From: Octopus sinensis | Taxonomy: Eukaryota | NCBI RefSeq assembly: GCF_006345805.1 | Contig: NC_043004.1 | Coordinates: 79,174,001 to 79,238,000 of the forward strand | Reading direction: 5' to 3' | DNA: 64,000 nucleotides | Shown here: positions 1-64,000 of the stretch, piece by piece | Numbering within the stretch: the stretch's first letter is position 1 | Layout: every line of letters starts with the position of its first letter | Translations under genes and position numbers: made by a program | The notes under the pieces: model-generated | Seen by the model: only the letters and a program-made list of their open reading frames with translations | The model's database searches: none | Told to the model about the DNA's origin: nothing

Positions 1-130
1 AACAGAGAAGGGAGAATATGATTGGGTGTAAATATAGCTATGATGGGGCTGATTAGTAATGGATTCTATGGAGTGTAATATTTGTGTGTGTATATATATA
101 TTTTTTCTTTTATTCTAAAGTTGAGGTATA

Positions 131-2449
131 TTAATTGTTTGTCGTAGACCCGTTAAGAAGTGGCTTGTATTTTGTAATAAAGAGATTTTCTTTACTTATT
201 CGTTGTCTCGAGGTTGTATCGTCCCTAAATTGGTAGAGGGGGAAAATTCTGAAGTTTGGTGTTTTTTTGTTGGCGCAAGTATCTATGTGTTGGCTAAAAG
301 CTATTTTTATCTGGGATCTGTGCAGGGCCATTCGTTTACGCAAACCATTTTTTGTTTGGCCTATGTACTGCTCTTGTCACCCGGAGCAGGTTAGTGAGTA
401 TATTAGGTTCTCCGAAGCACATGTGAAGTTGCTTTTCACTGTAAACCGTTGTCCCTGTTTGAAGGAGAACTCTGATCCCTCAATTAGATAGTCGCATATC
501 CCGCAATTGGGTCTTCCACATTTTTTTACTGTCGGCTTCTGTGTTGAAGAGTGAATTCGGGCTTGTGTAAGGAGACTTTTCATGGATCTAGGCTGTCTTT
601 TGCTTTTTATGATCGTGTGTGTTTGGAGGATTGTGTTCATTCTGTGGTCATTTTTTAGGAGGGGTATGTTGTGGAGGATGGTGTCGAAGGCTTCGTTATT
701 GTGAGGGTTGTGTGTGGAGATGTATGGTAAGGCTTTTGGTTGTAAGTTTTTCTTTGATTTGGGATGTCTCAGTTCCTTGATGTTAAGTTGAAGGGCACGT
801 TGAATGCACTTGTCAATAAGTGAAGGTGGATAGTTCCTGGTGATTAGGGTTTCTTTTAGTTCTTGTAGTCGTGTGTCTCTGGTGTTTGCGTTAGAGACTA
901 TAGTGCATATCCTTTTTGCTAGATTGAAGGGGATATTCATCCTGGTGTGTCTGGGGTGGCATGAATTGAATGGAAGATATTGCTTAGAGTCTGTAGGCTT
1001 ATGGTATATGTCTGTTTCTATTATATTATTAGCTTTCTTAATGAGGATATCGAGGAAGGGGAGTTGTTGTTGGCTATATTCCATCGTGAATTGGATGTTT
1101 ACGTCCAGTTCGTTTAAAATTTTCTGGAATTCTATGAGTTTTTCTATATTTTTATGCCAAAGGATGAAACAGTCATCTAGATATCTCTTCCAGTTGTTTT
1201 CTATGTAGATGGAGAAAGGGCTGCCATATCTTTCTAGAACCTTACGATACAGACTGATCTCTAGGTATCCTATGACTAGGTTGGCAAAGAGGGGGCCATT
1301 CGTGTACCCATCGCAGTCCCCGATTTTTGTCGGTAGAAGTTGTCATTGAAGGCGAAGAAGTTATTTTCCAGGATGAATTTAACCCCTTCTATCACACAAT
1401 TCTTTTTTGCGGTGTGGTAGTTCGTTGGCGTGATTCTCTAGCCAGAATTGGATTGCCTCTAGTCCTAGGTTGTGGGGGATATTGGAGTAGAGGTTGACTA
1501 CATCGAAGGATACCAGTATGGTGTTTTTGTTTATAGTATTCGGTAGGTGATTGAGCATATCTAAGTCGTCCCTTATATAGCTTTTGACATGTTTGAGGAG
1601 TGGTTTTAACAGGGTGTCTAAAAAGTTACTGAGGCGGTGGGTTTCGCATGCGGGACCTGCTATTATGGGTCTCAATTTAGGGACTTTAATTATTTTGTCT
1701 GTAGCTATCTTGCATGCGTTGCTTATTTTTTCACTTTTGTGGATCTTAGGTATACCGTAGAATTGGCTAGTTTTACTTGTGAAATTGGTCATATAATCAT
1801 ATTCTTTGTCGGTGAGCCCTGCTTTGTATGGGTTTAATATGGATTTTAGTTCCCTCATTATTTTTTGTTGACTGTAGTTTTGTGCCTTTTCATAGTATGT
1901 TGTGTCTTCCAGCATAGAAAGTACCAAAGTTATGTAAAATGTCGTATCCATTAAGACAACAGCACTCCCTTTATCGGCCTCTTTGATTGTTATTGTTTTA
2001 TTTAGTTTTAATTTGTTCAACTCAGCCCATTCTTTTTTGCTGAAGTTTGGTTTGTGTTTTTGTTTGTGCATATGTTGGTATGGGTAATTTGATATGTGGT
2101 CACAGAAATCGTCAAGTGTTTTATTCTTACCTTTCGAGGGGGTGTAGTTACTCCTATTTCTGGCTAACGATTCGTCCTCGTTGTATTTATCGTATAGCTC
2201 CTCAGTAAGTCTTAATTTTCTGCAGAATTCTGCGATGTCTTCTTTCATTTCATTGTAGTTGGGGTGTTGTGGGGTGGGTGTAAACTTGAGTCCTTTGGAA
2301 AGTATGTTTATTTGGTTTGCTGTTAGTTCCTTGTGAGTTAGATTAATAATTTTTATTACTTTTGGTTCCTCCTGCTTGTTTGGTGCTATCTTGTGTCTCT
2401 GTGTTTGCGTATTGGGTCTAAAAAATGAATGCGGTGGTTGGGACGGTAG
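131..2449 (-). pseudogene. PLE RT-GIY-YIG polyprotein (ORF2), disrupted
   Basis: Motifs read on the minus strand: LSKGLKFTPTP, IKEADKGSAVV, FYGIPKIHK, LRPIIAG, SFDVVNLYSNIPH, QKSGTAMG, KRYLDDCFILW (YLDD at 1172-1183), LPFLDI, DIYHKPTD, SCHP, LIYSLTCSG*QEQYIGQT, RMALH, KENLFI, PLLN. Lesions: +1 at about 1395, -1 at about 1287, and TGA at 377-379. Confidence 0.92.
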
Positions 2450-3033
2450 CTAGTATATAGTTGTTCTTTGTTGATTAGGGGTCTCCTGTTGTGATTTATG
2501 GTGTGTGTTCTTGGAGCAGTATTGAGGAGAGCATCCCGATATCCCATATTCGGGTGTGATGTTCTAGGAGGCCTTCGTTGGTAATCATTGCAAGTGGTGT
2601 GGGTTTGTTGTGCATGGTTGTTAAACCGGTTAATGGGACGAAGATTTCGTTGGTAACTCCTTTGGGTGGGGATGAGGTTGCAGTGTCTATGCTGTGGGTG
2701 TTGATTTATCCTTTCTCTGCTTGAAGTGGGGGTATTCCTGATATTGTATCGCTGGCTGCTTACAGAGTTAGGGTTAGGTCCTGTATTCTTTTTTTGATAG
2801 TAGTGAAGGTTCCGATTTTTAGACAGGTGTGTATCGGTGTTTGGGTGTTGTTTTGGTTTTCTTATTTTCTGGAAAGGGTTGTTGGAGGCGTGCTCTGTTT
2901 GAAAGACGGCTTCATAGTCTGAGAACCAAGTGGCGCTTTTCTCCCAGCGTTGGAGAGATTTTAGTTCTTCTTTTTCACAGTCCTCTTTCCATAGTTTGGA
3001 GAACTTCTCTTGATCTACTACCCTACCAAGAAC
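2386..3033 (-). CDS. PLE upstream ORF (ORF1-like, 5'-truncated), 215 stop-free codons overlapping the RT frame
   Basis: Translated by hand: VDQEKFSKLWKEDCEKEELKSLQRWEKSATWFSDYE...HRIHFLDPIRKHRDTR*. Charged helical start, then an N/Q/R/P/H-rich tail. No initiating ATG at its 5' end. Confidence 0.55.
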   Translation of the reverse strand, partial: VLGRVVDQEKFSKLWKEDCEKEELKSLQRWEKSATWFSDYEAVFQTEHASNNPFQKIRKPKQHPNTDTHLSKNRNLHYYQKKNTGPNPNSVSSQRYNIRNTPTSSRERINQHPQHRHCNLIPTQRSYQRNLRPINRFNNHAQQTHTTCNDYQRRPPRTSHPNMGYRDALLNTAPRTHTINHNRRPLINKEQLYTSYRPNHRIHFLDPIRKHRDTR

Positions 3034-3172
3034 TCACAACGACCTCCGACACACAAGTGCAAACAAGGGAGTCAGAGAAAGGCAGAATGCCACTTAAATC
3101 TGAACACTACTATAGAAATATTCTTTTAAAAAAACTTTTCTTCTAATTTTTCTAAATTTAATTATTTAATCG

Positions 3173-3216
3173 TTACAGTTGAAAAGGTCTCAAAATGACC
3201 GAAACCGGTACTGAAA
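3173..3216 (+). ncRNA. Minimal type I hammerhead ribozyme, U3:A8 variant
   Basis: CAG-TTGAAAA-GGTC-tcaaaat-GACC-GAAAC-CG-GTA-CTG. Stem I CAG/CTG, stem II GGTC/GACC, palindromic ACCGGT stem III, predicted cleavage after A3210. Confidence 0.7.
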
Positions 3217-3262
3217 TGTTCACTATAAAATTATTTTAGCATTTTCTATTTTTGACTTGTTT

Positions 3263-3266
<4 letters not shown>

Positions 3267-3355
<89 letters not shown>

Positions 3356-3358
3356 ATA

Positions 3359-3416
<58 letters not shown>
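3267..3416. repeat. (TA)n/(GT)n microsatellite
   Basis: Direct reading of the sequence. Confidence 0.95.
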
Positions 3417-3418
<2 letters not shown>

Positions 3419-3759
3419 TAGAGGGAAACTACTATGTGGACACCCTTATGCTAGAAATAGATCCGCTTTGGTCTTACCACTAAGAAATGTTCTCAAGAAA
3501 AATTTAACAAAACAACCAAGACGTAATCGAGCAAGACAAAAGAAAAAGCAATAAAAATATGGATTATTCGCATACATGTTTCACTATTAACATATTACGT
3601 AATTTTACTTACATAAATGTCCGTAGATCATCGGTGCGACCGTCCAGATGTGTGCATGCATGTAAATGTGTAAATTTCGGCACAGTACGCTGCTCAGGTT
3701 GAATTCCATTGTGTGTTATCTTGAGTAAATATTGTTATATATGTCTATATAAATGTCTA

Positions 3760-4020
3760 TAACCTTGGGATGTCCCATATCCTGTAAGTGAAATTGAGTA
3801 AATGGAAACTATAGAGAAGCCTATCAAGTGGATTGCATCTGTACATCAAAAAGGCACATTCTTTTCATACTGTATCATGCTGATTCTGCCTGAGAATTAA
3901 GTTAAGGACACACGTGTCTATGGAATACTCAGCCACTTAGACGCTGGTTCAATGAGCAAGTAATACAGTTAATCGAACAACTGAATCGTCGTCGAAACCG
4001 ACGGAGAACTAACTATCTGT
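3760..4020 (+). mobile_element. Decayed 3' part of tRNA-derived SINE family C
   Basis: Resembles the tail of the 6639-7020 copy (acacgtgtct..ggaatactcagccactt..tcgtcgtcgaaaccgacgga). Confidence 0.55.
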
Positions 4021-4104
4021 AGGCGTCTGTTTATTCATATGTTACATTATATTAACGATTCAATGACTTGAAGTAAATTGGGATTATAACGATAAGAAAT
4101 ACCC

Positions 4105-4300
4105 TTTCTACTATAGGCACAGAACTTAGTGTGATGGAGCTAGTCGATTTCAGTCTTCAACTGGTGCTTATTTCATCGACTCTGAAAGGAGGAAAGGGAA
4201 GGTCGACTTCGGCGGGATTTGAACTCAGAACGTAAAGACGGGCGAAATGCTGCTTAAGCATTTTGCCGGGTGAGGTAACGATTCTGCCAGATCATCGCCT
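4105..4300 (-). mobile_element. SINE family A (octopus OR-like)
   Basis: Reverse complement of the recurrent gttctgagttcaaatcccgccgaagtcgac..cctttc motif. Confidence 0.75.
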
Positions 4301-4399
4301 TAAAACGATAAGAAATATAATAAAATAAGAGATTAATTCCATATTACAGATATAGAATGGAGTTGCATACGTCTGTAATATCATTAAAGGATATTAATT

Positions 4400-4790
4400 C
4401 ATTATTTCTTCATATCGCTTTGTAACTACGTGGTCTGGAGTTCAATCCAACTGCGCGGCCTTGTAAGGGGATATGGTAAATGAAAACGGTGTTGAATCTC
4501 GTCGTGTATTTATGTGAGTGTTTATGTATGTATGTGTATATACATGCATGTTTGTATGAATATCTATTCGTATATATATACATTATGTGTGTGTTTGTGT
4601 TTGTCCCTCTCTACCGCTTAACAACTGGTATTGGTTTGTTTACATCCCTATAATTTAGCGTTTCAGCAAAAAGGACCGATAGAATAAGTATCAGACTTGA
4701 AAATAAGCATTAGGGGCGATCTGTTCAGCCATACCCTTCTAGGCGGTGCCCTAGAATGGCTGCAGTCCTCTGATTGATACAAATAAAATA
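4400..4790 (+). mobile_element. SINE family B, decayed
   Basis: Shares ccgcttaacaactggt..tttacatccc..ccgatagaataagta with the other family B copies. Confidence 0.65.
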
Positions 4791-4862
4791 TACAAAAATT
4801 ATACAGAGACATTTGACCAAAAATATATATTATATGCAATTTTCGTATAATTTCTGTTCCAG

Positions 4863-4916
4863 GGGCCTAAAGGAATGTCAGGCGATCCAGGACGAATTGG
4901 TGATCCAGGAAGAGAG
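4863..4916 (+). CDS. Collagen triple-helix exon, 54 bp (GPKGMSGDPGRIGDPGRE)
   Basis: tttctgttccAG acceptor, six perfect Gly-X-Y triplets, GTAATT donor, phase 0. Confidence 0.93.
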
Positions 4917-5069
4917 GTAATTATACAATATTGTATATTATTTTGCACCAACTTTCTTTCATCAGAGTCTTTGCATATCTTTCCATTAAAGCTCTGGCAA
5001 TGATATTATTTTTATTGTGTAGCCCCAAAAGAGACTTATGATCGGATACACGTCATTATGTAACCCTTA

Positions 5070-5460
5070 AATTTAAGCCCTTCGCTCCGTACGGATCAGA
5101 GGCCATCGACAACTTTTCTTCATTCTTCTCGAATTTGGGTTGTCTTTTCTGCTTCCCTCCAGTTAGATCCCAGCTTTTTCAGCTCTAACTTCGTATCCCA
5201 CTTCATATGATTCCCTGAGGGAAGGCCTTCCTCATCCAGATCTTATTGGTTTTCAATCGTCATCCATGCTTCTGCAGCTTTGCTATTTCCAAGGTAAGGG
5301 TGTTGGCCCTATGCAAACTCACTTTGACCTCCAAGAAGAGGTGGTCTAGATTAGTCTGGCCACTGACCTTTGACCCAGAAGCTTGGGTTCTGCTGATATA
5401 TAACTTGAGTCATTGAAACCCGCAAGCCACCACACTGCAACAAGAACTGGACCTTGTGGT
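5070..5460 (-). mobile_element. RTE-clade LINE 3' fragment
   Basis: Minus strand reads ELKKLGSNWREAEKTTQIREE*RKVVDGL*, similar to the RTE ORF2 C-terminus (W...E..AQDR..WR..V.GLC). Confidence 0.6.
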
Positions 5461-6232
5461 GGGTCATTGTGTAACACCCAAGCAGATATATGATTAAATA
5501 TGTGTTCCAGTAGTGGCCAACTCATCTTATTTTCAGACGTAGTATATCTAGCACTTCAAAACTGAGAGTATCCTATGCTTAATAATATGGTAGTTTATGA
5601 TTTAAAGAATATTTGGCTGCGATTTCTTGGAGGTAAGGTGGCTAGGAATAAGTACACACGTTGATTTGTGAGAACTGCTTTAATTTCTTACGGTGAATAC
5701 AAAGAAGTTGGCAATAAAAACCCTGTGCAGCCCGAAAAGTAACTTTAGTTTTATATTTGGACGACATATTTAGTCATATCTAATTTGTAATATAATTCTA
5801 TAACATGGAACGCGATGTGGTTTATTATTTTTTTTAATTATTTTAAATCTAGGAACAAAATATGTTAGAGGGCTTTTGCATCGCTACAAATCATAAATGT
5901 ATGTGAGATGTACTAAATAGTTGCAGTGTAGCACCTTAGCAAAGGCGTTGAAAAAAAAAAAGAGAGAAGTGAAGTAAACGAAAATCAGTTCTGCGTCCTA
6001 CACTGCGACATAAACTCTGTACACCAGTTTATCGCGCTTTCGGTAAGAGCAGTGAAGTATATTATAATCAAAATGTCATTGGATTATATGAAAGGAGTTA
6101 ATAATAGGAGATCGTATCAGCAAACCTGGAAATTTCTTGATCATTACTCCTATTTTATTCAATGATAAATTTTGTTTCGTGAGTAAAATACAATTTGAAT
6201 GTGTGTGTGGTGTGAGTGTGTGTGTAGGGTTT

Positions 6233-6268
<36 letters not shown>

Positions 6269-6365
6269 GCGTGTGCGTGTGTGTGTGTGTGTACATATAT
6301 ATACACAGATAGGTAGATAGATAGGTAGATAAATAGCTAGATAGACAGATAGATACCTATACATG

Positions 6366-6411
<46 letters not shown>

Positions 6412-6638
6412 TGTGTGTGGAACAGAATATCCTGTCTAACTCCTAATGACCGAGGCAGTATCTATTGCTGAGGAGCAGAAGTTACGCCAAAACACCATGC
6501 TGACGTCACTTGGTAGGTCCTTACACAATGGGGATAAATTTGTTCCTCCAGAAAAATTCCGCAGAAATTGCCATTCCCAATGCAGTGTAGGAACGGAATA
6601 AGAATTAATTTACACATCATCCATTTATCTATCTATGT

Positions 6639-7020
6639 GGAGGCGCAATGGCCCAGTGGTTAGGGCAGCGGACTCGCGGTCATAGGATCGCGGTTTCGAT
6701 TCCCAGACCGGGCGTTGTGAGTGTTTATTGAGCGAAAACACCTATAAGCTCCACGAGGCTCCGGCAGGGGATGGTGGTGATCCCTGCTGTACTCTTTCAC
6801 CACAACTTTCTCTCACTCTTACTTTCTGTTTCTGTTGTACCTGTATTTCAAAGAACCGGCCTTGTCACTCTCTGTGTCACGCTGAATATCCCCGGGAACT
6901 ACGTTAAGGGTACACGTGTCTGTGGAGTGCTCAGCCACTTACACGTTAATTTCACGAGCAGGCTGTTCCGTTGATTCGGATCAACCGGAACCCTCGTCGT
7001 CGTAACCGACGGAATGCTTC
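6639..7020 (+). mobile_element. SINE family C, full length, tRNA-derived head
   Basis: A box TGGCCCAGTGG and B box GGTTTCGATTCC. Body and tail are shared with 58673-58977. Confidence 0.85.
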
Positions 7021-7491
7021 CATTATCTATCTATATAACTATTTATTTATCTATCTAGCTAGCTAGTTATCTATTTCTCTATTTCTTTAACTATCTATTT
7101 ATCTATCTATTTAGCTATGTATCAATCTATATATCAATCTATTTATCTATCTATCTCTCTCTCTCTGTCTCTCTCTCTCTCTCTCTCTCCCTATCTGTCT
7201 GTCTTTATCTATCTATCTATTTATCAGTCCATCTATCTATCTATCTGTCTGTCTGTTTCTCTGTCTGTCTCTATCTGTCTATCAAACTACCTATCTATCT
7301 GTGTGTGTGTCTCTATCTATCTTCCTCTCTCTCTCTCTCTCTCTCTCTATCTCTATCTATCTATCTGTCTGTCTGTCTGTATGTCTGTCTATCTATCTAT
7401 CTGTCTATCTTTCTTTCTATCTATCTATCTATCTGTCTATTTGTCTGTCTTTATGTATGTATGTATGTATGTATGTATGTATCTATCTATC

Positions 7492-7551
<60 letters not shown>

Positions 7552-7650
7552 AGTCCATCTGTCTGTTTGTCTATCTATCTGTCTGATGTCTGTCTGTCAG
7601 TCAGTCAGTCTGTCTGTCCATCTATCTTTCGCTCTATCTATCTACCTATA
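7021..7650. repeat. Compound (ATCT)n/(CT)n/(GTCT)n/(ATGT)n microsatellite
   Basis: Direct reading. It explains the YLSI-type ORFs here. Confidence 0.95.
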
Positions 7651-7731
7651 GTTATCGTATATACAAAAATTGCCTTTCATAATTCGTAACCATTAAATCT
7701 AACACTTGCAAATTGATCATCTTTTATAAAG

Positions 7732-7776
7732 GGAGTTATGGGACCAACCGGTCAGCCAGGAAATGACGGCAAAGAC
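7732..7776 (+). CDS. Collagen exon, 45 bp (GVMGPTGQPGNDGKD)
   Basis: cttttataaAG acceptor, five Gly-X-Y triplets, GTATGT donor. Confidence 0.92.
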
Positions 7777-7914
7777 GTATGTATCATTTATAATCTCTCC
7801 ATTTGCTATGTAATTATTACGAAAAACTGTAGCCTTCCTTGCAAAGATCTCGAGTTTTACTAGAGAAAGTTGATTGCTTCGATAAAACACGTACATTTAT
7901 CGTTGCATATATGT

Positions 7915-8010
7915 GTCATATAATATATATATATTATATATATATATAATATATATATATATATTATATATATATATATATATAAAATCATACATACATA
8001 CATTCATATA

Positions 8011-8057
<47 letters not shown>

Positions 8058-8105
8058 CGCGTGTGTGTGTGTGTGTATAAAATCATACATACATACATTC
8101 ATATA

Positions 8106-8162
<57 letters not shown>

Positions 8163-8191
8163 CATATATATATATACATATATATATATAC

Positions 8192-8275
<84 letters not shown>
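7915..8275. repeat. (TA)n microsatellite with a local duplication of aaaatcatacatacatacattcatatagtgtgc
   Basis: The unit is seen at about 7984 and 8079. Confidence 0.9.
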
Positions 8276-8279
<4 letters not shown>

Positions 8280-8816
8280 TTAAACGCACCAAAACTACGC
8301 TGATCTCCAGGGCTGATGAGCGATTTGAGAAGTGTCCCATGTGTATTGCCTTTTTCCATGTTTCACTTTAATGCTCACTGTGTGGGGGGCAAGGGACCTG
8401 CGTGTGTATGTTACCGAAAGGGAGACAGGACTGTGATATACATATATATACCACTTGTATCGTTGTGTATATTTTGCATACGCGCACATCTGTATGAATA
8501 TAATTTTACATTTGCGTGCAAGCGTGCGCGTGCACATAGGAAGGAGCACGGTGTGTGCTCACGTGTGTATGCATACAATTGTATTTATGTTTATGGTTGT
8601 ATTCAGATCTCTATCATTGTTAATTATCCGTGTGCCAGTGCACACAGACTATAATCAGCTGCTTATACAGGGTGCGGCAAATAGTCTCAGATTCATCATT
8701 CTGCATAAAGGTTTTAAAAGCAAAGACACAGCAAAGACAAAGCAAAGAACGATAAAACAATTGGCTATATGAAAACACATTCTAAGGCAGTTCCTATCAA
8801 TATAAGGAAGACAAAG

Positions 8817-9012
8817 TCGGCGAGCTGACAGAGTGGTTAGCACACCGGGTAAAATTCTTAGCCGTATTTCACCTGTCCTTACATCTTGAGTTCAAATTCC
8901 GCCGAGGTCGACTTTGCCGTTCATCCTTTAGGGGTCGATAAAATTAAGTACCAGTAAAACACTGACACCAGTATTTGACTGGCAACTGCTGGCTTTGTGC
9001 CAAAATTTGAAA
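8817..9012 (+). mobile_element. SINE family A
   Basis: ggcgagctgacagagtggttagcac..gagttcaaattccgccgaggtcgactttgcc. Confidence 0.85.
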
Positions 9013-9519
9013 CCTATATGAAGACGCATTTATCCCTTGCCCAGCTTCATTAGTTCCACACCAATGGTCGTGTTAAATGTAAGAGGATTGTTTTTCTATC
9101 ATTCACTGCAATTGATTTGTACTGTATCTGAAAGCAAGCGAGGTGACACCTGCCCCATTCAGGAAAGGTTACCTACTTTCGGCTAAATAAAATAAATCAT
9201 TGAACTCCGGACATGCTAGTCCTTTTCTAAAATTGCATTGAGGAAAGCATTTTATGTCATGTGGAATCTTGCTCCATGTTCTCATGAGCCATTTTGGTGT
9301 CCCCTAAAATATTTCTAGCTTTCGTCAATTGTCGGCAAAATACATTGGTTGCTACGATGAAAACAATCGGCCCCGGCATTTTTACTGAAATTCATTTGAA
9401 ATATACATACAAAAATACACTGCTTCTATCTCGAGCGGAGATTTTCTAACGGACTAGTTTCCTATTTTCTATATATTGCAAGCTAGGCTAGACTACTGCA
9501 ATACCTGGAAAACGAGTGC

Positions 9520-9565
9520 CCACCGCTGAAGAGATCCAATAAGATCGAAATCATGTTTCTGGTGG
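9520..9565 (+). ncRNA. Degenerate hammerhead-like motif
   Basis: CCACCG-CTGAAGA-GATC-caataa-GATC-GAAA-tcatgtttc-TGGTGG. Core, stem I and stem II fit; stem III is imperfect. Confidence 0.45.
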
Positions 9566-9868
9566 TCTCGGAGCTAGGGTGGCAAGGGTTCTCTCCCGCT
9601 TGCAATAGATATCGAGTGCGAAAGCGCACTGAATAAACCACTTGGAGGAGATGTCTCCCTGCGGTTAAAACAACAATATCGTCATCTCTTTGACAACACC
9701 AACGTTGAAGTGGTGATAAATTCTATACATATGTATATATATATATATATATATATAGTATTTTATGATGTGATTCATACATACATTCATAAAAATCATA
9801 ATAAATGAAGAAATTTATTTAAACACATTTCAATACTACCATTCTTAATAATTTTTATTATATTTTAG

Positions 9869-9922
9869 GGTTCTAAAGGAGATTCTGGTATTCCTGGAAT
9901 CAGAGGACCACAAGGACAAATT
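9869..9922 (+). CDS. Collagen exon, 54 bp (GSKGDSGIPGIRGPQGQI)
   Basis: tattttAG acceptor, six Gly-X-Y triplets, GTAAGT donor. Confidence 0.94.
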
Positions 9923-10172
9923 GTAAGTTTTTCAGCATCCGTTGAATATGAGGGTATGTGTGAGAGTGACCTGATGTCAGTAATTTATGTTTTTGTAAAA
10001 CAACAAACGAGTATCTTGTACACCTCCTTACCTTTTTACCTGCAACTCATCGAAGGCTAAACGTCCTCGTCACCGCCAGCAGACAGAAAATCATAGGTTC
10101 CATATGTTGTACGAAATCTGAAACAATCCAAAATGAAGGGCATTGGATTGGTAGAATTATTAGAATTTCGGA

Positions 10173-10223
<51 letters not shown>

Positions 10224-10240
10224 CATTATTATTATTATTA

Positions 10241-10436
10241 AGGCTGCGAACCGGGCAAAATGCTTAGCGGTATTTCATCCGTCGCTATGTTCTGAGTACA
10301 AATTCTGCCGAGGTCGACTTTGCTTTTCACCCTTCCGGGTAGAAAAAATAAGTACCAGTTGCATACTGAGGTCGATGTACTTGACTGAGGTCGATGTACC
10401 TCCCACCAAATTTCGGGCTTTGTGCCTTTAGCAGAA

Positions 10437-10473
<37 letters not shown>

Positions 10474-10705
10474 TATTATTATTATTAAAAGGCAGCAAGC
10501 TGGCAGAATCGTTAGTACGTCGGACGAAATGCCTAGCGGCTTTTGTCTGTCATTACGTTCTGAGTTCAAATTCCGCCGAGGTTGAACTTGCGTTTTATCC
10601 TTTCGGGATCGATAGAATTAAGTACCAGTGAAACACTGGAGTCGATGTAATCGACTAGTCCGCCCCACACTAAATTTCGGGCATTGTGCCTATAGTAGAA
10701 ATGAT
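10241..10705 (+). mobile_element. Two tandem SINE family A copies separated by (ATT)n
   Basis: Family A body at 10241-10435 and 10487-10705. Confidence 0.85.
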
Positions 10706-11339
10706 TACTACTACTACTACTACTACTACTTCTGCTGCTGCTGCTACTACTACTACTGATTAGCGAACGGTTTCATACGAAAGTTAGAGAGGTAGATGTA
10801 GATATCATTGAACATGACTGAATGGAAAAGTATGGCTTCTGCCCTTTCCTGCTAAAAAGCCTGAAAAACTCCACAGCCATTCTATGCATTACAGAATTGT
10901 AAAAATCCGGGCGAAAATAATACAAGTATAAGGTATAGACTAACAAAGCAAAAGAACAAAATGAACAAGGCTGGCTGTTAAGGTGATTGGAGTTATGTCT
11001 CTTGGATCGGTTTCTTTTAGCCATTGACGTGCATTTGGATAGCAAAAAGTATCCCCGCCCTCAGTAACACAGGTCGTACTTTTCTATTCGCATATGTCTG
11101 ATGATTGCTAAATATACTCGTCATTTTTGGCATGAAACCGTTCAGTAACAGCATTAACTGTCTATCATAAGATTATATTATATAAATAATGATAAAATAC
11201 ACACTCTATTGCCAGATATATGAGTGCTTTTTTTTATGATGTGAATACATACATATAGAAATGTATACATACACACACACACAAACATAAATATGCATAT
11301 GCATACGTATACATATATGTATTTATATATGTTCATATG

Positions 11340-11660
11340 TGTGGTGTATGTGGTAAGAGCGTCGGGCTCACAGACATGAGGTAATGGGTTCGATTCTAGA
11401 ACCGAGCTGTCTGTTGGGTTCTTGAACAAGACACTTTATTTCACGTTGCTCCAGTTCACTAACCCGTAAAAATGAGTTGCGACATCACTGGTGCCAAGCT
11501 GAATCGGTTTCTGCCTTTCTCTCGGTGGCATGGAGAGGGGAGGCCGGTATGCATGAGCGACTGTGCTGGTCTCCATAGAACTACCTAGCCCGGGTTTGTG
11601 TCTGGGAGGGTAACTTTCGAGGTGCAATGCCATGGTCAGTCATGACCGAAGAGGGGTGAT
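11340..11660 (+). mobile_element. SINE family D (tRNA head, CORE-like cttgaacaagacactt..ttgctccag centre)
   Basis: B-box-like GGGTTCGATTCT. Central block shared with 40072, 53870 and 27815. Confidence 0.65.
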
Positions 11661-11661
11661 C

Positions 11662-11701
<40 letters not shown>

Positions 11702-11942
11702 AGATGAGTGGTACAAAAAGTCACCAATATTTACTGGAAAATAGCATTCGATACAAATACGACGCTGTTGTAAAGTTTCACTGCGTATATACTGGCAAAG
11801 ACGTGTGTGTGCAACAAACATGAAAAATTTGTCTTACCTCTAGGAAGAACATTCGATAAATGGACAACTTAGAATCGGATAATGCAGGACTGGTTTCTGA
11901 CTCTTCAAATACGTTTGACAACGTAAATATAACGTAATCTAA

Positions 11943-11985
<43 letters not shown>

Positions 11986-12092
11986 ATATATATATAATAT
12001 GAATTAGAGATAAAACCACTATTATGCAACTCAAACAGTGATAGACATAAACCAATACATAAATAACAAATAATATAAATATAATTGATATA

Positions 12093-12133
<41 letters not shown>

Positions 12134-12613
12134 TTTTTCAAAAAGTATAAAAAGAATGGTAATACTTTTTGAAAAACAAAAAAAAGTTATATATATATAT
12201 AATATATTATATTAATTATATTTATATATTATTTGTTATTTATGTATTGGTTGCATAATAGTGGTTTTATCTCTAATTCATATTTTATATATTTATACTG
12301 TGAAATTTGATTTAATACTAAATCGAATTTTTCCCTGTAAGTTTGGAGCTATACTCCCTAATATTATATATATAATATATAACATATTATATATTACATA
12401 TTACATATTATATATTATATATATATATATAGGTAGATTACGTTATATTATAATTCATATTATACGTGTATGAATATGTGTGTGTGTGTGTGTGCGTGTG
12501 TGTGTGTGTATGTGTGTGTATGGAGAGAGAGAGACAGTGGGGAGAGATGAACTTGCTAACGTCGCTTTTATGCTAATAAAATGATGCTAAAACGGAAATT
12601 TTTACTTTTCCAG

Positions 12614-12667
12614 GGACAGCAAGGACCAGCAGGCCCTATTGGATTATCTGGACTTGATGGGAGAAAG
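12614..12667 (+). CDS. Collagen exon, 54 bp (GQQGPAGPIGLSGLDGRK)
   Basis: tttacttttccAG acceptor, six Gly-X-Y triplets, AAG/GTAACA donor. Confidence 0.94.
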
Positions 12668-12777
12668 GTAACATCTATTTCTTTTACTTCTAAACAATTT
12701 AGATCACTTTAACACTTTTGTTAACTTATTTTTGTTGAAATGCGTTGATGTGTTTCGATTAATTTTGAAAAATATAT

Positions 12778-13263
<486 letters not shown>

Positions 13264-13362
13264 GAACTTAGTGGAAAAACTTTATCATTATTAAGCCGGT
13301 GTTTGGGTCGTAAGCTAAGGAAATTTCAATGGATCATTTCAATTTGTATTACTTTAGAATAG

Positions 13363-13416
13363 GGAATTTCTATGATTGACCCAGGGGCATCTGGGACAAG
13401 ATGGTACCAAAAAAAG
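13363..13416 (+). other. Cryptic 54-bp exon-like unit, possibly a degenerate collagen exon
   Basis: aatAG/GGA start and AAG/GTATCC end, exactly 54 bp. In frame it reads GISMIDPGASGTRWYQKK; the shifted frame gives GHLGQDGTK. Confidence 0.35.
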
Positions 13417-13528
13417 GTATCCCTTTTGTTAACTATATTTTTATTGAAATACATTGCCTTTGTTTTATTTACTTCGAAGCAAATAAATAATTTAGTTAAA
13501 TAATTGTCATTATTAAGCTGGTGCTTAA

Positions 13529-14132
13529 GGCGGTGAGCTGGCAGAAACGTTAGCACGCCGGGCGAAATGCTTAGCGGTATTTCGTCTGCCGTTACTTTCT
13601 GAGTTCAAATTCCGCCGAGGTCGACTTTGCCTTTCATCCTTTCAGGGTCGATAAATTAAGTACCATTTACGCACTGGGGTCGATGTAAACGACCTAATCC
13701 CTTTGTCTGCCCTTGTTTGCCCTCTCTATGTTTAGCCCCTTGTAGGTAATAAAGAAATAAGAATTGTTAGCACGCTGGACGAAATGCTTACCGATATTTC
13801 ACCTGTCTCTATGTTCTGAGTTCAAGTACCAGTTGCGTACTGGGGTCGATCTAATCGACTGGTCCCCTCCCCACAAAAAAATTCGGGTCTTGTGCCTAGA
13901 GTAGAAAAGATTATTAAGTTGGTAGTTAAGGTGGCTAGCTGACATTAGCACGCTGGACGAAATACTAGCAGTGTTTCGCCCGTCGCTACGTTCTGAGTTC
14001 AAATTCTGCTGAGATCGACTTTACCTTTCATCCTTACGGGATCGATAAAATAAGTATCAGTGGACCACTGGGGTCGATGTAATCGACTCTTCCCCTCCCC
14101 CAAAATTATTGCCCTTGTGGAAAAATTTGAAA
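13529..14132 (+). mobile_element. Multimeric SINE family A array
   Basis: Three successive family A bodies. Confidence 0.85.
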
Positions 14133-14603
14133 CTATTATTAACCTGGTGGTTGGACTATGAATTAGCGTGAAATTTTATTGGGACGTTTTAATTTGGACC
14201 ATTTTAAAACAGGAAGTTTGTATCACAGATGCAGGGGTGGTCTCATGTGGGTTGACTGCAAAAAGGATAGACCTACTGAAGTACCCTATGATATGCGAGA
14301 CGTCTTGGAGACAGAAACTTTATCAGTGGGGATGGCATTAATGTTTTTAGCGGGAAAGGGAAGTTATTCATGTAAAAAGATGTCACTTCAGTTCCATTGC
14401 CGGCTGATGTTCAAGATTTTACAGGTTTCGTCCGATAAAGTATCTCGAGATTTTCCTACACATCAAACAGGTTATTTTGATTATTGTTTTTGTGTGTATG
14501 TCTCTACCTAATATCGACACACACATACACACACGGGCACGCACGCACATATGCACATACTCCCACACATACACGCATACATACACATATATGTATATAT
14601 TTC

Positions 14604-15029
14604 TTTATTGCCCACAAGGGGCTAAACATAGAGGTGGACTAAACACAGAGAGGACAAACAAGGACAGACAAAGGAATTAAGTCGATTATATCGATCCCAG
14701 TGTGAAACTGGTACTTTATCTATCGACCCCGAAAGGATGAAAGGCAAAGTCGACCTCGGCGGAATTTAAACTCAGAACGTAACGGCAGACGAAATACCTA
14801 TTTCTTTATTACCCACAAGGGGCTAAACACAGAGGGGACAAACAAAGACAGACATAGGTATTAAGTCGATTACATCGACCCCAGTGTGTAACTGGTACTT
14901 AATTTATCGACCCCGAAAGGATGAAAGGCAAAGTTGACCTCGGCGGAGTTCGAACTCACAACGTAACGCAGACGAAATACCGCTAAGCATTTCGCCCGGC
15001 GTGCTAACGTTTCTGCCAGCTCGCCGCCT
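14604..15029 (-). mobile_element. Dimeric SINE family A
   Basis: Two bodies joined at aaagaaataggtatttcgtc (minus strand). Confidence 0.85.
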
Positions 15030-15309
15030 TCATATGTATAATGTTTTTGCATATATGTATAATGTTTCTGAAAGTTAGGCATGATAACTTAGTGGGATCT
15101 AAGTAAAAAAAAGTCAATAAAATTTTCAAATGAAGTTGTAAATGAAACTTAGCTTGTGTATGTATATGTGTGCGTCCATGTGTGTGTACGTGAGCACGTG
15201 TTTATGTATATGTATATGTATATATAGGTACAGGAGTGGCTGTTTGGAAAGAAGATTGCTTCTCATCCACATGGTTCCGAGTTCATTCCTACCTCGTGGC
15301 ACCTTGGGC

Positions 15310-15355
<46 letters not shown>

Positions 15356-16083
15356 CATACATACATACATACATACATACATACATACATACATACATAC
15401 ACATATATATACATATATATATGCATATATATATACACATACATATATACATAATACATACACACGTGTTTGTATGAAAGAGAGAGAGATAATAAAAATG
15501 GTATCAGCGGTGCAGGTCTCGCTATAATTTAATTAAGTGAATATTAATATACTTAATGTAATGAACCAAAGTAATTCAATTAATTACAGATATCCTCTTA
15601 ATGAGGAGAAGGAAAAATTATCGTTGGTTTAATGACTGATTTTGATCAAGAAAGGGAAGGGAGATAACTCTGAAATTAAAGTTAGTTAATATTGATTAAA
15701 AACTGACTGATGAAGGTATATAGTGGAAAGTGAAGTCGATCTCTGGCAAGTATTATTACAACTCAAAGCATGTTTCCGTCTTTAAAGCTATGCCCCAGCA
15801 TGGCCACCGTTCAATTATTAGTCATTCTTTTTTTTCTTTCAATCACATATCAGTACAATGTAATAAGTAAACTTTCTAAACTTTTATCCAATTATTTGCT
15901 ATGACATTACATCTGGAATCGGATTTTAGTATTCTCTTATGATTTTACGAAGATATCTCCTTCACATACATAACAAACTGGTTGATAGTCGTAAAAAACC
16001 AAAACAAAGAATTTACTTGTTTAGAATAGACGTATTCCCTCCACTGTTATACTTTCAAAGTGTGGACAGTTCATCATGGCTTG

Positions 16084-16456
16084 CAGATTCACGAAGTATA
16101 CAATATTCTTTTCTACTCTAAGCACAAGGCCCGAAATTTTGGGGGAGGGGGCCAGTCGATTACATCGAGCCCAGTACGCAACTGGTACTTAATTTATCGA
16201 CTCCGAAAGGATGAAAGGCAAAGTCGACCTCAGCGGAATTTGAACTCAGATCATAAAAATAGACGAAATACCTATTTCTTTACTACCCACAAGGGGATAA
16301 ACACAGAGAGGACAAACAAGGACAAACGGATTAAGTCGATTATATCGACCCCAGTAACTGGTACTTAATTATCGACCCCGAAAGAACGTAGCGGCAGACG
16401 AAATACCGCTGAGCATTTCACCCGGCGTGTTAACGGTTCTGCCAGCTCGCCGCCTT
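16084..16456 (-). mobile_element. Dimeric/rearranged SINE family A
   Basis: Same junction as the 14604 copy. Confidence 0.8.
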
Positions 16457-16765
16457 CGAAGTATACTTTATTAAGAGATAAATCATGAAATTTCTATTGA
16501 AGTAAAAATAGTTACAAAATATATTTGCAGTTAATTTTAAGCATTCAAGCTTTTTTCTTTTATTTATGTATTACATAAATTGTCTGGTTAACAGCTTATT
16601 TTGATAGAAATATTTTTAAGTGGTTCTAGGGTGGTGGATTGACACAATCGACAGAACCGTGGACAAATGGCTTGTGATATTTCTTCGGGTTTTCCAAGTT
16701 CTGGGTTCAACTCACGCTGGGATCAAATTTGCATTTCATTCATTAAATATCAATAAAATAAAGAA

Positions 16766-17001
16766 CATTAATCCCTCGACTATCGCGGGTGTTACGTTCC
16801 AAAACCTCCCACAGAAATAATTAAAATCGAAAAAGTTACAAATACCTATCAGCCGCAGAAACACGCGATATACTGAGGATTCCGCGATATAAATTTACAT
16901 ATTAGCCAGACAAATCCGCGATGTACTGAATGCTTGAAAGGTGAACTGCGATGTACTGAGTGCGCGATCGGTGAACCGCGATATGGCATGGGGAAACTGT
17001 A
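16766..17001. mobile_element. Tigger/pogo-like MITE
   Basis: Left end cattaatccctcgactatcgcgg, right end ccgcgatatggcatggggaaactgTA, and six internal (C)GCGAT motifs. Confidence 0.55.
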
Positions 17002-17796
17002 GAAATACTATCATCAACTTATTCGACTAACCAACTCCCCTCAAAATTACTAACCTCGCGCCCAAAGCAGAAACTACTGTAAGGCAACAAGCTGGCGGAT
17101 CCGTTAGAGCGTCGGTAAAAATATTTTGCGCTATTTCTACTGACTTTTTACTTTCTGGGTTCAAATCCTGCTAAGTCATATTTGCTTTTCGGAATTGATA
17201 AAATAAAGTATCAGTCGAGTAATTAGATTGATTTAATCGTCCAGTTCCCTCTTCCCCAAACTGTTGGTTTTTTGCCCATATGAAAATTGATTAAGGAAAG
17301 CTGATGGAAAGAATCGTCTGTGTGTCAGAAAAAGTACCTCTCGCAGTAATTTGTTTCGGATCTTTACGTCCCACGTTCAACTCCCACGAAGATCAACTTT
17401 GCTTTCAGTCCTTTCGGGTTCGATAAAATACTGTACTATAACCAAGTGCTGAGGGTCGGTGTAATCGATTAAAATCCTCTTCCACTAAAATACCACTGAC
17501 CTTGTACATAAATTAGAGGTACACATTTAACTGGTTCTGTGAAAAAAATTAAAAGCCATGTTCAGTGAGGACGAAAGAAAAAATCAATGACTAGACAACT
17601 CTCATAATCTTTTCTACTCTAGGCACAGGGGTTGAAATTTTGGGGGAGGGGCCAGTCGATTAGATCGACCCCAGTACGCAACTGGTACTTAATCTGTCGA
17701 CCCCGAAAGGATAAAAGGCAAAGCCGACCTCGGCGGAATTTGAAATCAGAACGTAGAGACAGACGACTGACAATTCTGATAATAAATCGTATGTCT

Positions 17797-18197
17797 TTTA
17801 CTTCTTTCAGTCATGAGATTGTGGCCATGTTGGGGCACCGCCTTGAAGCGGTTTAGTGGAACAAAATGACCCCAGCACTTAATTTTCTTTTTAAGCCTGA
17901 TAATTATTTTATCGGTTGTCTTTTGCCGATCCGCTAGGTTACGGGGGACGTAAACACACTAGCACTGGTTTTGAAGTAGTGATAGGACACACACAAACAC
18001 ACGCACGCACACGTATCTATATTGATATATTGATAAATACGACGAGCTTTTTTCAATGTCTGTCAAATCCACCCACAATTTTTGGGTCGGTCGAAGGATA
18101 TAGCAGAAGATTATTGCCGAATGTGCCACGCAATGAGATTGAACCCGGAACCATGTGGCTGGGAGGTAAGCTGCTGAAACAAAGCAGCCATGCCCGC
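17797..18197 (-). mobile_element. SINE family B
   Basis: Reverse complement of the family B head, body and tail. Confidence 0.8.
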
Positions 18198-18960
18198 CCC
18201 AAATACCAAAACAGTTTTAGAACTTCACTTGTATTCTTACGGAATTCTTCGAGAAAGCGCCATTTTAAAACCACGTCAGTTTAAAATAGCTTGGATGTTT
18301 GTTTGTAGAGTCTACGTGAATTTATCAATTTGTAAAACTAAACTAATTTGTAGCTTCATGCTGTGAATTAAATTAAAATTTTAAAATAAGCATTTACAAA
18401 CGTAGGTCTTGGAACCAGAAGTTGTTCAAAGCCCAAGATTTTGTCACTGATGAAGAGATATTTAATGCTAGGTTGAAGTCGAGTAAAATACGCTTGTACA
18501 TTTTATATGCACTGCAAGTTTCAGATAACGTTATTGCCATTTGTGTCTGTGTGTACGCGTGCGCATGCGTGTGTACTTAATGAGAGGGGACATAAATAAA
18601 AAGACATAAAAGTAATTAGTGAATTAGTGAAAATCCAGACGGAATCGCATCTAATTAAGGCACAAATGTTATTAAGTTTTATCCCTGTGATTTATTTATA
18701 ATTTTGGGAGTTTAAACCAGCAGTTGTTAATTTGGGCAACAACATGCCCTTGGAAAGAGCCTTGTGAGCACACTAGGGGTTGCAATATGTCATGGAGGCG
18801 GCGTTATGGGTGGCTCTGGGTGTTTAGAGTGGATGGCATTTTTCTTTAGAAATAAAATATTTAGACCGGGTACAATAATTAGAGTTTAAAAAACATTTTT
18901 AAAAATGTTCTTTCTCGGGATTAAAATTAGAAAAAGACATTGTGTTGTCGGTGAATAGAG

Positions 18961-19040
<80 letters not shown>

Positions 19041-19078
19041 CACACACACACACACACACACATAGATATTTATGTATA

Positions 19079-19316
19079 CATATTCTGTTGTGTCGGGGGA
19101 GAGTCTTTCTCTTTTAGCGGCTTATAATTTAACACACTCACCGGCAAAATTTCCACTCATTTACTTATTTATTTTTCTCAAATTTTCGTTGAAAAGATTG
19201 CAAGACGCAACGAAAATTTTAGAAAAATATATAAATGAGTGGAAATTTTACCGGTGAATGTGTTAAATTATAAGGCACTAAAAGAGATTGGCTCTCCCCA
19301 GACACAACAGAATATG
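19079..19316. mobile_element. Foldback element/MITE with about 110-bp imperfect inverted arms
   Basis: catattctgttgtgtc..ttataatttaacacactcaccgg..aattttcgttg, 16-nt loop, caacgaaaatt..ccggtgaatgtgttaaattataa..gacacaacagaatatg. Confidence 0.8.
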
Positions 19317-19458
19317 CTCCAACACACGAACTCACATAAAGAATCTTGTAAACCAAATCCAAAAACGAAATATATATACATACTTATAATGGAATAGTTA
19401 CTATGAAGCATTGTTTTGCCCTTACCCACGATCCTTTATACACTATACATACTTAAAA

Positions 19459-19689
19459 GGCGGCGAGCTGGCAGACTCGTTAGCGAGCCGGGTGAAATGC
19501 TTAGCGGTAGTTCGTCTGTCGTTACGTTCTGAGTTCAAATTCTGCCGAGGTCGACTTTGCCTTTCATCCTTTCGGGGTCGATAAATAAAGTACCAGTTTC
19601 GCAGTGGGGTCGATGTAATCGACTTAATCGGTTTGTCTGTCCTTGTTTGTCCCCTCTATGTTTAGCCCCTTGTGGGCAATAAAGAAATA
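19459..19689 (+). mobile_element. SINE family A with 12-bp target-site duplication
   Basis: TATACATACTTA at 19444-19455 and 19690-19701. Confidence 0.9.
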
Positions 19690-21137
19690 TATACATACTT
19701 ATATAGACATATGCGTACATGTAAATCCCAAATAAAATTGTATTTCATTTTTAAGCTCTTATGAAGCTAAAGGGTGATACACAAGCATTCGACTATGGGT
19801 GTATTGTATCTCATGGCAAAGACAGCTGTAATCTAACGAAGTCTGTAACATAATTTCATTTTTAATTCCTCGCCTTCTTTGATAATTTCAATAAAATTTT
19901 AACTTTGAGTGGCACCAGTCCATGCAAATATGTAATAGATACATATTGGATGGAATAATAAACTAATGGTCAAGATTATCTTCTGTTAGACTATAATATT
20001 TTGCTAGATTTTGGTGACGTGGTTGTTTGCAAAAAGCAGGAAGTTAAGAGACTGAAAAACGCTGCCCAGAGAAACGTTTGGTGTAAACACAATTTCTAAA
20101 GTTTGCTTAATACCAGAAATGTTACTCTGAAATAAAATTACATAGACCTTACAAAACCCGGATTCTGTATCATTTAACTGTTGTGAAGTTGTTAAAATAA
20201 AACATTTTCATAGTGTAGATATCTATCAAGGAAACTCTTAACTACAAATAGAATATTCAAACGAACACAAACACTATGTTTTGACCTTAATACCAATTAG
20301 TATTCGGGATCAATCAGACATCATTTTGTAGACGTTGCAGCGAATTTCACTACAACAATAAACAAAATATTTATATACATTCAGTAAGTGTTTCCTACAA
20401 AGAAACTCAGACATGGTATTATCTTCAGTCTTTTGGTTTAATATCAAATACTACATACTTTATAATACCAAGCCCATTTTCTTTCCCTTCCTTTCTTTCT
20501 TTTTCTTTCTTTCTTTCTTATTTTTTTCATCAAATATAATACTTTATGAACCGTTCTTACTCCACCCTCCATGAAAGACGAGAGATCTTTGGATCACGCC
20601 CATCTCTTGCTAACGGCTTTAATGATTGTTCTGGTTCCTTGTTGGGTATTGTCAATACGAATAAACACATGTTTCTCTTTTCTTAGACTGAAGACATCTG
20701 GTTCTGTTGAATTGGGGTCATTTTGAAGCATTACACCTTAGATTCAACCAACTAAAGTTTAGAGACAAGATATAACTCCAAAACATTTTATAACCTTCCC
20801 CCATTTTATTTTCATTTAAAGAACAAAACTTCAATACCCTAAGATCTCTGCCATTTTCCCTCTATTTTACATTTAAATGAAAGAAAAAAAACACCAGATT
20901 CCTTCCTTCCATGTGTATAATTAATTAAGATTTGACAAAAAACGTGTTTGTTTATTTTGTATTTTTGACTTTCAAAGTTAAAACATTTGCAGGAAGTATA
21001 TAAATTATACCCACATTTGGTGACCGTAAATTATTTTTTTTAAAAAGTGACTACCAAAAAATATTCTAGTTTCCCGTCTATTTCTCATTATCTAAGTTTC
21101 TGCTTCAGTATTTACCAATATCTGTCAGTCAAAATTA

Positions 21138-21214
<77 letters not shown>

Positions 21215-21888
21215 GGGATCTTTTATTTTCTTCCATGTCCCTTAAATCATTTTCTTTTCTGGTTCGTATAAGCTCTGATATCATATCAACGACATTACGC
21301 CTTGTAATTAGTACGGTAGGAACAACACATAAAGTGATGTATGACAGCTAATTACTGAAAGAAGTCAACTCACTTAGGAGACCTGACACGTCGCAAGTTG
21401 AAACCCTGCAATTGAGAAAGGGTCGCCGAGCTGTACCGTTTATCTGAATGTGTCACAGACATCATACTTTGATTAACTGTGTTTTAGCTAACCGGATGAA
21501 TTCCATGTTCTAACAAACGATAGATTTTTGCAAGTTGTGAAACCAGGACAACTGTGTGGGGGAAATTTCGTTACAGTGGCAAGCGGAATTTGAAAACCTA
21601 TATATCCAAAAAGAAAGAGTAAAGACGGTTGCTTCTGATAAGGGTCCTCAGATGATTCCCTCTGGAAGTATCAAACCCCATGAATCTCCTAGGAATTGTG
21701 AGCAGCGAAAATGGATGGGTTGGTTGATAGAAATATCATTTCTATTCTCACCCAATCTGCTCAGTATTTAGTGAGATTCACTTCTCTATTGGGAAGCATA
21801 TTATTTTAATTTGAACACGTGATATGCTGGTCTGCCTTGGCGTCAGTTATTGTGAAGGAGATAATCATTTCTAGACTTTATAGACTGG

Positions 21889-21937
21889 TCGTTTTTCGTT
21901 GCTCATCGATTTTGAATCGATGAGCAACGAAAAACGA
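21889..21937. repeat. Perfect 23-bp inverted repeat with 3-nt loop
   Basis: TCGTTTTTCGTTGCTCATCGATT-ttg-AATCGATGAGCAACGAAAAACGA. Confidence 0.95.
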
Positions 21938-22483
21938 GGCACTTTTTAATACTTTTTCTTTACTCATTACGAAGATCTTAACTTTTCTAGTCATAGATCA
22001 CCGTGTATAGCACCATTTTATTCTTTTTTGAAATCCTCAGCATGACATAACAATAGGCAGATAAATTACAGAAGCTTGTAAGCATATTTACTCGTTACAT
22101 CGAAAGATCGTGCGAGCACAGAGAAACCTCTATGTTCGTGGATATGTAAATCCTCTTTTGTGCTAATTTTGATACTTTGGGGATCGATCATGCCAGTTAC
22201 TGTTGCTAATCTTGATTTAATTGACATGTAGACTAAATGAATAAAAATGCTGATAATCAGATTATTAAAGTCCAATCTTACAATTGTCTATAGAATACAA
22301 TAAGAAATATTCTAGTCACAAACTCATGCGCGAGAAATCTCGAATTCAACCTCGAATACACAAAAAAGAGGCAAATGGATCCCTGTTTCCATATCTGGTG
22401 CGGTACTACTGCAGATAGACGCAGACATCCTAGATTTGTTATCGAACCTTAGACGTTATTGTCATGACACAGGGCGGTGTGCT

Positions 22484-22685
22484 GGCAGAAACGTTAGCAC
22501 GCCGGGCGGAATGCTTTGCGGTATTTCGTCTGTCTTTACATTCTGAGTTCAAATTCCGCCGAGGTCGACTTTGCCATTCATCCCTTCGGGGTCGATAAAT
22601 TAAGTATCAGTTGCGTACTGGGGTCGATCTAATTGACTGGCCACCCCCAAAAAATTTCGGGCCTTGTGTCTAGAGTAGAAAAGAT
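22484..22685 (+). mobile_element. SINE family A
   Basis: Near-consensus body. Confidence 0.88.
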
Positions 22686-22979
22686 TATTGTCATGATTCA
22701 TGGGACTCATAGGGCCGATCTCAACATTACTCCTGAACGAGACGGCAGTGCAACGCAAGGTTACTTATTTGTAGCAGAGCAGATTGGAACAACATGAAAT
22801 GAAGTGTTTTGCTCAAGAACACAACTCGCTGCCAGCTCCAGGAATTGAAACTGTGATCGTGAGTGCAAGAACCTAAACACTTGGTCACACAATCCTAGAC
22901 TGCGTCAAAATACATAAATAAAATAAACATCTGAAATAATTGTCATGAATTCGCTCACCAATCCACTTCAATTCCTGAC

Positions 22980-23250
22980 CCACAGACATGTTGTCTATCT
23001 CACTTTACTTTGTCTATTCCTGATACAATGATCTTTGTTCCTCACATCTGCATAATAATCAACCACCTCTACTCATACACCACCGATCTACTCACATCTC
23101 TTCCATCCGTCTCCAATATCAAACCCCACCACCACTACCTCAACCCGGGCGCCGCAATAACCAATATACACAGTTCTTTCTTCCTAGAACGTCATTCTGC
23201 TGGAATTCCCTTTCTGTCCAAGATTTCTCTCCTTTAACCAACAACTTGTA
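22980..23250 (+). mobile_element. CR1/L2-type LINE 3' fragment
   Basis: Reads FFLPRTSFCWNSL, similar to the FFPRT..WNSLP motif near the ORF2 C-terminus. Confidence 0.4.
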
Positions 23251-23875
23251 ACTATAACAAGTGCTACACCAAAAAGCGAGCGATCCCAGTTGTCTCGAAG
23301 AAGCTTCGGCGACCATAAACCTGGTGCTCTTCCTCCACGTTTAATTATTGATAACGAAAACAAAAATTAAGTTACATAATTACGGTGTGCAATCTTTTTG
23401 ATCTGTAGACCAACCCTGACAGGTTATATTCGAGAGGAACAGTGAGGTTCACAATACTGGAAGAATTACTTTAGAAAGTCACCGATGTATTAAATTCTGT
23501 TTGGCATTGCCAGATATTTGCCCCCAACAATTAGGAGAGTATTGCAGTGAGCTTGACTGTGTGGAAGGATGGTGTTCTTTGAGATGTCGCGTAAGTTTGA
23601 TACGTGACGTAGATAGAGTGACGAACGGTAAAGTTCTTAGACGAGCAGATACCAGCAGAAATCTGCTGAACGACATATGAAGGCGGTGGCAAATGGGTAA
23701 ATTCACTGGAAAGCGTGGGAGATAACATGTTGAACATTTAGCGGCAAGTAGAAAACTGAAAGAGAGTAAATGTCAGGGAAGAGAGAAAATAGAGGACGAG
23801 AGAGAGAGAGAGGAGGGAGAGAGATACAGATGGGTGGAGACAAAGTGAGGCAAAGAGATAGATAGATAAATAAAT

Positions 23876-23906
<31 letters not shown>

Positions 23907-23989
23907 AATTGATGGTTTTAGCAGAAAGAGTCACCCAATAATTTTTGTGGGGGACAGGAAAGGGCCGAGGTCCATGATCGCCGACACCT

Positions 23990-24540
23990 GTGAGGAGGAG
24001 AAGGGGAGGAGGGGAGGGAGCGGAAGAGAGGAAACAGAAGAATGAAGAGGAAGAGGAGAGGGAGGAGAGGAAAAAGAATGAGGAGGAGGAAGAGAGGAAA
24101 CAGAAAAAGAATGAAAAGGAGGAGGAGGAGAGGAAGAAGAAGAAGAAGAAGAAGAAGGAGAAGGAGGAGGAAGAAGAAGAAGAGGGGGAGGAGGAGGAGA
24201 GGAAGCAGAAGGAGGGGAGGAAAAAGAAAGAGGAGGAGGAAGAGAGGAAGCAGAAGAAGGCGGAGGAGGGGAGGAGAGGAGGAAAAAGAAAGAGGAGGAG
24301 GAAGAGAGGAAGCAGAAGGAGGGGAGGAAAAAGAAAGAGGAGGAGAAGAGAGGAAGCAGAAGGAGGGGAGGAAAAAGAAAGAGGAGGAGGAAGAGAGGAA
24401 ACAGAAGAATGAAGAGGAAGAGGAGAGGGAGGAGAGGAAAAATAAAGAGGAGGAGGAAGAGAGGAAGGAGGAGGAAAGGAGGAGAAGAGGAGAAATGGGT
24501 AGTAGCAGTAGAAGTAGTAGTAGTAGTAGTAGTAGCGATG
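23990..24540. repeat. Purine-only (GAG/AAG)-rich low-complexity tandem region ending in (AGT)n
   Basis: Direct reading. It produces the E/K/R-rich pseudo-ORFs. Confidence 0.9.
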
Positions 24541-24739
24541 GTCTGAATGGTTAGCTCAACACTGCATAGATAAGTTTTCTTGACGCAGAGATCACAGTAA
24601 TAATTCAGAAAAGCAAAAGAACCGAATCGAAATATTCCATAAAAATCAATTCTATAAATATCAAAGAATAATCAGACACGCGACGACCATCGAAATCGAA
24701 ACCGATCGAAATGTAGTGCAAATATAAATAGTGGTTTCT

Positions 24740-24951
24740 GATTTTGGCACAAAGCCAGTAATTTTGCGGAGGAGCGGGGTAAGTCGGTTACATCCACCCC
24801 AGAGCTTACCTGGTACTTATTTTATCAACCCCGAAAGGGACGAAAGGCAAAGACAACCTCGGTGACATTTGAACTCGGAACGTAGAGCCGGACGAAATGC
24901 TGCTAAGCAATTTTGTCCGATGTACTAACGACTCGACCAGCTCGCCGTCTT
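24740..24951 (-). mobile_element. SINE family A
   Basis: Reverse complement of the family A body. Confidence 0.8.
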
Positions 24952-25060
24952 AAGTGTAGATATAAATAGTGGTTTCTAACTTTGACACAAGGCCAGCAAT
25001 TTCTGTTTGTATGTATATGTGTGTGTATTTATATCTATAACTTAACCTTATGTACTTTCT

Positions 25061-25190
25061 AAAATCTCTGACGAAGCCTAGAGAAACATCCAAATACCTC
25101 AATTTCATCTACTAATTACTTCAGTCTACTGGAGGGATAAAGGTAGAATGAGGTATTTTTACCTCTTGGCTGAAACAGCTGTAAGATATT
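25061..25190 (+). ncRNA. Type I hammerhead ribozyme with canonical core and expanded stem II (solo PLE terminal repeat or retrozyme-like)
   Basis: ATCT-CTGACGA(25068-25074)-AGCC...GGCT-GAAA(25172-25175)-CAGCTG-TA-AGAT. Inner pairing AAATACCTCA/TGAGGTATTT. Predicted cleavage after A25183. Confidence 0.8.
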
Positions 25191-25619
25191 ATCCCAATTT
25201 CTATTCCTGTATGTTATATATTTTAATAATTATTGATATCTTTATATATTTTATATGTAAAGCATACGTTATATATGTATGTATATTCTTGTAATTGTCA
25301 ATTTAGTAAATAAATATATAAATAAAATGAAGTAATATAATGTCTAAAAGTTGATCCCCTCCATTTTCTTATTGCTCTATAAATTAAAGGCAAATTAACT
25401 CTTTACCCTCACCCATTTATTACACTCGGTAATGTAATTTCAATGCAATAAAAAAACACTTGTGTATTAATAATTGGGTAGTCTACCAGTAGTACATTGG
25501 ATTGATATTATCCCTTAGTTGGTTGGATTCACAACTTCTAACTTTCTTGGAATATACATACACACAAACATATATATATATTTATTTAAAAATGTAGAGG
25601 TAACGCACAAGTAGATATT

Positions 25620-26577
25620 TATGAAAAAAAGGACGAAAATGCTACTTTTTAAAAATTAGGTACATTTAAATTTCTTTATATAAATACATTAAAAAAAGGT
25701 TTTTGTTATGCATGTTTCGGTTGTTTATAAACCTTATCAAAAATATTTACTTAAATGAAATATGTAGTGAAAAAAAATTATTAATAAAACAAACGTTCAA
25801 GTACACTTTCTGTATTTAAGAGATAATGGTTAGGGCAGCGGACTCGCAGTCGGAGGATCGCAGTTTCGATTCCCAGACCGGGCGTTGTGTGTGTTTATTG
25901 AGTGAAAACACCTAAAGCTCCACGAGGCCCCGACAGGGGGTGGTGGCGACCCCTGTTGTACTCTTTCGCCCCAACTTTCTCTCATTCTTTCTTCCTATTT
26001 CTTGTCCCCGACTGCCTACGCAACCGCTGAGCCCGGATGCGCATTCATCCATTCGTCGATGCTCTCGGTGTCGGGGGGTTGACCTGCTTTCTCTTCTGCG
26101 GGTCTTACGAATAGCAAAGGACCACATTTCGGACTTCTCTCATCTTGCAAGCTCTGGGACGAAGACCGTTCGCTCAACAGCAACAGCAACTGCAGCGTCA
26201 GCAATAATACTCGTCGTAAACTTATCTCCCCTGAGGTCTTCACAGAAATGGATTTATTCAACCTCTGATCTTTATTTCTTATAAATCATATACATATAGT
26301 TTCAGTGTTTCGAGCTTAAAGAATTTAGATTCGATACTTTATGAAATGCATTTCCTCGCTAATGCGTTCCCTTGCAGGAAAAAGAAAAGTACACTATGAA
26401 CATTTATTTTATTAATAACTTTATTAATTATTTTTCTCTACATATTTCATTTAAGTGAATATGTTTGATAAGGTTTATAAATAACCGAAACATGTAAAAC
26501 AAAAAAGTTTTTTAAATGTTTTTATATAGAGAAATTTAAATGAACCTAATTTTTAAAAAGTAGCATTTTCGCCCTTC

Positions 26578-26583
<6 letters not shown>
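25620..26583. mobile_element. Long-TIR non-autonomous DNA element (Tc1/mariner-like, TA flanks) interrupted by a SINE
   Basis: About 185-bp imperfect inverted arms at 25620-25800 and 26397-26583 (gaaaatgctactttttaaaaattagg / cctaatttttaaaaagtagcattttc). Confidence 0.75.
25827..26190 (+). mobile_element. SINE family C head with alternative 3' tail (C')
   Basis: Head as in the 6639 copy; tail tgtccccgactgcctacgcaacc..gggacgaagaccgttcgctcaacagcaac is shared with 56213. Confidence 0.85.
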
Positions 26584-26623
<40 letters not shown>

Positions 26624-26625
26624 AA

Positions 26626-27008
26626 GGAGTGGCTGTGTAGTAAGTAGCTTGGGGTTCAGTCCCACTGCGTGGCATCTTGGGCAAGTGTCTTCTAGCTATA
26701 GCCTCGGGTCGACAAAAGCCTTGTGAGTGGATTTGGTTGACGGAAACTGAAAGAACGCCGTCATATATATATATATATATATATCCTTGTGTGTGGGTGT
26801 TTGTGTGTCTGTCTCACCCTCCCACCCACCAACATCGCTTGACAAACGACGCTGGTGTATTTACGTCCCCGTAACCTAGCGGTTCGGCAAAAAGATAACC
26901 GATAGAATAAGTACTAGGCTTACAAAGTTCTGGGGTCGATTTGCTCTACTAAAAAGCGGTGCTCCAGCATGGCTGCAGTCAAATGACTGAAACAAATAAA
27001 AGGATAAA
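26626..27008 (+). mobile_element. SINE family B
   Basis: ggagtggctgtgtagtaag head through gactgaaacaaataaaagga tail. Confidence 0.85.
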
Positions 27009-27057
27009 AGAATGTGTGTGTGTGCGCGCGTTGGTGTGTGTGTGTGTGCGCGCGTTG

Positions 27058-27101
<44 letters not shown>

Positions 27102-28071
27102 TACAGACAAACAGACAGACAGTAAGTAATTATACACACACACAAAGCTAGATCGTGATTTAATTACTTGCATTTGGTGATTGTATGTAGGGGGGGCTGT
27201 GTGTACATATGTGTGTGTGTGCATGTATGTGTGTGCGTGTGTGTGTGTGTGCATGTGTGTGCATGTGTGTGCGTGTGTGGGGGATGTGGCTGTGTGTGCA
27301 TATGTGTGTGGGGGGTGCTTTTTGTATTGATAATGAGATAGATAAATTAGATAGAGGGGATTTAATGGCGGGTAGCGTTGGATTAAGAGGGGAAAACACC
27401 TGGTAACGACCCTCTCTTGATGATGTGTCAAGGGTCAAGGGAAGCTACCCATAGGACAACTATGAAAAGATTTCGACTTCCATTCTCATCGATGCGATGA
27501 GATATAAGACTAATCAGATCATTGATTGATTATTTCTCTCACCTTCCCTCTCCACTCCTATCAATATACTCCGAGTTGTCTGAATAACATTAAAAGGTAG
27601 GAGCTCTTTAGTGGCATAACTACACTTTGGTGCCCCACCTCGACTTGCTTTCTAATACATGCATTTTCATAAATGAAATTTTAAAGAGATACGTAAGTGA
27701 AGATTACGAATATATTGATAGGCTTTATGCTTTTTGTTTCTGTCTTTAACAAGTTTTTGATCATTCGCAACTTCCTGCTCTCGATTTTGTTTCCTCGTTG
27801 CATTCACGATCGCTAGATCGTGGGTTCGATTCCCGAACCTGGCTATGCGTTATGTTATTAAGCAAACCACTTCATTTTACAATCTTCCGGTCCACTCGGC
27901 TATGACTGAGTAACCCTGCGACCACTGGGCGCCCATTCTGAGGGAGGGCGTTGTGATCTCGTCTCGGTCAAGACACCATGGACACCGAGTGACCGGTCTT
28001 ATGTATCGAACAACTCGAGACAGAACTTATTATAATTCTCTTTAAAATTTATATTTTTAAAGAACATTTTG

Positions 28072-28225
28072 CTGTGTGGTAAGAAGCTTGCTTCTGAACC
28101 AATGGTTCCAGGTTCAGTCCCGCTGCATGGCACTTTGGGCAAGTGTCTTCTACTATAGCTTCTGGCTGACCAAAGCCTTGTGAGTGAATTTGGTAGGCGG
28201 AAACCGAAAGAAGCCCGTCGTATAC

Positions 28226-28263
<38 letters not shown>

Positions 28264-28919
28264 ATCTATGTGTATGTGTCTTTTTGTCTGTATTTGCCCA
28301 CCCCCCGTCACCGCTTGATAACTGGTGGTGTTGTGTTTACGTCTTCGTAATTAAGCGGTTCAGCAAAAGAGACCGATAGAATAAGCACTACGCTTAAAAT
28401 GATAAGTCCTGAGATCGATTTCTTTCTACCAAAACCCTTCAAGGCCTGAAACAAGTAAAAGAGTGAATGGCATTTCGGTAGGTTTCGAGAATCTAGATTA
28501 CATTAACATTCATAAAACTTACAAAACAAATTTTTTCGAATGGATTACGGATCGTCCTGCCTGCCTTCCTTCCTTCCTTCCTTCCTGCCTTCCTTCCTTC
28601 CTTCCTTCCTTCCTTCCTTCCTTCTACCATCGTCGCCTGACGCTCATCCTTCCTTTCTTTTCTTAGTATTTTGCATCCCTTTTTTGTTTTTCTTATATGC
28701 ATGTGTTTGAAAGACCAACCTCGAAAATGTATTTCTGCAAAATATAGCTAACGTATAGGCGCATGCGTAGCTGTATGGTAAGAAATTTGTTTCCCAACCA
28801 CATAGTTCCAGGTTCGGTCCCACTGCTTGGCACCTTGGGCAAGTGTCTTCTACTATAGCCTCGTGCCGACCAAAGCCCTGTGAGTGGATTAAGTAAATGG
28901 AAACTGAAAGAAACCTGTC

Positions 28920-28965
<46 letters not shown>

Positions 28966-29080
28966 ACGTGATCACCGTGACCGACCAGGCTATCAGATGT
29001 TGCAACACATCGCTGGTCACAATGCGCTTCGCATTGCTTTAGCCTTCAAATGACGCCACGCCGCTGGTTAAGCGAGCAGG

Positions 29081-29133
<53 letters not shown>

Positions 29134-29941
29134 GTGTGTGTATGTATGTATGTATGTATGTATGTATGTATGTATGTATGTACTTGTGTGTCTGAGTCTG
29201 TATCACCACCATCACTTGTCAACCGATGTTGGTGTGTTTACTACGTTCCCCGTAACTTAGCAGTTCGGCAAAAGAGTCCGATAGAATAAGTACTAGCTAG
29301 AAAAAAGAATAAGTCCTGGGGTCAATTTGCTCGACAAAAGGCGATGCTCCAGCATGGCCGCATTCAAATGACTGAAACAAGTAAAAGAATACAAGAATGT
29401 GTGTGTGTGTGTGTGTGTGTGTGTCTTTGTGCCGGTGTCCTCCACCAAAGCGTGACAAACGGTGTTGGCGTGTTTACGTCCCCGTAAATTAGCAGCTCGG
29501 GAAAGCGGCCGATAGAATTGACTCCAAGTTTTTTTAAAAATAATTAGGTACTGGATAGTTAGGTCATTCGACTAAACAAAAAAATTCAAGGCGGTACCCC
29601 AGCATGGCCGCAGTCTAATTGACTGAAACAAGTGAAAGAGATGAAAGATGTACCTATGGATGTATGGATAGGTGGATGTAGGCGTGACTGTGTGGTTAGA
29701 AATTTGCTTCCCAACCACATGGTTCTGGGTTCAGTCCCACTGTGTGGCACCTTAGGCAAGTGTCTTCTATTATAGCCCTGGGACGACCAATCACAAGTGA
29801 ATTTGATAGACAAAAACGTTGCGAGGAAAGCTGTCATCTTTACCTGTGTATCTATCTATACTTTCATCAATCCATCCCTCTGTCTGCCTGTCTGTGTGTG
29901 TGTGTGTGTGTCTGTTTATCAATCTTTCTATCTATCTATCC

Positions 29942-29986
<45 letters not shown>

Positions 29987-30283
29987 CCTATCTATATATC
30001 TATCTATCTATCTATCAGTCTGTCTGTCTGTCTGTCTATTTATCTGTGTGTGTGTGTATGCTTATGCGTACGTGTCCTTGTCCCTATGCTTAACCCTCCA
30101 CACACGCCAATGCTTGACAATCGGTGCTGGCTTGTTTACGTTCTCATAACATTAGCGGTTCGACAAAACAGACCGACAGAATAAGTATGTAACTTTTGAA
30201 AGAAAACATCGGCCGGTTTGTCTGAAGCCCTTCAAAGCAGTGCCCAAGCATAGCCGCAGTCTAATGACTGAAACAAGTAAAAA
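28072..30283 (+). mobile_element. Cluster of three to four tandem family B SINEs, each with an internal microsatellite
   Basis: Heads at about 28072, 28763 and 29680; repeated ccagcatggccgcagtc..gactgaaacaag tails. Confidence 0.85.
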
Positions 30284-30529
30284 AATAATGATATAATCGT
30301 AATGCACAACTTCGAAAACGCAACCCTGTAAAATTTCCAGAAAATAGGCATCATATCAGAAAATTATGCAGAAACAAGAACGGTGGGGCCCTAATGTGTA
30401 CATATACGCCTCCGGCTTCGTATTGAGTAACGAAAAGAGATTGTCGTCTTTACCACGTTTCTTTCACATTGCAACAAGTTTCATGGTGATTACATTCTGA
30501 TTTATACTCCTAGGTGAACAAATGGACGT

Positions 30530-32304
30530 CACGAAGGGGAGACGAACTTAATCGAGTCCCCCTTCATTTGTCGTCTGCTGTGTTATCCCCACGGCTAAGC
30601 CCTAGCTCGCTCTCTAAAGAATGCGTGTGTTTGTGTGTTCGTTCCGGCGCATTCTACTCACACGCGCATGAACATACGCACGCACGCACGCACAACGAAG
30701 TGATGGGTTTCGTGTGAACGCATGCTTAGCATGAACCAGGAAAGGCGAGGAATTCTTTTGGGTGGGGAGAAGAAAATTAAGAATTTCGGTAAAGTTTACA
30801 GATAACAGCGGTCGTTGTTCCTGCCAAGCATTAAAATCATAAAGAAACTTTGCTTTATTTTATTTCATTTTTACTTATTATCAATGTGATTCTTTTTCTT
30901 GTTAAGGCAGCGAGCCGGCAGAATCGTTTGCACGCCGGGCCAAATGCTTAGCGGCATTTCGTCCGTATTTACATTCTGAGTTCAAATTCCGCTGAGGTCG
31001 ATTTTATCCTTTTGACGTCGATAAAATGAGTACCAGTCGAGCACTGGGGTCGATGTAATCTTATCCCCTCCCCTCCCTTGATTTTGCTGGTCTTGTGCCT
31101 ATAGTAGGAAGGATTATTTTTATTATTAATATGACAACTTTGCGAGAAAAAAAAAACATCATCATTCAGCGAAACGAAACAATGCGCTATTATTGTTTTA
31201 TATTTTTTAAACAACTTAAGAAGCAACCACTTCGCTATCTCAGCAACAAACATTTCAGTTTGACCAAAAATACAGTTGTTATTATATATTAAGAAAGAGA
31301 GGGGGAGTGAAACAGAGAGAGGGGGTGAAACAGAGAGAAGGGGGTGAAACAGAGAGAGAGGGAGAGGTTCACACAATGAATATAAAATGAATAAAGGCGG
31401 AGAGAAACAGGTTTAGGGGTTGTTTTTTTTTCGTTTGTTTCTACAGATTTTTTTTTTTGCAAGTTAAATTGAAAATCAAAATTATAAGCAAAAACAGAAA
31501 GAAAAATTTACATTCAAATACTCACTCTTTTCCTTGAATCTTTTAATTATATTTTTTTCCATTTTCATATAAAAAAAATATTTTGTCTTTCTGTAAACTT
31601 CAGTACTAATTCTTTTACACCAATTTCTCGTCTTATTCTGTAACTCGTTCCCTCCCACAATTCCACCCCACTCCTCTTTCACTCTCTTTATCTCTCTCTC
31701 TCTTTCTCTCTCATTAACCTCACATCCCCGCTCTCTTTCTTCTCTCTGTCTCTCATCATCTTTACATCTCCGTTCTTTTTCTTTTTTCTTTCTTTCTTTC
31801 TTTCTTTCTTTCATTATCCTTACATCTCCCTTCCCCCATCTTTCCCCTCTCATTATCGTTACAACTCCTCCTCCTCCTCCTCCTCCTCCTCATTTCTCTT
31901 CTTCTTCCTCTCTTTTGCTCTCTCGTTCTTTCACTGCCAGATTACCAAAACAAACCCCTCACCCTCCCAACACCCGTCCTTCCCCCTCCCTCCCTCCCTC
32001 CCTCCCTCCACACTTCCACTGTCTTCTCCCTCCCCCACATTCTTTCTCTAACTCTTCGTAGTAGTAAAAAAAATAAAAAAAAAGAAAGAAAGAAAGAAAA
32101 GAAAAGAAATCAAAAAGAAAGCCATTTCTAGGAGGACTTATGCGAGCGAGCGTTTTCTGGCGACCAGCTCCGTTGGTGTATGCCACCCTGCAACCAACTA
32201 AACAGCAGACGTGCTGCTAACAACAACGTCGAGGAAAAGTTGAATTACCAAATTATATTTCTCGACATAAGTCAAAATTGTACAGTTTAGGACACACCAA
32301 CATT
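30530..32304 (+). promoter_or_regulatory. Candidate promoter/5' UTR for the downstream collagen transcript
   Basis: CpG-richer unique blocks (30530-30760 and 32120-32240) and a long TC-rich tract (about 31660-32050) upstream of ATG 32305. No clear TATA box. Confidence 0.3.
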
Positions 32305-32478
32305 ATGTCTGTGACTATACCAAATGGAGAATTAATTCGACTCGTTGTTTTATCTGTTTTAATTTTCTCACCTGCTGTAATTTTAAGTCAAGATTTCGAA
32401 CCTGTTTATCTGCAGGGTGATCCTGGTGAGCGCGGACCAAGTGGCCCCGTCGGACCACCTGGCAAAGATGGCAAGCCG
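32305..32478 (+). CDS. Collagen exon: signal-peptide-like leader (32305-32415) plus seven Gly-X-Y triplets (32416-32478)
   Basis: MSVTIPNGELIRLVVLSVLIFSPAVILSQDFEPVYLQ-GDPGERGPSGPVGPPGKDGKP, GTAAGT donor. The Gly-X-Y part is near certain; use of the leader is less so because ctgcAG at 32414-32415 is also a good acceptor. Confidence 0.8.
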
Positions 32479-32619
32479 GTAAGTTAACATTTTTATTTGA
32501 TTTTATTTCATCGAATAAATAAATAAATGTCTGTATATATATATATAAAAAAAAATTTTTTAAATACATATATATGAATGTGAATTACATCCATCCATCC
32601 GTCTATCTATCAATCTATC

Positions 32620-33020
32620 TATCTATCTATCTATCTATATACGTACGTACATACATACATACATACATACATACATACATACATACATACATACATACAT
32701 ACATACATACACACGGCACGCACTACCTATATATACACACATACATACATACATGTGTACATACGTACGTACATACATACATACATACATACATACATAC
32801 ATACATACATACATACATACATACACACGGCACGCACTACCTATATATACACACATACATACATACATGTGTACATACGTACGTACATACATACATACAC
32901 ACATACATACACACATACATACATACATACATACATACATACATACATACATACATACATACATACATACATACATACATACATACATACATACATACAT
33001 ACATACATACATACGTATGC
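32620..33020. repeat. (CATA)n array with an internal duplicated unit (acacacggcacgcactacc..)
   Basis: Unit seen at about 32709 and 32823. Confidence 0.92.
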
Positions 33021-33384
33021 ATTCTTTTATTCTACGTTTCAGCCCAAAGGCTTTGGCCATGCTGGGGCACCGCCATTCTAACGATTGTGCCAGCTAATCA
33101 AAATATTCGGTGTCATAAATCCATTACAGCCACCCGTTCTTACCGACTGCGAAACCGATTTCTAAAATCAGCTGTAATGGATCTATCATACTTTGATTAA
33201 GATACCCCACCTCGATTGCCGACAAATATACGGGTGCATATTTTTTACTGACTTGTGGATTCGTAGACGTCTATTACATACATACATGCATACATGCATA
33301 CATACATACATACATACAACATACATACATACATACATACAGACATACATGTATGTCTGTATGTATGTACGTATGATCAGTTGG

Positions 33385-33575
33385 TTGGTGAGATATATGT
33401 CCATGTGTGACTGAACCTTCTTGTCGCTTCGACGAATGAGAGTTCCACGGGACACAGCTGTACAGCGTTCCTTGTTTGGCGATTTGTCGTGTCGTCTCAT
33501 GTGAGAATAGAGACCTAACCAGGATTTGCAGATCCTGTTGCAGACGTTGCGGTGCGCAGTGGTGGTCACCGTCAG
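33385..33575 (-). mobile_element. RTE-type LINE 3' end with C2H2 zinc finger remnant
   Basis: HRNVCNRICKSWLGLYSHMRRH matches C-x2-C-x12-H-x3-H with the first Cys mutated (TGC>CGC). Confidence 0.6.
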
Positions 33576-33919
33576 ATGTCAAGATATAGTTGTTGTTTTT
33601 TTTTGTTTTTTTGTTGTTTTTTTCTTAGAATTTATTTTATTACTTGTCAGAATGGTGAAAGTGAGAGGAGAAAAAAAAAGAGAGAAAGAAAAAGAAAAAA
33701 TAACAAGTATTATTAAGTAGTGATATGATGAAATATTGTCAGATTTGATAGTTTTGACTATGTTCTCTAAGAACAGGTTAATATAAGTTTTGCTTTATGG
33801 ACGGTATTCTTTCGGTATAGGACTATAAAATGAAAGTGGAAAATTATCATAGGCGTTCAGCGTTGAAATATTGAAAAGAAGAATTGGATATTTTCTTACA
33901 ATCAGAATTGTTACCTTGA

Positions 33920-33975
<56 letters not shown>

Positions 33976-34048
33976 CCAAGGCACATACCCAAGTCACACA
34001 GAGCTGCGCTCGGTAGTGAAGTGTAAACACGCTATAAAAATAAAACTA

Positions 34049-34103
<55 letters not shown>

Positions 34104-34432
34104 GTGGCTGTGTGGTAAAAAGCTAGCTTCCCAACCAAATGGTTCCGGGTTCAGTCCCACTGCGTGACACCTTGGGCAAGTGAGTGGATTTGGTAGACGG
34201 AAACTGAAAGAAGCCTGTCGTATATATATGTGTGCGTGTGGGCTTGTCCTTCATCACCACTTGTTGGTGTGTTTATGTCTCCATAACTTAACAGTTCGGT
34301 AATAGAGATCGATAGAGTAAGTGGGAAGCTGGCTAAAAAAAAAAGTATTGGAGTCGATCCATTCGACTTAAAATCCTTGAGTGCGCTGCCCCAGCATGGC
34401 CGCAGTCTAATGACTGAAACAAATTAAAGAAA
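34104..34432 (+). mobile_element. SINE family B
   Basis: Family B head and tail following (AAT)n. Confidence 0.82.
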
Positions 34433-35526
34433 AATAAAAAGAAATGAAAAAAGTTTCAAATAAGTGAGGTGGGAGGGATTTTTAAAAATTTAAATGTTCT
34501 TTTTCTTTTTTCTTTCTATTTTGCGCGTGGTGAGGGATGGTGGTCGTGGAGGGGTGGGGGCAAAATCATAAAATCCGTTGTTAAAAACAGGAATCAGAAG
34601 TGATTTTTGAAAATAAAATAAAATTAAATTAAATTAAATAATTAGAAAGCTGACTTTGCGGGGTGAAAGTAGTTTCGGTTTCCTACTTGGGACGTAACCC
34701 TTACATGTTATCGAATAAATATTTCCACTTTCAATTTGTGGTCACAAACCGAAAGAATGCCCAATCGATCTAATCAGCAATTTTGTTCCCGCGAAGCAAA
34801 AGGAACGTCGTTGTACCAAAGAATACAATTCTTACTTTCCACAACCTCGTTTCGTCGACCGAGGGTTAAAACGTAGCAGCCGTCTACTTGAAGTGATAAA
34901 TTTCATGTTTCTCATAGCATGGCTTCTGTATATATATATATATAATCATATCAAAGGGAAATGGAAATTAATAGAAATTTTCACTTCCAGTGGCCTAGCG
35001 TGTAAAAATTTAGTCCAAAGACTATGTATTAATCATAAAATACAGTGAACATTTAAACACATTAGGAATCCACTCATGGGATTCAACATGCTAGAAAGAA
35101 CAGCTAGGTTCTATAACCACAAAATTAGGGATATGTCGAACAGGAACGAAATGAAAAATTAAAAACATTTTACCATCTGATTATGTATATATTGTATGAG
35201 GTTGGTTGGTACAATATTCATCTTCGTTCATATTATATTTCGTTTTCAGTTGAGAAACATTATACATACCGGCACATTTAGTTTTTAGCTGAGAGAGTCT
35301 GAGAGTCTGAAAATCGTAGATCAACAAACACGTGTTGTTTCGGAGAACCAGTGTAAATAGTTGATGTCTAAAGAATCAAATGTAAGGAAATGTAAGGGAG
35401 GAATGTAAATGTTCCAAGTTACACTGCTTCCATTGTTTATTGAAGAAATCTCCAGCTTACCCTTGTTGCTTATTGTTGAACAGTCGTACATACATACATA
35501 CATACATACATACATACATACATACA

Positions 35527-35560
<34 letters not shown>

Positions 35561-35724
35561 CATACATACATACATACAAACGTTCGTGTGTGTGTGTGTA
35601 TGCGCGCGGAAGCATTTGTCTATGTGTAAATTTTGCATAAGTTTTATTTGTGAAACATTAAAAAGCAATTTTGATTATGTATGTTTGTATACATATATGT
35701 AAGTATATATATATAAATATATGT

Positions 35725-35841
35725 AATTATAAATTAGGGTATCTACGAGATACCACCATGCTGAAAATAGCAGCCATAGAGTCAGATCATGACTGCTATT
35801 TTCAACATGGTGGTATCTCGTAGATACCCTAATTTATAATT
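35725..35841. repeat. 49-bp near-perfect inverted repeat (48/49) with 19-nt loop
   Basis: Arms 35725-35773 and 35793-35841; single mismatch C35761/A35805. Confidence 0.95.
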
Positions 35842-35961
35842 TTAATAATTATTACCTTTGAAGGTTATTATTTTCCATGCTGACCACTTGATAAAATCGT
35901 TGTTTTATTTTTAAATTAACGATCTTATCCTTATTTATATATATATATGTGTATGTATATA

Positions 35962-36038
<77 letters not shown>

Positions 36039-36274
36039 GTGTGTGTGTCTGTCGGTGTGCGTGTCTGTGTGTCGGTATGTGTGTGTTTGTGTTGAGTGGC
36101 GGCCCAGATTTTGATTCTCTGTAGCGTCTTGGAGGGCCTTTTCCCCGTCTATTAGGGGATTCTAACCAATCCTCTTAGCTGTCTTCACATCTATTCCCCA
36201 GCGATCAACATTTGCTCCATTTCTAAAATACCATCTCGACGCTTCAATGTTTGTTTATAAAAATGGTCTCATTT

Positions 36275-36500
36275 ATACATACATACATACATACATACAT
36301 ACATACACACATACACACATACATACATACATACATACATACATACACACATACACACATACATACACACATACATACATACATACATACATACATACAT
36401 ACATACATACATACACACATACATACATACACCATACATACATACATACATACATACATACATACATACATACATACATACATACATACATACATACATT
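36275..36500. repeat. (CATA)n array
   Basis: Direct reading. Confidence 0.95.
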
Positions 36501-37760
36501 TAGAAATCCGCAGTTACTCTATCTAGATTACAAGCTCATGTTTATACCTGTAATTATTGGGGCGTGGGATATGTAACACACTGCCTAAATACCAATCTTG
36601 AGAAATTAGGCTTCTCAAAATCAGAAAGGAGAAAGCTAATTCGAAGACTACAGATCAAATCCATCACTGGAACTGTAAAAATCTGTAAAACTTTCCAGAA
36701 GTTTATCATTTAAATATATATGTGCAGGTCTTTATATGCAACTATATGCATGAGATTACATACATAAAACAAAGCATTGAAATCTGCACGTATACAAACA
36801 TGCATACATACATACAAACATGCATACATACATACATACATACATACATACATACATACATACATAAATACACACGTGCACATACATACATACATACATA
36901 CAAACAAACAAACAAACAAACAAACAAACCCACCCTGTTGCTGATGTTGAAATTGCAACGAAGGAACCTTGGATCTATGTTGGATCTATGTTAGATACCG
37001 ATTCTTTCTCTATTGCTTGGAAGTCTTGAAATAAACTGTATAATGACATACATACATATGTGTGTGGCGGGGACATTGTATGTATGCAACATGCACATAC
37101 ACACTAAAATTTGTTCAGATAGACATCTACCAATGCACAGGTGCATCGCTGTTTTATAATTATTATTATTATTATTATTATTATCTCATTTTCTACAGCA
37201 CATTGCTGCATCTCTGATTAATGACTTAAATATTAATTACTATCTCGTAAATGACAATATCATGACGAAGCTTCCTTTACGGTATACACGCCTATTGACT
37301 AACTACACAACTATTTTAATGTAATCGATCAGCGTTCTAATCTGGGGCTGGGCGGCCGTACGTGTATGAACGTAGCGTTTACATATGCACACACCTACAT
37401 AGTGCATACATGCATGTATACTGACAAATATACAAACACACGAACGTGCAGGCATACGTGTATTTGTGTGTGTGTGTGTGAATATATATACAAACATAAT
37501 GGACGTATATATTTACTTATGTTACACATATATATGCATATATGTATATTTATATGTGCGTGTATATATATATATATATATACACACACATATCTATACA
37601 CTTGCATGTACACAGATATTCAGACACCCATACATGCATACATGCATATATACATACATACATACATACATACATACATACATACATACATGAATACATA
37701 CATACATACATACATACATACATACATACATACATACATACATACATACATACATACATA

Positions 37761-37926
37761 CAGGGCCGGTCCCAGGGTTGCTGGCGCCCCGGGCAAGCTG
37801 AACCTCGGCGTGTACAAGCTGAAGGTCGTGGAAATTTCCTTGTCTTTGTCACGCCCTCCTTGGAGCCCCCTAGCACATGGCGCCCCGGACGACTGACCGA
37901 GTTGCCGGTGCCTTGAGCCGGCCCTG
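37761..37926. mobile_element. hAT-like MITE, 166 bp, GC-rich
   Basis: Termini CAGGGCCGG..CCGGCCCTG, subterminal GGCGCCCCGG twice, CATACATA on both sides (8-bp TSD inside a CATA array). Confidence 0.8.
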
Positions 37927-38631
37927 CATACATATATACATACATATATACATACATGTATACATAGGTACAAGTTATCAAATGAAGAGTAAAATTTTAT
38001 AAAACTTTCCAAAAGTCTATTACTTAAGTATAGTGCATGTCTAGACATGCAACCATATGCATGGGGATGCATACATAAAACAAAACATACACATCTGCAC
38101 ACGCATTGACCCCCAAATACTGCACACACGCACACAAACATGCACAAGTGCCCTGTTGATGAAGGAACCTTGGATCTCGGTTAGAAATCGGGTCTATATA
38201 TTGGCAAGAAAACACACGGACACACAGACACACAGAGTTGTGTGTCTGTGTGTACGTGTCTGTGTGTTCTTGTAATGCAAATAAGCTGACTTACACATGT
38301 TTGATAGAGATAGACAAAGTCCTGTGTGTAAAAAAAAGACCCCAGAAATGTCTTTCTGCCGGATGACAGGCGGAAACTGGTCGACTAGTTTCCATTGGTT
38401 GTTGTCGTTTAATCACGTGCATGTTGTTTCTCCGCGTGTTCATTCCACTGAATGGGGGGAACTCACTTCTAGGTATTTGCCAAAAATGTTACGAGCAACA
38501 CTCACACAACTTTTAGTCATTTGACTTATTTGCATATCTAATTTTATGCATGCCAATCTGTTTATCTCTCTATCCATCTATCTATCTATCTATCACTCTC
38601 TTTATATGTTTACATGTAAAATATGTGTGTG

Positions 38632-38662
<31 letters not shown>

Positions 38663-38957
38663 GCTATATTAAATCTGAGCGAAATATAAACAGTAGCAGC
38701 ACGAAACTGTAACATATAACTGCCAACTATATATATATATATATATAGTGAGATGAGAATTAAAAACTTTTACAAACTTAACTTTTCTTATACTGCAGTT
38801 TCGCCAAATTCAGCAATAAAAATAGTATTTATTTACTCAGGCTGGCTCTTCAGTAAGATTCCTGTTAATGATGGGAAGACCATATCAATAGACCCATGTG
38901 CGTCTATCGAAATGCTCTTTCTAGACTATTCAAAACACTGAAGATAGATAGATAGAC

Positions 38958-39023
<66 letters not shown>

Positions 39024-39660
39024 GTGTGTGTGTGTGCAATGTATAAATAGATGTGTATATATATATATATGCATGTAAATGTATGTGTGTGGGTGGGTGT
39101 TTATATAAAGGATTATTCTATATGCACACACGCACACACACACTGATAGATAGATAGACAGACAGACAGACGAATAGACATTTATCGTGGAGTAAATTTT
39201 GTAACCGGCAGACGTTAAAAAGCGACCGGAGGGCCGACATTTTCGAACGCTTGTTCCTTGAGTCACATTGTAGCGTCTGCGGACGATTAAAACTTACGCC
39301 CGGCAAACGGAAATCTGCTTAACTCAGCAATACTGGGATGATGGTGATGATATCATTTAATTACGGCACCCCTTCTGATACAAACAGTTTCAACTTTCTC
39401 AATAAATAAAACAAAGAAACAAATATATAAATAACAGATGTAACATTATAGTCGTCGTGCAGCAGCCGCGGCCTTTTTGACTTTCCACCAAAACTAGTTC
39501 CGTGTTAGGCTTCTCTGTTTCCCAGTATATTCTTCGAGTGTTGCGTCCGCCTTTTAGAAGAACTGCCACCGGCATTTCGGCCAAAGGGAACGAAAGCTAA
39601 GAGGCTTCTTTTTCTTATTTGTTATCCACCCTGCCATGTTTTTTTTTTTTTTTATAGTCG

Positions 39661-40055
39661 CAGGCGTGGTTTTGTGTTAAGTAGCTGGCTTATCAACCAC
39701 ATGGTTCCGGGTTCAGTTCTACTGTCTGGCACCTTGGGAAAGTGTTTTCTGCTATAGCCCAGAGCCGACCAAAGCCTTGTGGGTGGATTTGGTAGACGGA
39801 AACTGAAAGAAGCTCTGTGTGTGTGTGTATGCATGTATGTCTGTATTTGTGTGTCTGTGTTTGTCCCCCACCCCCACCATCGCCACTTAACAACTGATAT
39901 TGGTACATTTACGTCCCCGTAACTTAGCGGTTCGGCATAAGCGTCCGATAGAGTAAGTACTAGGCTTAGAAAGAATAAGTCCTAGGGTCGATTTGTTCGA
40001 CTAAAGGCGGTGCTCCAGCATGACCGCAGTCAAATGACTGAAACAAATATAAGAA
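39661..40055 (+). mobile_element. SINE family B
   Basis: Near-full-length copy. Confidence 0.85.
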
Positions 40056-40071
40056 TGAAAGAACATTATGT

Positions 40072-40313
40072 GAAGGCGCGTGGCCTAGTGGTTAGGCGTG
40101 TTGCACTCGCAACCAAGAGATCACAGTTTCGATTCCCAGACCAGCTGTGTTTTGTGTTCATGAGCAAAACACTTCATTTCACGTTGCTCCAGTACACTCA
40201 GCTGTAAATGGGTCACCCTATGACGGACTGTCTTTCCGATCAGGGGGCACGGTGCAAAGGGCATTGTGACCAGCGATGTATAACAACATCTGATAGTTTG
40301 GTCGATCACGTGA
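40072..40313 (+). mobile_element. SINE family D
   Basis: A box TGGCCTAGTGG, B-box-like agtttcgattcc, tail cattgtgaccagcgatg..catctgatag. Confidence 0.75.
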
Positions 40314-40734
40314 TTACTATAGTATGTTACAAGACATAAACATTGCTATGATATGACAGCAACGTACCAGACCCGGCGACGCGTCGGTTCACCTGTTGTC
40401 GAACCAGCCTCACGATAGAGGGCGATGATTGGGTGATAAGGATTGGAATCTCCTGTACTATACTTTGCCCACAATTCACTGCACGATATCATAGATTGAC
40501 AATCGATTAAATCGATTTCAGTGATTGATTAGTACTTAACTTGACTGCTAATTAATTATTATTGATTGAGGAAAGGTAAACAAACAAAAAAAACGATGTT
40601 AACCTGTATGTGACTATAATTTCGACTGTATTAAGCCATATTAATCATTATTAAACTATATTACTAAACAGCAGTATTGGCTTCAATTCACTTTAAAAAG
40701 CATCGCGCTTACTTTCTTTCTAAACGCAGTTCTT

Positions 40735-40782
<48 letters not shown>

Positions 40783-40905
40783 TCTCTCTCTCTCCCTACA
40801 TCTGTGTGTATGTGTCGCTGGAGAGGCGTTTATTTTTAAAATATAATTTAAGTTGTATGAAAAGCGTTGCGCAACTTTTAACATAACTTGTCATGTTTTA
40901 AAACC

Positions 40906-42505
40906 TTGAGTGCGAGTGAGATGCTTGTGTAACAAGATTGAGTGTGATCGAAGATGCTTGTGTAACAAGATTGAGTGTGAGCGAAGATGCTTGTGTAACA
41001 AGATTGAGTGTGAGCGAAGATGCTTGTGTAACAAGATTGAGTGTGAGCGAGGATGCTTGTGTAACAAGGTTGAGTGTGAGCGAAGATGCTTGTGTAACAA
41101 GATTGAGTGTGAGCGAAGATGCTTGTGTAACAAGATTGAGTGTGAGCGAGGATGCTTGTGTAACAAGGTGAGTGTGAGCGAAGATGCTTGTGTAACAAGA
41201 TTGAGTGTGAGCGAGGATGCTTGTGTAACAAGGTTGAGTGTGAGCGAAGATGCTTGTGTAACAAGATTGAGTGTGAGCGAAGATGCTTGTGTAACAAGAT
41301 TGAGTGTGAGCGAAGATGCTTGTGTAACAAGATTGAGTGTGATCGAAGATGCTTGTGTAACAAGATTGAGTGTGAGCGAGGATGCTTGTGTAACAAGGTT
41401 GAGTGTGAGCGAAGATGCTTGTGTAACAAGATTGAGTGTGAGCGAAGATGCTTGTGTACAAGATTGAGTGTGAGCGAGGATGCTTGTGTAACAAGGTTGA
41501 GTGTGAGCGAAGATGCTTGTGTAACAAGATTGAGTGTGAGCGAGGATGCTTGTGTAACAAGGTTGAGTGTGAGCGAAGATGCTTGTGTAACAAGATTGAG
41601 TGTGAGCGAAGATGCTTGTGTAACAAGATTGAGTGTGAGCGAAGATGCTTGTGTAACAAGATTGAGTGTGATCGAAGATGCTTGTGTAACAAGATTGAGT
41701 GTGAGCGAGGATGCTTGTGTAACAAGGTTGAGTGTGAGCGAAGATGCTTGTGTAACAAGATTGAGTGTGAGCGAAGATGCTTGTGTAACAAGATTGAGTG
41801 TGATCGAAGATGCTTGTGTAACAAGATTGAGTGTGAGCGAAGATGCTTGTGTAACAAGATTGAGTGTGAGCGAAGATGCTTGTGTAACAAGATTGAGTGT
41901 GAGCGAAGATGCTTGTGTAACAAGATTGAGTGTGAGCGAGGATGCTTGTGTAACAAGGTTGAGTGTGAGCGAAGATGCTTGTGTAACAAGATTGAGTGTG
42001 AGCGAGGATGCTTGTGTAACAAGGTTGAGTGTGAGCGAAGATGCTTGTGTAACAAGATTGAGTGTGAGCGAAGATGCTTGTGTAACAAGATTGAGTGTGA
42101 GCGAAGATGCTTGTGTAACAAGATTGAGTGTGATCGAAGATGCTTGTGTAACAAGATTGAGTGTGAGCGAAGATGCTTGTGTAACAAGATTGAGTGTGAT
42201 CGAAGATGCTTGTGTAACAAGATTGAGTGTGAGCGAAGATGCTTGTGTAACAAGATTGAGTGTGAGCGAAGATGCTTGTGTAACAAGATTGAGTGTGATC
42301 GAAGATGCTTGTGTAACAAGATTGAGTGTGAGCGAAGAATCTTGTGTAACAAGATTGAGTGTGAGCGAAGATGCTTATGTAACAAGATTGAGTGTGAGCG
42401 AAGATGCTTGTGTAACAAGATTGAGTGTGATCGAAGATGCTTGTGTAACAAGATTGAGTATGAGCGAAGATGCTTGTGTAACAAGACTGAGTTTCAGTGA
42501 ACGAA
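40906..42505. repeat. 33-bp minisatellite, about 48 units (GATTGAGTGTGAGCGAAGATGCTTGTGTAACAA)
   Basis: Direct reading; 11-aa periodicity in the ORF track. Confidence 0.97.
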
Positions 42506-43398
42506 GGCGTCGGTATTTGTCGAGATCCAAAACTATATACTCAAGTGACATTGTCTGCAAATCCATAGTTTCAACATATTAACTGCCAAACTTTTCAAAA
42601 GTATCGGAAGTACCGTTAACTATAAACACACTAACAACGGGAAGTATTTCCCTTAAGTCGGGTAACGGCCTCGGGTGGAAACCTACATCAAAATATGTGC
42701 TCCCTCGCCAGTTTGGTTTTGTCTTCTATTATAATTCCATTCACGGCGACTTGGTGGCAGAATCGTTAGCGCGTCAGAAAAATTGCTTTACGGCATTTCT
42801 TCTCGCTGCTTACGTTCTGTGTTCAAATTCCGCTGTGATCGACTTTGCCTTTCATCCTTTCGGAGTCGATAAAACAAAGTACCAGACAAACACTGGGGTC
42901 GAAGTTGGCCTTGCCCCAAAATTTGAAACCGTTATACTTCCAATTAAATCAATGATGTCTTATACGAATATTTATCGATAAACATTAATCGATAAATCGT
43001 CCCTAATGGTCTACTGATACTTCGTTTTATCGGCCTCGAGAGTATAAACAGCTAACTTGATCTCGAGAGGATTTGAACCCGGAACATCAAAAATCGTTAC
43101 TAAATATCGCTCGGTGTTTCTGTCTGTCCGACGCTCTGACGATTCCGTCTGTTCAACGTTTAGTTTTGGATCTTGTTCTAATTCCTAATTCTCTTAATAA
43201 ACACTCACACACATACACACGCACTCAAACACACACACAGATACATTCTCTCTCACACACAGAAACTTTCTCACGTCAGTGGTGGGTGTGTGCGTGTGTG
43301 CGTGTGTTACAGCTTATCTACATACATATATATTATTTAGAGGTATATGTATATATTTACATATACACACACAGGAGATAGATTGATAACTAAGAGTA

Positions 43399-43500
<102 letters not shown>

Positions 43501-44344
43501 AATTCTAGCAAATAACCCAAGCATGCGAAAACCTTAAACTATCTTGTACAGAACAACCAACGAGATGAACATAGCTACATACCAATGTTAAAGACTATTT
43601 CCTATGATTAAAAATTTTTTTAAATTGTATTTGAAAAAAAGAAAATTCGATCAAATGTTTTAAGATATTTCCTTCTCTCTACGGAAAACAAAAAATTTAT
43701 AAGAACTATCAAGAGTTCATTCACTTGCCCTGAGACCAGCCATTCCTCCGAGAGATGTAGTCATGTAGAGCGTGGTGTGACAGAATGGTAGTTATATAGG
43801 CTGACTGTCAAACGAGAAGATATTTTGATTCGTTTAATTTTCATATTGAACAGGGTATATAAGGGGAGGTAGTGAGAGAGAGAGAGAGAGAGAGAATGAC
43901 AAGTGGATATATAAGATTGATAGGATAAACTGGTTGTTTTATGGAACAAATGAGAATTCCATTAGAAAAAGTTTTAATCCATTTATAAGTTTATATATAT
44001 ATATAAAAGAATACAAAAAAATGGGAGACTAGAACGCAACAGGCGACAACAAGACATCCAGACAGATGATACAAAAAGGGACAAGGAAAAACAAGGACGG
44101 ATCATTCGGACTTTTCTTTCGTCAGTCAAGTTCCAGATTATCTTTGCAATTTCGGCTGGTTAAATTCGAGACTGCTCCAATCTGGCCAGCCTCAAGGAAA
44201 ATCTAAGCTAAGAGCTCTAGATTCCTTGGAAGAAAGCAACGAATGTATACGTAAAAAGGACAAAAAAAATGGAGAAATGGTACACAAATACAAATGCATA
44301 AACAGGACATTAACAACAGGTGCCTTTCGACTAAGGACGAATAG

Positions 44345-44416
<72 letters not shown>

Positions 44417-44864
44417 TGTGTGTGTGTGTGATCAACTTGACGGACAGATGCCTCATCAATGGAAGAAGGGGGCGACCAGATCTGGGAGCTGTTTCCACAG
44501 AGTTCCGACCATGTTTGAATTCACGATGCTAGCGTTTTACAAGGTCATATGATGGGGCATCATCACCATAAGTTACTTTCATTTCATCAAAAGTCTCCCG
44601 TGGTGTGCGTCCTTTCAAATACAAAAACCGGATCACTGCTCGACACTCAACAGGCTCCATTTCACACTTGACTCAGTTCAAACACCTGTAAATCACAAAC
44701 CACAATTAGTTCAGAGCAATTTGCCAGTTAATCTATAGAGATATAAATAATTGCACATGCAAAATTTCAGCTAGATCAAACAACTGCAAGTGGGTCAGAG
44801 GCATTACTTATTGAACCTCCCTCGTATCTATAGTGAGTTATCAGTATCGCTATGCCTAAGCAAA

Positions 44865-44912
<48 letters not shown>

Positions 44913-44929
44913 TGTGTGTTCAAAGCATG

Positions 44930-46395
44930 GTTCTTGGACACAACTCTACAACATCATAACACTAACTTTAACGATCTCCAAAAGAACATAGACGTTCAAT
45001 GCATATACCTTGAGTTCGCTAAAACCTTTGACAAGATTGATCGCGGAATCATCTGTCATAGATCAAGAAATCTTGGTATCACTGGCAACCACGGTGTATG
45101 GCTCAACGAATTTTTACATAGTAAAAGCCAAGCTATTGTTGCCAATGACTTCTTTTCTAAGTCACCCGTAGCAAATGATGTTCCCTCAAAGTACAGTCTT
45201 CGGGTTACTACAATTCACCATCACGCTATCGTGAATATAATTTCACGAGTATTCATGACGTTTCTGACAATGTCATAAACATATTGATTGTAATGAAAAC
45301 CGCAGAAGTTGCCGATGCATTTGAGAATGAGCCAAATTTTATCTATCAGTGTGTGGGGACCGGCATGTCAAAGAATTGACCCAACGTTTCCTCTGTGTGT
45401 CGTAAAATGCAGCTAAAAGAAGTTGGGGTCGGATTTGCACTCTGACTCCGCAAAACCCTCAACAGAAACGACTGACAAAAAACAGACCCATTGGTAGGAA
45501 GATTATCCTCTGAGTGGCAAAAAGGTTTCATCCACCAGGAGTTGTAGGGACCCGCCAATAAATGGTGGATGAGGCGATGTGCTGTTACAGCTTATGCCTC
45601 CATACTACCTCTACTATTGATGAGCGAACGAAAATAATATGGAACTCAACGCATCAAAATTCCAAGTTCTTAAATACAAAATAAATGGCCACAGTACAAA
45701 TTATTTTATGCCTGTGATTACAGCAATTCAAATCTCTGAAGTAATAAGAGAGTTCGGAATAAGTTTTTCAAACGATGCTTCTTTCATCCGAGATACTACT
45801 AAACTGACTTCTTATTGCAAACATCTCCCAGAATGGGTCTTCCAAAGCGTCATCTTAAAAGGATCGATAGTTATGTGACCATATGGAACACCTATGTTTT
45901 GGCTATTTTCAATGACTGATCACAGTGCTTAACACCGATCACACCTAGTTCAATGCAAAAAAAATGTAATTGAAGGTTACAGAATACGGTTATTAATAGA
46001 ATAATTTCAGAAAAACGCCTTAATTATTTGGAAGGTCTTAAAGCTCTACATTTGTATTCTCTTGAACGTGGTAGAGAGAAAGCGAGAGAGGGAGAGGGAC
46101 TGCTATCTATATAGGAAAGATCCTGGAAGGCCGTGTCTTAAATTTTGGTCTTATTAGAACTTTCATGTAAGAATTGACAGATAGAACCAGATTCCAGATA
46201 TATCACCTTCTCCACCGAGAATAAGGACATTTTTTGTAACAATCTACATTTAAAGACGGTCTCCCTTGAAAATATAAAAAGTGATGCTGGCAGTTGTTTG
46301 AAAGGGAAAGCTGAACAAATTCCTGACAAGAATACAAGACCAGTCAACAATACAAGGTTACATTTAGAAAAGATCAGCTGCAACAAATTCAAGTA
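44930..46395 (+). mobile_element. Decayed CR1/L2-group LINE (RT and C-terminus) with an insertion at about 45340-45590
   Basis: IDVQCIYLEFAKTFDKIDRGIICHRSRNLGITGNHGVWLNEFL, MELNASKFQVLKY, LKALHLYSLER, KILEGRV, KLNKFLTRIQDQ. Confidence 0.8.
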
Positions 46396-46522
46396 GGGCT
46401 CAAATTACGGTCATAAAAAATTAATAGAAGCGGGGGGGAAAAGGCGATGCCCACGCATGGCCGCGGTCCAGTGACTAAAACCAATAAAAGAATAAATAGA
46501 ATAGAACGAATGTATATATGTG

Positions 46523-46565
<43 letters not shown>

Positions 46566-46647
46566 TATATGTGTATAGAGGATAGAATGTGTGTGTATGT
46601 AATACATATGTATAAATAATAGTATATAAATATATATAACGTGTGCA

Positions 46648-46678
<31 letters not shown>

Positions 46679-47229
46679 ATGTATGTATGTATGTATGTAT
46701 ATTATCGCATCTTGGGAGGGTCGTGTTGGCAATCTGACCCTCCCAATATACAACATCTGTTTCAACACAAGATTTCATGTCAACAAAAAAAACAATCAAA
46801 TAAGTATGTGTGTGTATGTATGTGTGTATGTATATGTGTATGTATGTGTGTATGCGTGTGTGTATGCGTGTATGTGTGCGTGTGTATGTAGGTTTATGTG
46901 TGTGTATGTGTGTGTAAACTGAAAATATAATAGCATTTAGAATTAACGAAATCTACGTAAAGGCCATTTTTCTTCTACCCTGGGTCCCCTGTGTATAGAA
47001 ACTAGTGGAGTACACTTGGTTTAGAGTACATTTTTTCTTTTCTGTGTTCTTCTATGGCGGAAGACACTAATCCAGTTGCTTAACGGAGCAAATATTTCAA
47101 GTTCACGTGGTCTAAATTATTGGCACGTGAGCAAATATTCATGGTTTTTTGAGATGTGAGATATTTAATTATAATCACGTTATTCAGTACAGATTGGATG
47201 TGCGCACGCGTGAGAGAGAGAGAGAGAGA

Positions 47230-47640
47230 GAGAAAGAGAGGGATGCTGCTGCTGACGATGATGATAGAAGTGGTATTGGTGGTGGGGGTGGGGGTGGGGT
47301 GGTGGAGGCGATGATGCTGATCATAATGATGTGGATGGTGGTAATGATGAGAACGGTAGTAATGATGATGGCAATGATGATAATGATGAAGAGGAGGAGG
47401 AGGATAATGATAATGATGGCGACGATGTTAATCATGATGATAAGGATGATGAGGAGGAAGAGAAGGAGGATAACCATGATGATGATGATGATGATAAGGT
47501 GCAGGAGGGGATTAATGATAACGATGATGACTATTATCACAACTCATTTGATGTTTGCGTTTGTTTATGAGAGTGGCATTGGTGGCTTCTCAGGTCAATG
47601 TCTTCGAGCTTCTTGTCTGTTCCCAGCCAGCAGCAGCAGC

Positions 47641-47690
<50 letters not shown>

Positions 47691-47717
47691 AAGGAGAAGA
47701 AAAAGAAGAAGAAGAAT

Positions 47718-47771
<54 letters not shown>

Positions 47772-47775
47772 ATGA
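47230..47775. repeat. Trinucleotide mosaic (GAT)n/(GAG)n/(AGT)n
   Basis: Direct reading. Confidence 0.92.
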
Positions 47776-47982
47776 TTAGCCCATGGTTGGCCCTGTTGGA
47801 GTAGACCCATCTATGATCAAAGTGGAGGGCGTTCCAGTCATGAGTATCCCGTCCTTTTCTTTTCTTTTTCTTTTTTTTTTTTTACTGTTTATTCGGAACT
47901 TTTAATGTTTAATTACTTCTTATTTTTAGACAACGTTTAGCAGGATGGGTTTGAGGGAGATTTGGAGAAGATACCTGAAGCT

Positions 47983-48041
<59 letters not shown>

Positions 48042-48336
48042 CGTGCGTGCGTGTGTGTTTGGTAAATGGTTTGGTAAATTAAATTTGCTGCTTAGAGTAC
48101 TTTCTTGATTAAGAGAGATAAATCAGATATTTGCAATGGATCTGAAGACATAGGTGCAAACATTTCTATGAGGTTAAGAAGTCTGATTTGAAACTCCGTG
48201 ATTCAGCGTTCGATCCTACTGAGCGACACCATGGGCAAGTGTCTTCGACAAAAGCTTAATTAATGGCGACTTTATATCTTGTAAGTATAATTTGGAAGAC
48301 AGGAAATTTGCAGAAGCCGGTTTATATGCGTTTGTT

Positions 48337-50040
48337 AAGGCGGCGAGCTGGCAGAATTGTTAGCACATCGGGCGAAATGCTTTACGTTCTGAGTTCAAAT
48401 TCCGCCAAGGTTGACTTTGCCCTTCATCCTTTCGGGGATCGATAAATTAAGTACCAGTTGCGTAGTGGGCTCGATCTAATCGACTATCCCCACCTCCCCC
48501 AACAAAATAAAAATTCGAGCCTTGTGCCTAGAGTAGAAAAGAATATAGTTTTAGGTTCAGTCCCACTGTGCAGTACCTTGGGCAAGTGTCTTCTGATATA
48601 ATCCTGATGGGTAGGTGTGTGGCTTGGTGGTTAGGGTATTTGGTTCATGATCGTATGGTTGTGAGTTCGATTCTTGGCGGCGCGTTTTGTCCTTGCGCCA
48701 ACCCACTCAGGTGACAAAAATGAGTCATGCCTGTAATCACAGATACAAAAATTATTTGTACCTGTAATTCAAAGGATCAGCCCCAGTAGTGATTATTTTA
48801 TCGACCCCTACAGGATGAAAAGCGAAGTCGACTTCAGCAGAATTTGAACTCAGAACGTAGGGATGGACGAAATACTGCTAAGTATTTCGCCCGGCGCTCA
48901 ACCGATTCTGCCAGCTCACTGCCTCACCACAATTTATTCGAGCGAATCCATCCTTTCATCAACAAGAGATTATTCTCATATAGACAACCCCTAAACCCAA
49001 GGTGTCACGTAGTGGGACTGAACTCGGAGCTGTATGGCTGGGAAACAAGGTTCTTACCACACAGCCACGCCTGCGCCCTTAGATATGTATAGAGAGAAAG
49101 AGAGATTAATTAGAAGACGCCTTCGAATTGAGTTTTTGCTTAATTACTCTAAAATTCCGTTAATGATTTCTGTTTCCGTTCGTTATTGAACAGTGCTGGA
49201 AGCAATATAAGACCTTGTACTTCCGTGGGAAATAAACATAAAAATTGTTTAGTTTGAAATTATATTTAAGAAAAATTTAGCAAAAGGAAAACAACTTTCA
49301 GCATAAAATCTTAACTCTATATTCTTTTCTACTCTTGGCATAAGGCCCGAAATTCTGGTGGTGTGGGGCGGGGGCAGTCGATTAGATCGACCTCAGTACG
49401 CAACTGATACTTAATTTATCGATCCCGAAAGGATGAACGGCAAGTTTGATCTCGGCGGAATTTGAACTCAGAACGTAAAGACAGACGAAATACTGCTAAG
49501 CATTTCGCCCGGCGTGCTAAAGATTCTGCCAGCTCGCTGCCTTCATCTTAACACTATATTATTTTCGTACTAACAAAGAAGCTCTGTGCTGCCTGGTTGT
49601 TATATCGAAGTAATACTATGAAAATTAATATACAGATTTTGGTACATAAGACGAATTATTTGACCGACAAAATAAGATGTTGGTGTAGTTCTCACCAATG
49701 TGGGAATTACAGTAGAATTTTCTCGTACATTAATTCATAAACAATAAACAATATTCTTGGTTTTTGCCTTGTAGTTATTATGTATGATAAAAATACTATC
49801 AGGGTTCCCAATTCTTGAGATATTAGTTTCAAATTTTAGCACAACGCCAGCAAGTTCGGGGGTTGGGGAATAAGTCGATTACATCGACCCCAGTGCTCAA
49901 CATGGTATTTATTGTATCGATCCTCAAAGGAATGAAAGGCAAAGTCGATCTGGGCGGAATTCGAACGCAGAGCGTAAAGACGGACGAAATGCCACTATGA
50001 ATTTCGCCCGGTATGCAAACGATTCTGCCAACTTGCCTTG
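48337..50040. mobile_element. Cluster of SINEs on both strands (family A at 48337+, 48780-, 49322-, 49826-; B and D fragments)
   Basis: Recurrent family motifs. Confidence 0.8.
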
Positions 50041-50059
50041 AGGTATTAACATAAAATGT

Positions 50060-51930
50060 AAAGAGACAGGATCCGCCATGTAAAAATTTTCATTCTGGCT
50101 TGTTTTGGGAAGTTACCCGACATTTTCCCTGAGTATTCATCCTAAGTTATTTCATAGATTATGGGAATAATAGCAAACATCTATCATATCTAACTGACCA
50201 ATCGAGTAACTGCAGCTCCCTTCGGTCTGTTTCCAATATTCATTGTTTTGTAGATGCACATGAAGTCATCATGCTTCTTAATGCATTGAGCAAATCCTTC
50301 ATGCAAAGCTCAGATAATGTCGGTTCTTGAAAAATCTAGAAATGTAGCCGCACGCAAACACACTCTGCAGTAGCCGTAGGGCGGCACGGAATTAACACGT
50401 CCAATAACATCGCTTTTTGTTGTCTTATTCGTGTTCTTCAACCTCTTGATCCTACTTCCAACGACACCGTTTCTTTTCATTAGTCCAGATGAAATGAATT
50501 AGGATCTCTTCATACAAAAAGGAGAATTTGAGCAGATTCGTCTTCTTGACGGGGCTTGAAAAGAGCAGATTAAATTAATCTTAAATGGTGCCTGGGCGGA
50601 CTGAACTGATGAGCTACAACCTCGGTGAAGTGTACTGTCTGTGCATCTTTTAAATTGACTGCATTTTTTTTCGATGTCAAATATAAATACTCCACCAGGT
50701 ACCTTCGTTACAGGGAATGTACCAGCCTGGCTGACACCGTTTGACTAAATCCAACCTTCGCTCAATCCGTATCAATAACAAAGATATCTATGTCACTGCC
50801 CTTATTAACATACTTTGTGACACATATGAGTGCTGTCACAGAGCTGTTGTACTCAGCACTGAAGAGTACCTTTAGAAGGTTACACAACAAATTGCTGAGA
50901 GAGACTACCTAACGACTGTTCAACGTGAGCTCCTCTCCTTGAACTTATAGATATGTTATCTTGCCTTCATCTTTCCGTTTATACCCACTATAAAATGGGT
51001 ACCCCTCGTTGTTGTTTCAGTTTCTTAAAAAAGTTTCCAGAATATCTTTTGGCGCGTTTTAGCCTTGCATACAAGGTAATGCCCTTTAAGTGGTAGCCTA
51101 TCCCTGGATTTTATACATCATGTTCTTGCCAGTTTCGAATGTCGTCTCAACTGCGAGATTGTATGTTTGAAAATAGCAATTCAACTTTACCTACTGAGTA
51201 GCATAAATCTAATCTTTCTCCGGGCACCACAACGCTAACAGCATTTACTTATTTTGCCCCATGGTCACTTTTGGATTATCTGTGTAAGACTTGTGCTGTG
51301 CATTTAGTGGTGAAATGAAAAAGAAAATCACCCATCATCCAGTATATATTTCTTAGACCCCTGCTTCCATTCAAACTACATAACAGTGTACTTGTTACAA
51401 GTTCAAATCCGCTTGAGGCATATCCGAACTCGCAAGAAAGTCATTCATGTATTTTGTCATAGAGAAATCTTCTCGTTGTAGTCAAATAGGTATAAATACA
51501 CCAAGTTAGCTCACAGCTCTCCCTAACCAGAGGCATTTCGGAGTTGTTATCTCCTCTTCAGCAACAGAGACCGGAAAACCAGACGCTGCGAACTGACACG
51601 AGAGACAGCCTCCCCTAATAATATTCCCGTCATCGTTCAGTAACTGGTTGAGCTATTCAGTGGCTCGCCATAAATAAATTATCCTTTTCCGATCGCTTAT
51701 TCTCTTGCAACATTCCTTTATCTATTTAATTCAAACAATGTTATCCTTTTGTTTCTGATTCCTGTAATTGTATCACAACAGCTTAAACCCTGATACGAAC
51801 TAAATGAACCTATCGAACTTCCGTTTCTCCAGATTGCAGTACTTTTTTCTTTATAGCTTTTGCAGAATACTTTACAGATGGTGTTCTCTTTGAACTTTGG
51901 CCGAGACATCTTGAGGTGGAAAACCACCTA
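50060..51930 (-). mobile_element. Possible heavily decayed LTR-retrotransposon (Ty3/Gypsy) pol remnant
   Basis: High-complexity block free of SINEs and microsatellites. Weak minus-strand traces SYTDNP, DDIRNWQEHD and QQFVV*PS occur in the expected RNaseH-linker-integrase order. Confidence 0.28.
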
Positions 51931-52502
51931 TACATAGAGATCTAGATTTAAATATAGAGTGAAGGATAGAGATGCGTCTTTATAATCGTAGTATTAATAG
52001 CAAACCACAGAGAATTTACACTTTCTGTTGTTGGTTTAAACGGTGTATGTCATTAGTTTAAATATAGAATAAAGAGTAGGCCTACATCTTCTGTTAGGGA
52101 TATCAATTGTAGATAACATAAGAATTAATGCAGCATGCTATTGCATTTATGAATATTAAGACAAAATGATACAATGTTGCTGCAGATGAAGAATTCGACA
52201 CATCACACCGGAATACACATTTGTACGCACCACACACCTTTCCGAAATCATAACCGTCTTAAAATATCTTAGAACTTTACTCAATAATGTTGCAACAAAG
52301 TTTATTTGTTTTGTCTTTGTTTTGTTTTTGTTTTTGTCTGGTTATTTTTGTTTTGTTTGTTTTTGTCTTTTTTTTTTTAAACCACATTATAACCTTGCTT
52401 GGGTGAAAGTAAAGCGGAATCTGTTTGGTCTCAGGCGTCTAATTCTTGTGAGTTTCAAATGACACACGAACACACTAAAGCCAGGCTGGAGCGGACGTGC
52501 AT

Positions 52503-52552
<50 letters not shown>

Positions 52553-52669
52553 GTTGTGTTTACATTTATATGATACGCGTTCTTTACTTCTTTAATCATT
52601 TGATTAGCCATATACACAAATACTTATCTAGCTATCAGTGTGTATGTTTGTGTGTGTGTGTGTGTGCGT

Positions 52670-52703
<34 letters not shown>

Positions 52704-53770
52704 TCCAAATTGCAGGAGTGAAACAGGTATAGACTTAGGAGTGGCTGTGTGGTAAGTAGCTTGCTTACCAACCACATGGTTCCAGGTTCAGTCCCACTGC
52801 ATTATATATATAGTTCTGAGCTGGAAGAAACTTTTGATGCTGTCATAGAAACAATAATGGGTTAATTACAGAATGAAAACAGAGGAGATGACTGGAAGGA
52901 AATTTGCTTTCAATTTCGGACCTTATTATAGAATTTCAAAATTGAATTCAAACGTATTTCTATAGTTTATTCTTGGAATAAATATTTTACAATCTGCTAG
53001 TATGAGATGATGAATAATTCTTACTACTATAGACACAAAGCCCGAAATTTGAGGGCCAGGGGTTAGTTGATTACATCAATCCCAGTAATTGACTGGTACT
53101 TATTTTGTCAACCCCGAAAAGATGAAAGACAAAGTCGACCTCGGTGCAATTAGAAGTTAGAATGAAAAAGCTGAAGAAACGCTGCTAAGGTGGTTGTTCG
53201 TTTTGAAGTTTCTTAATAAAATGAGCACACACACACACACTGTACTCGATTTTATAGAGGGAGACTATTTGTACTTTATTTTGGAAATATATACTTACTA
53301 CATTAAAGAGTAAATGTTTGTATATTACACAATCAATTCTGCTCTGTAAGCAAGATTCCTTCCTTTCCGGCCATTGAAAAAAGATCATAGCAAAACAGCG
53401 GGAATATGAAACCAATATATCTTAGAGTTAGTTGTAAGGTAGCCAACTTGGTGATGTCGAAATATCGCATTGGGAACTTCTGGAGAAATATTTTATTCTT
53501 CCAAAAGTGTGAAGATAAAAATTGTTATTGCCGTTGTTGTCGTTGTTGTTGTTAATAGTGCAGTGACTATGTTAGTGATGACGATTAATGTATTAGATAC
53601 TGAGTTGAGGGCAGTAATATTTTTAAGAACAGTGTTAAGTGTTGGTTTACTTTTTGACGTATTAAAAATAATTAAACTTTAGCAACTTCAAATTCGTCAA
53701 CGTCAACATCAATTTCGTTATCAACTTTTCTACTACAGCGACACCAAGCTGGCCTTTATTATACAAATAC

Positions 53771-53802
<32 letters not shown>

Positions 53803-53869
53803 GCCTAGTATAGTAGATTAAATGTATAGTATAATATAGTATAGTATGGTGAAAGTGCTAGGTTTAGTG

Positions 53870-54148
53870 GCTAGGGCATTTGGCTTACGATTCTAAGGTC
53901 GTGTGTCCTTGAACAAGACTCTTCGCTTCATGTTGCTTCACTCCACTCAGATAGCAAAAATGAGTTGTACCTGTATTTCAAAAGGGCCAGCCTTGTCACA
54001 TTCTGTGTCACGCTGATCTCCCCGAGAATTACATCAAGAGTACACGTGTCTGCGGAGTGCTCAACCACTTGTATGTTAATTTCATGAGCAAGCTGTTCCG
54101 TTGATCGGATCAACTGGAGTACTCACCGTCGAAACCGACGGAGGGCCA
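53870..54148 (+). mobile_element. SINE with family D head and family C tail
   Basis: tgtccttgaacaagact..ttgcttcactccactcag, then gtacctgtatttcaaaagggccagcc..gaaaccgacgga. Confidence 0.75.
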
Positions 54149-54599
54149 GTGTTTTTTTTGGGTTTTTTTTAGTATGGTATTTGCTTTTATATCTTATGTA
54201 CTAAACGTCTGTATATTTACAGTAATGTAAGATGCGACAATTTTTATCATGCAAAATTTGTAATCTTTTACAAAACTTTTCATCATTTACATTCTTTTGC
54301 AATTCTGCAAAAAGTAATTCACTGATTTCGGTGTCAGTCCATAAAAGAATCGCTGCATCTTGTGGTTCCGACATTAACGTTGGCGGCGAAATTACAGTCA
54401 ACGATGACGAAATCGAGGTAGATGACGACGCAATGATGACTGACAATTACGAAAATGAGGCTGACGGTGACGAATTTGAGGTTGACATTGACGAATTAGA
54501 GGTTGATAATGTCGAATTAGAGGTTGATAATGTCGAATTAGAGGTTGATAATGTCGAATTTCTTGAGAAACCCTGTATGCATGTGTGTGTGTGTTTGTT

Positions 54600-54653
<54 letters not shown>

Positions 54654-56212
54654 GTAGCATCCTTTTGATAAGCCAACACCTCAGTAAAAGAAATAAAAGC
54701 AGTACTCTGTTGGGAATAATGTCCACAAGCCAAGAATGAGTTCCAATTGCAGTTACTTAATACGTTTGGGGAAAGCAACACTCAACTAACTTCCCTTACC
54801 GATTGGTGAACAGCACTGGGTATGAAACGCAACACTAAGCAGAGAACATTGATGCTTTTGATCATAGATTTGATCAACCAGTGCTGACCTGGGATTAAAT
54901 AACATCGTCAATGTGTAACATTTAATTTTATTTACTACTGCAAAAACCTAGTAAACCATTGATTGCATTCCACGTGCACCACTTGCGCTCTTTCTCTCTT
55001 TCTCTTTCTCTCTCTCTCTCTCTCTTTCTCTCTCTTCTCTTCTCTTCTCTTCTCTCAAATCCTGTTGTGTAAACTTAACCAGATCAGTTTCATAAAAAAA
55101 TAGCACAGAATTTTCAAAAATTAGTGGTGTGTATAATGAAGTAGTCTACATTGAAAATATTGCTTGCAAATTAAAAAATATATGATGAGAAGTCACTGTC
55201 AGATTTTTTTCTTTTTAAAAGTATAAGCATGTACTCTGACAGACAAACAGACAGACAAAATTTACTTGTCGCTTTGTTCTAATTTATTTTGACGGTAATT
55301 AAATATAATTCAATAAGATGCTTACCTTTAAAAATTAAAATTGTGATGGCAAGCAACCCACAAGCAACGCAATCAGCTACCTTTAGCCCAAACTTGCAAC
55401 CCTGCTGTCAAGCATTATTAGATCATACTGGGGACACACACACACACAAATTATGCGTATGCCAATATTTTTTATCGTTTCCTGTTTCGTGCTGATTTAA
55501 AAATTATTTAATTGGGCGGCGAATTGGCAGACTTGTTAGAGAATCCAAAGAACGCTCCAATTCTGTGTTCTGCGTTCAAACCTCACTGAGGTCAAGTTTT
55601 TCTTTCATCTGTTCAAGGACGATAAATGTCGGCTCAAGATGGTAGAGCATGGCTGGTATACCTTGCGGTATCGATTTCAACTCTGTGCGGTCTGAGTTCG
55701 AAGTCTGCCTCGTATTATTGGCCTTCTTGTGAAAACAGGACCTTCGGTGCTTACAATACTAGAGCTCCAAAGTCAGATGGAACCCTTTCTTGTATAATAA
55801 TTGGCCGCCGGCACTGGTTCCTCAAAAGCAAGTGGAAAACTAGAAGTTTAAAGAACTACTTCTCTCATACTTGCGATATTTCTTGTGGTTCAGAGTTCAA
55901 AAATTGCAGCTTTTTAGATCTCCGGAGTTGTGTGGGGCATGTCCTCATTGTGCTGAGCTACGTCTAGCATAAACGCTTTGTTGTACTGAAATCAAATTAT
56001 TATTCTTTCCAAATACAAACTTACACAACAATAGTGAGGTTGCTTCGAGCCCCTACAAGACGTAATGTGTTCTCACTTCTATACATCGTTTCTCTTCGTT
56101 TAGAGCGACGAGACCAACGGTGAAGAGGACGACTGCAGACCTAAAAGTTATCTTACTAATGAATTCTATTCTGGTATTCCTGTTCATTTAAGGCAACACA
56201 CCAACAGCAACT

Positions 56213-56571
56213 GGGGACGCAATGGCCCAGTGGTTAAGGCAGCGGACTCGCGGTTGGAGGATCGCGGTTTCGATTCCCAGACCGGGCGTTGTGTGTGTTT
56301 ATTGAGAGAAAACACCTAAAAGCTCCACGGGGGGGGGGCGACTCTTGTTGTACTCTTTCGCTACAACTTTCTCTCACTCTTTCTTCCTGTTTCTTGTCCC
56401 CGACTTCCTACGCAACCGCTGAGCCTGGATGCACATTCATCCATCCGTCGATGCTCTCGGTGTCGGGGGTTGACCTGCTTTCTCTTCTGCAGGTCTTACG
56501 AATAGTGAAGGACCACGTTTCAGACTTCTCCCACTCTGGGACGAAGACCGCTTCGCTCAGCAAACAAACAA
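56213..56571 (+). mobile_element. SINE family C' with 10-bp TSD-like flanks
   Basis: Same head and tail as 25827; ACACCAACAG at 56198-56207 and 56572-56581. Confidence 0.85.
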
Positions 56572-56804
56572 ACACCAACAGTAGAAAGGGTGATTGCAGA
56601 CGATAAACTTTTCTTCTTTATGTTGTATTCTACTCCATTATTCCTGTTCGTTTAGGACAACGAAACCAGCAACAGAAAGGGCGACTATAGACGATAAATT
56701 TATCTTTTTAATGTTGTATTGTATTCCAAAACTGTTGAATAAATATTTAAAATTATAAATCAACGTTATTGAATTCCCTTTCTCTTTTTCTTTTACAATT
56801 TCAG

Positions 56805-56876
56805 GGCATAATTGGTCCACCAGGACAATCGGGTATAATGGGACCTGTTGGCCTACCAGGTGTCCCTGGACCACCT
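56805..56876 (+). CDS. Collagen exon, 72 bp (GIIGPPGQSGIMGPVGLPGVPGPP)
   Basis: Polypyrimidine tract plus tcAG acceptor, eight Gly-X-Y triplets, GTAAGT donor. Confidence 0.95.
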
Positions 56877-57377
56877 GTAAGTATTCAATGACAAATCCAA
56901 CTTTAAACTACTGTCTTTATATCATCAAATATTTCATTTAATTTACAGCTCGAGTCTAAAACAGATTATTATTATTATTATTATTATTATTATTGCTTAA
57001 TCATTACTTAATATTACTAGCACTGATGCATCACCAGATACTAAGGTTTCTGGATTCACTCCTGCTACATTCCAGACAACGCATAATTTCTGCTAATTCC
57101 TCTTTTATATATATTTTTTTCTTTTGCTTGCTTCAGTCATTAGACTGCGGTTATGCTGGGGCACCGACCTTCCTTTGACTGCATTTACGTTTTATGTGGG
57201 CGGATGTAAATTAAAAGTTTATTTTTAAATTCCGCAAGACAAGATATGTCAGCCGTGTCCATCATCTGGTACATAATCTTTAATCTTAGTATTTTATAGA
57301 TTATATATCTTTATAATTTGATAAATTTGTATTAAATTAATGGTCGAAAAGATCAGGACTGTAAAAATCCTTTTGCC

Positions 57378-57522
57378 TCCGAGTTCAAATTCCGCCGAGG
57401 TCAACTTTGCTTTTCATTCTTTCGGGGTCGATAAATAAAGTACCAGTTGCGTACTGGAGTCGATCTAATCGACTGGCTCCCTGCCCAAAAATTTCGGGCC
57501 TTGTGCCTAGAGTAGAAAAGAA
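57378..57522 (+). mobile_element. SINE family A, 5'-truncated
   Basis: gagttcaaattccgccgagg..ccttgtgcctagagtagaaaag. Confidence 0.85.
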
Positions 57523-58465
57523 TCCTTTAGCTTCTGATGAAAAAGAAGAAGCTTCCTTGCATTCTCAAATTTTTGTTTTATATTTTGTAGGGGAAAAAAC
57601 TTGATCCTAGAATTCAAGGCAGACACGGTTTTATTCTAACAGGCAATTCCATTTGACGTAAAAAAATTAAAAAATTTCATCGTAAATAGAATCTGTTTTA
57701 AAATCAGAGTAAACCTATTTGCAAAAAGATGGTTGTAACAGATAAAATATTAATGAAATTATTGCACTGCACTCAGTAGTAGCAACGCCCGCGTTCAGTT
57801 ACAATTAGCGGTAGTTTATGCCGAGCCTTTTGTGGATCAACTTAGAAATATGACGAGAACATTACCACTATTGGGTGTGAATACTTAAAACCTTCGAAGT
57901 AGTTAGGTTTTCCTCTTGAAGCTTAAACATCTTTTAAATCCGTGTGTTTCGTCAGGTTCGAATGCCGTTGGGGAGTGGAAGAGGTACGTCACATCCCGAG
58001 GCTTTCTCCCCGTCTGGTGTCAGGACCCGTTTCCTCAGACTTTATTATATTTATGTAGCGCCCTTTCTCAAAAATTCATTCTTTGTATTTTACATGAAGA
58101 ACAAGTTCTTAAAATAATCACAGACCATTTTTTAGAGTACATACTCCCCGCTCTGAACAAGGCAAAATAATGACCAAGAAAAATTAGTGCCTGAGTTCAA
58201 TACAAATTATTTATTCAATTCAGCTCAATATTAGTAGGTTTATTATTATTATTATATTTACGTCTATTGTGATAGAGAAGTGCAATAATTTGTCATACAA
58301 AAACCATTTGTGATGCCGCTAGAATTAAAGTCCATACATCATTTGCTTTCTGTTTCCTTCGTCTTTGACAAAAAAACAAATGAAGCTTAAAAAATCATGA
58401 ATGATTTATTAAAGTTTACACATTCTATTTTAATGGTAATTGTTTGAAATTTTGTGTATTTCCAG

Positions 58466-58501
58466 GGACCTCCCGGGCCGGTAGGACCACAAGGAGACCG
58501 T
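58466..58501 (+). CDS. Collagen exon, 36 bp (GPPGPVGPQGDR)
   Basis: tttccAG acceptor, four triplets, GTAAGT donor. Confidence 0.93.
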
Positions 58502-58672
58502 GTAAGTTGATTTAATTGTTACTGTTCTGTTTCACGGGGAAGCATGTTTGTATGCCATCCTACTTATAATTACAAAATCCAGCAAATTACTTTCTAAAAT
58601 GCAAGCAAAAGAGGAGAGATACAGGGATAAAGGTTCATCTAATCGTTACATCGTGGATTATCATGCTAACGT

Positions 58673-58977
58673 GGAGGCACAATGGCCCAGTGGTTAGGGC
58701 AGCAGACTCGCAGTTGTGGGACCACAGTTTCGATTTCCAGACCGGGCGTTGTGAGTGTTTATTGAGCGAAAACACCTAAAGCTCCACGAAGCTCCGACAG
58801 GGGATGGTGGCGAACCCTGCTGTACTCTCACCACAACTTTCTCTCACTCTTTCTTCCTATTTCTATTGTAACTGTAATTTGAAAGGGCCAGCCTTGTCAC
58901 GCCCTGTGTCACGCTGAATCTCCCTGAGGCTGATCGGATCAACTGGAACCCTCGTCGTCGTAACCGACGGAGTGCCA
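58673..58977 (+). mobile_element. SINE family C
   Basis: tRNA head and standard tail; imperfect TSD atcatgctaac/atcaagctaac. Confidence 0.85.
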
Positions 58978-59202
58978 CGATATCAAGCTAACATTTTGCT
59001 CCACGGAAGTTTTCTTTTTCTATCCTTTTAAACGGAAAAGTTCTGTAAAGAAGGAAAAGTCAAATCTATAGAATTAAACATGTCATTTGTTGATTTCTCG
59101 ATATGTAATACCTATATGTAATATATAATATATGTAATACATAGATATGTCACACTTTCTCAAAAGTTATAATAATTGTTGATCTTTTCTTTTCGTTTAT
59201 AG

Positions 59203-59259
59203 GGAGATACATTAGGTGTTTCAGGATCAGATGGCGCATCAATGGCTTACGGACCCCAG
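59203..59259 (+). CDS. Collagen exon, 57 bp, helix interruption/telopeptide-like (GDTLGVSGSDGASMAYGPQ)
   Basis: cttttcttttcgtttatAG acceptor, CAG/GTAATT donor, in frame with the flanking exons. Confidence 0.85.
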
Positions 59260-59682
59260 GTAATTAGTAACCATTATGTAAACAATACGATTAATTACAT
59301 CATCAATTAGTGGTCAAAAAATTCCTGTTAAAGCTTCTTTCAATATGGAATCTGTAAACGAGGCATTCAGTCATGTCCGGCATTCGCCATGATAGATCGC
59401 TAGCCACTAAACCTTTTTCTATTTTCTCTCCCTGTTTATTTCTGTGTTCCTTTCTGTCAAAGAGCGTAAGCTCGAAATGTAAAAGACTTTCTCACTTCCC
59501 GAGCGTTAAACTAATACATCTGTTTGCTGTTTACACACACGTCTTCGTCTTTTGTTTTTTTTTATTGCTAAATTCTCACTATTTTATTATTAACACAGAT
59601 TTAATTATGATGGAAACAGGATTTTACGATTTTCAACAAAAATACCCTCTCTCCTCAACTGTCTCATATATATATATATATA

Positions 59683-59716
<34 letters not shown>

Positions 59717-60114
59717 TATATATTTATATATATATGCATATATATATATATATATATATGCATATATATTTATATATATATGCATATATATATGCATATA
59801 TATATATATGTGCATACATGCATATATATATGCATATATATATATATGTGCATACATGCATATATATATGCATATATATATATATGTGCATACATGCATA
59901 TATATATGCATACATATATATACATGCATACATACATGTATGCAAACACACATACTATATATATAATAAAATAAGATAAACACAAGTTTATAATGTGAGT
60001 TTCATTGTTATGACTGGTTGGAAACTTGCATTGAGTGTGCGGATTAGAACGTAATAATCTATGTGGAACATAAATGTAGCAGTCGTTTCGTAAACCTGTT
60101 TGTACACACACACA

Positions 60115-60146
<32 letters not shown>

Positions 60147-60148
60147 TA

Positions 60149-60190
<42 letters not shown>

Positions 60191-60746
60191 TTGTTGTTAT
60201 GTAAAAGTGTCGTAAGTCCAAAACGTTGTGTTTTTCAGAAAGCGAAAAAAATATTTTCACCAATCTATAGCAAAGCTGTTGTACTACACTTTGATAATTT
60301 TTGGGATATCTTAGCATTTGAAGCAGCTGGAGATACAATAGTTTGACCAAAAGAACAGGCTATTGCAAGCAAAAATAATACTGAAAAAGACTCATTTGGC
60401 CAAATTTGGACATCCGACAGTTCAACATAACAGCACGATAATATATATATATATATTATATATATATATATTATATATATATATATATATAGATAGATAT
60501 ATAGAAGAAAGAAAGAAAGAAAAGAAAATGGCTAAAAAAATTTTTGGGGCTGCTATTTCTACTAAGTTCAGTATGTGGCGAAGTAATTTAGTTTACTAAG
60601 CCCTAATTATATAATGTAATATTTTGAATTCGCCTTAAATGGTCCTTTTACATACTGAACACTTGGTGAAATTGATTAATTAATTTTACCCTCAATTGTT
60701 GATATTATATAGATATATATATATAGATATATATATAGATATATAG

Positions 60747-60778
<32 letters not shown>

Positions 60779-61454
60779 GTATCAACGCTATGTGTTAGCA
60801 TTTGTTTTGACTTCCTGCACTTTGGGTTCAGATCCTACCGAAGTCGACTTTGTCTTTCAGCCTTTCAGGGTCAATAAAAAAGTAGTAGTCCAAGATGATG
60901 GATTAGTAGAACTGTACGGGCATGGTACCAAATATCTTGTGGTATTTGTTCCAGCTTTTTCTGTTGTGAGTTCAAATCTCACCATGGCCTACTTCGATGC
61001 TAGATCAAATCCATCACTCCCTGGCCTTTTGAATGCCTTTTTTTTTTTTGGAGTCGCAATCCTTAAGATGTTTTACTAATTTGAAAACAAGACCAAGATT
61101 TTAAGGGCTGGCCGGCCGATTACATCGACTCTAGTACTTACTAGTACTTTAATTCATCGACCTCGGTAGGGTGAAGGGCAAATTTAACCTTGGAACGATT
61201 TGAACTGAGAACGTTAAAAGCCGAAACAAATACCACAAGGTATTTTTCTGATACACAAACGAGTCCGCTTTCTAGTTTGAAGATACCTTCTTCCCTCCCA
61301 CCGCACCCCACCCAGTCTTGAAGGCCCCCTAACTAAAAAGATAGAAGTAATATTATACGTGAATGAATATCGAGATAAAATCAATACGAAATCGATTACA
61401 TGGTTGATAATATCGAATAGATTAACCTTTTTTGCCTTTGTTTTATCGTTTTAG

Positions 61455-61487
61455 GGTCAGCCTGGACAAAATGGCCCCGCTGGAATG
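61455..61487 (+). CDS. Collagen exon, 33 bp (GQPGQNGPAGM)
   Basis: ttttAG acceptor, GTAAGT donor; the final triplet is completed by the next exon. Confidence 0.92.
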
Positions 61488-61687
61488 GTAAGTTATTTGC
61501 TTTTAACCTTGGTTTCTTATGGCTGTATGGTTAAGAAATTTGTTTTCCAATCGCGTGGTTGTGGGTTCAGTTCACTGCAGGGCATCTTGGTCAAGTATCT
61601 TCTACTATAGCTCTATGCTAACCAAAGACTTACTAGTGGTTTTGGTAGATGAAAACTATCGGAAGCTTTTCATGTTTATATACGTTT

Positions 61688-61730
<43 letters not shown>

Positions 61731-61964
61731 TGTGTGTGTGCATGCGTGCATATGTGCGTGTGTGTGTGCATTTGCATTCCACAAAAGTCATAAGCTACGA
61801 GCAGTGCTGTTGTCACTTGTGAACAAATCATCCGCAGACATCATACCTTTGAAAATGAAGCCACATGAAATAAGAGGTCCCTTACTTGAAAAACAGGTAA
61901 GGATTAGTGACAGAAATTGCATCCAGCTGGAAGCCAATACTTTCAGTAATATATTCATCTAACC

Positions 61965-62191
61965 CAGTGCTTTTCAAACTTTTCCTTTTGCAAACCCCTC
62001 CTTGCAATGATCTAGCGCCCAACTCCTTTTTAAATGTTCACACACGTAATATCAGACCAAAATACATCAGCCCGTGGTTTTAGCTTTGGCCAAACTCAGG
62101 TACGTATTCTTTGTGCTTCGTATATACCCCTATAGCCCACTTTGCTTCCTACGCCCATAGAGGGTGGCATTGCCCATTTTGGGAAACACTG
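61965..62191. mobile_element. hAT (Charlie-like) MITE with perfect 8-bp TSD
   Basis: Ends CAGTGCTTTTCAAA and TTTGGGAAACACTG; ATCTAACC at 61957-61964 and 62192-62199. Confidence 0.88.
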
Positions 62192-62479
62192 ATCTAACCC
62201 ATGCTGTCATGGAAAAACTGATGTAAAACGAACGAATGAATAGTGATGAAAGAGTACAAATTTTTAATGAGGGAAAATGGTAATATTGATAATATAAATC
62301 TATTATAATGCTTGTATGTGTGTGCTTTTTTTTTCTTTCTTGTTGTTTGTGTTGCTCTTGAGTCTCAAGAATGCAGACGTATCCATCGTAAATACGTTTT
62401 TTTTTAATCAAGAAGTTTGTAAAAACTGTGTTTTCAGTTGTCTAATTAAAAAGTGTTCTTTTATTTTTCCTGTTCAAAG

Positions 62480-62626
62480 CCTGGTGAGAGAGGAGCTACT
62501 GGTGAGCCTGGGCCTACAGGACCCCAAGGACCCCCTGGTATACCAGGAATGCCAGGACCTGCAGGTGTTACTGGACCAAGAGGACTTCGGGGACAAACAG
62601 GAATGCCTGGCATGCCAGGACTACCG
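62480..62626 (+). CDS. Collagen exon, 147 bp (P followed by 16 Gly-X-Y: [49 protein letters not shown])
   Basis: tcctgttcaaAG acceptor, CCG/GTTTGT donor. The gene continues beyond the window. Confidence 0.95.
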
Positions 62627-63313
62627 GTTTGTCAGAAAATATTGTATTTATTTAACTATTTAATGCAATATTAACAATTACATTTCAACTTGCTTTTTCA
62701 TCAATCATTTCTCAAATCATTCTTCAATCATTAACATCTGGAATGGCTTCTTTAATCATCATAATGATTTATATATTTTTTTCATAGATTATAGATTCCA
62801 TTAAAAAATAAGCGATAAACACCGAGTAACGTATAAACTTTATTAAGCCTCGAGATATTAACATGAAAATATCATTGTCGAAAAACACTGACCTAGAATT
62901 TGTCAATGTGCTAATTAATCGCTTAGCACTAATAATCTTATGATTCTTCTAAATCTCAGTTAACCCTTTTCTTACCACATTTCTGTTGAAATAATACACT
63001 GCCTTTGTTTCAATCTATTAAAGTGCTAATGATAGATTCCTGTGGTGTAAAAACTCTGTCGCGATGTGGAGAAGAGATAGTAAAAGTATGTGTGCGTGTA
63101 TGTGTATGTGTGCGATAGAGAGAGGGGTGGGGAGATGGATTTAAATTAATGCTACAGTCGCGTACATACATACATGCGCACATATGAACGCTGTTGGTAC
63201 ACGCAAACATTCAAACACACAGATGACAAATAGGTGTGTGTGTGTGTATGTGTATGAGTGCGTGTGTGCGCGCGTGTGTATATGTGTAAGAGCAAAGGGT
63301 GTGAGTATATGCC

Positions 63314-63450
63314 TTCACGCCGAGGTCGACTTTGCCTTTCATCCTTTCAGGGTCGATAAGTTAAGTACCAGTTGCGTACTGGGATCGATCTAATCGACTA
63401 CCCCCACCTTCCCCCAAATTTCGGGTCTCGTACCTAGAGTAGAAAAGTAT
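63314..63450 (+). mobile_element. SINE family A, 5'-truncated
   Basis: cgccgaggtcgactttgcctttcatcctttc..tagagtagaaaag. Confidence 0.85.
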
Positions 63451-64000
63451 ATGTTTACACGCCATTGACGTTTATATGTGTGAGAATGCGTTTGTGTGCC
63501 AATTCTATAATATCAAACACTTCTTAAATATTTTATTACCAAAACGCAGTTTGGTGTGTTACTGTGAACAGTGATCGTGGGGCACGACTGTGAGAGCTGA
63601 AACGAAGGAGGTAGGGAAAGATTAAGAGGAAGAGTGAAGACAAGAAATAGAAGTTAGGAATAAAGAGAAGAGAATTAAGAGTGATGAAAACGTATAAACT
63701 CAGAAGGAAAGGAATGGAATTAATAATGCAAGGAACGGAACTAGAAGGTGTCGTGTGATAAACAGCAAAGCTGAAGCTAAAAGGGAGAGAATGAGAAATA
63801 TAGAGAGAGAATGCAAAATATGAACGATGATGAGAGACAAGAATATTTTGTAGCAGCCAGAATAAGAAAACTGGTTAGAAGAAAAAATGTGATTGGTGAG
63901 AATTGACAAGATTTCTCAGAAATTAATCAAAAGATTATGAAAGATATAAAATGATATTATGACAGAGTGAGTGATATGCTTATGGCTGACACTCTACCAT

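What the first reader, a model, noticed from the sequence alone, without database searches (positions are those of the whole stretch)
32305..32478. Dual-use collagen exon: signal peptide hidden behind an internal splice acceptor
Seen: the 63-bp Gly-X-Y exon has a good acceptor (ctgcAG, 32414-32415). The sequence upstream is nevertheless open in the same frame back to a TAA at 32218, and has an ATG (32305, A at -3) encoding MSVTIPNGELIRLVVLSVLIFSPAVILS/QDFEPVYLQ. The next intron is 24 kb, against about 0.7-3 kb for the others. Known: a signal peptide, N-terminal Gln, short peptide, about 20-triplet minor helix, interruption and then main helix is the layout of short-N-propeptide fibrillar procollagens such as COL1A2; alternative promoters make short isoforms of COL9A1 and COL18A1. 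Inference: either a second collagen gene starts here, or an internal promoter yields a secreted short chain while a long isoform splices in at 32416 and gains extra helix.
Basis: partly seen in the sequence, partly recalled or inferred. Interest (0 to 1): 0.8.

Follow-up and report, generated by a model that had tools for sequence, protein, structure and literature searches.

The report
Likely first exon of a collagen gene
A 63-base collagen exon is preceded, in the same reading frame, by a start codon and a textbook secretion signal that chance rarely produces, so a collagen chain probably starts here; no RNA or cross-species data could be obtained to prove it, and if true it is an ordinary gene-annotation detail.

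Summary
ATG 32305 has A at -3. The frame is open from TAA 32218 through the 63-bp Gly-X-Y exon 32416-32478, which has a gtaagt donor, and CAG|G sits exactly at the start of the helix.

Both halves are unlikely by chance:
- An in-frame ATG with an open frame and a rule-passing signal peptide upstream of an AG occurs at 0.1-0.5% of control sites or shuffles.
- An acceptor-like context in front of a random GG occurs at 0.4-0.9%.

The best reading is an exon of internal-exon ancestry whose former intron end now supplies the 5'UTR, start codon, signal peptide and a 9-residue N-peptide. That makes it the first coding exon of a collagen transcription unit (about 0.6). Supporting points:
- a TATA-like and an Inr-like motif at canonical spacing;
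- the longest intron in the window directly downstream;
- a switch in exon-size class and in helix composition at this point;
- the weakest branch-point and AG-free zone of all the acceptors.

Present-day dual use (a hybrid first/internal exon) cannot be tested here (about 0.2). A chance ORF remains possible (about 0.3).

The COL1A2-like layout is not supported, because the helix runs for at least 39 uninterrupted triplets. No ortholog, transcript or annotation was found in any searchable collection. Interest is modest.

The parts
32254..32260 (+). TATA-like element (TATATTT), 30 nt upstream of the Inr-like A
   Evidence: A TATAWW motif with CAGT 28-33 nt downstream occurs only 17 times in 128 kb (both strands). 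The motif was looked for after seeing the sequence (post hoc). Function is inferred.
32282..32288 (+). Initiator-like motif ACAGTTT. The predicted transcription start is A 32284, giving a 21-nt 5'UTR (32284-32304) with no upstream ATG.
   Evidence: Inferred from the motif only; there is no CAGE or RACE.
32305..32388 (+). Start codon (A at -3) and predicted 28-residue signal peptide. n-region M1-R12; h-region L13-F21 (32341-32367); c-region SPAVILS, with cleavage after S28 or alternatively after A24.
   Evidence: Passes a strict rule-based test that 0.1-0.5% of controls pass. SignalP was not available.
32389..32415 (+). 9-residue non-helical N-peptide QDFEPVYLQ. Its last codon, CAG, supplies the embedded acceptor AG (32414-32415).
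32394..32415 (+). Embedded 3' splice-site motif, either a relic or still in use: 13 of 19 pyrimidines at -22..-4, C at -3, AG|G. The nearest upstream AG leaves only 23 nt free, and there is no yTnAy motif between -23 and -12.
32416..32478 (+). First seven Gly-X-Y triplets (GDPGERGPSGPVGPPGKDGKP), followed by donor gtaagt at 32479-32484.
   Evidence: Pfam Collagen PF01391, E 4.7e-21 for the joined product.
56805..56876 (+). Next collagen exon, 72 bp (8 triplets), after a 24,326-nt intron.
58466..58501 (+). Collagen exon, 36 bp (4 triplets).
61455..61487 (+). Collagen exon, 33 bp, ending inside a triplet (…G-M | ), with donor ATG|gtaagt.
62480..62626 (+). Collagen exon, 147 bp, starting with the Y-position Pro that completes G-M-P. 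The helix is continuous for 39 triplets.
4863..12667 (+). Upstream group of four collagen exons with 54/45/54/54-bp sizes: 4863-4916, 7732-7776, 9869-9922 and 12614-12667. They belong either to an upstream collagen gene or to the 5' part of a long isoform.
   Evidence: Pro at X/Y positions is 9/46 here against 32/78 downstream (Fisher p=0.018).
31603..32060 (+). About 450-nt polypyrimidine tract (85% C+T), followed by a polypurine run at 32060-32130, lying 175-700 nt upstream of the ATG.
   Evidence: It is one of only two such strand-asymmetric tracts in 64 kb. Any promoter role is speculative.

Best explanation
Bases 32305-32478 are most likely a genuine first coding exon of a collagen alpha-chain transcription unit.

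Proposed mechanism:
1. Transcription starts about 20 nt upstream, at an Inr-like A (32284) 30 nt below a TATA-like box.
2. Translation starts at ATG 32305.
3. The first 28 residues (or 24) act as a cleavable signal peptide that sends the chain into the ER.
4. The mature chain begins with Gln and a 9-residue non-helical peptide, then runs straight into a Gly-X-Y helix.
5. After a 24-kb first intron, the helix continues through the exons at 56805, 58466, 61455 and 62480, giving at least 39 uninterrupted triplets.

The exon has the anatomy of an ordinary internal collagen exon: an acceptor-like CAG|G sits exactly at the first Gly codon. The simplest history is that an internal exon acquired a promoter, and the end of its upstream intron was taken over as 5'UTR, start codon and signal peptide.

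Shown: the sequence features and their rarity under null models.
Inferred: transcription start, translation, secretion, and the evolutionary route.
Not known: whether the acceptor is still used.
For: 1. The leader is rare by chance: 0.3-0.5% of AG sites and 0.1-0.35% of local dinucleotide shuffles. The eight other exons have 0-18 open codons upstream, against 65 here. The rule is stringent: only 24 of 85 collagen N-termini pass it, and it has 1.1% false positives on internal Met-started 45-mers.
2. The start context has A at -3 and there is a single in-frame ATG.
3. TATA-like 32254 and Inr-like CAGT 32284 lie at 30-nt spacing. Such pairs occur 17 times in 128 kb, so about 1% chance within the 90 nt upstream of a given ATG. 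This test was chosen post hoc.
4. The intron after the exon is the longest in the window (24.3 kb). Longer first introns are a general property of eukaryotic genes (PMC2518113).
5. Exon sizes switch here from 54/45/54/54 to 63/72/36/33/147 bp. Pro at X/Y positions rises from 20% to 41% (p=0.018).
6. Of all the acceptors, the one at 32416 has the shortest AG-free zone (23 nt against 26-114). It has no branch-point-like motif between -23 and -12.
7. The 32130-32520 stretch is single-copy in the window, so it is not a repeat.
Against: - There is no transcript, CAGE, annotation or ortholog evidence.
  - Nothing in the protein collections carries the leader. These searches were size-limited or swamped by generic collagen hits, and no cephalopod protein surfaced at all.
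  - The genomic ORF is not on record.
  - The metagenome scan was empty.
- The finding was picked out after the fact from nine exons, which raises the chance probability to about 1-5%.
- The acceptor-like context at exactly the first Gly codon would be a 0.4-0.9% coincidence for an exon that had never been internal.
- No terminal exon or C-terminal domain for an upstream gene was found between 12668 and 32304. The upstream exons may therefore need this exon to continue.
- The leader is AT-rich (33% GC), like the introns.
- The n-region is long (12 residues) with net charge 0.
Confidence: 0.6

Rival explanations
1. Purely internal exon. All nine Gly-X-Y exons belong to one long collagen gene with two large introns (19.7 and 24.3 kb). 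Exon 12614-12667 splices to 32416. The ATG and hydrophobic 'leader' are a chance translation of the intron end and are never translated.
For: - The site has a consensus-like acceptor (13/19 pyrimidines, CAG|G).
- The join GRK|GDP keeps frame and Gly-X-Y register.
- No 3' end or C-terminal domain for a separate upstream gene lies in 12668-32304.
- The leader has intron-like composition, and frame 3 of the same 111 nt also appears open (read by eye, not computed).
- Selecting one of nine exons after the fact puts the chance at about 1-5%.
- No database protein carries the leader.
Against: - The leader passes a strict signal-peptide rule at p of about 0.001-0.005 per site.
- A TATA/Inr pair lies at the right distance.
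- This acceptor has the weakest branch-point and AG-free zone.
- Exon class and composition switch at exactly this exon.
- The other exons have at most 18 open codons upstream.
Confidence: 0.3
2. Hybrid first/internal exon in present-day use. An internal promoter gives a secreted short chain starting at ATG 32305. Transcripts from the upstream promoter splice from 12667 to 32416 and carry extra helix. This is a special case of the best explanation, not exclusive of it.
For: It explains both improbable features together: the leader (0.1-0.5%) and the acceptor context exactly at the first Gly (0.4-0.9%). The upstream exons have no visible alternative 3' end. Hybrid first-internal exons are common in human transcriptomes (PMC11797052, PMC8769537).
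Against: - Two AGs (G at -24 and G at -29) lie between the only canonical branch-point motifs (-46, -54) and the acceptor. Using the AG at -30/-29 would break the frame (and my reading of the sequence).
- Helix composition differs on the two sides.
- A relic acceptor left from internal-exon ancestry explains the motif equally well.
- No transcript data are available.
Confidence: 0.2
3. A second collagen gene does begin in the 19.7-kb gap, but its true first exon (with a different signal peptide) lies further upstream and splices into 32416. The ATG 32305 leader is then unused.
For: The acceptor motif is present, and exon class and composition switch here.
Against: No candidate upstream leader exon stands out in 12668-32304. 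This reading needs the 32305 leader to be a coincidence as well.
Confidence: 0.05

Closest known systems
Hybrid first-internal exons (Fiszbein lab: PMC8769537; PMC11797052)
   Same: One exon carries both a 3' splice site and, just upstream, promoter-like elements. The literature describes both evolutionary routes: an internal exon gaining promoter elements, and a first exon gaining a 3' splice site.
   Different: Those exons are defined from RNA-seq and CAGE usage in human. Here only sequence motifs are available and use in either mode is unproven. Here the extension would also add a signal peptide, so the two isoforms would differ in how, or whether, they are secreted.
COL9A1 short form from an alternative downstream promoter, and the COL9A2/COL9A3 chains (own knowledge: Nishimura, Muragaki & Olsen 1989, for COL9A1 only; not checked in the library)
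   Same: A collagen chain in which a signal peptide is followed after only a few residues by the triple helix. In COL9A1 an internal promoter produces a chain lacking the N-terminal globular domain.
   Different: In COL9A1 the alternative first exon is a separate exon inside an intron, not a 5' extension of an internal helix exon. FACIT hallmarks (Cys pairs at COL/NC junctions, NC interruptions) lie outside the window or were not seen. Orthology was not tested.
   Same: A signal peptide, an N-terminal Gln and a short non-helical peptide before Gly-X-Y.
   Different: No interruption occurs after a minor helix: there are 39 continuous triplets. Downstream exons are 63/72/36/33/147 bp with a split triplet, rather than 54/45/99/108. 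No C-propeptide is in the window.
COL18A1 two-promoter isoforms (own knowledge)
   Same: Alternative promoters give collagen chains with different N-termini and different signal peptides.
   Different: The COL18A1 variants use separate first exons and an internal donor in exon 3. They do not use an acceptor embedded in a first exon.

Membership tests
Collagen triple-helix repeat (Pfam PF01391) | Uninterrupted Gly-X-Y repeats recognised by the Collagen profile | tested here: met
   PF01391 with E 4.7e-21 for the joined downstream product and 3.9e-17 for the upstream exons; every third residue is Gly in both exon groups.
Eukaryotic secretory signal peptide | An n-region with a basic residue, an uncharged hydrophobic h-region of at least 8 residues, a c-region with small residues at -1 and -3, and a total length of 15-35 | tested here: met
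   The rule-based test is passed (h-region 13-20/21; cleavage after A24 or S28). Controls pass at 0.1-0.5%. SignalP itself was not available.
Eukaryotic secretory signal peptide | Actually translated, and cleaved or secreted | not testable with these tools
   No transcript, ribosome-profiling or proteomic data could be reached.
Fibrillar procollagen with short N-propeptide (COL1A2-like) | A minor helix followed by a non-helical N-telopeptide before the main helix | tested here: not met
   There are 39 continuous triplets from 32416 to 62626. The apparent break at 61488 is removed by the 61487|62480 splice (G-M|P).
Fibrillar procollagen with short N-propeptide (COL1A2-like) | Main-helix exons of 54 bp or its relatives (45, 99, 108, 162), each starting with a complete Gly codon | tested here: not met
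   The downstream exons are 63, 72, 36, 33 and 147 bp, and one triplet is split between exons. The upstream group (54/45/54/54) does fit this pattern.
Fibrillar procollagen with short N-propeptide (COL1A2-like) | C-propeptide (COLFI, PF01410) | not testable with these tools
   tblastn with 374 helix-masked collagens, including many with PF01410, found no non-collagenous collagen domain in the window. For the downstream chain, the window ends while still inside the helix.
Hybrid first-internal exon | A functional 3' splice site inside or at the 5' side of the exon | tested here: inconclusive
   The motif is present and rare by chance. However, it has the shortest AG-free zone and no well-placed branch-point motif.
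Hybrid first-internal exon | Transcription initiation at or near the exon | tested here: inconclusive
   Only a TATA-like and Inr-like motif pair at 32254/32284, identified post hoc.
Hybrid first-internal exon | Observed use as a first exon in some transcripts and as an internal exon in others | not testable with these tools
   No RNA data. The protein-collection searches gave nothing.
FACIT / type IX-like chain without an NC4 domain | Signal peptide followed within a few residues by the first COL domain | tested here: inconclusive
   The layout matches, but it is shared with many other collagen-like proteins.
FACIT / type IX-like chain without an NC4 domain | NC interruptions with conserved Cys at COL/NC junctions; orthology to COL9-type genes | not testable with these tools
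   The window ends after 39 triplets. Gly-X-Y sequence alone gave only generic 40-58% matches.

The most novel reading that the evidence does not exclude
The exon is a working hybrid. The end of an intron in front of a Gly-X-Y exon has been taken over to encode a signal peptide. An internal promoter then makes a secreted, N-terminally truncated collagen chain, while the long isoform splices past that peptide. This would be a snapshot of how a new collagen chain or gene can be born from the middle of an old one.
Probability: 0.2. Interest if true: 0.5.

Novelty: new member of a known kind. Interest (0 to 1): 0.27.

Why it matters
If the leader is real, it marks the 5' end of a collagen chain (or of a short isoform). 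An exon-chaining annotation could fuse that chain to the upstream collagen exons, which would change the predicted protein, its N-terminus and its gene count. If both uses are real, it would be a clean non-vertebrate example of a hybrid first/internal exon in which intron sequence became a signal peptide. That bears on how modular Gly-X-Y genes spawn new chains. Either way it is an annotation-level result, not a new kind of system.

Tried and rejected
1. Ortholog and transcript search, all without result.
- The search for homologous proteins was run three times:
  - leader plus helix, swamped by generic collagen hits;
  - a five-fold concatenation of upstream exons, leader and downstream exons, used to reach long proteins. 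No hit exceeded 48% identity and there was no cephalopod.
- That tool appears to list only targets up to about 1.75 times the query length (270 aa or less for a 154-aa query; 906-1938 aa for a 1115-aa query). The negatives therefore cover roughly up to 73, up to 270 and about 640-1950 aa only.
- phmmer against 1.84 billion representatives returned generic long collagens. The few hits whose alignment reached the leader (P0158, P0228, P0260) look like non-animal collagen-like proteins rather than orthologs, judging from their sequences.
- Local BLAST of all fetched proteins gave at most 58% identity and no leader match.

2. Exact look-ups of the 60-aa ATG ORF, the 69-aa TTG ORF and a retroelement ORF were not on record.

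3. The metagenome scan with the leader found no relatives.

4. CpG observed/expected as a promoter mark was uninformative, because CpG is not depleted anywhere in the window.

5. Search for a C-terminal end of an upstream gene.
- No COLFI, C4, VWA, TSPN or similar domain was found by tblastn.
- Stop-to-stop fragments look like repeats.
- 25 'terminal exon' candidates appear from motif rules alone, and none is convincing.

6. Segmental paralogy between the upstream and downstream halves: only interspersed repeats match.

7. Rfam and tRNA scans found nothing.

8. The literature gave no cephalopod collagen gene structures, and the COL9A1 promoter papers are not in the library.

Full report
**What is there**

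The window is AT-rich (about 33-42% GC) and full of microsatellites and SINE-like repeats. On the + strand it carries nine clean Gly-X-Y exons.
- An upstream group: 4863-4916 (54 bp), 7732-7776 (45), 9869-9922 (54) and 12614-12667 (54).
- A downstream group: 32416-32478 (63), 56805-56876 (72), 58466-58501 (36), 61455-61487 (33) and 62480-62626 (147).
- All have AG acceptors and GT donors and are in phase 0, except that the 33-bp exon ends after G-M and the 147-bp exon starts with the Pro that completes the triplet.
- Introns are 2815, 2092, 2691, 19748, 24326, 1589, 2953 and 992 nt.
- The joined products score as Pfam Collagen.

**The observation**

- TAA at 32218, then 65 open codons;
- a single in-frame ATG at 32305 with A at -3;
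- MSVTIPNGELIRLVVLSVLIFSPAVILSQDFEPVYLQ, then seven Gly-X-Y triplets and a gtaagt donor;
- the last leader codon is CAG, so an AG sits exactly before the first Gly codon.

**Is the leader more than chance?**

The other eight exons have only 0-18 open in-frame codons upstream. I wrote a rule-based test. It requires an in-frame ATG 18-65 codons upstream with no stop, an n-region with non-negative charge, and an uncharged h-region of at least 8 residues that is at least 75% hydrophobic. It also requires small residues at -1 and -3 within 2-8 residues, and a total length of 15-35.
- The leader passes, with h-region 13-20 and cleavage after A24. S28/Q29 also fits the -3/-1 rule.
- Among all AG dinucleotides of the window, 0.5-1.1% pass. 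With microsatellites masked, 0.3-0.5% pass.
- Among 20,000 dinucleotide-preserving shuffles of the local sequence, 0.1-0.35% pass.
- A looser hydrophobicity-only test gave 1-2%.
- The rule is stringent. Only 24 of 85 Met-started collagen N-termini of mixed quality pass it, and 1.1% of internal Met-started 45-mers do.
- With nine exons to choose from, the window-wide chance is roughly 1-5%.

**Is the acceptor more than chance?**

Among all GG positions in the window:
- 7.1% are preceded by AG;
- 0.9% have AG plus at least 13 of 19 pyrimidines at -22..-4;
- 0.37% also have a pyrimidine at -3.

A first exon that had never been internal would therefore show this configuration at exactly its first Gly codon less than 1% of the time. 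Since every other collagen exon here begins at a Gly codon after an AG, the exon very likely descends from an ordinary internal collagen exon.

The site is nevertheless the weakest acceptor of the set. Its AG-free zone is 23 nt, against 26-114 for the eight others. The only yTnAy motifs lie at -46 and -54, upstream of two intervening AGs, or at -8, which is too close. Reading the sequence, use of the intervening AG at -30/-29 would shift the frame.

**Context that favours a start here**

- TATATTT at 32254 and ACAGTTT, with its A at 32284, are 30 nt apart. That would give a 21-nt 5'UTR free of upstream ATGs. TATAWW with CAGT 28-33 nt downstream occurs 17 times in 128 kb, so about 1% chance in the 90 nt before a given ATG. 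I looked for this after seeing the sequence, so it counts for less.
- The intron that follows is the longest in the window, and first introns tend to be the longest (PMC2518113).
- Exon-size class changes here. The helix changes character too: Pro fills 9 of 46 X/Y positions upstream and 32 of 78 downstream (Fisher p=0.018), and charged residues are 15/46 against 13/78.
- 32130-32520 is single-copy within the window.
- A roughly 450-nt polypyrimidine tract (31603-32060), followed by a polypurine run, lies just upstream. It is one of only two such tracts in 64 kb. I attach no weight to it.

**Context that favours a purely internal exon**

- No C-terminal collagen domain (COLFI, C4, VWA, TSPN, olfactomedin, fibrinogen and others) is found anywhere in the window by tblastn with 374 helix-masked collagens.
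- The + strand fragments between 12668 and 32304 look like repeats.
- Motif rules give 25 unconvincing terminal-exon candidates.
- The candidate at 13385 is a decayed partial copy of the 3' part of exon 12614-12667 and its intron: 34 nt match at 88%, and it is 32 nt long up to its GT, so out of frame. Read through, it would give GHLGQDGTKKRYPFC*, with AATAAA about 50 nt downstream. An upstream gene could conceivably end there, but its acceptor is poor.
- The join GRK|GDP is seamless.

**External evidence**

None could be obtained. All three word-index protein searches, the exhaustive phmmer search, exact look-ups of the genomic ORFs and a metagenome scan found no protein or locus with the leader. 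They also found no near-identical copy of any of these exons.

The word-index tool appears to list only targets up to about 1.75 times the query length, and collagen queries are swamped by generic hits. No cephalopod sequence surfaced at all. These negatives say little beyond 'not annotated in what I could reach'.

**Weighing**

The leader (p of about 0.001-0.005, or 0.01-0.05 after correcting for choice) and the acceptor (p of about 0.004-0.009) are each unlikely accidents. The reading that needs no coincidence is an internal-type exon whose upstream intron end now encodes a start codon and signal peptide. Two things could have produced this: an internal promoter arising in one gene (a hybrid exon), or the 5' end of a separate, probably duplicated, collagen gene being rebuilt from an internal exon. 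The weak branch-point and AG-free zone and the composition switch lean towards the acceptor being a relic. The missing 3' end of the upstream exons leans the other way.

My estimates:
- a real first coding exon: about 0.6;
- of which present-day dual use: about 0.2;
- chance ORF in a purely internal exon: about 0.3;
- other arrangements: about 0.05-0.1.

**Comparison with what is known**

- Exons that serve as first exons in some transcripts and internal exons in others are documented as widespread in human. [quoted passage not shown]
- Collagen chains in which a signal peptide is followed almost at once by the helix are well known. So are internal promoters that make N-terminally shorter collagen chains (COL9A1, COL9A2/A3, COL18A1; from my own knowledge).
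There is no interruption in 39 triplets, and the exon sizes are non-fibrillar. The third feature, the C-propeptide, cannot be tested because the window ends inside the helix.

**Verdict**

The feature is real at the sequence level. It is probably the 5' end of a collagen chain and possibly a hybrid exon. It is a new member of a known kind and of modest interest until RNA or comparative data decide between the readings.

Noticed in passing
window 13385-13432 (with 13423-13456 and AATAAA at about 13482): A decayed partial copy of the 3' part of exon 12614-12667 plus its downstream intron (34 nt match at 88%). It is 32 nt long up to its GT, so out of frame as an internal exon. Read through, it gives GHLGQDGTKKRYPFC* with a poly(A) signal about 50 nt after the stop. 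It is either a pseudo-exon or a possible alternative terminal exon of the upstream collagen.
   Followed up: partly
window 61455-61487 and 62480-62626: A Gly-X-Y triplet is split between a 33-bp and a 147-bp exon (G-M | P). This is typical of non-fibrillar collagen genes and contrasts with the 54/45-bp exons at 4863-12667.
   Followed up: yes
window 31603-32130: A polypyrimidine tract of about 450 nt (85% C+T) followed by a polypurine run of about 70 nt, directly upstream of the candidate start. It is one of only two strongly strand-asymmetric tracts in the window; the other is the purine-rich 23868-24594.
   Followed up: partly
window 40906-42492: A 33-bp tandem repeat of 48 copies at 95% identity. 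It lies inside the 24-kb intron and is open in several frames on both strands (ORFs up to 528 aa).
   Followed up: partly
window 377-2353, minus strand: Two long ORFs (235 and 289 aa) with distant similarity to a segment of a 4756-aa database protein (tblastn, 21% over 720 aa, E 4e-21), but no Pfam hit. They are probably a retroelement fragment. The end of the 235-aa ORF resembles a GIY-YIG motif as found in Penelope-like elements (my recollection, not tested).
   Followed up: partly
window 13525-13700, 10489-10707, 6637-6892 and copies at 48.3-50.0 kb, 56.2 kb, 57.4 kb, 58.7 kb: Several families of interspersed SINE-like repeats of about 150-250 bp (73-91% identity) fill the introns on both strands.
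   Followed up: no
upstream exons 4863-12667 versus downstream exons 32416-62626: The helix changes character between the two groups. Pro at X/Y positions is 20% upstream against 41% downstream, there are 0 against 5 GPP triplets, and charged residues are 33% against 17%.
   Followed up: yes
tool behaviour: the search for homologous proteins appears to return only targets up to about 1.75 times the query length (270 aa or less for a 154-aa query; 1938 aa or less for a 1115-aa query). Short queries therefore cannot find long annotated proteins, and negative results have to be read with that limit in mind.
   Followed up: partly
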